From Yuukianura sp. NJ FZ-2021 (Eukaryota): 64,000 nt of DNA. Of the stretch, positions 1-64,000 are shown piece by piece. A program made the translations under genes and the position numbers. The DNA lies in the NCBI GenBank assembly GCA_046563655.1, contig CM102283.1, forward strand, positions 4,898,001 through 4,962,000, read 5' to 3'. The notes below the pieces were generated by a model that had not been told where the DNA came from, did no database searches, and saw nothing but the letters and a program-made list of their open reading frames with translations. Numbering within the stretch: position 1 is the first letter of the stretch; each line of letters starts with the position of its first letter.

Positions 1-280
1 TGATACCGCGACCTTTCGCATGCGGCTGGGTTGAGTTAAGTTGCGACCACCATTTACTATCATTAGAAATTGTAACTCTTGACTTGACATTAAAACTTGT
101 GTGCCAAATCAAAAAAACAACTAATTTTACTAACGAAACGGTACGACTCGACTTATATAGGTTTGACGTAGGACCATGGATGACGGTAGTTTCAGAATGT
201 TTTAAGCAGGAAGATTGTTCTAATACCGGATTAATTATAACGTCCAGAGGATAGATTGCCAGCAGTGCCATCCAGTCTCA

Positions 281-2446
281 ATGTGGTCCAATGTCATCAT
301 CGACGGTGACTCACCTCAAGGCAGATGTAAACACGCTGTAGTTCTGGTCAAACACGATTTGTATTTATACGGAGGTTGGTATTAAAAGCATTTAATCATC
401 CAATTACTAATAAATACGTAGTGCTTAAGCTAGGGACGAATTATTATGGAATTCTGAAAATTCAATCTACAAGTTAGTATGTGATCTGCTAGTATCTGCT
501 GCTTAGTGTATTCACGGGCTGAATAGCTGAGCTGAACTCATTAAATTTTTAGAAATCCAAAATGATTTTACTCTTTGGTAATTGCAGGCAAATCAGGATC
601 GTCGTATTTGAAAGACTTCTGGAAATTGGAACTTTGTAAGTTATATTGATGGAACTTGCAACGTAATGATGACAAGTGGCCTTTGCCTCTAACTAAGAAT
701 GTTTTTACTCGGATAGGTGCTGGGCGATGGAGTCGAGTCAAGGGCAGAAACTCTCCACCACCATTGCAGGAACACACCATGGTTCATCACCAGGAACAAA
801 TCTATATGTTCGGAGGAGAGATCGGAATCGGTGACAACACTCCGTTATGGATCTTCAACCTCAAAGTGCGTGGGATAAGCTCTAAAAATCATTGACAGTT
901 CGGGATTCGTTAGGATCAATTTGTTTTCAATGTTAGAAAATGGAGTGGAGGAAGTGGAAAGGAGACTCCAAAGTTAAGTCCCCTTCTGGGTCCAGAGGTC
1001 ACGTTGCTGCCGTGCATTCTGGTTACATGCTGATTCACGGGGGCTATCGTGATTTGAAAGGAAGCTTAGGAGATATTTGGGCGTTTCATTTTGGTAACTT
1101 TTAAAAGGCGATGAGTTCATACGTATGAACATGTTCATGTTAATGAGTTTAATACTGCTGTTTTCAGAAACGGAGTCTTGGCATATTTTCTATCAACACC
1201 AATCTCCTGCCTGGTACAACTCATTTCCAGCAGCTCGTCATTCTCATGCCGGAATTATGCACGGTGGAGGCCTCTTCATTTATGGTGGAATGTCAGATTT
1301 GGAGGAAAAGGGGGACTTCTGGAAGTTTGATTTAGGTAAACTCTAACCTCTCGTACCCGTTACAAAAAACTTCATAACTCGTTTTATTCAAACACAAAAC
1401 CAAAACGTTGTTTCTTGCATTCTAGACTCTCAGTGCTGGATTCAATTAAAATGCAAACCAAATCCAGGCGCGGTTGCGGGTCCTTTGATGACGAAAGCCT
1501 TTGGTTTCATCTTTCTTTATGCTGGTGACAGAAATGGACGAGCAACGGACGAGTTGTGGCGATTTTCGTTTTGTAAGCAAAATAACCATAGATTTTCTCT
1601 TGTACGCCGCCTCTTAACCATTCACTGAAAATTTTTTTTGTACGTTGCAGTCAGCGATACATGGGAGAAGTTTTCTTTTCACGGAGTTAAACCGACTCCA
1701 GCCCTATATGCCGCAGTGGCAATGCTTCCAGCCATTATTAAAGTGAAAAACAACTCCGGATTGACGACTAAACGTAATGGCGTTGCAATACAGGGAAGAA
1801 GGGAGGAAGACGGTTCTTATTGGTGGGACAACACGGCCCATGACGATGCCAAAGTCAGCACCGCAAACCACATGACTTCGCTCCTGAAACGCATGAGTAG
1901 TGGAACCTATCAGATGCTGGGATCTGCTCCGGACGAAGAATGTGACGAATGGAAAAACGGTGACTCCAGTCCAGATGAGTTTGACGACTCGCCACTCTCG
2001 CCGCAGCAAAATCCGAAACGATCAGAAACAACGACATGCTTCCGATCAGGTAACAGTAAAAAACAGTACCGTATGAGATACTCGAGAAGTTTTACAAGTC
2101 TAATTATTACGCAGCCTCCAGCGGCCATAACCAACGTGTTCACAAGTCAAACTCTGTTCGATTCTCTGACTTCGAAGCCATGCCAAACTCCACTTCTGAT
2201 TACGCTTCCATGGAGACACTGGAGGAGTTGAGACGAAATGGTTTCGAAAATCCCAATTACAACACACCACCAGAGATGATCGAAATGCAAACGCTATCAT
2301 CGGATGCTGGGCCTGGAAGATCCGATATTGAAATAACAACACCCAACTACTTGCTTGTTATCGGAGGTCAGCAGACGTCCAACCTTCCAAAGATGCCAAT
2401 TAGCATATGGAGACTTCGAGTGGCCAAAGACCTGTTGGAAAACTAA
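281..2446 (+). CDS. Kelch-repeat (beta-propeller) protein, spliced, about 8 exons
   Basis: ATG at 281 (MWSNVIIDGDSPQGRCKHAVVLVKHDLYLYGG). GT-AG exons at 281-374, 588-635, 717-~866, 937-~1093, ~1168-1336, ~1425-1572, ~1651-2049 and 2115-2446 join in phase. Repeated kelch motifs: H...hYhYGG...DFW (IYMFGGE, MLIHGGYRDLKGSLGDIWAF, LFIYGGMSDLEEKGDFWKF). Confidence 0.85.
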
Positions 2447-2836
2447 TTCTCTCTGGCTGTGTATTCACAGAAAGTGTTGATAATTGTTCCTTTTAAAATT
2501 CGTGTCGGTGGTGTGATTGTCCTTGTGATTGTGCCTCAAGCAACTCATTCCTCCAATTATTTAGGTTTAGTTAGCTTTCTTACTGACTTTTTAATATTCT
2601 AACTTGTATTTTTGGTGTTTTTATGAATAATTTCAGCGTCAGGCTTTAATTAAGTTAATTTAAATTAAACAGTGTGTGCTAGTAGCTGAAGCTTTTCTAC
2701 ATTTAGTTGCTGGGACAATAAAGATAAGGGGTTCGTCTTCGTATACGTTAACTTTAGGTGGTGTTTCGACTATGAATTTAGATTTCGGTTAAATAAGAGG
2801 TGGCGTGCGACGAGGGGGCTGCTGAGATTGCTGCGT

Positions 2837-3914
<1,078 letters not shown>

Positions 3915-4397
3915 GAGAGTATTGCTGAAAGGCCAAGGAGTGGAAAACTACGACGGGAGGCTGTTGTTTCGCCGTCAGCCAGTTTGGTTGGAAATGTTCA
4001 TGTCCTGAAGTTGTCTTGATGTCTCGACTGCCCTCACTTGAATGTGACCAAGACGAGTTTCGTCCAGGTATCTGGATCCACTCCATATCCCCTAACGAAC
4101 TTCATCTTTAGAGAGAGGGGCGGATGTCACAACTAACCAGATCCTCTGTGAAACTGTAAGACTATAGTTCAAGTTAAATGGGGGATATCAAGGATGTAGC
4201 ACTCAAATCCACAGATTTACACAAAACTTTTAATTCCCTTTAAAAAAAATCCAAAACAAAGAGGAATGAAATGAAGCAAATGAAACGTTATAAGTTGTAC
4301 AAAGTTTGGTTAGGTTATTGTTTTGATATGAAAATCGAATGCTTCCTGGATTCTTATTGTTGCCGTAAATATCAATTATACTTGGACACTATAGACA

Positions 4398-5673
4398 CTA
4401 AAGAGATAGTTCGGATTCCAATTGTAAAATTCTAATTTCGTCTGCCAATGAAATCGAACAAACCTTTGCGCTGCTTTCGTGCACTGGATCTTTGATAAGA
4501 TGCTGCTCCAGTATGGAGCTTATATCAATCACATTGCCTTCCTTCCGGGAGTGATTTTCTTGCAAGTATAACGGAACAGCACGAACTTCGTCGTCACGTC
4601 GCACCAATTCTTTTATCCACTTCACCCGTTCCAGGCATTTGGCTTGGGCTAATGTCGTGGCTTCGCTTAAAATGTCGTAGTTGATTGCGGTAGTGCAATG
4701 GAGATAACAAACTTCCTTGCTCTCATTTATTCCAATCAGCACTTTTCCCGGGAAAATCTGAAGTGACAACAAAACGGCATATACTTTAAACAAACTTCAG
4801 CGTTTTAGCGAATTATCCCATAAAAATGTCTTACGTCTTCTTCTTGTTGATCCGGTTCTGCCAAAATTTTGTTAGTTGGGGTTAGGACGAAAGACGTAAG
4901 AATAGGATGGTGGTGAAGATGCAGGCGAACAGGAACTGCCTCATCCAAAGTCAACACTGTCAGTTTTCCCGTGTTCGTCTCAACGCTCGCTTGCGGCATT
5001 CGAAAGGTTAACAGTCCACCAAGCACGGCCAATGCAGCAGCCTCTGCTAGACAGCCGTTTGTGTCTAGGATGTGAACGTCGATCCGCAAAACCCACACCT
5101 AAGGTAATAAAAGTGCTTGTCATATCATTTAAAGGTTACGTTTAAAGGCGGCAGAGAAGCGCAAACCTTTTCCCCGAACTTGATACAAAGAGACTCAAGG
5201 TCAACAACACGGTTGTCCTTAAACAATTTCTCAAGAGTTCTGGCGATAATCGCTGGTTTCTTAGCTCCAGAACCTCCTCCTCCAGTTTCTCCAGTTGCAC
5301 TGGGTGAGATCCATGCTGACACGGTCAAAATCCCCTCTCCGGGGCGTGATTCGCTGGGTTCTCCGACTGACGCAGATACCTGTTGAGAGCAATACGGCAA
5401 ACAATTTAGCAAAATTGTACTATACGAATGTATAAAGATCAAGCGTCGAGTCAAAGTCCTGTGCGTGCGTAGCTTGTAAATAATAATAATACTTGCCTGA
5501 CAGAACACTCGAGTTCCTTCGGGAAAAACCACTTCACAAGACCCAGCGGTCTTGCCGAAGGTCATTTCACTGGTCCTGAAATCGTTCGGCCGTGTGCCGT
5601 TCAGTCGGAATCCGAGTTCGGATACTGCAATTGCAAGGCTTCGATTTGTGTTAGGAACAACTTTAGGTCTCAT
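4398..5673 (-). CDS. EXOSC9: RNA exosome core subunit RRP45 (RNase PH-like)
   Basis: Exons 5673-5497, 5379-5167, 5098-4835 and 4757-4398. Motifs: TRVFCQ|VSASV..RPGEGIL, VVDLESLCIKFGEK|VWVLRIDVHILDTNG, LLTFRMPQ and LHLHHHPILTSF, which match RRP45. Intron 1 is GC-AG. Confidence 0.88.
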
Positions 5674-7793
5674 TATGCGAGAGCGACCCTATTTAGTACA
5701 CTCAACTTAACCAGTTTACTACAGCTTTAGCTGCAATCCACGTTCACCTTTGAAAGTAAACAAAAGGTTTACTAGAAAATAGTTTAGGTCATTCAATTAA
5801 GTTAGATCAACAGCTTAAACCGTATTAAGAAATTGGATTGTTGGGTTGGTTAAGCTAAGGCTTAGCGACCGTAATCAATAACAGGGCGCGGTGTACTACC
5901 ATTGGCCATTTTGTGTGTCTATTTTAAGCGGGTGCCGGTACATCTAGTGGCAAAATTAGTAGCCGTCTGACCTTAAAAATGTAACCTAAATTGAAAGCAT
6001 TAAGTAGCCGCTGACGCTAAGTGGATACACTGTAAGATTACAGTGACACTTGTTAAGCCTTATTCCAACCGCTGTGTTTTATTTTATTCTAATACGGCTT
6101 ACTTTTACTTTTAAATTTGTGTTCGCGGTTCTCGTTTCAACCTGTCTCAAACTAGGCGGTACTTTGTGTAGTAGTTGACTAATCCTCAGAATTGAGGTTT
6201 CAAAATTTGACTAAAAGCTTATCTTTGTGTGTTGCGTCTCTTTAGACGTCACATTCACTGATTTGCAGCTTATATTAAACCAGGTCAATAGAAAAAAAAA
6301 TTGAAAATGATCTCAAGGAATGAAAATCAGCTCAAGGAATTCGGCACGTGGAAACAAGATGTACAAATTCTATAAGATTTCTAGACGTCGCTTCAGGGTT
6401 GAACTTGTGGTGATGGTGCGAGAGCTGCTTTGGCGGCATGGGAATGGATGAAAAATGATTCATTTCTTCGTGTTGGGGTCGAGGTCAACTCGGAGGTTAT
6501 TCTCAGATCTCGTAAATTCAACATGCCAAGGTCAGCATAGACACTGGACACGCGGTTGATTTCAAAAGGTAAAGTGAATGACCGCATACTCCAAATGATC
6601 CATTGCTTAAGTCAGCCGTAACACGTAGTTAAGCAGCGCATTTTGCAAAGGCAAAAAAGAGTAAATAAATTACTAAAATTTAAAGGCTAGCTAAAAGTAT
6701 TTTCAGCAAAATGTGGAAATTAGGTAATTGGGTTTTGAAATGTCTCGCCATTCAAAATTTTGTTTACGCTGCGATTGAACGTTACATGAAGTTAGGGGCC
6801 AGTATGAGATATGTGGACACAGTATGGCCTTGTCTGACCTTACGAGCACAACCACTCCCACACACCCGCCAAGCCCAGTGTCAAGTTACATCACAAGTGG
6901 AACAACAACTTTTCAACACCGTAAAAATCCACTGCTCAGGACCAAACGCTGACAGTTCTTTCAAAAGCCGAAAGCTGATACTCTTCCATATTATTCCTGG
7001 AATATGCCGTTTTGGCCTCTATAGCCACTTTGAGCACGCGCAGTCAAAACAGCATTCCTGTCAGTTATCGTGTTTACTACTCTGAGCAACCAAACGTCAT
7101 TTGCTTCAATTCTCATCTTAAGATGAGAATAGTCAACTTTCCAGGCTCAGTCGATCTCCAACCCTTTCTCAGAACGGACTTCTTTGTCGTGTCACTTTAG
7201 AGAAGAACTGAAAGGGCCCGACACTTCCAAAGAACAAGATTAGTTACAACAACAGATCACTTTTCAAATTCTAGTTATTTCAATATCTTCATTTCTCAAA
7301 ATTTTGATTCTACGTTATTCATCCAAATTCTTCTGAAGTTTTCGTTTCTCTGTGGTACTTCAGAATTCCGAAGTTTGTGAAAATTGTTTCAGTTTCATTT
7401 CCTTTGTGCCTGGTAAGGAATTTTTCAATGTCATTTTTTTAATGTTTCGTGATGCAATTGGATTGTCCTTTCTTCTCTTTACATTGAAGAAGTAATTGAC
7501 ACCATTTGGAATTTAGTTCAATGTTACCAAAGCGAGGAAGGGAAGTTGTAAAAACGACTCGAGAAGACTTGATTCTCTATGCCCCAATGGGAATGGACTA
7601 TGAGCAGTTGATTTAGTAAAGTGGTCACTGCGCACACCCAAAAATCACCTTCAAAATTGCAATCACAAGATGGTGGTTCAGTGAAGTGAAAAAGCATATG
7701 AGTGTTTTCAACGCATCGGTTCCACAATTTCCTATGAAAGCGCTTGAAACGTTTCGTTCGTGAGACTTTTCCAGGCGAAAGCGCTTCCTCGCA

Positions 7794-10700
7794 ATGACAC
7801 CAACCATTGACCTGCTGACCCGTATGCTCAGCTTCTTAGTGCTCTTCGGGCGATCGTTCTCTGCCGAAGGTGTGACTGTTTTGACGGAAAGAGAAGAAGC
7901 GTCGTTTATTCGCAACGGATATGCCAAGTTTACGGACAGTTTCCCGATTGTGAACAAGTGCTGCCCCCTGGGTGAGAGATGGGTGAGCGGAGGCGGATGT
8001 GTGACCTCATCGGAGTCTCTTACCCACAGAATCCACAACTCGGAATCCAACACTTATCAACTGGAGTCTATGGAAGCATCTTGGAATGACGTAGGTTCCA
8101 TCAATGTCAATACCACGCGCCCCCTCGTTGACGCACCAGTTGTATTCAGGTAAAACAAGCAAAAATATTGATAAAATGGGGTAAAAACTAGTTGGGTAAC
8201 ATTTCAAATGCCACTGACGAAATAGGCAGAACACGATAACAAAACAAAATTCTTTCCTTATAACAACTTTGAAAGACTACGTAAATACCAACATTTTTGT
8301 TATAAGTTTGCATTTACGTAGTCTACTGGAATTGCATCTGTCGCAACTTGCGAATCGCAACACGGACACAACTCTTGAAATGATTTTTCAATTACTATGT
8401 GACGTTGACCTCTTGTGTGATGCTTTAGATGACCTTTGATCCGGAAGACTATCAGTTGTGGTGAAAGAAAAAATATTTGAAAAATTTTAGCAGTTGTGGC
8501 ATTAATAGGGCTAAACGACTCCATTCCATGCCGCTAGGCCGTATGAATTATGCCGTCAGCCACAAGACCCTATCGTTTCTAATGCAATTTCATCGAATGA
8601 ATTATTTACAACGACACGGATTTCCCCGAATGAACTTCCCAAAAACCAATTACAACGAAAGTTAAATTGCCCCGAAGCGAATTATAACGAAAGTGGAATG
8701 TGATTCTTTCCAGAAAATATGGCGTGCTCCAAAATAAGGTGGTGGAGTCGGCCATTCCAGACATGCCAAAGATATTTAGTTCGCATGGCTGTAATGTTAG
8801 CAAAATCAATGTTTCGAGTCTTTTTGTTACTATAGTTCATCTATTTTAAGAAGGCGGGTTTGAAATTCGCGCAAAAGTTTTATTTTTGTTTACTGTTACC
8901 CCGGTTGACTTAAGATAGCTGTTGCGCATGTGTAACATGTGCAACAGCAACTGCGCACGAGTGTCTTCTTTGTTCAAAACAGGTCAATTCCTTATTTTCA
9001 TTCTATCTTATGTTTAACGTGGTTTCTCTTTCGTTAACTATTTGTTACTTCCATCAATAATGGGTAACGGGAAATGCTTTTCCTGGCAATCCAAGGAGAC
9101 GATTTGCCAGTACAGTGCTAACGTTTCAAGAAGAGAAAAGAAAATTTGAGAACAAAGTGAAGTTGGGACACATGAAGCATTCGGATATTCTCATAGACTA
9201 TCTGAATGTCACCGATAGAACTGCCAAAACATTGAAAGTACGCAAGTGAAACTTAACTTCGTGAAATGACTTGGCGGTGCACGGCAAACCCTTACTTTTG
9301 CAAAAACAGGATCGAAGTGGACAGCTTCACGGAAGGCGTAATTAGACGGGCCGTTTTATTCGCATATTCCAACAAAACGTTTCGTACTCTGGACTATTTG
9401 CACAAGAAGTTACAGGAAGATCCGAATTTTCCAAGAATGTGCCGAGCAACATTGCACAAAATCATGACCCATCAACTAAAGTTCAAGTACGGCACATTTC
9501 AGGGTAAACCAGTTCCCCTCGACCGTCCGGACATTGCTGCCGGCCGTGCTCGGTATCTCCGAGCAATTAAGCAGTTTCGCTCTGATGGATTTCATGTAAA
9601 TCAGCATTTACGCTCCGAATCCAGCGAAGAAGAGAGCGATTAAGTTTAAAAAAAATTCACTTAATTAGGATATGGGTTGTCGTAATTAAACTTTTGTAAA
9701 TAGGTAACCTTCAGAGGAATTAAGCGTCAATTTTAAATTTACCTTTTCTGAGTACGAAAAATTGGTCGCGCCTTAACTCAACCCGTCAAATTTTACTTCC
9801 GTTGCTACTAGGAACAGCGCAAAAATAAATTTCAAACCCGCCTTCTTAAAATAGATGAACTATAAATATTTATTTATTTACCCATGCCGCCATGCCCTTC
9901 TTAATGTTAAGTTCGCAAATATTTCGAGATTTTTCAGTAAATATTGTATTTATTTAAATATTTTGCTGTTTTTAGTAAATATTTTTGGCAAGTCTGCATT
10001 GCAGACTTTTCCGGCTTTTTAGTCATAAATTCAGGAATATGGTCATTTGGAACACTGACCAGGCAAAAGGCTTATTAGCTAGTTATGGAAAGCGAACCGA
10101 TTTATTCTCATTAATTAAAGTTTATAGTGTTGAATCTTGTGAGCGTGCTAGGGACAATCCGGAACTTTGAACTTCATGGTATGCACTGTCATGTAGAAAG
10201 GGCTAACTCCAGAAATGAGTAATTGTAGATAGTTAAAGGGGAAAGGGTTGACGATGACATTGGAAAATGTCATCAACTCGCAGCAGAGCAGTGTAACAGG
10301 ATTCAGAGAAGAGGTCACTGACGCCCAGTAGAAAACGTAAACTTTGCTCTGATTAGATTAGTTTCCTTTTTAATTTCTCCATTCTTCTGGAACACAAGTC
10401 ATGTGAAGCTTTGAAACTCTGTCCATTCGTTAATTTAACCAGTTTCAACATTCATAGCGGAATTCAAAGTTAATGGGAAGGCGTGGGAAATCCAGATCAG
10501 GTTTCCTGCTTCATCGCATGCGCAGTCTGTTCCAAATGTAATCCACGGGCCACAACGGCCATGAAACTACTTTGCGAATATTAACTCCAGCGACCTTCAA
10601 GTCATTTTTTCAATCCAACTCTGGTCAACCTCCAAACCAATTTGAATTTGTAATGCTAAGGAAAAAACAGGACAAAGGAGTCTGATTTTCTTGTTTCTTT

Positions 10701-13492
10701 AGTTTTTGCAAAGTTTTGTATAGAAGTGATGAATATAAATTGGCTTGGGTGTTGGATGCCCTGGATGTGCTTTGTTCGCTTTAGTTTACTCCAAATCAGA
10801 TAACATGCAGGGGAAGCGCCACATTTTGAATTTCAAATTTGACTACTAAACGCTTTTCCTTTTCCATTTGCAGACTTCGTGTCTCAATGCCAAAATGTTT
10901 GTCATCATCGAAAAAAATGATCGAAAAAATCATTCAGAAGGACGTCCTGTCGAAGGAGAAGATGCTCAACGTCTCCGAAGTTTTCCGAATGCATGAAAAC
11001 GAACCTACTTCGTTCGTTTTCCTATCTACGGATGGTCAGCTCATCTGGAAAGACGAACTTGGGCTAATGAGCATGTACAAATCCACGGACTTTTGTATTG
11101 ACCAGTGAGTACATCACTAATGACAATTCTGCGGAAATTGCAGCTTCTGCGCAGTACTTTACAATGAAGCCGTTTAATTTTCTTGGGTTCTACGCAGGAT
11201 AAATGACACGGCGTTCATCGCGTTGACTTGTGAGCCACGGTGTAACGCCGAGCAGCCGTGCGTTCCCAAGTGCTGCAGTCCAGGGGACATTCTGGACACG
11301 GACAAATGGAGCTGCGTGTCAAGCGAAAAGGAGTGGACTCCGTCCCTTTACAACCAAAATGCTTTTGTTCCTACACAGTCCAATGCCGCTGACAACGCCC
11401 ATTACATCTACGGCATCCCAGAGTGCGACTCCTACTCGTTCACACCCTGGCAAAACTTGGCAGAAAAGTAACAGCAGAATTCTAAAATTAGAAATTAGGA
11501 AATTTATATTTCGCCTCATTTTGAAATTTACTGATTTCGAAATTTTGTGCTTCAAGAATGTACGTTCTCACAAACGGATCACTGATAACGGTTGCTCGAG
11601 GCAGAACAGTCGTCTATCCACCAAACACGTTTTGCGTAGATGGAGCTGTGGAACCCAACACGCATGCGCCAGACTCAGCTCCGTTGGATCCACAAGTCAA
11701 GTCTGGTGGTGGGACGAAATTGGATCAGGTTGCGGTCATATGCTATCCACCAATTGCTAACATTTCAAAAGAGGTAGGCAACTTTTCATTAAAAAGTAAG
11801 CGCTAATTTTTTCAAAAAGCAGCGTTTTCCTTAAAAAATAATTTCTGTATCATTTAGGATTGGCGATATGGCGTTTACGCCAAATGCGAACTCGTGTCTT
11901 CCCTCTTCCTGCTGCTTACAGCATTTGTATACTTGCTGTTATGGGAGTTTCAGAACATCCACGGATGGCTTCAGTTCGCATACGTCGTTTCCTGTTTCTT
12001 TTCCTTCACGTTCCTCGCAACAGTCCAGCTCTACACCAATCAGATCAACGACATCGATCAGAATCTCTGCGAATCAATGGGTACTAAAGAAGTGAATTTC
12101 GCTGGTTTATTTGGAAAGTCACACTTCCTTTGAAAAATTTCATCACTTTCTGTTTTTATTCCAGGCGCAATTATTCACTTTTCTTTTCTTGCCGCCTTTT
12201 TCTGGTTAACCTCAATGAACTTTGACCTCTGGTGGACCTTTAGGTGAGATTCAAACAAAAACAAATTTGTATTCAAGAGTTGGCGGATATTTCGAAACTG
12301 CATCACAAGCTGAGATAAAACCAAAGATAATTTTGTGTTTTCCTGTTTTCAATTTTTTCAGCGGATGCCGTCCTCTGCGTCCAAGTTCCAAAACTGGAGA
12401 CAAAAAACGATTCATAATCTTCGCCATCTTCTCGTGGGGATTTCCCGGAATCATCGCTGGCATTGGATTGGCTCTCGACTTCCTCTACGAGTACGTTGGC
12501 CAACAAAGAAAAAAAAATTTCAATGACAATGATTGTTTTTAACAGTTTTTTTTTCGTTTTCTTAGAGACGAACCAGATTCTGGAGTTGTGAGACCGCGAT
12601 TTGGAGAGCGAAAGTGTTACTTCTACGGAAGTGCAGAGCAACTCCCTTACTTTTACGGCCCTGTTGGCGTTCTTCTTCTCATCGATTTGATTTTCTTCAT
12701 CAACACGGTCTACTCTCTCCAGAAATTGCAGCAAGACACCAAATTTGCAACGAGGCAGAGCTCCAAGCAGGACAAGAAAAAGTTTCAGAAAACGTAATTT
12801 TATAAACGTGAAATTCACTTTCTAACACTGATTTGATTTTTTTTAGGTTTGTACTTTTCATGAAGATTTTCATTGTGATGGGCGTATTATGGATTTTCGA
12901 GGTCATCAGCTGGATTGTGGAGGTTTACAGTTCAAATGAACCGCTAAAAGACGCTTTCATTCCATTTGACATCATAAATGCCTTGCAAGGTCTCTGGATC
13001 TTCATCATTTTCACTTGCAAGCCAAACACATGCAAGCAGCTAGAAGGGAAATTCAAAAAGCTATCGTTGCTCTTAGAGCGCCAGCGCGGTAAATCCATCT
13101 CATTATATCAAATAGTAAATCTATATAAAAAAAAATCATTATTAGCATTTTCACCTTTTTCAGAACAAGATGCGCTGGAGATAGGAAGTCAAAGAAGCAA
13201 GTTTTGTCAGTCGTTTGGAAATCGGTTGACGCTTTGCGCATGTGCTCTTCTGCTTCCAATTGTCAATGCTTTTCGACGAATCTTCCACATTTGTGGTCAC
13301 AGAAAGAGATCTTCGATGGACAATAGGAGAGTTCGCTCCAACACAATCACAGTCACCTCTGGAACATTCGACAAAAGTCGGAAGTTTAGTGACTGTTCCA
13401 CAGCCTCGACGTATACCACAACAGATCCCAGCTCCACTTACGAAATGGAGTCAAAGTACAATCGAATCCACTCCATTAACAGTAGTACTTAG
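7794..13492 (+). CDS. Methuselah-like class B GPCR with two tandem Cys-rich ectodomain modules
   Basis: N-terminal signal peptide. Exons 7794-8149, 10874-11104, 11198-11467, 11557-11773, 11858-12080, 12165-12243, ~12362-12491, ~12567-12793 and 12847-13492 (tail splicing uncertain). Mth motifs: VNKCCPLGE..FCID, CVPKCCSPG..FCVDG, QNIHG, FFWLTSMNFDLWWTF, RPRFGERKCYF, YFYGP, KIFIVMGVLWIFE and NALQGLWIF. Confidence 0.9.
8833..9862 (+). mobile_element. Internally deleted IS630/Tc1/mariner-superfamily DNA transposon in intron 1 of the GPCR
   Basis: Perfect 35-bp TIRs (TAGTTCATCTATTTTAAGAAGGCGGGTTTGAAATT) flanked by TA on both sides. ORF 9266-9643 resembles a DDE_3 transposase N-terminus (VIRR...RTLDYLHKKL...RATLHKIM...LKFKY...DRPDIAAGRARYLRAIKQFR) and is truncated before the first catalytic Asp. 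Confidence 0.85.
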
Positions 13493-14159
13493 AAAATTTC
13501 CAGAAATAGATTTTTCTTTATATTCATATTCACTTTCCAACTTCCGATCGCTGATTTGTTCAAACCTGAACATAGCTCGACTCGTAGAACTTTTTCTATT
13601 GTTAAAACGTAGCATTTACCTTAAGACGTTCAAAAGCACAAAATAAAGTTGGTGCATTTTTTAAAAACAAAGTACCTGAACAAAATACCGCTACTAGCAT
13701 TTTTTTTTTCAAAAACCGAAGAAACTTTGAAATTGAATTGGCCGTAGTATGGAATAAAAAGTGGAAGGTGCGAAGGGATATGATGTTACGGAGTTACATA
13801 AAGTTCCTAATCGACTTATGTATTGAAAATTTTTAAAAAGCAAAAAAAAAATAAATTTTTTTCCCAAAAAGTCAAGGTCGCATTTCTGAATTGAAGTTAG
13901 TATTAAAAGGTAGACAATTGACGTTTCTTGAATCCATTTAATCAATCAATCAATCAATTTTTATTTGATTTGGCCTTTTGCCCTATCAATTACAAATCCT
14001 GCAGCTCGTTTAAGTTAAAGTAATAAATCAAATTAGCATAAGTCAAACACGTAGAAAAGGTAAAATAAGTAAGATGATGTAACTAATACAGAGTCCATTA
14101 TGAAATTTGGAGGATTTGATGAAGTGTACCATGGGGGAGAATTACCGGACTGCCCGGGT

Positions 14160-17100
14160 TCATCGGTCCAGCGTTGGCTCGAACATTGACAGCACTCTTT
14201 GATTTAATATGTGGAGGTTCTTGATAAATGTGAAGTCTTTGGAATGTGAACTGACCCAGACAATTGGACATTGGTGCGGTGGGATGTGCAGATGGTTTCG
14301 GTGTGTATTAGTCTGTGGACAGGCCCATAGAGCGTGGTAGTAAGACAATTGGTCCCCACAGAAACTGCAGTACTTTTCTTTGAACTGGCCGAGGTCAAGC
14401 CATTTTCGGTTGTGGTAGATCTGGTTCATGTTCAGTCGGATCTGAATGACTGTTCTGGTGAGGTAGGCTGGGAACCGTTTAGACAGTAATTCCTTCGCTG
14501 GGAAATCTTTCTCGAGGGTAGAGTAGTGTGGTATAGAACGGGACAGCGATGCCCTTCTTTTGTCTGAATCCCGGTAGAAGTTCGCAAGGTTCTTGATTAC
14601 TGTTTTTGTTTTTGCTCTGATGTCTTGAATGTTTCCACCATCATAGGCGCCCTCTTCCCCGATTGGAGTAAGGGCCGCTCTAAGCTGTAGGCACCAACTG
14701 TATTTTTGGTCAGGGCGGAGTGACGTAACTTTCCTTAGTTGTAGGTATGCGTTTTTGGTGAGGTCAGAACAGGATTTGGAGTGTAATTTTGCGAACAAGG
14801 ACCAGGCTCTTTTGACAATTTCGAATTCTAAAGGAAGAGACTCAGTTTCCAGCCGTATGAAGTACCTGGGAGTAGTGAACGGTAAGTGGAAAACTCGTTT
14901 GTAGTAGTTTTGTTGAACCGTTTCTATTAAGTTAGAGTGGGGTAAACCCCAGGTTTCACAGTTGTATAAGGCTGTGGATTTTACTAGTGAATTTAGTAGC
15001 ATTTTGGCCGTCCATAGGTCGATGTAAGCAGATTTCTTGAGTAAGCCAAAAACTGCTCCTTGTGCTGGAGTTCCTTTCTCTACTGCGGTCTTTGCAGTTT
15101 TTTGGAATGTGCCGTTAGATTGGAAGGTCACACCGAGGTACTTATATTCTGCCACTGTTTCTATTCGAGTTCCATTCCAAAAGAACAGGTCGTCTTTTCG
15201 TAGTCTCCCAGATCGACGGAATGGTACAACCTTTGTTTTTGTGAGGTTGACCTGAAGACCTCTGGCTTTGAAGACGTTGGAGGCGATTTTGATTTTCTCC
15301 TGAAGCAGCTCCTTGGACTGTGCTGTGATGACAAGGTCGTCAGCGTATAAAAGAACATGAATAATACGGGAGCCCAGAGCGTAGCCTTTGAGTAACGAAT
15401 TGGTAAACCTGTTTACGAGGTCTTCAATGAACAGATTGAAAAGGGTGGGACTGGCAGATTCACCTTGGAGCACCCCTTTCATTATTTTAATGGGGTCCGT
15501 GAGTCCTTCGCTGGTGTTAATTTGGGTAGTGGCGTTGTCATAAAGGGACTTGAATACTTTCAGAAATTTGGTTGAGACACCCATATTTCCTAGGACCTCC
15601 CAGAGGAGCGAGTGGTTTGGAGTATCAAAAGCCTGTGACAAGTCGACGAATGCGACATATAACTCCTTTTGTTTCAACATTTGGCATTGGATCATTGCCA
15701 TTAAAGTGAATATGTGGTCAGTGCATGATCTAGATTTTCTGAAGCCCGCTTGAAAATCTGAAATTTTGTTGTTGACATTTATCCAGTTGTTGAGTCTAGT
15801 GTTCAGCACTTTAGTAAACAGTTTTAGTATCGTATTCATCAACGATATTGGACGGTAATTTTGCGGCTGGTCTCTTGGTCCTTTTTTGTGTAATGGGAGT
15901 ATTTGAGTATTACACCAATGATTTGGCAGTATCCCGTTCTGTAGGATATTTTGGAAAAGAGTAACCAGGAATATTAGAAGCTTTGGGGTGGCTGCTTTCC
16001 ATAATTCATTCGGGATTCTGTCAGGACCTGTTGCCTTGCGTGCCTTCAACGACTTTGTCGCCATTCTTATCTCAATTGCTGTAATGTCACGATCTAGTAT
16101 TTCATTTTCTAAGAATGGTGTAAGTGGGAGTAGATGGTTCGGAATGTCACGGACTTTAAGCAGATCCTCGAAGTGTTTGAACCATGTATCCTTCGGAATT
16201 TTGTCTTGTGAGGTTGGTTGAGCTGTGAAGTATTTTACCGCCTTCCAGAAGTTTGCCGGGTGTTTTGATGAGTGGAGATGCGAGACAAAATTGGACAGGA
16301 ACAGAGATTTCTTGTTGACTAGTTGTTGTTTGAATAGTTTCTGGGCTTCTATGTAGCGTTGTGCACATGCCGCTCTATTCTCTTCGTTGCACCTTCTCAA
16401 CTTGCGGAGGGCGTTATTTTTCTTCCATTTCAAGGAGTTCAGCTCCGCGTCAAACCACTTAGGCTTTGGTCTTATTGGTTTTGGCTTCGACTTCTTGTGG
16501 TTACCTGTTATCTTCGCTGTTTCTAGGACTTTTTGTTGTAGTTGAAGGCTAGCTTCATTTGCATCCTTGGTGTCGTAATTCAGGGAAGTCTCAAGAAGTT
16601 TATAGAAGTCGTATTTTGCCATTTTTTCTGTGGGTATTGTTATCTTCTCTTGGGTTAGACCGTTGTGTTTCTGCGGTTGGTTCACCGTTTGCTGGAGTGA
16701 GACGAGCAGAGGGAAGTGGTCGGAGTGATGCCAGTCTAGTATTTTCAAGTCATTAACGTTGTCTCGCCAGTTCTGGGATGTAAGCACAAGGTCTACCACA
16801 CTGCACCCTGCGTTTGCTGGGTTTACCATTGTTATTTCCCCTTGTTCATCTCCTGTTATTGCTCCATTACAAATTGTAAGGTTGCACTCGGCAGCAACTG
16901 ATAGCAGGTTTCTCCCGTTTCCGTTTATCGACTTGTCCTTGCTGTTCCTTTTATACAATGGAGTGGTGTTTCTTTCTCCGGTTCTTGAGTTTAGGTCTCC
17001 TATTAGTAGTGCCGGTTTGTTCGTGAATTTCAGAGTTTCAAGTGTTTCGGTCACTAGTCTTTGGTTGGATTTGTCCGGAGGAATGTAGGCAAATAGCAGG

Positions 17101-17408
17101 AGAAATTGTGATGGGCGGTTGCGCACTGTTAGTAGTATTGAGTGCTCCGTTGTCTCTAGTAAAGTAATTTCTGGATCTATTGAGCTCTGCCATCCAAAAA
17201 TGAAACCCCCGTAAGGACGACCCCTGTCTTGTTTTTTGGCTAGGATTTGATGAACTGTGTATTGTTGCTGTAGTCTGAGGTTTTTATAATTTTCCCATTG
17301 CATTGATTCTGATAGGCAGAAAATAGAAGGTTGGAGTGTCAAGAATTCGTTCCAGAAAGTCGGTCCAAGGTTATTTACACTTTTTGCATTCAAATAGAAG
17401 ATTGTCAT
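14160..17408 (-). CDS. LINE ORF2: apurinic-like endonuclease + reverse transcriptase + C-terminal CCHC motif (1082 aa)
   Basis: APE motifs: YLN, CLSES, AYIPP, GDLNSR, VVDLVL, SDHFPL. RT motifs: KATGPD, NYRPISL, QAGFRKSRS, FVDLSQAFD, GVLQG, LLYADD, YKYLG. C-terminal CSFC...HALWAC. Confidence 0.97.
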   Translation of the reverse strand: MTIFYLNAKSVNNLGPTFWNEFLTLQPSIFCLSESMQWENYKNLRLQQQYTVHQILAKKQDRGRPYGGFIFGWQSSIDPEITLLETTEHSILLTVRNRPSQFLLLFAYIPPDKSNQRLVTETLETLKFTNKPALLIGDLNSRTGERNTTPLYKRNSKDKSINGNGRNLLSVAAECNLTICNGAITGDEQGEITMVNPANAGCSVVDLVLTSQNWRDNVNDLKILDWHHSDHFPLLVSLQQTVNQPQKHNGLTQEKITIPTEKMAKYDFYKLLETSLNYDTKDANEASLQLQQKVLETAKITGNHKKSKPKPIRPKPKWFDAELNSLKWKKNNALRKLRRCNEENRAACAQRYIEAQKLFKQQLVNKKSLFLSNFVSHLHSSKHPANFWKAVKYFTAQPTSQDKIPKDTWFKHFEDLLKVRDIPNHLLPLTPFLENEILDRDITAIEIRMATKSLKARKATGPDRIPNELWKAATPKLLIFLVTLFQNILQNGILPNHWCNTQILPLHKKGPRDQPQNYRPISLMNTILKLFTKVLNTRLNNWINVNNKISDFQAGFRKSRSCTDHIFTLMAMIQCQMLKQKELYVAFVDLSQAFDTPNHSLLWEVLGNMGVSTKFLKVFKSLYDNATTQINTSEGLTDPIKIMKGVLQGESASPTLFNLFIEDLVNRFTNSLLKGYALGSRIIHVLLYADDLVITAQSKELLQEKIKIASNVFKARGLQVNLTKTKVVPFRRSGRLRKDDLFFWNGTRIETVAEYKYLGVTFQSNGTFQKTAKTAVEKGTPAQGAVFGLLKKSAYIDLWTAKMLLNSLVKSTALYNCETWGLPHSNLIETVQQNYYKRVFHLPFTTPRYFIRLETESLPLEFEIVKRAWSLFAKLHSKSCSDLTKNAYLQLRKVTSLRPDQKYSWCLQLRAALTPIGEEGAYDGGNIQDIRAKTKTVIKNLANFYRDSDKRRASLSRSIPHYSTLEKDFPAKELLSKRFPAYLTRTVIQIRLNMNQIYHNRKWLDLGQFKEKYCSFCGDQLSYYHALWACPQTNTHRNHLHIPPHQCPIVWVSSHSKDFTFIKNLHILNQRVLSMFEPTLDR

Positions 17409-17483
17409 GTTGGTTAAAAATGTTTCGCTGCAGGATCCTGTACTTGTTTTATTTGGAAGGTTGTTGATAGGGCGGCCGGGTCC

Positions 17484-18245
17484 TCATTTCGGGGCAGGGA
17501 ATGAGCTTCGAGTGGCCGAAGCAAAGGTTCTGGGAATAGTAGGATTTGATGTTCCTGGCGCTAGAGTTCGGGATTCGGAAGCCCGTTGTCTTAATTCGCG
17601 ATTTTTTTGTCGTTCAAGTCTGGTTTCCACCGTAAGGTCTTCGGTGATGGAGTAAATGTCTTTGTTTTGTATGAACGTCTTCCGAAGCTGAAGAGCTCGC
17701 ATGCGTTGAGCAAATGTCGAAATTCGCACTTTAATTGGACGGGGCTTATCAGATGACGGGTTAAATTTTCCAATTCTGAATGCATCTTCTACGTTGACCG
17801 GAACATTGTAGTGGTTAAAAAAGTTGTTGGTGATGTTCATCGTGTTTTCATTAGTAGTTTCCGAAACTCCGTGGATGAGAATGTTGTTTCGTCTTAGTTC
17901 GTCTGTAAGGCGGGAGTTCATTTTTTTGAGTTGATCAATTTCGTTTTGTTGTTGTCCCGTTTTGGTTTGTAGCTCTTCAATTTGTTCCTGGTATTTCTCA
18001 AGTTTGAATTCGATGGAATCGCATCTCATGTCAATTTTTGTTTCAATTCTTGTTTCCAAGTTTGTAAACATTTTTGTCATTGATTCCAATAAATCGTCGT
18101 TCGAGTGATTAGATCGTTTTGAACTTGGCTCGATTCCAGCGTTTGGTTCCGAATCAGCAGCTCGTTTACTACCCTTATTTTGTGGGAGGAAAGGTAGGGT
18201 GGTTTGCGACATGTTCTGTGACACGGGAGAACGTGAGATTGGCAT
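17484..18245 (-). CDS. LINE ORF1 (coiled coil + RRM-like, L1/Transposase_22-type), 253 aa
   Basis: Heptad-rich coiled coil followed by RRNNILIHGVSE...AFRIGK...PRPIKVR...ITEDLT, typical of this ORF1 class. Lies directly upstream of ORF2. Confidence 0.9.
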   Translation of the reverse strand: MPISRSPVSQNMSQTTLPFLPQNKGSKRAADSEPNAGIEPSSKRSNHSNDDLLESMTKMFTNLETRIETKIDMRCDSIEFKLEKYQEQIEELQTKTGQQQNEIDQLKKMNSRLTDELRRNNILIHGVSETTNENTMNITNNFFNHYNVPVNVEDAFRIGKFNPSSDKPRPIKVRISTFAQRMRALQLRKTFIQNKDIYSITEDLTVETRLERQKNRELRQRASESRTLAPGTSNPTIPRTFASATRSSFPAPK

Positions 18246-18260
18246 CAGCTTTTTATTTTA

Positions 18261-18860
18261 GGTTACTCTACTGAGTTACCTCTTAGGTTACCCTACTGAG
18301 TTACCTTTGACCGTAGGTTACCCTACTGGATTACCTTAGGTTACTCTACTGAGTTACCTTTGACCGTAGGTTACCCTACTGGGTTACCTTAGGTTACTCT
18401 ACTGAGTTACGTTAGACCGTAGGTTACCCTACTGGGTTACCTTAGGTTACTCTACTGAGTTACCTCAGGCCGTAGGTTACCCTACTGGGTTACCTTAGGT
18501 TACTCTACTGAGTTACCTTAGGCCGTAGGTTACCCTACTGGGTTACCTTAGGTTACTCTACTGAGTTACCTTAGGCCGTAGGTTACCCTACTGGGTTACC
18601 TTAGGTTACTCTACTGAGTTACCTTAGGCCGTAGGTTACCCTACTGGGTTACCTTAGGTTACTCTACTGAGTTACCTTAGGCCGTAGGTTACCCTACTGG
18701 GTTACCTTAGGTTACTCTACTGAGTTACCTTAGGCCGTAGGTTACCCTACTGGGTTACCTTAGGTTACTCTACTGAGTTACCTTAGGTTACTCTACTGAG
18801 TTACCTTTGGCCGTAGGTTACCCTACTGTGTTACCTTGGGTTACTCTACTGAGTTACCTT
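18261..18860 (-). repeat. 53-bp tandem repeat (about 11 copies, two hairpin subunits each) in the LINE 5'UTR
   Basis: Unit on + strand: GGTTACTCTACTGAGTTACCTTAGGCCGTAGGTTACCCTACTGGGTTACCTTA. The period is 53 bp (for example 18551 to 18604). Confidence 0.95.
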
Positions 18861-19789
18861 GGGTAGGGAGGGAAATTGGCGTAGGGATAACGTAATTGAG
18901 TGAACTTGAATGACTTGGAGTTGAAGATCGGATGCTGCGATTACTGGATGTGTTCTGAATGGAAGTTGAACGTTGCTACAGTAGTATCTACTGCTGTTAG
19001 ACGATAACTGTTCTATTTTGAGTGTAGACGAGCAGTGTGGTAGTACTAATTCCTCTGTGCCTGTGCACTGTGCAATTAAGAGTCTTGCTGCTGAACGACG
19101 GTAGTGACTTGATGTGCACTTGGACTGTAGAAGGGTCGTCTCGTGTCACTGGACAATTAAAAGTATTGAAACAAATGATGGGTGTCGTAAGCCTTGGGTA
19201 GATTGTAATGCCCTTGGTTTGAAGTGTGTCCTGAGTCTCGTTCAGTGCTTGATTATGAAGTTATCGATGCCTTTGCCGTTTAGTAGTTGATTGTTATTGA
19301 TTACTGGTAGTCTGTTAGCCAGTGATAATTCGTTTGTCACGAGACACAAGAGTATTGCGTTACGTTGATTAATGTTTGTACTTGTCCACGGGAACGAATG
19401 GTCAGCTGATCGAAAAGTACTAAAAAATCCCACAATTACCTCCGTGGTACTGCCAAAAGTAGTATCAGCGTGTTCGTGAAGAGTTCCTCTGCTGAATTCC
19501 AGTTGATTCCAGTGACCAAAGTTAGTTAATTGGTGATTAAAAACGATTAATCAGGGAGCACCACACTATTTTGACTTTTCTCATGGTATTTTTGAAATAT
19601 ATCCGAATCCATTTAATAAATCCAGATTAGCCGTGCGGTTCGGAAATCCTTGTTTTCTTTACACTCCTTGAGCACAAAATCTCGTGTTGAATTTAGTGTG
19701 ACCTCTGTGGTATGAATGAGTCGTCATACCGTCCAGAAGCACACCGAGGACTCAGTGGAGCCTGTCTCGACTGTATGACGGACGGAACA

Positions 19790-20778
19790 CTGGGCTGACA
19801 TTTTGGTACACTTATGACGTCCAAACTTTAGGATAGCACCAAACTTAGGAACAGATAGGACAAACCAGATTTTCGTAAAGATAGGATCCCTGAACCTACT
19901 ATTAACACAGCTTATCGGATTTTAAAATATTGTTAAATAATTACTATTAACAAAAAATATTCCTATAAATAATTAAAAACTTATGATTAAATATAATTAT
20001 TGTATTATATAGTATGGTATAGTACATTAATGTATTAATTAATGCATATTAATTAATGTATATTGCACTATTACATTAGATATAAGTATAGTATATTGTT
20101 TTGAAGTCAAACTTTCACATAAATGTACATTTACATTATAAAATAAACGGTTGTAAACCGGTGTACGGAAGTAGCGAAAAAAAACGCCCCCCCCCTTGGG
20201 GGGATTGGTGGTGGGTTCGCCCCACTTCCCCCCGCGGGGATTGGGGGATGGGTTCCCCCTGCACCTTCCCGCCCTCCCTGGAAGAATGAGGGTGGGTCCC
20301 CCGGGGGAGTGGAGCTGAGTTCCTCCATGGGCAGTGAAGATGAGTTCCCTCCGGGGGAGTGGAAATGGGTTCCCCCCGAAAAAGTGGAGACGGGTTACCC
20401 GTGGGGGAGAGTGGAGATGGGTTCCCTCCAGGGGGTGGAGATGGGTTCCCCCCAGCGGAGTGGAGATGGGTTCCCCCGGGGGAAGTGGAGATGGGTTCTC
20501 CCCTCCGTGGTAATACGACGTTAAAATAAAAAAAAGTTGACCTTTGACCCGGATGCAGGTCACTTGGGGTCATGTGATGTACACAAAAGTTGCTGGTCTC
20601 GATGGGACGAACAGCTTTTGTAGAGGTCATTTTCCATGTTACCGGGGATTAAACCGATTGACCTTTGACCCGGAAGCAGTGGACCCACCGGGATGATATT
20701 CAATAGCGAACATCACCGGATCCCGGAAATGTTGAACCGTTTCCGAGATAATTGCCGGAGACGGCCAGACAGACAGAC

Positions 20779-20809
<31 letters not shown>

Positions 20810-21142
20810 CAGACAGACACACAGACGGACAGACAAACTAGGTCAAACCAATAAGTAGCTTTCGCTACTTAATAATTGTTAGGATTGAGTTAGGACGCGG
20901 AAAGACCGTCCCTAAAGATAGGAGGAATTTTGACAAAGATAGGAAATCATATCTTTTCCAAAATATGGGCGATCCTAAGTACCTATCTCCCATTGCCCAA
21001 CTCCAGACTTAGGACAGTCCTGGGATTCGTATCAAAATACGGCAACTTAGGAAATCTTAGAGGAGTCCCATCTTTTCTCCTAAATAGTTAGGATGGGCCT
21101 GACTTAGGACATCCTAACTTTCGTACAAAAATGTCAGCCCTG
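19790..21142. mobile_element. Non-autonomous TIR element (hAT-like CAGGG terminus) carrying a nested HINE
   Basis: Left CTGGGCTGACATTTTGGTAC versus reverse complement of right CAGGGCTGACATTTTTGTAC (18/20 match). Many subterminal TAGGA/TCCTA motifs. No TSD found. Confidence 0.6.
20140..20872 (-). mobile_element. Helentron-associated non-autonomous element (HINE / DINE-1-like)
   Basis: Minus-strand layout: TT, then subTIR AAGTAGCGAAA with a local inverted repeat (20853-20870), then a (GTCY)n microsatellite (20767-20835), a core with a G/C-rich VNTR, the 3' subTIR TTTCGCTACTT (20169-20179), the hairpin CGGTT-TAC-AACCG (20148-20160) and a T-run. Confidence 0.8.
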
Positions 21143-21392
21143 ATTCCCTCTAAGATATGACCTTCCGTACATGAGGCAATAAAGGCCGATGACCTTCCTC
21201 AGACTAACTCCGGTGAATGGTTTATTGAGGTCACTTCTCTACTGCTTAATCTACTGACCTACAAGGCCTATCCTGCGGTTACACATGCTCTCACAGTTAC
21301 TCCCTATCCTAGTACTTAGTGCTAGTCCCACATAGTGAGTCCTACTCCTACTCCTACTGGGTACTCCTATCCGTACTTCCTACATAATACCT

Positions 21393-21492
21393 NNNNNNNN
21401 NNNNNNNNNNNNNNNNNNNNNNNNNNNNNNNNNNNNNNNNNNNNNNNNNNNNNNNNNNNNNNNNNNNNNNNNNNNNNNNNNNNNNNNNNNNN
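21393..21492. other. Assembly gap (100 N)
   Basis: Run of 100 N. True size and contiguity across it are unknown. Confidence 1.
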
Positions 21493-22954
21493 GGAAATCA
21501 AGAAAAATTTGGGCAGAGTTCTGTTAAGGGGTAAGGAAAATGTGAATTTGGTAACGTTGTTCAATGGTGGGACTAGGTGGGGCAGGCTCAATTCAAAAAA
21601 ATTTTGAAAACCGAAAAATTTCAAACTACTTTAATTTTAGAAAAAATTTTGACAGGGGTTGGGTAGGGATTAACGTTTTTCGAATTTAGGTTATGTTTCA
21701 AAAATTTTCAGACCAAAATTTCAGAAGGGAGGGAAAGTGGAATAGCCTCTTGACCTTTGCAGGGAAGACTGGGGTACTTTAGTTTGGGTGGGGCGTTACG
21801 CTTTTTGAAAAAGAAATTTAAATTTGAAGGAAAACGGCTAAGTTTTTGAAAATTTGAAAAATTTTGAACAGGGGGACGTTAGGATTTTTGAATTTGAACT
21901 TTACGCGGGGCTGCTACTTTTCGTTAAAAAAACGCTCGCGCAGTGGGAGGGGGGATAACCAAAAGAAAACGGCTGACCTTTGTGACCTTGCCTCAATCGG
22001 TCAGTGACTGCACGGAGGAGGCAGTGAAGAAAAGACGAGATGACGTGGAGGCAGGAAGTGATGAGTTGGAGCGTGGACTTGGAGCGTGGAGATGAAGAGT
22101 GGGTGTGACGTGGCGGTTGTGGCTTTTGTCGGCTCCTCGTGGGCTTTTTGGATGATGGTGGCTCGTGGCTACTGGCTACTGGCAGGTTGGTGGCTCGCTC
22201 AGGAGATCTGAAAAAAATCGAGAAAGAATGAGCATGATTTCGAAACCAATATTTTTTCAAATACTGCTATTAAAAAAATTTTGATTAGTTTTTGGAGAGG
22301 TCACGGGGGTCACAGGGCTCCTTGTGGCATGATTCACGATTCGGTTGCGGTGAGGTCACGGTGGCTCGTTTCCCGGCTGAGCATCCCACCTGAGGGGTTG
22401 CAATGCCCCGACGACTGGCACACAGGCCACTCGAACAATAAAGTGGGGCAGAGGTCACGACAATGGCTACAAATGGACAATGAACTTTATTTACTGTAAT
22501 TAGGATACAGTTTACGTTCTACTGAGGGCCAAATGTTGAATTGATGAAGTGTAGTTGTTGGTGGGGCTCGGTCCTGTGCAGGATTGACCAGGTACTGGTC
22601 CGGTGGGGCTTGTAGAGGTCAGTCCGGGTCACAACAGTAGTTCCGGCGTGGTCCAGTGGCCAATCCAAGATGGAGGAGACGTGGAGAGAGAGACGGGACA
22701 AGATCCGGGCAGAGTGACGAGTAGGGAGAGACTGTGTGGAGGAAGAAGTGGACAGTGGTGATGATGATGATGACGGGATGCGTGTCCAAGTGATGGATGA
22801 TGCAACTTCCCGTGCATCTGATTGGTGGGCGAGTGGTTTTGGTGGTGAGGACGTGGAGTTGTTGTTGTGCTGCTGCTGGAAGGACGAAGGGGGAGAAGAA
22901 GGGGGAAAGGGAACCGAAGTGGCTATGGGAGGATTTGTGGGGAATAACCCCCAC

Positions 22955-25900
22955 AAGCCTTATATCCCTTCCACGATGGTTCTGCGTCAGATGTTAGGTG
23001 AAAAATTGCTTTACACTGGTTTCAAAAAACCGTGTAATAATCATAAAGGTCAATGTATTACTACCAAGTCTCTATAGCGTAAAAGTTGAAAATTCTTCAA
23101 AGGCCTTACATCCATTCCACGATGATTCTGCATCAGATGTTAGGTGAAAAATTGCTTTACACTGGTTTCAAAAAACAGTGTGAAAATCATAAAATGTCAA
23201 TGTATAACTAGCAAGTCCGTATAGCGTAAAAGTTGAAAATTCTTCAAAAGCCTTATATCCCTTCTACGATGATTCTGCGTCAGATGTTAGGTGAAAAATT
23301 GCTTTGCACTGGTTTCAAAAAACCGTGTAAAAATCATAAAATGTCAATGTATTACTACCAAGTCCCTATAGCGTAAAAGTTGAAAATTCTTCAAAAGCCA
23401 TATATCCCTTCCACGATGGTTCTGCGTCAGATGTTAGGTGAAAAATTGCTTTGCACTGGTATCAAAAAACCGTGTGAAAATCATAAAACGGCAATGTATT
23501 ACTACCAAGTCTCTATAGCGTAAAAGTTGAAAATTCTTCAAAGGCCTTATATCCCTTCAACGATGATTCTGGGGTCAGATGTTAGGTGAAAAATTTCTTT
23601 AAATTTATTTTACATACACTGGTTTCAAAAAACCGTGTGTAATTATAAAATGTCAATGTATAACTAACAAGTCCGTATAGCGTAAAAGTTGAAAATTCTT
23701 CAAAAGCCTTATATCCCTTCCACGATGGTTCTGCGTCAGATGTTAGGTGAAAAATTGCTTTACACTGGTTTCAAAAAACAGTGTGAAAATCACAAAATGT
23801 CAATGTATAACTAGCAAGTCCGTATAGCGTAAAAGTTGAAAATTCTTCAAAAGCCTTATATCCCTTCTACGATGATTCTGCGTCAGATGTTAGGTGAAAA
23901 ATTGCTTTGCACTGGTTTCAAAAAACCGTGTAAAAATCATAAAATGTCAATGTATTACTACCAAGTCCCTATAGCGTAAAAGTTGAAAATTCTTCAAAAG
24001 CCATATATCCCTTCCACGATGGTTCTGCGTCAGATGTTAGGTGAAAAATTGCTTTGCACTGGTATCAAAAAACCGTGTGAAAATCATAAAACGGCAATGT
24101 ATTACTACCAAGTCTCTATAGCGTAAAAGTTGAAAATTCTTCAAAGGCCTTATATCCCTTCAACGATGATTCTGGGGTCAGATGTTAGGTGAAAAATTTC
24201 TTTAAATTTATTTTACATACACTGGTTTCAAAAAACCGTGTGTAATTATAAAATGTCAATGTATAACTAACAAGTCCGTATAGCGTAAAAGTTGAAAATT
24301 CTTCAAAAGCCTTATATCCCTTCCACGATGGTTCTGCGTCAGATGTTAGGTGAAAAATTGCTTTACACTGGTTTCAAAAAACCGTGTAAAAATCATAAAG
24401 GTCAATGTATTACTACCAAGTCTCTATAGCGTAAAAGTTGAAAATTCTTCAAAGGCCTTACATCCATTCCACGATGATTCTGCATCAGATGTTAGGTGAA
24501 AAATTGCTTTACACTGGTTTCAAAAAACAGTGTGAAAATCATAAAATGTCAATGTATAACTAGCAAGTCCGTATAGCGTAAAAGTTGAAAATTCTTCAAA
24601 AGCCTTATATCCCTTCTACGATGATTCTGCGTCAGATGTTAGGTGAAAAATTGCTTTGCACTGGTTTCAAAAAACCGTGTAAAAATCATAAAATGTCAAT
24701 GTATTACTACCAAGTCCCTATAGCGTACAAGTTGAAAATTCTTCAAAAGCCATATATCCCTTCCACGATGGTTCTGCGTCAGATGTTAGGTGAAAAATTG
24801 CTTTGCACTGGTATCAAAAAACCGTGTGAAAATCATAAAACGGCAATGTATTACTACCAAGTCTCTATAGCGTAAAAGTTGAAAATTCTTCAAAGGCCTT
24901 ATATCCCTTCAACGATGATTCTGGGGTCAGATGTTAGGTGAAAAATTTCTTTAAATTTATTTTACATACACTGGTTTCAAAAAACCGTGTGTAATTATAA
25001 AATGTCAATGTATAACTAACAAGTCCGTATAGCGTAAAAGTTGAAAATTCTTCAAAAGCCTTATATCCCTTCCACGATGGTTCTGCGTCAGATGTTAGGT
25101 GAAAAATTGCTTTACACTGGTTTCAAAAAACCGTGTAAAAATCATAAAATGTCAATGTATTACTACCAAGTCTCTATAGCGTAAAAGTTGAAAATTCTTC
25201 AAAGGCTTTACATCCATTCCACGATGATTCTGCGTCAGATGTTAGGTGAAAAATTGCTTTACACTGGTTTCAAAAAACAGTGTGAAAATCATAAAATGTC
25301 AATGTATAACTAGCAGGTCCGTATAGCGTAAAAGTTGAAAATTCTTCGAAAGCCATATATCCCTTCCACCATGATTCTGCGTCAGATGCTACATGACAAA
25401 TTGCTTTACGTTGGTTTCAAAAAACCGTATGAAAATCATAAAATGTCAATGTATTACTACCAAGTCCCTATAGCGTAAAAGTTGAAAATTCTTCAAAAGC
25501 CTTATATCCCTTCCACGATGATTCTGCGTCAGATGCTACATGACAAAATGCTTTACGTTGGTTTCAAAAAACCGTATGAAAATCATAAAATGTCAATGTA
25601 TTACTACCAAGTCCCTATAGCGTAAAAGTTGAAAATTCTTCAAAAGCCTTATATCCCTTCTACGATGGTTCTGCGTCAGATGTTAGGTGAAAAATTGCTT
25701 TGCACTGGTATCAAAAAACCGTGTGAAAATCATAAAACGGCAATGTATTACTACCAAGTCTCTATAGCGTAAAAGTTGAAAATTCTTCAAAGGCCTTATA
25801 TCCCTTCAACGATGATTCTGGGGTCAGATGTTAGGTGACAAATTGCTTTAAATTTATTTTACATACACTGGTTTCAAAAAACCGTGTGTAATTATAAAAT

Positions 25901-28900
25901 GTCAATGTATAACGAGCAAGTCCGTATAGCGTAAAAGTTGAAAATTCTTCAAAAGCCTTATATCCCTTCCACGATGGTTCTGCGTCAGATGTTATGTGAA
26001 AAATTGCTTTACACTTTTTTTCAAAAAACCGTGCAAAAATCATAAACTGTCAATGTATTACTACCAAGTCCCTATAGCGTAAAAGTTGAAAATTCTTCAA
26101 AGGCCTTATATCCCTTCGACGATGATTCTGCGTCAGATGTTAGGTGACAAATTGCTTTAAATTTATTTTACATACACTGGTTTCAAAAAACCGTGTGTAA
26201 TTATAAAATGTCAATGTATAACTAGCAAGTCCTTATAGCGTAAAAGTTGAAAATTCTTCGAAAGCCATATATCCCTTCCACCATGATTCTGCGTCAGATG
26301 CTACATGACAAATTGCTTTACGTTGGTTTCAAAAAACCGTATGAAAATCATAAAATGTCAATGTATTACTACCAAGTCCCTATAGCGTAAAAGTTGAAAA
26401 TTCTTCAAAAGCCTTATATCCCTTCCACGATGATTCTGCGTCAGATGTTATGTGAAAAATTGCTTTACACTGGTTTCAAAAAACCGTGCAAAAATCATAA
26501 ACTGTCAATGTATAACTAACAAGTCCGTATAGCGTAAAAGTTGAAAATTCTTCAAAAGCCTTATATCCCTTCCACGATGGTTCTGCGTCAGATGTTAGGT
26601 GAAAAATTGCTTTACACTGGTTTCAAAAAACCGTGTAAAAATTATAAAATGTCAATGTATTACTACCAAGCCTCTATAGCGTAAAAGTTGAAAATTCTTC
26701 AAAGGCTTTACATCCATTCCACGATGATTCTGCGTCAGATGTTATGTGAAAAACTGCTTTACACTGGTTTCAAAAAACCGTGCAAAAATCATAAACTGTC
26801 AATGTATAACTAACAAGTCCGTATAGCGTAAAAGTTGAAAATTCTTCAAAAGCCTTATATCCCTTCCACGATGGTTCTGCGTCAGATGTTAGGTGAAAAA
26901 TTGCTTTGCACTGGTATCAAAAAACCGTGTGAAAATCATAAAACGGCAATGTATTACTACCAAGTCTCTATAGCGTAAAAGTTGAAAATTCTTCAAAGGC
27001 CTTATATCCCTTCAACGATGATTCTGGGGTCAGATGTTAGGTGACAAATTGCTTTAAATTTATTTTACATACACTGGTTTCAAAAAACCGTGTGTAATTA
27101 TAAAATGTCAATGTATAACGAGCAAGTCCGTATAGCGTAAAAGTTGAAAATTCTTCAAAAGCCTTATATCCCTTCCACGATGGTTCTGCGTCAGATGTTA
27201 TGTGAAAAATTGCTTTACACTGGTTTCAAAAAACCGTGCAAAAATCATAAACTGTCAATGTATTACTACCAAGTCCCTATAGCGTAAAAGTTGAAAATTC
27301 TTCAAAGGCCTTATATCCCTTCGACGATGATTCTGCGTCAGATGTTAGGTGACAAATTGCTTTAAATTTATTTTACATACACTGGTTTCAAAAAACCGTG
27401 TGTAATTATAAAATGTCAATGTATAACTAGCAAGTCCTTATAGCGTAAAAGTTGAAAATTCTTCGAAAGCCATATATCCCTTCCACCATGATTCTGCGTC
27501 AGATGCTACATGACAAATTGCTTTACGTTGGTTTCAAAAAACCGTATGAAAATCATAAAATGTCAATGTATTACTACCAAGTCCCTATAGCGTAAAAGTT
27601 GAAAATTCTTCAAAAGCCTTATATCCCTTCCACGATGATTCTGCGTCAGATGTTATGTGAAAAATTGCTTTACACTGGTTTCAAAAAACCGTGCAAAAAT
27701 CATAAACTGTCAATGTATAACTAACAAGTCCGTATAGCGTAAAAGTTGAAAATTCTTCAAAAGCCTTATATCCCTTCCACGATGGTTCTGCGTCAGATGT
27801 TAGGTGAAAAATTGCTTTACACTGGTTTCAAAAAACCGTGTAAAAATTATAAAATGTCAATGTATTACTACCAAGCCTCTATAGCGTAAAAGTTGAAAAT
27901 TCTTCAAAGGCTTTACATCCATTCCACGATGATTCTGCGTCAGATGTTATGTGAAAAACTGCTTTACACTGGTTTCAAAAAACCGTGCAAAAATCATAAA
28001 CTGTCAATGTATAACTAACAAGTCCGTATAGCGTAAAAGTTGAAAATTCTTCAAAAGCCTTATATCCCTTCCACGATGGTTCTGCGTCAGATGTTAGGTG
28101 AAAAATTGCTTTACACTGGTTTCAAAAAACCGTGTAAAAATCATAAAATGTCAATGTATTACTACCAAGTCTCTATAGCGTAAAAGTTGAAAATTCTTCA
28201 AAGGCTTTACATCCATTCCACGATGATTCTGCGTCAGATGTTAGGTGAAAAATTGCTTTACACTGGTTTCAAAAAACAGTCTGAAAATCATAAAATGTCA
28301 ATGTATAACTAGCAAGTCCGTATAGCGTAAAAGTTGAAAATTCTTCGAAAGCCATATATCCCTTCCACCATGATTCTGCGTCAGATGCTACATGACAAAT
28401 TGCTTTACGTTGGTTTCAAAAAACCGTATGAAAATCATAAAATGTCAATGTATTACTACCAAGTCCCTATAGCGTAAAAGTTGAAAATTCTTCAAAAGCC
28501 TTATATCACTTCCACGATGATTCTGCGTCAGATGTTATGTGAAAAATTGCTTTACACTGGTTTCAAAAAACCGTGCAAAAATCATAAACTGTCAATGTAT
28601 TACTACCAAGTCCCTATAGCGTAAAAGTTGAAAACTCTTCAAAGGCCTTATATCCCTTCGACGATGATTCTGCGTCAGATGTTAGGTGACAAATTGCTTT
28701 AAATTTATTTTACATACACTGGTTTCAAAAAACCGTGTGTAATTATAAAATGTCAATGTATAACTAGCAAGTCCGTATAGCGTAAAAGTTTAAAGTTCTT
28801 CGAAAGCCTTATATCCCTTCCACGATGATTCTGCGTCAGATGTTATGTGAAAAATTGCTTTACACTGGTTTCAAAAAACCGTGCAAAAATCATAAACTGT

Positions 28901-31900
28901 CAATGTATAACTAACAAGTCCGTATAGCGTAAAAGTTGAAAATTCTTCAAAAGCCTTATATCCCTTCCACGATGGTTCTGCGTCAGATGTTAGGTGAAAA
29001 ATTGCTTTACACTGGTTTCAAAAAACCGTGTAAAAATCATAAAATGTCAATGTATTACTACCAAGTCTCTATAGCGTAAAAGTTGAAAATTCTTCAAAGG
29101 CTTTACATCCATTCCACGATGATTCTGCGTCAGATGTTAGGTGAAAAATTGCTTTACACTGGTTTCAAAAAACAGTGTGAAAATCATAAAATGTCAATGT
29201 ATAACTAGCAAGTCCGTATAGCGTAAAAGTTGAAAATTCTTCGAAAGCCATATATCCCTTCCACCATGATTCTGCGTCAGATGCTACATGACAAATTGCT
29301 TTACGTTGGTTTCAAAAAACCGTATGAAAATCATAAAATGTCAATGTATTACTACCAAGTCCCTATAGCGTAAAAGTTGAAAATTCTTCAAAAGCCTTAT
29401 ATCACTTCCACGATGATTCTGCGTCAGATGTTATGTGAAAAATTGCTTTACACTGGTTTCAAAAAACCGTGCAAAAATCATAAACTGTCAATGTATTACT
29501 ACCAAGTCCCTATAGCGTAAAAGTTGAAAACTCTTCAAAGGCCTTATATCCCTTCGACGATGATTCTGCGTCAGATGTTAGGTGACAAATTGCTTTAAAT
29601 TTATTTTACATACACTGGTTTCAAAAAACCGTGTGTAATTATAAAATGTCAATGTATAACTAGCAAGTCCGTATAGCGTAAAAGTTTAAAGTTCTTCGAA
29701 AGCCTTATATCCCTTCCACGATGATTCTGCGTCAGATGTTATGTGAAAAATTGCTTTACACTGGTTTCAAAAAACCGTGCAAAAATCATAAACTGTCAAT
29801 GTATAACTAACAAGTCCGTATAGCGTAAAAGTTGAAAATTCTTCAAAAGCCTTATATCCCTTCCACGATGGTTCTGCGTCAGATGTTAGGTGAAAAATTG
29901 CTTTACACTGGTTTCAAAAAACCGTGTAAAAATCATAAAATGTCAATGTATTACTACCAAGTCTCTATAGCGTAAAAGTTGAAAATTCTTCAAAGGCTTT
30001 ACATCCATTCCACGATGATTCTGCGTCAGATGTTAGGTGAAAAATTGCTTTACACTGGTTTCAAAAAACAGTGTGAAAATCATAAAATGTCAATGTATAA
30101 CTAGCAAGTCCGTATAGCGTAAAAGTTGAAAATTCTTCGAAAGCCATATATCCCTTCCACCATGATTCTGCGTCAGATGCTACATGACAAATTGCTTTAC
30201 GTTGGTTTCAAAAAACCGTATGAAAATCATAAAATGTCAATGTATTACTACCAAGTCCCTATAGCGTAAAAGTTGAAAATTCTTCAAAAGCCTTATATCC
30301 CTTCCACGATGATTCTGCGTCAGATGCTACATGACAAAATGCTTTACGTTGGTTTCAAAAAACCGTATGAAAATCATAAAATGTCAATGTATTACTACCA
30401 AGTCCCTATAGCGTAAAAGTTGAAAATTCTTCAAAAGCCTTATATCCCTTCTACGATGGTTCTGCGTCAGATGTTAGGTGAAAAATTGCTTTGCACTGGT
30501 ATCAAAAAACCGTGTGAAAATCATAAAACGGCAATGTATTACTACCAAGTCTCTATAGCGTAAAAGTTGAAAATTCTTCAAAGGCCTTATATCCCTTCAA
30601 CGATGATTCTGGGGTCAGATGTTAGGTGAAAAATTTCTTTAAATTTATTTTACATACACTGGTTTCAAAAAACCGTGTGTAATTATAAAATGTCAATGTA
30701 TAACTAACAAGTCCGTATAGCGTAAAAGTTGAAAATTCTTCAAAAGCCTTATATCCCTTCCACGATGGTTCTGCGTCAGATGTTAGGTGAAAAATTGCTT
30801 TACACTGCTTTCAAAAAACCGTGTAAAAATCATAAAGGTCAATGTATTACTACCAAGTCTCTATAGCGTAAAAGTTGAAAATTCTTCAAAGGCCTTACAT
30901 CCATTCCACGATGATTCTGCGTCAGATGTTAGGTGAAAAATTGCTTTACACTGGTTTCAAAAAACAGTGTGAAAATCATAAAATGTCAATGTATAACTAG
31001 CAAGTCCGTATAGCGTAAAAGTTGAAAATTCTTCGAAAGCCATATATCCCTTCCACCATGATTCTGCGTCAGATGCTACATGACAAATTGCTTTACGTTG
31101 GTTTCAAAAAACCGTATGAAAATCATAAAATGTCAATGTATTACTACCAAGTCCCTATAGCGTAAAAGTTGAAAATTCTTCAAAAGCCTTATATCCCTTC
31201 CACGATGATTCTGCGTCAAATGTTATGTGAAAAATTGCTTTACACTGGTTTCAAAAAACCGTGCAAAAATCATAAACTGTCAATGTATAACTAACAAGTC
31301 CCTATAGCGTAAAAGTTGAAAATTCTTCAAAGGCCTTATATCCCTTCGACGATGATTCCGAGTCAGATGTTAGGTGACAAATTGCTTTAAATTTATTTTA
31401 CATACACTGGTTTCAAAAAACCGTGTGTAATTATAAAATGTCAATGTATAACGAGCAAGTCCGTATAGCGTAAAAGTTGAAAATTCTTCAAAAGCCTTAT
31501 ATCCCTTCCACGATGGTTCTGCGTCAGATGTTATGTGAAAAATTGCTTTACACTGGTTTCAAAAAACCGTGCAAAAATCATAAACTGTCAATGTATTACT
31601 ACCAATCCCTATAGCGTAAAAGTTGAAAATTCTTCAAAGGCCTTATATCCCTTCGACGATGATTCTGCGTCAGATGTTAGGTGACAAATTGCTTTAAATT
31701 TATTTTACATACACTGGTTTCAAAAAACCGTGTGTAATTATAAAATGTCAATGTATAACTAGCAAGTCCTTATAGCGTAAAAGTTGAAAATTCTTCGAAA
31801 GCCATATATCCCTTCCACCATGATTCTGCGTCAGATGCTACATGACAAATTGCTTTACGTTGGTTTCAAAAAACCGTATGAAAATCATAAAATGTCAATG

Positions 31901-34900
31901 TATTACTACCAAGTCCCTATAGCGTAAAAGTTGAAAATTCTTCAAAAGCCTTATATCCCTTCCACGATGATTCTGCGTCAGATGTTATGTGAAAAATTGC
32001 TTTACACTGGTTTCAAAAAACCGTGCAAAAATCATAAACTGTCAATGTATAACTAACAAGTCCGTATAGCGTAAAAGTTGAAAATTCTTCAAAAGCCTTA
32101 TATCCCTTCCACGATGGTTCTGCGTCAGATGTTAGGTGAAAAATTGCTTTACACTGGTTTCAAAAAACCGTGTAAAAATTATAAAATGTCAATGTATTAC
32201 TACCAAGCCTCTATAGCGTAAAAGTTGAAAATTCTTCAAAGGCTTTACATCCATTCCACGATGATTCTGCGTCAGATGTTAGGTGAAAAATTGCTTTACA
32301 CTGGTTTCAAAAAACAGTGTGAAAATCATAAAATGTCAATGTATAACTAGCAAGTCCGTATAGCGTAAAAGTTGAAAATTCTTCGAAAGCCATATATCCC
32401 TTCCACCATGATTCTGCGTCAGACGCTACATGACAAATTGCTTTACGTTGGTTTCAAAAAACCGTATGAAAATCATAAAATGTCAATGTATTACTTCCAA
32501 GTCCCTATAGCGTAAAAGTTGAAAATTCTTCAAAAGCCTTATATCCCTTCCACGATGATTCTGCGTCAGATGCTACATGACAAAATGCTTTACGTTGGTT
32601 TCAAAAAACCGTATGAAAATCATAAAATGTCAATGTATTACTACCAAGTCCCTATAGCGTAAAAGTTGAAAATTCTTCAAAAGCCTTATATCCCTTCTAC
32701 GATGATTCTGCGTCAGATGTTAGGTGAAAAATTGCTTTGCACTGGTTTCAAAAAACCGTGTAAAAATCATAAAATGTCAATGTATTACTACCAAGTCCCT
32801 ATAGCGTAAAAGTTGAAAATTCTTCAAAAGCCATATATCCCTTCCACGATGGTTCTGCGTCAGATGTTAGGTGAAAAATTGCTTTGCACTGGTATCAAAA
32901 AACCGTGTGAAAATCATAAAACGGCAATGTATTACTACCAAGTCTCTATAGCGTAAAAGTTGAAAATTCTTCAAAGGCCTTATATCCCTTCAACGATGAT
33001 TCTGGGGTCAGATGTTAGGTGAAAAATTTCTTTAAATTTATTTTACATACACTGGTTTCAAAAAACCGTGTGTAATTATAAAATGTCAATGTATAACTAA
33101 CAAGTCCGTATAGCGTAAAAGTTGAAAATTCTTCAAAAGCCTTATATCCCTTCCACGATGGTTCTGCGTCAGATGTTAGGTGAAAAATTGCTTTACACTG
33201 GTTTCAAAAAACCGTGTAAAAATCATAAAGGTCAATGTATTACTACCAAGTCTCTATAGCGTTAAAGTTGAAAATTCTTCAAAGGCCTTACATCCATTCC
33301 ACGATGATTCTGCATCAGATGTTAGGTGAAAAATTGCTTTACACTGGTTTCAAAAAACAGTGTGAAAATCATAAAATGTCAATGTATAACTAGCAAGTCC
33401 GTATAGCGTAAAAGTTGAAAATTCTTCAAAAGCCTTATATCCCTTCTACGATGATTCTGCGTCAGATGTTAGGTGAAAAATTGCTTTGCACTGGTTTCAA
33501 AAAACCGTGTAAAAATCATAAAATGTCAATGTATTACTACCAAGTCCCTATAGCGTAAAAGTTGAAAATTCTTCAAAAGCCATATATCCCTTCCACGATG
33601 GTTCTGCGTCAGATGTTAGGTGAAAAATTGCTTTGCACTGGTATCAAAAAACCGTGTGAAAATCATAAAACGGCAATGTATTACTACCAAGTCTCTATAG
33701 CGTAAAAGTTGAAAATTCTTCAAAGGCCTTATATCCCTTCAACGATGATTCTGGGGTCAGATGTTAGGTGAAAAATTTCTTTAAATTTATTTTACATACA
33801 CTGGTTTCAAAAAACCGTGTGTAATTATAAAATGTCAATGTATAACTAACAAGTCCGTATAGCGTAAAAGTTGAAAATTCTTCAAAAGCCTTATATCCCT
33901 TCCACGATGGTTCTGCGTCAGATGTTAGGTGAAAAATTGCTTTACACTGGTTTCAAAAAACCGTGTAAAAATCATAAAGGTCAATGTATTACTACCAAGT
34001 CTCTATAGCGTAAAAGTTGAAAATTCTTCAAAGGCCTTACATCCATTCGACGATGATTCTGCATCAGATGTTAGGTGAAAAATTGCTTTACACTGGTTTC
34101 AAAAAACAGTGTGAAAATCATAAAATGTCAATGTATAACTAGCAAGTCCGTATAGCGTAAAAGTTGAAAATTCTTCAAAGGCCTTATATCCCTTCAACGA
34201 TGATTCTGCGTCAGATGTTAGGTGAAAAATTGCTTTGCACTGGTTTCAAAAAACCGTGTAAAAATCATAAAATGTCAATGTATTACTACCAAGTCCCTAT
34301 AGCGTAAAAGTTGAAAATTCTTCAAAAGCCATATATCCCTTCCACGATGGTTCTGCGTCAGATGTTAGGTGAAAAATTGCTTTGCACTGGTATCAAAAAA
34401 CCGTGTGAAAATCATAAAACGGCAATGTATTACTACCAAGTCTCTATAGCGTAAAAGTTGAAAATTCTTCAAAGGCCTTATATCCCTTCAACGATGATTC
34501 TGGGGTCAGATGTTAGGTGAAAAATTTCTTTAAATTTATTTTACATACACTGGTTTCAAAAAACCGTGTGTAATTATAAAATGTCAATGTATAACTAACA
34601 AGTCCGTATAGCGTAAAAGTTGAAAATTCTTCAAAAGCCTTATATCCCTTCCACGATGGTTCTGCGTCAGATGTTAGGTGAAAAATTGCTTTACACTGGT
34701 TTCAAAAAACCGTGTAAAAATCATAAAGGTCAATGTATTACTACCAAGTCTCTATAGCGTAAAAGTTGAAAATTCTTCAAAGGCCTTACATCCATTCCAC
34801 GATGATTCTGCATCAGATGTTAGGTGAAAAATTGCTTTACACTGGTTTCAAAAAACAGTGTGAAAATCATAAAATGTCAATGTATAGCTAGCAAGTCCGT

Positions 34901-36280
34901 ATAGCGTAAAAGTTGAAAATTCTTCGAAAGCCATATATCCCTTCCACCATGATTCTGCGTCAGATGCTACATGACAAATTGCATTACGTTGGTTTCAAAA
35001 AACCGTATGAAAATCATAAAATGTCAATGTATTACTACCAAGTCCCTATAGCGTAAAAGTTGAAAATTCTTCAAAAGCCTTATATCCCTTCCACGATGAT
35101 TCTGCGTCAAATGTTATGTGAAAAATTGCTTTACACTGGTTTCAAAAAACCGTGCAAAAATCATAAACTGTCAATGTATTACTACCAAGTCCCTATAGCG
35201 TAAAAGTTGAAAATTCTTCAAAGGCCTTATATCCCTTCGACGATGATTCTGCGTCAAATGTTATGTGAAAAATTGCTTTACACTGGTTTCAAAAAACCGT
35301 GCAAAAATCATAAACTGTCAATGTATTACTACCAAGTCCCTATAGCGTAAAAGTTGAAAATTCTTCAAAGGCCTTATATCCCTTCGACGATGATTCTGCG
35401 TCAGATGTTAGGTGACAAATTGCTTTAAATTTATTTTACATACACTGGTTTCAAAAAACCGTGTGTAATTATAAAATGTCAATGTATAACGAGCAAGTCC
35501 GTATAGCGTAAAAGTTGAAAATTCTTCAAAAGCCTTATATCCCTTCCACGATGGTTCTGCGTCAGATGTTAGGTGAAAAATTGCTTTACACTGGTTTCAA
35601 AAAACCGTGTAAAAATCATAAAATGTCAATGTATTACTACCAAGTCTCTATAGCGTAAAGGTTGAAAATTCTTCAAAGGCCTTATATCCCTTCAACGATG
35701 ATTCTGCGTCAGATGTTAGATGACAAATTGCTTTAAATTTATTTTACATACACTGGTTTCAAAAAACCGTGTGTAATTATAAAATGTCAATGTATAACTA
35801 GCAAGTCCGTATAGCGTAAAAGTTGAAAATTCTTCGAAAGCCATATATCCCTTCCACCATGATTCTGCGTCAGATGCTACATGACAAATTGCTTTACGTT
35901 GGTTTCAAAAAACCGTATGAAAATCATAAAATGTCAATGTATTACTACCAAGTCCCTATTGCGTAAAAGTTGAAAATTCTTCAAAAGCCTTATATCCCTT
36001 CCACGATGATTCTGCGTCAGATGTTATGTGAAAAATTGCTTTACACTGGTTTCAAAAAACCGTGCAAAAATCATAAACTGTCAATGTATTACTACCAAGT
36101 CCCTATAGCGTAAAAGTTGAAAATTCTTCAAAGGCCTTATATCCCTTCAACGATGATTCTGGGGTCAGATGTTAGGTGAAAAATTTCTGTAAATTTATTT
36201 TACATACACTGGTTTCAAAAAACCGTGTGTAATTATAAAATGTCAATGTATAACGAGCAAGTCCGTATAGCGTAAAAGTT
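22955..36280. repeat. Satellite array, 147-bp monomer (161/162-bp long variants), about 89 monomers, with higher-order repeats
   Basis: The anchor AAAAGTTGAAAATTCTT recurs at 23081, 23228, 23375 and 23522 (147 spacing), then 23684 (162). Diagnostic variants recur at spacings of about 603, 749, 896-897 and 1206 bp. Confidence 0.98.
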
Positions 36281-36285
36281 CATTA

Positions 36286-37465
36286 CCTTCATATATCACC
36301 TTATATCCAGTGATGGCGGGAAGAGAAATCACTCCACATTACACCTAGGCTATATCAGTGATCACCCCATATTCCAAAATCCCACTCCACTCGGTGAAAC
36401 TCGTGAGGCCGAGTAATCATCGGAGAAGGGGGGGGAGCTGAGGGGAAGAGAAAGTGTTCATTAACTCCTTTCTCCACCCTTTGGCGATTCAATGAGGATG
36501 CTTTCTTCAATGGGAGCTGATGAACTGGACACTGGGAACTCGTTTGTGAGATTTCCCACAGTTTCCCACTTTCCTACATCCTAGGCAAAACTTAATGGCC
36601 AATTCAGATTTCAGACAGTATTTTTTTTTTATTTGTATGTAGCCGCTCCCTACGGGCCCTAAGCCCATGGAGCCATAAAATCATTTGCCTCTAAACGGGT
36701 CACAGGGAGTTCGAATTACAGGATCATGCATTAATCGTCTTGATGGAAAGCTGAAGTTGAGAAATTGCTCAATAAGGCTAAATCAGGGTCACATTTCGTT
36801 GCGTTGATGAGCTGCTGAGTTAGGAATGTGCTAACGAAAATCGAATCGCCTGTTTCTTTTAATTGTTTACCATCTGTAATTTGAACTTTAACCAAAAATG
36901 ACACGGTTTAACTTCAGTTTCAAGTCAGGTAATGTCCATTTTGCATTACTGAAACAAAATATTGTTAAAACTAACTTCCGGCGCCGGACTTGTTATTTTA
37001 ATTTAATTATTTAATTATCTAAAAAGGTTATGTGTTTATGGAAAAATGGATGAAGAACCTTGACTTTAATGGGAAAGTCAAGAAACGGAAAGTCAAGCAC
37101 CGAAATTGACCAAGAATTACATTTAACTTCAAATCAACGCGCTTTAATTCTGAGCGTCAGCTTTAAAGTTGACCCACGACGCAAGGCTCAATGTGATTCG
37201 GGCTTAATCCGCGCGCTCCGGCTGGCTTACTCCCCAAAGTTACAGTCACTTCCGATAGCACTTCAGTCAAAGAAGAAAGCATCCTAGTTGAAGCGACAAG
37301 GGGTGGAGAACACTGTGAATGAAAACTTTCTCTTCCCCCCTCTCCCTCCCCGCGATTTGGAGGAGTGGGAGTTTGAGTTCTGGGGTGGTCGCTTGGTATA
37401 GCTTAGGTGTAATGTGGAGTGATTTGTCTTCCCGCCATCACCGGATATATGGTGATATATGAAGG
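36286..37465. mobile_element. Non-autonomous element with ~70-bp TIRs abutting the satellite end
   Basis: CCTTCATATATCACCTTATATCCAGTGATGGCGGGAAGAGAAATCACTCCACATTACACCTAGGCTATA (from 36286) is the inverted repeat of 37397-37465, with about 4 mismatches. No coding remnant or TSD recognised. Confidence 0.75.
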
Positions 37466-37636
37466 CGAATTCTGACGCTTGGATTGGCTGTTGGAGGTGA
37501 ATTCTGACAACCTGATTGGTTCTATATCTGAACCTACCTATAAAAACTCTATTACGTGGGGGTACATTATCTTGTCCCTTCTTCCTGCGGCAGCAGGCCG
37601 ATGCTGTTTTCTCTGCACTTCAGTTTTTGCAGTTCG

Positions 37637-37806
37637 TTCAGACTTTTAGTCAGACTCTTAGACCTAATGTTATATTTTTTGTTCCTGGGTCGAGATGAGA
37701 AAGGAAAAGAGGTGTTTTCCGTACCTTCTTGTATCACAACTCATTAAATGAACATTCATTTTGAACACATGAACACTACTGGCCACGGTTGTGGTTGTCT
37801 TTCTAC
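37637..37806 (+). mobile_element. Dispersed repeat with a Helitron-like 3' end (copy 1)
   Basis: Homologous in inverted orientation to 51868-52503. Ends with the hairpin CCAC-GGTT-GTGG followed by TCTTTCTAC. Confidence 0.55.
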
Positions 37807-38242
37807 GAAATAACATTGCGTTTAAGTTAACTGAATTTTAATTGGGACTTTGAAGAACTGCAAGGCTAAGCTAACCAATTGTGTTTTACCTAACCTAGCC
37901 TACCCTTGTTCAAAACAAAAACGTTATTGATTAAACGGGTATCGCGAAAGCAGAAGAAAGACGATCATCTGTTCTTATCTGGTGCTGCTTAAAACCCTGA
38001 TTGACGCTTGCTTGAGGTAAGGTTAACTGATTTCCTAAACTTAGCGAATAGCGACCGAAAACGTTGTCCTCATCGCCAATTTAGGGTGGTTTTACAACTT
38101 AGTAACTTATATGTTGTACTTTTACAGAGGTAGTAGCGTACTTTTAGTTATTAGATAAAGATACCATTCGAAAAAAAGTTCTTCAAAAAAAATTGTCATA
38201 ACTCTGGTTTCGATTTCTACAGGTGTGCAACTTGTTCAAATC

Positions 38243-40121
38243 ATGGAAGCCACGAAGCGCTTGAATGTAAAAAAGCAAACGCTTGATGACGCGTACGCAG
38301 CTCCGGCAAATTTCCTGGAAATTGACATCGTCAACCCAATGACTCATGGGCTTGGCAATAAGCGCTATACTGACTACGAAGTGCGTCTCAGGGTATGAAT
38401 CGTCAAGCAGTCGTATGAACAAATGTCGAACAAAGGAAATCAAGTTGAGAAATATTTTGTAACGTATTTCTATTTGTACAGACGAACTTGCCTGTTTTTC
38501 GTGTCAAAGAGTCATCCGTGAGACGCCGGTGAGCATAGTTTTAGAGTTCTGTTCGAATCAGTTCTCGTGTCGTTGATCAGCATATGATTTATCATTTACC
38601 GGTTTTTCTACCTAATGCAGCTATTCCGATTTTGAGTGGCTCAGAGGTGAACTGGAACGAGACTCGAAGATTGTTGTGCCTCCACTTCCTTCGAAGGCAT
38701 GGAAGCGACAACTACCCTTCAGGTGACATTTCTAAATTCTTGGTTTTTTTGGGGAGCTTATTTTTTGTTTGGCTCCAGGTCTGACGAAGGCATTTATGAC
38801 GACGATTTTATCGAGGAACGTAGAAAGGGGCTTGAAATATTTATCAACAAGTAGGAATCTTCTCTTGTGTTATTTCATTTCGTCCCAGCTTTGAACGTTG
38901 ACTCTGCTGATTTCCTCATAGAGTAACCATGACGACGCGATTTTTTTTCTTTTAACTAGAGTGGACATAAGGCATTTTTTCAACAAAATTTTTGAAACAT
39001 TTCCAAAGCGAAGAAAAAACCGTTTTCATCTCAAGTTTAAGCCAGGTTCACACAAACGATGAATTGCAGGTACCATTACCATTAACTTACTTAAAACTAC
39101 TTAGAATTAAGTGAGATTTTATTTCACAAGAGAGTTTAAATTCGCGAATCGGAAATACTCCGGATCTAACATTACTGACCTCTGAAAATTACAGTTTTGT
39201 TACAAGTGTTACGAATACGTAATGGCCCTATCTTAGAAACCACGCTATCCCTCTTTCTCCCTCCCCTTATACCGCCAGCTTCCAACTAGTGGAGGGAAGG
39301 CGAGAAGAGAAATTGTCAAAACTCAACTCAATGTAAGAGTTTTGCACATTACTCGAAGTTTTACGGTAACCGTGGGAGGAGTGAAATGAGAAGAGCCAAT
39401 CAGAGGAGTTTCTAAGATAAGGCCATTACTGTAGTAGTTGGGTTTAGCTTAATGGTTTCCTGTTTGGCTATGTAATGAAAATGAAACCTAGTCTTACAGT
39501 ATTGTCTAATGACCAAGCGAAGCAAAGTAAGCACGTGTGAATATTCAAAAGTGTGTTCATCCATGCTGATCAATCCTCAATTCTCCGAAGATGTCCCCTT
39601 GCTGAAGAGTTTGGAGGGTGACAACGTTAAGTAACTTTAATTTAACTTTTTCGAAAGCAATTTTAGCAGGAGGACGAATTGTTGGGTTGCTGTCACCTCT
39701 TCTAGGCATACTACTAGTCACCAGTTGTATCGTGACAGATATGGGCGGATATTTTGTCTCAAAACCCTTGCTTTTCGCAATTTTATTCATAATTTTAGAA
39801 ATTTTGAAGACTGAAAATCTAAATTTCATTTTTTGTGTGAACCTTGCTTAAACTTCGGATGAAAGCGGTTTTTTACCTCTTTTAACCTCTTTTAATTTGT
39901 TTCAAAAATTTTGTTGAAAAAATGCCTTATGTCCACTCTAGTTAAAAGAAAAAAAATCGCGTAGTCATGGTTACTCTATGGATATCCTTGTCCGTTTCTT
40001 AATTTGTTTCAGAATTGCGGGTCATCCGTTGGCACAGAATGAAAAGTGTCTGCACATCTTCTTACAAGAACCAATCATCGACAAGAACTACGTTCCTGGA
40101 AAAATGAGGAGCACCCAATAG
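38243..40121 (+). CDS. SNX3: Sorting nexin 3/12 (PX-only)
   Basis: Exons 38243-38392, 38482-38528, 38621-38722, 38779-38850 and 40013-40121 give MEATKRLNVKKQTLDDAYAAPANFLEIDIVNP...YTDYEVRLRTNLPVF...VRRRYSDFEWLRGELERDSKIVVPPLP...FIEERRKGLEIFINKIAGHPLAQNEKCLHIFLQEPIIDKNYVPGK. Confidence 0.95.
38917..39980. mobile_element. P-element-like MITE in SNX3 intron 4
   Basis: TIRs of about 80 bp starting CATAGAGTAACCATGAC. 8-bp flanks GATTTCCT and GATATCCT (a TSD with one mismatch). Confidence 0.8.
39219..39429. mobile_element. Small MITE nested within the P-like element
   Basis: Inverted termini GTAATGGCCCTATCTTAGAAAC and GTTTCTAAGATAAGGCCATTAC (one mismatch). Confidence 0.65.
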
Positions 40122-40662
40122 GTCATTCCACGGCACACCGGTTCCAGTATTCCCAGGAAGAGACGTCACTGGGCTGGACAATCTGACTGCATCAATCAAA
40201 AATCAACTTGTTTTGAGTGAGGAAGGTTCTTTCCGATGTCGAGTCAAGATGTAATTATTCACTAATTATTTAGCATAACCTATTGATTTTCTGCAAAAAT
40301 AAGATCTAATTCCGTATTGTTAAGTTTTTTCTTCTGTTTAAAATTCGACATTCCCAGAACGTTGAATCCAAGCTAAGTTGCAATTAAATTGATGAAATAA
40401 ACTGCGACCAATGACTGTTTCGGTGAAGAGTTTCAGATATTGTAAACCTTTTGTACTAAAATCCAAAAATTGGATATTTTTAGTTGGCTATTGGTAACTG
40501 TTTTATATTTTTTATTTTAATGTACAAAACTGCGGTGGCTCATTCCCGGATACTACTCAGCGAATGACCTAATGCCGGTAATATGTGTGATAATGAATTG
40601 TATTGACTTGAAACCAGCCTGCGGAACGAGTATTATGCTATCGAGATTATTTTCGTTGCATT

Positions 40663-43626
<2,964 letters not shown>

Positions 43627-44242
43627 TGCTCTTACTCGTGGTAAGGCAAGATGGCATCAATCAACTGATAAACACCAGCTCACCTGATTCCCTTCCTCGT
43701 CGCAAGATTGCTCGTATTAAAACAACGAATACGAAATTGAATCTCAAATTGTCAATAATTATCCAATTGTCGGAAACGCAACAACTTAATAACAACAACG
43801 AACTCCTTCCAGGTTAAATAAATAATCTTTACGTTTATCGAGAATGTAAATGACCCTCTGTCTGCCAATGTCTTCACCAATCACCATGCAAATACGAACT
43901 GCTTATCAGATGACTGACTACTCCACAGAATGGCAGATTCAACGAAAAGCTTGTGGCAAGTGGCAACGCCAAATTGCTGGTACAAACCATTATGTCTACC
44001 TTATGTACCTTCAATAAATTCAGAGTGGTGGCGGAGGATGAAGTTTGATTATTCATCGTTCTTCACTTTAATTTAAATTCCAATTTGCAAAAATTAAGGT
44101 TAGAAATACGGAAAATAAATATGCACACATCGGCTGGATTTCTGGATACATGTGGATGTGATTGAATTACTTCAACCCAAGCAGCTGCTAAGGGCTACAC
44201 TCGAGAAATTAGTATCAATATCAACCACTGTACAATAAAAAA

Positions 44243-45422
44243 ATGAACGATAATTGTGAGGGTCTATTAACAGAGTCTTCCGAACCAGAACCATTCGAGG
44301 TCAATGATGCTTTGAATAAGAAAGTCACCTTGATTCATGGCGACATTACTGAGCTGGAGGTGGATGCCATTGTGAACGCTGCCAACGATCAGCTCTTGCC
44401 GGGAGCCGGAGGTAAGCTGGGAACAGTATATTCTCGTAAATCTACAATTTTATTAACAGTTCAATGATTTCGCAGTGTGCGGAGCCATCCACGATGCAGC
44501 TGGGGAAGACTTGGCCAAAGAGTGTATGAGTCTAGATGGCTGCCCTGAGGGAGACGCTAAAATCACGGGAGGATACGATCTTCCAGCAAAACGTAAGCAA
44601 AATGAAGTAACTGATTATACAGCACAAGTCAGAGCGTTGCGTTTAATTGAAAAATTATCTTGGTGAAGATGTTATCCATACTGTTGGACCACACGGCGAG
44701 AAACCCGACATTTTACGCAGCTGCTACAAACGCTGTTTTGAAGTTCTATTAGAAAATAACCTCAAATCAATCGTTAGTACAAATAAAAAAAAAACACCAA
44801 TAGTACTATGAATTAAGCAAAAGTTAATTAAAGATTTGTGTTTGCAGGCATTTCCGTGCGTAGGCACAGGAATTTACGGTGAGTCAACGACCATTAGAAT
44901 TATATGAACGAAAGCAAGGTAACTTCTGGTCGTAATTTAAACAAAACAAAAAACAAATCTTAGGATTCCCAAATCAGTTGGCATCGGAAATTGCGCTTGA
45001 AGAGACGCGACTGTTTCTGGAAAAACATCATGAACAGGTTGGTTTTTTTAAGTATAATTTCGTTTCCCCCCAGACATCCAATACGTTTCAGCCTGGCTTC
45101 CCACGGTCTCACCTCATTATCAGCTCTAAACATACTGCTCGCTAAGCCCTAACTTTAAAGTTAAGGCTTTGGGAGCAGTAAGTTTAGCCTAAAAAGCTTA
45201 CTCGTTAGATTACCTAACTTTCTAGTTTCTAAGCTGGAAACGTGACCTTGGAATTTGGAAAATCCGGCTGAAACATCCAAGGCGCCGATTTATTTAGTAT
45301 TAATTTGCTGTTAAAAACAGGTGGATGGAGTTACCTTCTGCGTTTTCCTGTCAAAGGATCTCAAAATTTACCAAAACAAGATACCCTTGTTTTTCCCTGG
45401 CTATGATTTTAACCGCAGTTAA
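44243..45422 (+). CDS. Macrodomain protein (MacroD/YmdB-type ADP-ribose hydrolase family)
   Basis: Six exons (44243-44411 through 45321-45422). Motifs: [74 protein letters not shown] and FCVF. Confidence 0.9.
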
Positions 45423-45858
45423 ATCGATTTCCATGCTATCACCTTTTAATTCATTGGTGTGTTCCAAATTAATAAAAACAATTAAAAAAAAATTAGAGAA
45501 GTGAGGTGCTTGGTTGCATCAATTGAATTGTGTCAACGACACTTGTGTCGGATACGGTTCTAGGTCTAATACGTACTCTTACACGTCTTTTTATTATTTC
45601 TAACAAGGGAACAGACGATTTATAATAATAATAATCGTTCTCATCATCCACATAATAATCAACAAATCTAATTTTAAAAAAATACAAAAGTAGTACATGA
45701 GAAGGGAGATAATAAAAACAACAATGGTAGACCGAACTTGGAATTCGGAAGGTGGATGAGGGTTTTACTCTTATTTTAGCACAGGCGGAGTTCAGTATGA
45801 TCCAGAGTATTTGTATTGTGTCGTAATGTGATTGACGACTGACTCGTGCCTTCTTGTC

Positions 45859-46998
45859 TCATGAGATGTAAACTCGCGTGTATGTCCTGACCGTCTTCCG
45901 GCATAGAGGACAACGGTTGTCGCTTCTCACCAATTCGTGGCAGCAGTCTCTAAAAATTACCAAAATAACGTTATAACGTATTACAACGGCATATAAAACC
46001 AAGAAATGCTTACTTGCAGATACAGATGTGATTGCACGGAGTGGCTAAATAGGTAACAGGATTCTCGAAGCAAACGACACATATACCGCTAGCGTTTCTT
46101 GGAGCGTCGGGCTCCATTCGCTTAAAGGTGTCATTGGAACTCAAGCCGTGGTCCCGGCTCGCGTTAATTTGTGCCCGATGGCGGTGAGACGAAAACAGAG
46201 ATGTAGCGAAATGATGACAGAATGTAAGTACTCTGCGACTCCATTGGAAGCTGGCTGCAAATAACTGCCGAAGAGGAAAGCGACGAAATACAATATAGGC
46301 GATTATCACTATCGCCAAACCGGTGTAAGACGATAGCGTTATTGACGAAGACAACTTCTGTGGCAGTGTGAGGATAACGTATAAGAAGCCCTTGATGGTG
46401 CTGAATAGGTAGAGCGGCGTTGAAATCAGATTGATCCAGGCGCTGAGCAAGGCACTCGTGATGAACTTACAAAATGATAAAAAGGAATCACCGATTAGAG
46501 AGAGCGTGAGAGTAATAGCGACACCGACTTGCTCCGGAAGAATGATAAGTGAAGTAATAGATGTGGTTATTAAGTCGAAACATGACTTTAGCGCAAACGC
46601 CACTGTGGTCCACACGTACTGGACGAAGGAGATTGCGTCTGCGAATGTAATCACGAATGCTGTAAATAGGAATTAAATACTAAATTTGGTGTACATTAAC
46701 GCTGCTATTTGAGTTTAAATAAATGACCGTTACTAGCCTTACCATCTATAATATGTCCAATTGCATAATAAATCAAGAATCCAGTTTCTACTATCCCAAC
46801 AACTGTTTGAAGGCAGAATTCGGCGTAATATCCAACTGCAGTGAGCACGTGGTAGAAAAGTAACACAACGTCCACAATGTTGAATGTTAACCATTTTCCA
46901 GCGACGTAGCTTACACCAAGCAAAAATTCCAATGTTCCCATTACCCAAACTATGAAACTTTGGGCGTCGTAGATTATGTCTAAGTCTAAGTCCAGCAT
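45859..46998 (-). CDS. RNF26: Multi-pass membrane RING E3 ubiquitin ligase, RNF26-like
   Basis: Exons 46998-46743, 46659-46014 and 45949-45859. Long hydrophobic N-terminal region, then CVVCFENPVTYLATPCNHICICKDCCHELVRSDNRCPLCRKTVRTYTRVYIS*. Confidence 0.8.
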
Positions 46999-48211
46999 CG
47001 TTACTCCGGCACCAATTTCACTTCCTAAAATATGCACGACACATTTTTACAACATCCCAGGATGCGGTTGTTGATATTTCAGCAAGGTAAAGTTTGATCA
47101 AAAGTTACTTTTTGCTTAACTGAACTGAAGGTAGTACCAGCATTGAATTATCCAAACGAACCTCAGCAATAATTGTCGAATTGTCCAGAAGACGAGTCCT
47201 ATCCTGTCCCTCCACTCCAGCCAGAGTCAATATCGTTCCAAAAATGAAAAACCAAAAATTATCGGTGTAAAATGCTTTTGTTTTTAAAGCAAGCACAGTA
47301 AAAAAAAAACAGGCTGGTTGAGGTAAGGTTGTACGATGCTCCTTTGTACTTCACCGTTCTATCTACTACCGCAGCTCCCGACTCCGCGGACGCAACTTTT
47401 GTATGTTGCCACTAGCAACGTGCCAATTTATATCAGTTCAAGTTAGTGAAATGTAAAGCGAAATTTATGAATGACCGGACTGGTCACGCAGTGTAGCTAC
47501 AATGATGACTCTTAATCCCTACCCCAATGTGCCTTATCCAAAACCCACAAAAAAAAAGATGAAGAAAACGCCTGACTATTCCCCGTACATGTCAGAAATC
47601 GAAGCGCGCCATTAGGCCCTCCCAGCGCCTAAGCAGAAGCACTTTGGGCCCTCACTCGTTCTTTTGATGTAATTTTAATTTTTTTAAATTTTTCTGTTTC
47701 AAATTAAGGTTAGGTTAGATTAGGTTTTTGAATAGGTTTCGCTTGTTGGAAGACGAAAACAAGAAGTTTTGGTAGGATTTTTAGGGCCTAAAGGTTTAGG
47801 GCTAAAGGCATGGAACCTTCAGAAACTCATGATTCATGAATAAAAATTAATAAGCAACCAAAAAAAAAAAACGTCTGAGCGCAAACGTCGTAAATGCCAA
47901 GCGTTTAGTGGATTGAACATTGCATATTGAACAATATCCATGCATTCAAGTTTATCCATAATCTGTTTACTGCTAGAAGGAAAAGACGCCTAGAATAAAA
48001 CAAAAAAAGTAACTAAACGTAAATCAAGAAAAAGGAGCGAATCATTAACTTAAGTGATATTAGGATAAATAACTGTAAGGTATAAGGTATCTAAGGATTT
48101 AGGCATCTTCTAAAGTGGTACCGATAGGTAGTTTAATTGATAATACACAGCACTCAATTTTAGCACAATCACCATGTCATGGGATTTCCGTAATTAATTG
48201 CAACGCAACTA

Positions 48212-50795
48212 TTAGCTGAACACTTTAGATGGGAGGTTTGGTCGTGTACCTACTCCCTTGCAAAAGTCGTACACAAGTTGACAAACTTCGGCTCCCAACA
48301 AATCTGCATTCTCCTGTGTGTCTGCCTCAGCAAAGACTCGCACGATATCCTCGGTTCCTGATGGTCTACACATGGCGCATGCATAAATAACATCTTTAAT
48401 AAATATCTTTCATCAATTTTACTTTCAACATAACTAATACCTCGCTGCACTTACCGGAAAAAGCTCCTCCCATTCTTATACTTGGCTGTAAGCGCGTCTA
48501 CTTTCTCCTGTACTCCGGCTGGACTTTCAACATTGACCTTTGGCCCATCATCCCTCACTTCGATTGAATTTCTGTCTTCTACATAAACCTTCAGAAGGCG
48601 ATTTGGAAAATCCGTATAAATGGCATCCCAGTCCTCGATACTCCAACCACGAGAGTGTAAAATAGCTTCCACTGTTAGCATGTCGGAAAGAGCATCTCCC
48701 ACATACTGATTGATGAGTTGCATGAAATGAGACAACTCAATTGCAGCAACATTGCCTCCTTTTCTAGAATACACAGAGAAACGCTTTTGCTAAAGAGAGG
48801 CTGAGCGGTATTGAGCCAATTAATTCGGATGAAAATGAGACCTACTCCGCCGCTTGCGTAATGGCATCCACCGCTGTTTTGTTAAAAACGACTGTGCCGT
48901 GTCCGTTGGCTTCCACGTAAACACCAATATCGAAATTGGTTATAGCTGCATGATGCAAGTGCTTAACTCCAGTACGAGCGAAGCAAACAGGAATTCCCTG
49001 AATGCCAGAACACAATAAAATATATTAAGATATCAAGGTATATGAATGATAAAATATAATAATAAAATGTTGTATCAGTCTCACGAGTTGATTCTGAACA
49101 TAATTTGTCGAACTTCCATTTGCATACGCAGTTTGCACAAGGCCGAACCTGAGCCCGGAAATTCCAGAGTCCCTAACAAGCTCACCCAAGTGCTGAGCGA
49201 ACAAAACTCCAATCTTGTCTCCGTCAAGCATTCGGAACGTCTTTTGGTTGTCATAATAGAAGTAAATGACACGATCAGCATCTCCATCGAAGCTGACGCA
49301 ACGTGCGAGCGGCTCAACTGGGAAGTTTTGTGGTCCACGAATTTCAACTTTTACAAAGTCTGCTCCGCACTATACATACACATACTGTACAGTGACTTGA
49401 TTTCGCAACTGAACACCCAAAATTCGTCGTCGTGAGGGCATGTGACAACATTACTTTGGATGGATTACCTCGTGATTCAGCACTCCACCGCTTTTTCCAT
49501 CGTTGAAGATTTTAATGTCAAGTGATTCGGCTGGAATCCGCTTCGCTATTTCATACACAGCGTCAGCACCAACACCGTTGGCGCCATCGAATAAAAGGGA
49601 AGGCACATAGGCTCCAGTTCTCGGTTTCTGAAATCCAATTTGCAAGCTAATGAATTCGCATTTCAAACGTAGATTTGAAAAATGGGTTAGTTTACTAATA
49701 ATAGTATTACCAGGGCAATGATGTTCCGGAAAGCTGCGGATAGTTGCGAGTAGTAGCAATCGGCGTACGGTTCCTTGAAATCTTGAGGATTGTTGGCGCA
49801 GACAACCAGGTAGTGGAGCAACGGAGTTGTTGTGACACCGCAGTCGACAAAATGAGCGTCAGTGTCAACGGAATTCACCCCGAACTGCAGAGCCTTTGAG
49901 TATTCAATTCCACTTTGCCTGCAAATTCGACATAATACAGCATACTTCAATTCTCTGAGGAGATTGATTGGTTGATGTACATTAAGCTTGAGTTTACCTT
50001 GTGTCTCTCCCCAAATACACCGAACTTTTGACACTCATATCCACCTTCTCTTTCCTTATGACCTCCTGGACTGTGGAACACAAATCTTCGTCACCGACAT
50101 TCGCGATCACTGCGGCATGCAGTTCCCAAGACGCTGTAAGCATATCACCTGCAGGATCTATCAACTTCAGGCCATTGTCGCCTACTGGATTGTGAGAAGC
50201 CGTAATCATAACCCCCACGGTAGCTGAAAAAGAAAACAGGGGGTTAGGATGGTACAGCAGGAGTAAGGTAAGTAAGGTACCTAAACAAAAACTAAGTTCG
50301 AAGATGTTAGAATTCAACGCATGATACGAAAGTGTTAATCTTACCTTTAGTACTCTTAGATCGGAGGGCAGCCAAAATCCCCATTCGAAACATAACATGG
50401 TGCAACAGAGACTCCCTGTAATTTTAGTTAAAATTGGTTGGAGAGTACTAGATCCGCAGTCTGTTTTTCTTGTAGTGCGAGTTAGGTTATCAAATCAGGC
50501 AGGACACAGTGCACGGTGTTGAAGGTGAGGGTGCCGTGCACTGTGTCCTGATTTGATAACCTAACTAAAAGAACTAAAAAGAAAAACAGGACTGCGGATC
50601 TACTCTCCAACCTTAAAATTCTAGCAAAAGACATTCATCAGGAAGAAGAATAAGCAATGAAAGAAGTTAATTTAAGGTTTACTTGTTTCTAATTCCAGCA
50701 GTTCCATAGCCAAGGAAAATGTTATGACTCCTGGGATACTTGACGGAAGCGTCCGTTATTCGGTTGAGTATCAACGATAAAAGATCCGGCTTCAT
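48212..50795 (-). CDS. PGM3: Phosphoacetylglucosamine mutase (AGM1)
   Basis: ATG at 50795. Motifs: YGTAG, GVMITASHNPVGDNGLKLIDPAGDML, YLGRDTR, TTPLLHY, DGANGVGA, SFDGDADR, LDGDKI, VQTAYANGSST, EANGHGTV, INQYVGDALSDML and RSFFRPSGTEDIVRVFAEA. Stop TAA at 48214-48212. Confidence 0.96.
50436..50612. mobile_element. 177-bp fold-back MITE in PGM3 intron 1
   Basis: Nearly the whole element is an inverted repeat (GGTTGGAGAGTA...TACTCTCCAACC; AGTTAGGTTATCAAATCAGG...CCTGATTTGATAACCTAACT; CAGGACACAGTGCACGG...CCGTGCACTGTGTCCTG). Exact 8-bp TSD TTAAAATT at 50428-50435 and 50613-50620. Confidence 0.88.
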
Positions 50796-51069
50796 TTTGT
50801 TACAACGTTAGAAGCAAAAGTGCCAGCTGATGACGCACGCAGATCGCTACCGTCGCGATACCGGACGCGGTGAGTGACGTGGACACAAAATGTAAGTTGG
50901 AAGTAAATACAAAAGCCGGTAACATCGCAGTATCGCAGTAGAATGGAGAATGCGATTTTTCAGAGGATTAGGAACTCCAGTCCAGATGACTTTTATCACG
51001 GTAGGAATTGTTCAATTTGAAATTTGGGCCAAGACTAAAAGCCTGAAATGCTGTCTGAAGTGCCCCTAA

Positions 51070-51864
51070 GGCCTAGTTTCCATTACTCGGATAAGAGAGT
51101 AACTCTCCCAAATGAGTAATGGAAATGGGTAGGGTAACCCCTACTCAATCGCGTTTCCATTACTCGAGTAGAAAGAGAGTAACTCACTTTCTTACCCGGA
51201 TAAGAGGGTAAGATCTTATCCGGGTAGAACAAGTCGAGTAATGTAAACGAGGTTGCGAGTTAGATTTTGAACTTCGCACACAATTTCTCACGTGACTGGT
51301 GTTTCAAACTTGAGACAATTTGAAATTGTTATTATTTTTTTATTGTTTTCATTGTGAAAATCGGATTTAAACATTTTCTGACTTCCTAAAATTCGTTTTC
51401 GTTTTGACGTTTGCTTTGTGTCTGCTGCTTGTGATTAATTTGTTCAATATAGTATATTTCAAGGACAATCAGCAGTGATTAATCATTAACCAGCACTTAT
51501 ACTAATGTACACGCACAAAGTCGGTTAATTAACTGCTAAACAGACGTATTGGTCTAATTAATCGTTCAAAGTAATACATTAATCCGCAGTATGCAATAAT
51601 ATGCTAATTGAAAGCAACGGATACAATTGTTAAGGTTGTTAAGTGCAAAAAGTACTTGTTGTAGTAATTGTGTTTAGAATTGCAGCTGTGCTTCTCCAGT
51701 CTCAACGAGAAAATAGGACGAGTCAATTTGGAAGTTTGTTGATCACGTGTGAAAAAGTGCGCAAAACTCATATCTTACTCGCTTCCTAAATGTCATTGGA
51801 ACGCGGGTAATTTTTACTCGGGTAGTACCCGAGTAACTTCTACCCGAGTAATGGAAACTAAGGG
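51070..51864. mobile_element. PIF/Harbinger-like MITE
   Basis: Termini share TAGTTTCCATTACTCGG in inverted orientation, with TAA on both flanks and many subterminal TTACTC/GAGTAA motifs. Confidence 0.7.
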
Positions 51865-51867
51865 TAA

Positions 51868-52503
51868 CTAGAAAGACAACCGTGGCCGTGGTCAGTAGTG
51901 TTCGAATGTTCATTTAATAAGTAACTGTGCTTACAAGGTACGGAAAACACCTCTTTTCCATTCTCATCTCGAGGAACAAAAAATATAACATAATGATGGA
52001 TTCACATTACACGTACACCGCAACTCGCATATTTCTGCTCGAATTCTGGGTGGTCTCTGCTGATGCGCGTTCACACTAGAGATTGGAACGTGCAGAAAAT
52101 TTTATCAAAAGTTGCGGGCAGCTTTTTCTGCCGAAAGGAGTTGCGGCTTCTGTACACACTCACAAAACAGCGGCAGAAAAACTGCTCCAAAAGGGTGGTG
52201 CAGACAAGATTTTGTGAGCTTCGTCAAACGAAGCTGAAAAGCAGAAACTGGATGTCTTCGTCTTCCCCTATTCTCGAAGTGAAAGCGTGGACATATGAAC
52301 GCGACTTTTGCTGTGCCTCCTTTGAAGCGTCTGCCAGCAACTTTCCTTATCATTCGGGCCTCGAGAAAAGGTACACTGTGAACACGCAACTCGCAGAAAG
52401 CAGAAAACTGTGACAACTTGCAACTAGTAGCAGAAAGTCTGCGAGTAAGTTGCTGTGTAATGTGAATTCAGCATAATTCCAGAAGTCTGACTAAAAGTCT
52501 GAA
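51868..52503 (-). mobile_element. Dispersed repeat with a Helitron-like 3' end (copy 2), interrupted by a MITE
   Basis: The minus strand ends ...CCACGGCCACGGTTGTCTTTCTAG|T. It aligns to 37637-37806 once 51994-52473 is removed. Confidence 0.6.
51994..52473. mobile_element. Tourist/Harbinger-like MITE (480 bp)
   Basis: TIRs TGATGGATTCACATTACAC and (reverse complement) TGCTGAATTCACATTACAC, with a TAA TSD at 51991-51993 and 52474-52476. The empty site is visible in the paralogous repeat near 37665. Confidence 0.8.
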
Positions 52504-52954
52504 GCGCTATCGCTGTCGGGACTTCCGATATGGAAGTGTCTGTAACTTTGCCTAGGAGCGTGGGAAATGACTGGAAACCACAAAAACAATTCTCCCGTGA
52601 CATCCCTACCCGTTTTCGTTTCTACCACTGGGATACTGGGAAATGCTAGGGAAAAAACTTTTAAACAAAATAAAATACTTTTATTTTGCCATCCGAAGGG
52701 GAACCTAAAAAATGACTTCCCAATTCTTAGTTTTTCGTGTTCCACCACCTGGAAATGGTGGGAAGTCCCCAGCGGAGAAACTACCCTATTAAATTCCTAT
52801 TAAATTAAATACAAATCAATATCGTATAAAGCCACGGCGACCCAAGTTTTGCAAATTATTTGAGAAAGTTAAAAACATCGTTATTAGACAACCTGGTGTA
52901 GTATAAACAATTTGTTTGTTTACGAACCTTAATTTCACATAAGATGGGGAAAAT

Positions 52955-53482
52955 TGCAGTGTTCTTGGTAAATTCCGATTTGCATGAAAATTTGTTTCTA
53001 GACTAATTTGAGGGTGCTGAACACGAATATGACAAAATTTTTCCGCCGAAACTACTTTTTCAAATTTTTGAAAAAAAAAATTTTTTGGATGGTTTTTGGC
53101 CTCCGATACGGATGAAAAGTGTATACCTATAAGCTCAGCATTTACCTATAAGCAAACCTAACCTACAAATGGAATCACTATTGTCAACATAACCAAACCC
53201 AACAAACACCGCGCCTTCGGCGCGGGAAATTGAAAGTCATTTCGTTATTTGAGAAGTCCACCTAAATCTGATTCCAGATTCGAGTTTAGCAAGCCGAAAT
53301 TAGTCTGGAAAATAAATGCAAATCGGACACAAAAAAAATTCCAAAATTTTTTTTTTCAAAATTTTGGAAAAAATTGAAAAGGTGGTTTCTGCGGAAAAAT
53401 TTTGTCATATCCGTGTGCAGCACCCTCAAATTAGTCTAGAAAAAAATTTTCATGCAAATCGGAATTTACCAAGAACTTTGCA
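52955..53482. repeat. ~130-bp inverted repeat pair (MITE-like) enclosing a GC hairpin
   Basis: GTTCTTGGTAAATTCCGATTTGCATGAAAA...CTAGACTAATTTGAGGGTGCTG is mirrored at about 53345-53482. Internal hairpin CCGCGCC-TTC-GGCGCGG at 53209-53225. Confidence 0.75.
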
Positions 53483-54047
53483 CTTTCACCAAACGGGATT
53501 TTCATAATTTTTTTGTCAAAAATTAAAGGAATGTGTGTCAGACAAGGATGAGCGTCGAAAAAGTGTTGTTTCGAAAGTTTAAGGCCCTGCCTATTAGCTC
53601 GGCAACGAAGAGGTCTGATAACTACTGAAAATTGACCATATTCCGGTACCAGTTAAAAATCGTAGGATCCACGTAGAACGTTAAGTAAGGTATCAATTTG
53701 CGGAATAGCGTGGCAGAGATTTCAATGGCTTCGGAACTGAAATATCTTAGCCCGTTTAAAAGTTATAACTGATTTAAGAAAAGTAGTCGCGAATAATCGT
53801 CGTTTTTTAGGTTTCAAAGTGGGAATTTCTAAGTTTTTGGGCCGTTGATATCCCCGCAGTCGCATTTTACAAATTTTGTTACCCTTAATCGTATTTCTAA
53901 GTCCACCCTAAGGGTCCATCTTGGTACTTTTACCAGCGTTCCAAAAATTCTAGAAATTTGCTTTCGAATCCAAGTAAATCACCAAGACATCGGCAACTGT
54001 TTGTATGTTTTGTACGAAAGACATAACGAATCAGCATGTTCAAATCT

Positions 54048-55785
54048 CCCGACAAACACCAGCTTGATGGCATCATGCCGGTTAGGTGATGGAATGATGG
54101 CATTCTGCTGGCACCGAGTCCGCCATTACGACCATGCGTAGTCCCAGCAATGTATCGGTGCAATGAAATGTTACAGGAGTTTAGTGCCAGCAATTAAGGC
54201 TGAATTTAGGACTACCCGCGCTGGTACTATACAGCGGAGAGATGCAATACCGAGTTTACTGGTCGACAACATCTCCCCAGTACCAAGCCAATGTAAGTTG
54301 AGAAAGGCGTTTTACATTTGGCGTGCCGGTACATTTCCAGTGTTGGGCCATTATGTGGATCTGAAAATGTTTCCCGCCACTTTCAACAACGGGATATATT
54401 TGAGGTTGGATGAAAAAGGAGATGTTGCATCATCTTTTTATGCTCAATTGAGCTTTTCAGTATACTAGTACTCAGTCTATCATTTAGTAATAGAAATGAC
54501 ACAGTTTAAATATGCAGTTGTTTTGTTCACCGTTAACAATTCTACTTCAGTTGTACCGACGTCGTGGATTAGCGACTGGGACAGCAGTTGTCTTATCCCG
54601 CCTGACCTCACATCAAAAGAGATTACCAAAGGGGTCCCCCCTGGACCGGATTCCACATCATATGACATCGTTGTTTTCAAAAAGTTTGGTAAGGTTTAGA
54701 ATATAAGATTGTCACTGTTTGTAATTTTTTTGAAATTGAGAGATACTGTGTGCTTTTGTAGAAGATTACCTCGCAGCCAGACAGTATGAGAAACGGATCG
54801 AGGGCTACCGACTTTGACACCCCTCGGCGTAAGAAAAAGAAGAAACGAACCGAGATCGCCAACAATCGCCAGAAACTGGTAATTTGTACAATCAAATTAT
54901 ACTACTTAGTCTCACAAAGTGAACGATTGGTAACAAATGACAACATTTTTGCAGGTGAATTTGCTCTCTCGTGTTGGAGGACAGTTGTTTGGCCAAACTA
55001 CGTTCAGCATTTTACAAAAACTCATGCACCACGACTTAAACAGCGCATCCGTCCAAGAATCTCTGCTACTGAACATGTCGTCCAGACACCGTAGAAGAAA
55101 AATTCATACAGGGGCACTTCAATCATTTCACGACATTAATTCTCTACTTAACCAAAGTCCAGCTCAACCAATACATGTTCCTGTGGTGAGAAGTTTAGAT
55201 ATTAGTGATCAGGACAGTTACTCTAGTATTATCGACGTAAATGTTCATTGTTCTGAACTTCACGATTTATCAGATTCCAGTAATGTTGTGGATTTAGTGT
55301 CGCAAAAAAATTCAATTTTTGTGACACTTTAGGAAACTGGGCAGTCACAATCACAAACAACATTTCACATAAAGCTCTTAGACAATTAATTTCAATCTTA
55401 ATTACCAAGTTTAAATAGTTGTTAATTTTTAACAGAAAATTAAATAAACTGATTGGTGCAAAAAGTGTATACATTTTAACATGTTTTATTAGCGCAGGCG
55501 CTTGATTTTATGCTGGGGGAGTCGTTTTTGCCAGTATAGGGAAGGTATTGGTTGTGTGCAGGCGAATGCCGTCATGCTGGTAAATGTGCAAAAGCCGGTA
55601 TCGTTTTCTTACTGGCGACGTATTGGCAATCCGGTATAACATTTTACCGGCATCATACCATTACCGAAACAGCACTGGGAGAGTACATGTTACGATGCGG
55701 AAAAAGCGGACATGCCCAACAGTCTCCCAACATTAAGATGCCGGGAGTAAGCCGGTAATGCGCCAGTACTGGGGTGTTTGTCGGG
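54048..55785 (+). mobile_element. Decayed CMC (CACTA/EnSpm-Mirage-type) DNA transposon
   Basis: 13-bp TIRs CCCGACAAACACC and GGTGTTTGTCGGG with a 2-bp TSD CT. Subterminal GCCGG/GCTGG repeats. Remnants include an accessory-ORF N-terminus (YAVVLF...SVVPTSWI...CLIPP, 54496-54699) and a transposase N-terminal helix (NWAV...NNISHKALRQLISIL, ~55335-55400). Confidence 0.8.
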
Positions 55786-56053
55786 CTAACCCCTTCGCGG
55801 AAGGATTTGAGTGAAAACGAACAAATATGTCGATGTGTGTTTTTAAACAATACCCAATTTTATAGTTACTCACAGAAACGATTGGCGTTATTTAGTCAAC
55901 AATAAGCCGTCCTTTGAAATTTATTTTTCTGAAAAAAAAAGTGTAGTATAGAATCTCGGAATTTGCTACTGTGCAGAATATTTTATTTGAAGTGTTAAAA
56001 TGTGATTTACGTTTCGGTTCTTTATTTCATGTTCAAAAGTGCGGAAATCGCAT

Positions 56054-58511
56054 TTAGTTTACAATTTTCATTGGAGTTCTAGTGCTAACCTTTTTAAATT
56101 TTGTTATCGAGTTACTAACCACATTTTTGCAATATTCTATGAAAAAAATAATTGCTGAAGGCAGCGTAAACGCATCCCACAGAATCATTGCCGTTCCCAC
56201 GTTTAAATTCAAAGTTAATTTACGGGGCAACTTTCGAAACATCGTAATAGCCTGTTCGTACTTTTTTAAATTCTCTGTTGTTCCCCTCTTCTGGTCATTT
56301 CTGTGCCAGATTTCAAACATTCCATGTTCAATGATTTGGTGCATCCATCCTCTGTATCATTCCGTCGCGTGGTAGTTCAAGTTCTCTACCAAGCGTCCTA
56401 AAGATAATTTCAACCCGCATTTCCAAAAGCTTTTGTTTTGAAATCTGAAATTCTTGTAGGAATGCATTCCCATCTCCCGCTTCCAATTTTCGAAAAAGAA
56501 GTTCAGCCATAAAGTGCCTCACTGCGTCGGCATAGTCTACAAGAGCAGTTCCATCACATTGTTCCAAGATTTTTGCAACTGCACTTGAGTTTAAATTGTT
56601 TATCTTAGTATTGGTAAACTGTCCTTTGTTTTTAACAACAAATTTTGATTTGTGTGCAGTCGAATTTTCAGGGAGTTCTGATAAAGGTAAAGAATGGCCC
56701 CACCAATAGTCTAGCCGTGTCAAAACGGTTACATTTACACAGTTTAGAGCGGATATGACCGTGTCATCATGTTTGCGCACATGAGCACAATGTTCTTTGT
56801 ATTTTTCGCACAGTTTGCAATGTCCTGTCATTGGGCGACTCTTGTCGAATTTTATCTGATAATTGTCGTCAAAGTAGTAACCCATGGCTTCACATTTACA
56901 AATAGCAGGTGAAAATTTACGCATATCTACCATTTTGCGGTCCGAAAGTAGCGTAAGATATGAATTCGGAGCAATTAAAAGAAATCCTTCGAGTTGATTG
57001 ACACGGTCCCACCGATGGGTGGGTTTTGTTGGAGCCAAAATACCTGCAGTAAAAAAGCCTTTGTATCCGTTCACAATTACTACCAATACCAGAACGAAGG
57101 AACCAAATACCAAGCGATAGTAGGGAACGAGGTTCAAGCTTTCCACAAATTTGTCAGTGAGGCCAGCAGAAATTTCTAAAACGGAGGATAGCGATGAAAC
57201 GAACGAATTCAAAAATAGTTTCACAATTATGTTTCCGCGTAATTTCCGGAGCATGGCGATTCCGGTTAAAGTAGCCGGGATAACCACAGTTGTAATGGCA
57301 ACAAGAATCATCCAGCTCAAGTTGTCCATTGGTGTGACGTAAATTTCAAATCCAAGTGACCTTGACATTCAGTCGCAAGTCGAAAATACCATTTCTGACA
57401 TGTCAAGGAGAATGACCTCTGAGGTTACATCTGGATGGTACGCAGGAGTCAAAAGCTGAGAAGGAAAAGACATTCCAATATCTAGGTACATGAATATGCC
57501 GTAATGAGCAAAGTATTTGATCAAATATTTTCTAAAAAACGCTTCTCGGCTAATTCCAACATGTGGCTTCGGGTGCACTTGAATGCAACTAATACCGACT
57601 GATAGCATTTCCATGTAAACGAAAAACGATAACATTGAACTAATTTTTCCAGGAAGTCTGTTTCCAAATAGGGCTTTAGTTGCAATAGGAACGTTGGACA
57701 GTGGACCATAAAATTTGTTCAAAATGGAACGTGAGATGGTGAACAAATTTGGGTTAGAGGAGTTGCACGGATAAGCACTCCTCGACAGAAAGCGAAGAAC
57801 AGGTTCAGATGTCGCTATCGGGTATGGTTGTAAAATGAGGTGCAGTTTCAATTTATGTTGCATAAAGCACTCTTGAACAGAAATTGCGCGGCAAACGAGT
57901 GGAATTTTAAAAAGTTGGTCCTTGTGCGGCGCCCTTCCGACTAGGAATGCATTCAGCTTTGGCCTGGATGTGACGCCAGTATCACCATAAAATATTTTAC
58001 TTTGACCTACAGAGAGATTTTCAATCACCAACACACAAGACTCAGCCAGCTTTGGCCGGTATTGGGTATGGTATGGCGGAATTTCATTTTTCTGAATGTT
58101 CAAAGAGCAATACAGAGCAAATTCTTGTTTGTGCATCGTGGATGCTATAAACGCTACAGTTTTGTTTGACACACCACAGTTTGCGTACTCCAACAGCTTC
58201 AAAGAACTTTCAAAATTTTGAGGGCTAATGTACTGAACCAATAAGAAGAATGCGCGGCAAAACGGAAGTTTCAATTTTTGAACGTCCGTCAACTTCGTCG
58301 CTGGGTGACTGTAGTTTTCTGTGTTGATATAAACCGGATCGCTGATTGGTTGAATGCTGGTTTCCCATTTGTTGGTTGAGCTCACCAACAGTATAACTCT
58401 GCAGTCCTTGTACGTAGCTGTGTAAAAGTTTAAATCCTGAACCATCATAGAGCAACCTAGTGTGACGTGAGCAAAGCTGATCAGAATTTTGAAACTAAGC
58501 GCGTAGAACAT
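56054..58511 (-). pseudogene. Intronless divergent ionotropic-receptor-like membrane protein gene with one in-frame stop and one 4-bp frameshift
   Basis: Signal peptide from ATG 58511. FSTCD*MSRSLGFEIYVTPMDNLSW(TM1)...SSVLE...LVIVNGYKGFFTAGILAP(TM2)...IIEHGMFEIW...TM3. The TGA at 57371-57369 is in frame with the next ORF. A duplicated GATG at 56349-56342 shifts the frame. Confidence 0.8.
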
Positions 58512-59438
58512 TTTGTTTAATGTTTTTAAAGTACTCAACTGGAGACGGAGACTGCTATACACGATAAATAGGAATGAGAGATGTTCGGAGAGTCCTTACT
58601 TGGTAATAGTTGCATGATATGCATTCTACTACAAGCAGGAATAAATTTTGAACCCGTACGTCTTTGTTTGGGTTAGCTTAAAAAAGTTGATCAATCGAAA
58701 AAAGAAATCAAAAAAGCTTCATACCTAGTTTTAAAATGGTTCAATAGAAAGTAATGTTTAAAAAAACATGATACATGATGCATGCAACCGCGTATACTTA
58801 ATTTTTCAGTAATTTAAGATGGAAAATGAACCATAAACAAACATACGCGGCAATACAGAGTTTCATTTTTAAGATGTGTGTTTTTTGAAATGTCGTGCTT
58901 CTTGGTTTAGTGTGGCTTTTCTGTTGATGTAAACGGAATCGATGCGATGATTGGTAGTTCGTTCCACACTGGCTGCTTACACTATTGCCAAAACATTACA
59001 TTTTTAAGTATTGACCTAAAAGCTATATCAAACGCATTTAGCATATTACATTACATACACTATGATACAGGTTATATTATATCCAAGGATCGGATATGTA
59101 CGCTCCACAAAAGGCGTTTTAAGCGCATAAACAGTTCTTCAAAATTGGTCAAAAAAGTTCCAAAAAAGTTCTAAAAACATGCACCAAAAGTCCCGAAAAT
59201 TAAGAAATATGTACGCAAAGTGGAAAAAGTCCTGAAAAGTTTTTACGTACTTACCCGACCTCTGATTATGTCTGACGGCAGTTAGTTGTAGTGAACAGTA
59301 AAGTAGCATTAGTTACCATATTAACTGTTTCGTTCGTGGTTCCATGCGATTCGGCTCTAGAAACCCTACAGAAACTACATGTTTCCGTTTTTGCAAAAAC
59401 GATCTTAATTAATTAATCTTAATTAAAATAAAAAAAAA

Positions 59439-62400
59439 CTATTTTATTAAAACCCGCTTGCATTTGGACAAAGAGTAAAGGGGATTTTTACTCAAAATTT
59501 CTGAGTGCGACCTTTAGATTCTAAGGCTATGCTGACACCATCTAATTCCACTCTAACGCTATTCTACAATGGTGTTTGATGTGCCAAATTTTAGTCTAGG
59601 AATAGTTTCGCTTGTGTTTCAAGTTGAAATTAGATATGCTTTCGAACAGCTATTTTATTAAAACCTGCTTGCATTTGGACAAAGAGTAAAGTGGATTTTT
59701 CTTCAAAATTTATGAGTGCGACCTTTAGATTCTAAGGCTATGCTGACACCATCTAATTCCACTCTAACGCTATTCTACAATGGTGTTTGATGTGCCAACA
59801 GGAATAGTTTCGCTTGTGTTTCAAGTTGAAATTAGATATGCTTTGGAACAGCTATTTTATTAAAACCCGCTTGCATTTGGACAAAGAGTAAAGGGGATTT
59901 TTCTTCAAAATTTATGAGTGCGACCTTTAGATTCTAAGGCTATGCTGACACCATCTAATTCCACTCTAACGCTATTCTACAATGGTGTTTGATGTGCCAA
60001 ATTTTAGTCTAGGAATAGTTTCGCTTTTGTTTCAAGTTGAAATTAAGTATGCTTTGGAACAGCTATTTTATTAAAACCTGCTTGCATTTGGACAAAGAGT
60101 AAAGTGGATTTTTCTTCAAAATTTATGAGTGCGACCTGAGTGTTTGATGTGCCAACAGGAATAGTTTCGCTTGTGTTTCAAGTTGAAATTAGATATGCTT
60201 TGGAACAGCTATTTTATTAAAACCCGCTTGCATTTGGACAAAGAGTAAAGTGGATTTTTCTTCAAAATTTCTGAGTGCGACCTTTAGATTCTAAAGCTAT
60301 GCTGACACCATCTAATTCCACTCTAACCCTATTTTACAATGGTGTTTGATGTGCCAACAGGAATAGTTTCGCTTGTGTTTCAAGTTGAAATTAGATATGC
60401 TTTGGAACAACTATTTTATTAAAACCTGCTTGCATTTGGACAAAGAGTAAAGTGGATTTTTCTTCAAAATTTCTGAGTGCGACCTTTAGATTCTAAGGCT
60501 ATGCTGACACCATCTAATTCCACTCTAACGCTATTCTACAATGGTGTTTGATGTGCCAACAGGAATAGTTTCGCTTGTGTTTCAAGTTGAAATTAGATAT
60601 GCTTTGGAACAACTATTTTATTAAAACCTGCTTGCATTTGGACAAAGAGTAAAGTGGATTTTTCTTCAAAATTTCTGAGTGCGACCTTTAGATTCTAAGG
60701 CTATGCTGACACCATCTAATTCCACTCTAACGCTATTCTACAATGGTGTTTGATGTGCCAACAGGAATAGTTTCGCTTGTGTTTCAAGTTGAAATTAGAT
60801 ATGCTTTGGAACAACTATTTTATTAAAACCTGCTTGCATTTGGACAAAGAGTAAAGGGGATTTTTCTTCAAAATTTATGAGTGCGACCTTTAGATTCTAA
60901 GGCTATGCTGACACCATCTAATTCCACTCTAACGCCATTTTACAATGGTGTTTGATGTGCCAACTTTTAGTCGAGGAATAGTTTCGCTTTTGTTTCAAGT
61001 TGAAATTAGGTATGCTTTGGAACAGCTATTTTATTAAAACCCGCTTGCATTTGGACAAAGAGTAAAGGGGATTTTTCTTCAAAATTTATGAGTGCGACCT
61101 TTAGATTCTAAGGCTATGCTGACACCATCTAATTCCACTCTAACGCTATTCTACAATGGTGTTTGATGTGCCAAATTTTAGTCTAGGAATAGTTTCGCTT
61201 TTGTTTCAAGTTGAAATTAGATATGCTTTGGAACAGCTATTTTATTAAAACCTGCTTGCATTTGGACAAAGAGTAAAGTGGATTTTTCTTCAAAATTTAT
61301 GAGTGCGACCTTTAGATTCTAAGGCTATGCTGACACCATCTAATTCCACTCTAACGCTATTCTACAATGGTGTTTGATGTGCCAACAGGAATAGTTTCGC
61401 TTGTGTTTCAAGTTGAAATTAGATATGCTTTGGAACAACTATTTTATTAAAACCCGCTTGCATTTGGACAAAGAGTAAAGTGGATTTTTCTTCAAAATTT
61501 CTGAGTGCGACCTTTAGATTCTAAGGCTATGCTGACACCATCTAATTCCACTCTAACGCTATTCTACAATGGTGTTTGATGTGCCAACAGGAATAGTTTC
61601 GCTTGTGTTTCAAGTTGAAATTAGATATGCTTTGGAACAGCTATTTTATTAAAACCCGCTTGCATTTGGACAAAGAGTAAAGGGGATTTTTCTTCAAAAT
61701 TTCTGAGTGCGACCTTTAGATTCTAAGGCTATGCTGACACCATCTAATTCCACTCTAACGCTATTCTACAATGGTGTTTGATGTGCCAAATTTTAGTCTA
61801 GGAATAGTTTCGCTTTTGTTTCAAGTTGAAATTAAGTATGCTTTGGAACAGCTATTTTATTAAAACCTGCTTGCATTTGGACAAAGAGTAAAGTGGATTT
61901 TTCTTCAAAATTTCTGAGTGCGACCTTTAGATTCTAAAGCTATGCTGACACCATCTAATTCCACTCTAACCCTATTTTACAATGGTGTTTGATGTGCCAA
62001 CAGGAATAGTTTCGCTTGTGTTTCAAGTTGAAATTAGATATGCTTTGGAACAACTATTTTATTAAAACCTGCTTGCATTTGGACAAAGAGTAAAGTGGAT
62101 TTTTCTTCAAAATTTCTGAGTGCGACCTTTAGATTCTAAGGCTATGCTGACACCATCTAATTCCACTCTAACGCTATTCTACAATGGTGTTTGATGTGCC
62201 AACAGGAATAGTTTCGCTTGTGTTTCAAGTTGAAATTAGATATGCTTTGGAACAACTATTTTATTAAAACCTGCTTGCATTTGGACAAAGAGTAAAGTGG
62301 ATTTTTCTTCAAAATTTCTGAGTGCGACCTTTAGATTCTAAGGCTATGCTGACACCATCTAATTCCACTCTAACGCTATTCTACAATGGTGTTTGATGTG

Positions 62401-64000
62401 CCAACAGGAATAGTTTCGCTTGTGTTTCAAGTTGAAATTAGATATGCTTTGGAACAACTATTTTATTAAAACCTGCTTGCATTTGGACAAAGAGTAAAGT
62501 GGATTTTTCTTCAAAATTTCTGAGTGCGACCTTTAGATTCTAAGGCTATGCTGACACCATCTAATTCCACTCTAACGCTATTCTACAATGGTGTTTGATG
62601 TGCCAACAGGAATAGTTTCGCTTGTGTTTCAAGTTGAAATTAGATATGCTTTGGAACAACTATTTTATTAAAACCTGCTTGCATTTGGACAAAGAGTAAA
62701 GTGGATTTTTCTTCAAAATTTCTGAGTGCGACCTTTAGATTCTAAGGCTATGCTGACACCATCTAATTCCACTCTAACGCTATTCTACAATGGTGTTTGA
62801 TGTGCCAACTTTTAGTCGAAGAACAGTTTCGCTTTTGTTTCGAGTTGAAATTAGATATGCTTTGGAACAGCTATTTTATTAAAACCCGCTTGCATTTGGA
62901 CAAAGAGTAAAGGGGATTTTTCTTCAAAATTTATGAGTGCGACCTTTAGATTCTAAGGCTATGCTGACACCATCTAATTCCACTCTAACGCTATTCTACA
63001 ATGGTGTTTGATGTGCCAACAGGAATAGTTTCGCTTGTGTTTCAAGTTGAAATTAGATATGCTTTGGAACAACTATTTTATTAAAACCTGCATGCATTTG
63101 GACAAAGAGTAAAGTGGATTTTTCTTCAAAATTTCTGAGTACGACCTTTAGATTCTAAAGCTATGCTGACACCATCTAATTCCACTCTAACCCTATTTTA
63201 CAATGGTGTTTGATGTGCCAACAGGAATAGTTTCGCTTGTGTTTCAAGTTGAAATTAGATATGCTTTGGAACAACTATTTTATTAAAACCTGCTTGCATT
63301 TGGACAAAGAGTAAAGTGGATTTTTCTTCAAAATTTCTGAGTGCGACCTTTAGATTCTAAGGCTATGCTGACACCATCTAATTCCACTCTAACGCTATTC
63401 TACAATGGTGTTTGATGTGCCAACAGGAATAGTTTCGCTTGTGTTTCAAGTTGAAATTAGATATGCTTTGGAACAACTATTTTATTAAAACCTGCTTGCA
63501 TTTGGACAAAGAGTAAAGGGGATTTTTCTTCAAAATTTATGAGTGCGACCTTTAGATTCTAAGGCTATGCTGACACCATCCAATTCCACTCTAACGCTAT
63601 TCTACAATGGTGTTTGATGTGCCAACTTTTAGTCGAAGAACAGTTTCGCTTTTGTTTCGAGTTGAAATTAGATATGCTTTGGAACAGCTATTTTATTAAA
63701 ACCCGCTTGCATTTGGACAAAGAGTAAAGGGGATTTTTCTTCAAAATTTATGAGTGCGACCTTTAGATTCTAAGGCTATGCTGACACCATCTAATTCCAC
63801 TCTAACGCTATTCTACAATGGTGTTTGATGTGCCAAATTTTAGTCTAGGAATAGTTTCGCTTTTGTTTCAAGTTGAAATTAAGTATGCTTTGGAACAGCT
63901 ATTTTATTAAAACCTGCTTGCATTTGGACAAAGAGTAAAGTGGATTTTTCTTCAAAATTTATGAGTGCGACCTGAGTGTTTGATGTGCCAACAGGAATAG
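59439..64000. repeat. Second satellite array, 202/211-bp monomers with a 146-bp deletion variant; runs off the window
   Basis: The anchor CTATTTTATTAAAACC recurs at 59439, 59650, 59852, 60063, 60209, 60411 and 60613 (spacings 211, 202, 211, 146, 202, 202). No obvious similarity to the 147-bp satellite. Confidence 0.97.

Follow-up and report, generated by a model that had tools for sequence, protein, structure and literature searches.

A tandem array of predicted AGUA-capped hairpins next to ORF1 of a young LINE, possibly a tolerated minisatellite

The host LINE and its leader

The window, by which we mean the whole 64-kb stretch of DNA that was analysed, carries on its minus strand a LINE with two open reading frames, a short 3' UTR and a long leader, and within that leader an array of 23 short quasi-palindromes (Table 1). 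The borders of the element were set by a perfect 13-bp target-site duplication, the sole word of at least 10 nt common to 13800-14100 and 18860-20300. As the duplication bounds both ends, the span of the element is taken to be 13943-19604.

Table 1 Features of the LINE and its hairpin array, listed from the 5' to the 3' end of the element
Feature	Position	Strand	Basis
Target-site duplication, 5' copy, 13 bp	19605..19617		Shared-word comparison of flanks
LINE, full length, 5662 bp	13943-19604	minus	Target-site duplication borders
Non-repetitive upstream part of leader, 746 nt, one AUG	18859..19604	minus	ATG count, alignment
Hairpin array, 23 x 20-nt quasi-palindromes	18261..18858	minus	Pattern count, TRF, layout
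Hairpin h2, C7>A, breaks one pair (predicted)	18816-18835	minus	Layout and fold
Hairpin h18, G1>C, breaks one pair (predicted)	18392-18411	minus	Layout and fold
Hairpin h21, C6>T, U-G on sense RNA (predicted)	18316-18335	minus	Sense -5.7, antisense -3.2 kcal/mol
Hairpin h22, B left arm and A right arm, U-G on sense RNA (predicted)	18286-18305	minus	Sense -5.3, antisense -2.2 kcal/mol
A-rich linker UAAAAUAAAAAGCUG, last hairpin to ORF1 AUG, 15 nt	18246..18260	minus	Sequence
ORF1, 253 aa, L1-type ORF1p by profile: coiled coil, RRM, C-terminal domain	17484..18245	minus	Profile versus PDB
ORF2, 1082 aa, ATG at 17408, apurinic-type endonuclease and reverse transcriptase	14160..17408	minus	Pfam, PDB
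3' UTR with short terminal (TTGA)n tail	13943..14159	minus	Sequence
Target-site duplication, 3' copy, 13 bp, directly past (TTGA)n tail	13930..13942		Shared-word comparison

The ORF2 frame stays open as far upstream as 17483, and only one UGA separates it from ORF1, with which it shares its frame. Pfam searches of ORF2 returned RVT_1 (2.8e-38) and Exo_endo_phos_2 (1.3e-8), and residues 25-735 matched human L1 ORF2p (8sxt, E=4.8e-33). None of its 53 matches, which include arthropod and vertebrate proteins, exceeded 33% identity. ORF1 required a profile for its assignment. As a single sequence it gave only a weak match to human L1 ORF1p (2ykp, E=0.03), and Pfam searches with ORF1, its C-terminal half and 40 relatives returned no ORF1 family, only coiled-coil-type chance families. 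A single-sequence AlphaFold model had a mean pLDDT of 62.4, with the coiled coil alone confident. There were 527 relatives at E values up to 0.001; ORF1 and the top 40 of the 150 relatives listed were combined into a profile, which was searched against PDB. This profile matched 2ykp at E=3e-19 across the coiled coil, RRM and CTD, together with mouse ORF1 (2ldy, 4.3e-10) and 2w7a (2.2e-7). Because the profile matches both 2ykp and 2ldy, ORF1 is classed by homology as an L1-type ORF1p.

Given the perfect target-site duplication and the open ORF1 and ORF2, this LINE copy is, as judged from its sequence, young, apparently intact and full length, of the APE+RT type, with the array inside the element. 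The Pfam and PDB matches and the target-site duplication thus bear out the first-pass annotation, which had placed the array on the transcribed strand of a LINE beside ORF1. The protein collections searched held no close relative of the LINE family to which this young, intact element belongs. Self-BLAST of the LINE against the 64-kb window gave 29 matches, all within the element, and no further copy of it. A PGM3 exon of the host genome was also found, and its best matches were insect proteins at 55% identity, which makes the host an animal, probably an arthropod or some other invertebrate.

The leader is 1359 nt long, which is a minimum length because the copy could be 5'-truncated. It contains a single AUG, at position 21, the start of a 15-codon uORF. 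In the 746 nt 5' of the array one ATG was found versus 7.0±2.1 in 5000 dinucleotide-preserving shuffles (P(<=1)=0.0022). The opposite strand of the same 746 nt gave a count of 13 (CAT), and 746 nt of flank outside the element gave 9 ATG. Since the depletion is specific to the sense strand, the leader, array included, is probably transcribed on the minus strand and scanned. Such depletion is what would be expected if selection favored scanning to the ORF1 AUG, and the near absence of AUG over 1.36 kb speaks for a scanning process that passes through a very long, structured leader. Note that the absence of ATG from the array itself carries no weight, because 39% of shuffled 53-mers lack ATG, as does the 53-mer unit of the array.

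Layout and predicted folding of the array

A search of the 64-kb window for GGTAACYCAGTAGRGTAACC allowing up to three mismatches gave 23 matches, every one of them on the minus strand and within 18261-18858. Twenty of these had no mismatch and the other three had one, whereas the chance expectation was 0.01 matches and none of 100 shuffles reached 23. The pattern thus found no array units in the window outside 18261-18858. TRF reported a period of 53 bp (9.9 copies, 97% matches, 18259-18787), and on the minus strand this higher-order unit reads B(20)-taa-A(20)-tacggcctaa. Exact B, GGTAACTCAGTAGAGTAACC (T7/A14), accounts for 11 of the 23 hairpins and exact A, GGTAACCCAGTAGGGTAACC (C7/G14), for 8, leaving four variants that are neither. 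Alternation of A and B is broken twice, once where h3 and h4 are both B and once at the 3' end, where h22 and h23 are out of register. The building block of the 20-nt quasi-palindrome is the self-complementary heptamer GGTAACC, and each 53-bp unit can be seen in the sequence to hold one CpG.

The array occupies positions 747-1344 of the leader. With the end of its last hairpin at 18261 and the ORF1 ATG at 18245, 15 nt lie between the two; the sole AATAAA of the leader falls within this linker, starting at 18257, 4 nt past the last hairpin. On the sense strand the three frames of the array contain 30 stop codons in 199, 29 in 199 and 28 in 198, with a longest open run of 12 codons. The borders of the array are sharp, and decayed copies are absent beside it. 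In the 202 nt upstream, the best local alignment to the unit scored 14 versus a null mean of 13.6 (P=0.47), and the 746-nt upstream part of the leader as a whole is without significant similarity to the repeat unit. A search for the unit through the LINE with up to six mismatches added only one chance-level 20-mer, at 19501-19482. No array was found in bacterial and archaeal genome contigs, where three loci, all in Actinomycetota MAGs, gave one match each; this is chance level by a rough estimate, in which a handful was expected.

A and B have the same predicted fold, (((.((((....)))).))), with one A-A mismatch in the stem and an AGUA loop, and they differ solely at positions 7 and 14, which pair with one another (C-G in A, U-A in B). 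The AGUA loop is present in the predicted fold of all 23 units, and in the folds predicted for the whole array, minimum-energy and centroid alike, the row of hairpins prevails. These results agree with the description in the first-pass annotation of about 23 AGUA-capped hairpins directly upstream of ORF1, made of two alternating 20-mers in a 53-bp unit, with a common mismatched stem, two mutually pairing differences, a gap of 15 nt to the AUG and a wealth of UAA and UAG. Its reading of the four variants also held for the predicted stems. One pair is broken in h18 and another in h2, and the remaining two variants, h21 and h22, form U-G pairs on the RNA strand and have weaker antisense stems (Table 1).

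Folding energies were computed for both strands. The sense strand of the array gave -256.6 kcal/mol (z -8.0) and the antisense strand -270.7 kcal/mol (z -6.9). Single units behaved likewise, with -8.3 versus -9.1 kcal/mol for A and -6.2 versus -7.0 kcal/mol for B (sense versus antisense), and as single-stranded DNA the same hairpins were predicted for both strands. The sense strand is thus without a folding advantage in these predictions, h21 and h22 excepted. An Rfam scan of 13000-21000 at E values up to 1 gave two weak matches elsewhere and none in the array.

Tests for selection on pairing

The hairpins had been called covarying, and this description was not supported. The covariation test used the six distinct rows of the 23-copy alignment, which are repeats of one locus only. 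Of its seven pairs, four are invariant, one has a one-sided change, one varies only by an unpaired cell and one is doubly changed. The covariation score was 0.162 versus 0.115±0.033 in shuffled alignments; 90 of 500 shuffles reached that score and 187 of 500 reached the count of covarying pairs. Covariation in the array is therefore not significant. The compensated A/B pair is one evolutionary event that was then amplified, and a single compensated pair copied 23 times should not be taken for covariation. That the A/B differences land on one complementary pair has a chance of about 0.012-0.022 by simple counting, a suggestive value but one obtained post hoc. Note that a DNA palindrome would require the same compensated change. 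An argument from the U-G variants for pairing on the RNA strand is likewise not supported. There are two stem transitions, both sense-compatible, and as half of all such transitions would be, the chance is 0.25.

Variation within the array is confined to its edges. No differences were seen among hairpins h5-h15 or among their spacers, and the 13 variant sites all fall in h1-h4 and h15-h23. By position, variants were found at 0 of 92 loop sites, 0 of 46 sites of the A-A mismatch and 4 of 322 paired sites. Conservation is thus not specific to pairing, because the loops and the mismatch are as invariant as the paired positions. The hairpin 20-mers as a whole vary less than the spacers (4 of 460 versus 9 of 136 sites, Fisher p=0.0004). 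Since shared variants may be inherited, they were also counted as single events, which gave 4 versus 5-6 and p=0.012-0.033. The lower variation of the hairpins may point to constraint acting on the 20-mer, or else the commoner unit may have been homogenised more strongly. This lower variation is the only residual signal of constraint, and it does not tell RNA-level from DNA-level constraint.

Origin, competing readings and known systems

Our preferred reading, to which we give about an even chance (roughly 0.5), is that of a young minisatellite with a quasi-palindromic unit that is tolerated in a transcribed LINE leader. On this default reading the array simply joins the lineage-specific repeat tracts of other LINE leaders. 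LINE 5' UTRs are described as turning over fast and as often containing tandem duplications or long stretches of low complexity (PMC5381506), and for that reason a repeat tract in such a leader is ordinary in itself. Head-to-tail units, a near-identical core and edge variants, all properties of a minisatellite, were found here. A uniform core with edge variants is typical of concerted evolution, and it is commonly seen in tandem arrays that unequal exchange has homogenised.

The 53-bp unit is a dimer of the 20-nt quasi-palindrome, and it would have been amplified and kept uniform by slippage or unequal exchange, either during DNA replication or during reverse transcription. The compensated A/B pair could have arisen without selection, via template switching within the quasi-palindrome. 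A single template-switch event is able to build or mend a stem and to introduce compensatory changes (PMC8794818). With just one AUG in the 1359-nt leader, ribosomes probably reach ORF1 by cap-dependent scanning. For the RNA of the array, folding predicts about 23 weak local hairpins (-6 to -8 kcal/mol each), and the AUG-free array would be no hindrance to scanning and may be carried as a tolerated passenger. Neutrality of the array is here a default assumption.

Several observations count against the minisatellite reading. An intact and recently mobile LINE retains a 600-nt repeat beside its start codon, in a leader with signs of selection against AUGs. Decayed flanking copies, which are expected under slow growth in place, are not present. 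The transitions in h21 and h22 would preserve pairing on the sense RNA only. Finally, the A/B differences fall on one complementary pair and the hairpins vary less than the spacers.

A rival reading is a multivalent RNA element, in which the 23 leader hairpins would offer repeated binding sites to the ORF1p of the element or to some RNA-binding protein of the host. Such a platform, which we regard as unlikely, would aid cis-preferential RNP assembly, localisation or start-site selection at the AUG 15 nt downstream. It agrees with a leader that AUG depletion indicates is read on the sense strand, and with minimum-energy and centroid folds in which nearly every unit is a predicted hairpin. The compensated pair, the two variants with U-G on the sense strand only and the lower variation of hairpins than of spacers are also in its favor, and an invariant loop and mismatch are what would be expected of a sequence-specific protein site. 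Repeated structured motifs are used as packaging signals by ssRNA viruses (PMC8206606). However, recent amplification explains the invariance equally well, the covariation is not significant, the antisense strand folds as well or better, a pair is broken in two of the four variants and the array has no match in Rfam. Moreover, L1-type ORF1p, the class to which this ORF1 is assigned, binds single-stranded nucleic acid with little sequence specificity. The more specific proposal that each AGUA-capped stem is bound by a host factor or by the element's own proteins, giving cis preference or initiation at the adjacent AUG, seems doubtful, more so than either the general RNA-level reading or the DNA-level one discussed below. 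If the hairpins were bound or required, a retrotransposon RNA would here be under the control of a multivalent hairpin array, of which natural cases are rare, with implications for how LINE proteins recognize the RNA that encodes them.

Somewhat less probable than an RNA element in general is a set of DNA-level regulatory repeats, in which the palindromic 20-mers or the motifs in them would act as a homotypic cluster of transcription-factor sites or as repeated initiator-like cores, forming a downstream enhancer or an internal promoter. The compensated change preserves the symmetry of a DNA palindrome no less than the pairing of an RNA stem, the strands are equivalent, and the greater conservation of hairpin units than of spacers fits DNA sites as well. 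The array holds 32 GGTAAC and 31 GTAACC motifs at spacings of 10, 13 or 17 bp. TCAGT, which is the arthropod initiator core, occurs 13 times, across the stem-loop junction of the T-type hairpins (B and h22). The tandem monomers of mouse and rat L1 carry transcription signals (PMC5381506; PMC9022269). Against a promoter, the target-site duplication shows that the transcript from which this copy was made began 746 nt or more 5' of the array, and the array was therefore not its start site. In addition, the U-G variants are mismatches in a palindrome, and the 5'-terminal position, unit size and tether that characterize L1 monomers are not those found here.

An array of motifs resembling 5' splice sites, which would recruit U1 snRNP and either suppress premature cleavage and polyadenylation or mark the RNA for retention or silencing, is improbable. 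Its candidate targets would be the AAUAAA 4 nt past the array and the A-rich ORFs. The metazoan 5' splice-site consensus is MAG/GTRAGT, and the 5' arm of the hairpin with the preceding AA gives AAG/GUAAC, which agrees at 7-8 of 9 positions. Of the 28 sense-strand sites in the LINE that match at least 7 of 9 positions, 23 belong to the array (22 within the array coordinates plus one at leader position 745, the start of the first hairpin), and the sole AATAAA of the leader comes after the last hairpin. However, these matches amount to one observation, not 23, because they are by-products of one repeated unit; position +5 is C rather than G, and the motif is partly buried in the predicted stem. 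The TCAGT and AAG/GTAAC motifs alike are by-products of a single repeated unit and are no evidence for function.

Processing by an RNase III of the Rnt1p type, set by AGNN tetraloops, is very improbable, for although the predicted AGUA loop fits AGNN, only four Watson-Crick pairs separate the loop from the A-A mismatch, tetraloop-guided selection has been described for Saccharomyces Rnt1p (PMC4334505), and the host is an animal, as seen from the PGM3 exon and from the arthropod and vertebrate relatives of the LINE.

Several known systems can be set beside the array. The yeast Rnt1p substrates, which the first-pass annotation had invoked, share with the array a loop that fits AGNN (predicted here). 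The analogy fails on the stem, which is too short, and on the host. Budding yeast Rnt1p requires the first five base pairs by the loop and prefers pairing over seven, with an NGNN loop (PMC4334505).

The analogy to mouse L1 monomers made in the same annotation also broke down. Here, as in mouse and rat L1, tandem repeats lie within the 5' UTR of an element with an L1-type ORF1p and an APE+RT ORF2. The rodent monomers, with a length of about 200 bp in mouse and about 650 bp in rat, are 5'-terminal, carry a CpG island and transcription signals, and are linked to ORF1 through a tether of about 250 bp (PMC5381506). In contrast, 746 nt of unique leader precede the present array, its unit is 53 bp with one CpG, and its linker to ORF1 is 15 nt rather than about 250 bp. 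Also alike are the 5' UTR repeats of horse, elephant, opossum and hyrax LINEs and the tract of T-rich short repeats of about 840 bp in cow, which are lineage-specific, lie in long, fast-evolving leaders and have no assigned function (PMC5381506). Unlike those tracts, the present array has a quasi-palindromic unit, from which a regular series of hairpins is predicted, and its host is an invertebrate LINE with an ORF2 at most 33% identical to anything found. A description of such an array in a LINE leader was not found in the open-access literature searched.

Tandem repeats internal to transposable elements can act like minisatellites or seed satellite DNA, as in the case of Tetris in Drosophila virilis, which is alike in being a short, high-identity array within a mobile element (PMC4079207). 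Such cases differ in concerning other element classes, and here the unit has not expanded outside the element within the 64-kb window. The stems attributed to template switching are alike in being quasi-palindromes with a matched change in both arms (PMC8794818). That mechanism was inferred from RNA-gene phylogenies (PMC8794818), whereas here it is a candidate origin only.

If the RNA-level reading were true, the array would be comparable to viral repeated packaging signals or to engineered MS2 arrays. Engineered 24x MS2 hairpin arrays present many copies of one small hairpin on one RNA. The packaging motifs of ssRNA viruses likewise provide many copies of one small hairpin per RNA (PMC8206606), the counterpart in this LINE being a row of predicted hairpins.

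AUG content of the LINE leader

Just one AUG is found in the whole 1359-nt leader that precedes the ORF1 AUG of the full-length LINE. In the 746 nt of leader lying upstream of the hairpin array, this single ATG compares with 7.0±2.1 in shuffled sequences (P=0.0022). The same 746-nt stretch contains 13 CAT triplets, each an ATG when read from the other strand. Nine ATGs occur in the 746 nt of flank taken outside the LINE for comparison.

Features of the LINE and of the surrounding sequence
Feature	Positions	Strand	Analysis
LINE leader, 1359 nt	18246-19604	minus	ATG counts vs shuffles
Array plus linker to ORF1, signal-like motifs	18246-18860	minus	motif counts
ORF1-ORF2 junction	17381-17520	minus	reading-frame analysis
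25-bp tandem repeat	20293-20498		
Run of 100 N	21393-21492		
147-bp satellite	22955-36185		
202-211-bp satellite	59439-63973		
RING finger frame	46010-46672	minus	Pfam search
PGM3/AGM1 exons	48451-50494	minus	Pfam search, protein matches
408-aa and 346-aa frames	56328-58595	minus	Pfam search

Signal-like motifs and the ORF1-ORF2 junction

With the AA that precedes it, the start of each array hairpin reads AAG/GTAAC, which is similar to a 5' splice site, and 23 of the 28 5' splice-site-like sites of the LINE (at least seven of nine positions of the MAG/GTRAGT consensus) fall in the array. The array also holds 13 copies of TCAGT. The sole AATAAA of the leader is at 18257, 4 nt past the array.

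The ORF1 stop codon is UGA (17486-17484) and is in the same frame as ORF2, whose reading frame stays open from 17483 onwards and reaches the ORF2 AUG 25 codons further on, at 17408. Fusion of ORF1 to ORF2 through stop-codon readthrough is conceivable, as is reinitiation.

Repeats and other coding regions in the window

The G/C-rich 25-bp tandem repeat (about eight copies, 75% matches) lies upstream of the LINE, approximately 700 nt from its 5' end, and produces spurious long ORFs on both strands. The N run is presumably an assembly gap. The 147-bp satellite extends over 13 kb, with about 88 copies of its unit (87% matches) and a uniform GC content of 34%, and the other satellite, of about 19 copies (95% matches), reaches the window end.

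The 408-aa and 346-aa stop-to-stop frames are contiguous, with one stop between them, and neither gave a match in the Pfam search; the pair may represent a gene that lacks annotation or the ORF of a mobile element, interrupted once. A C3HC4 RING finger begins at the end of the open frame at 46010-46672 (Pfam E=3e-5, under the curated cut-off), and this frame probably represents one exon of a gene for a membrane RING protein. The PGM3/AGM1 (phosphoacetylglucosamine mutase) exons match the Pfam domains AMG1_III and PGM_PMM_I, and among proteins they are most similar to insect sequences, with 55% identity.
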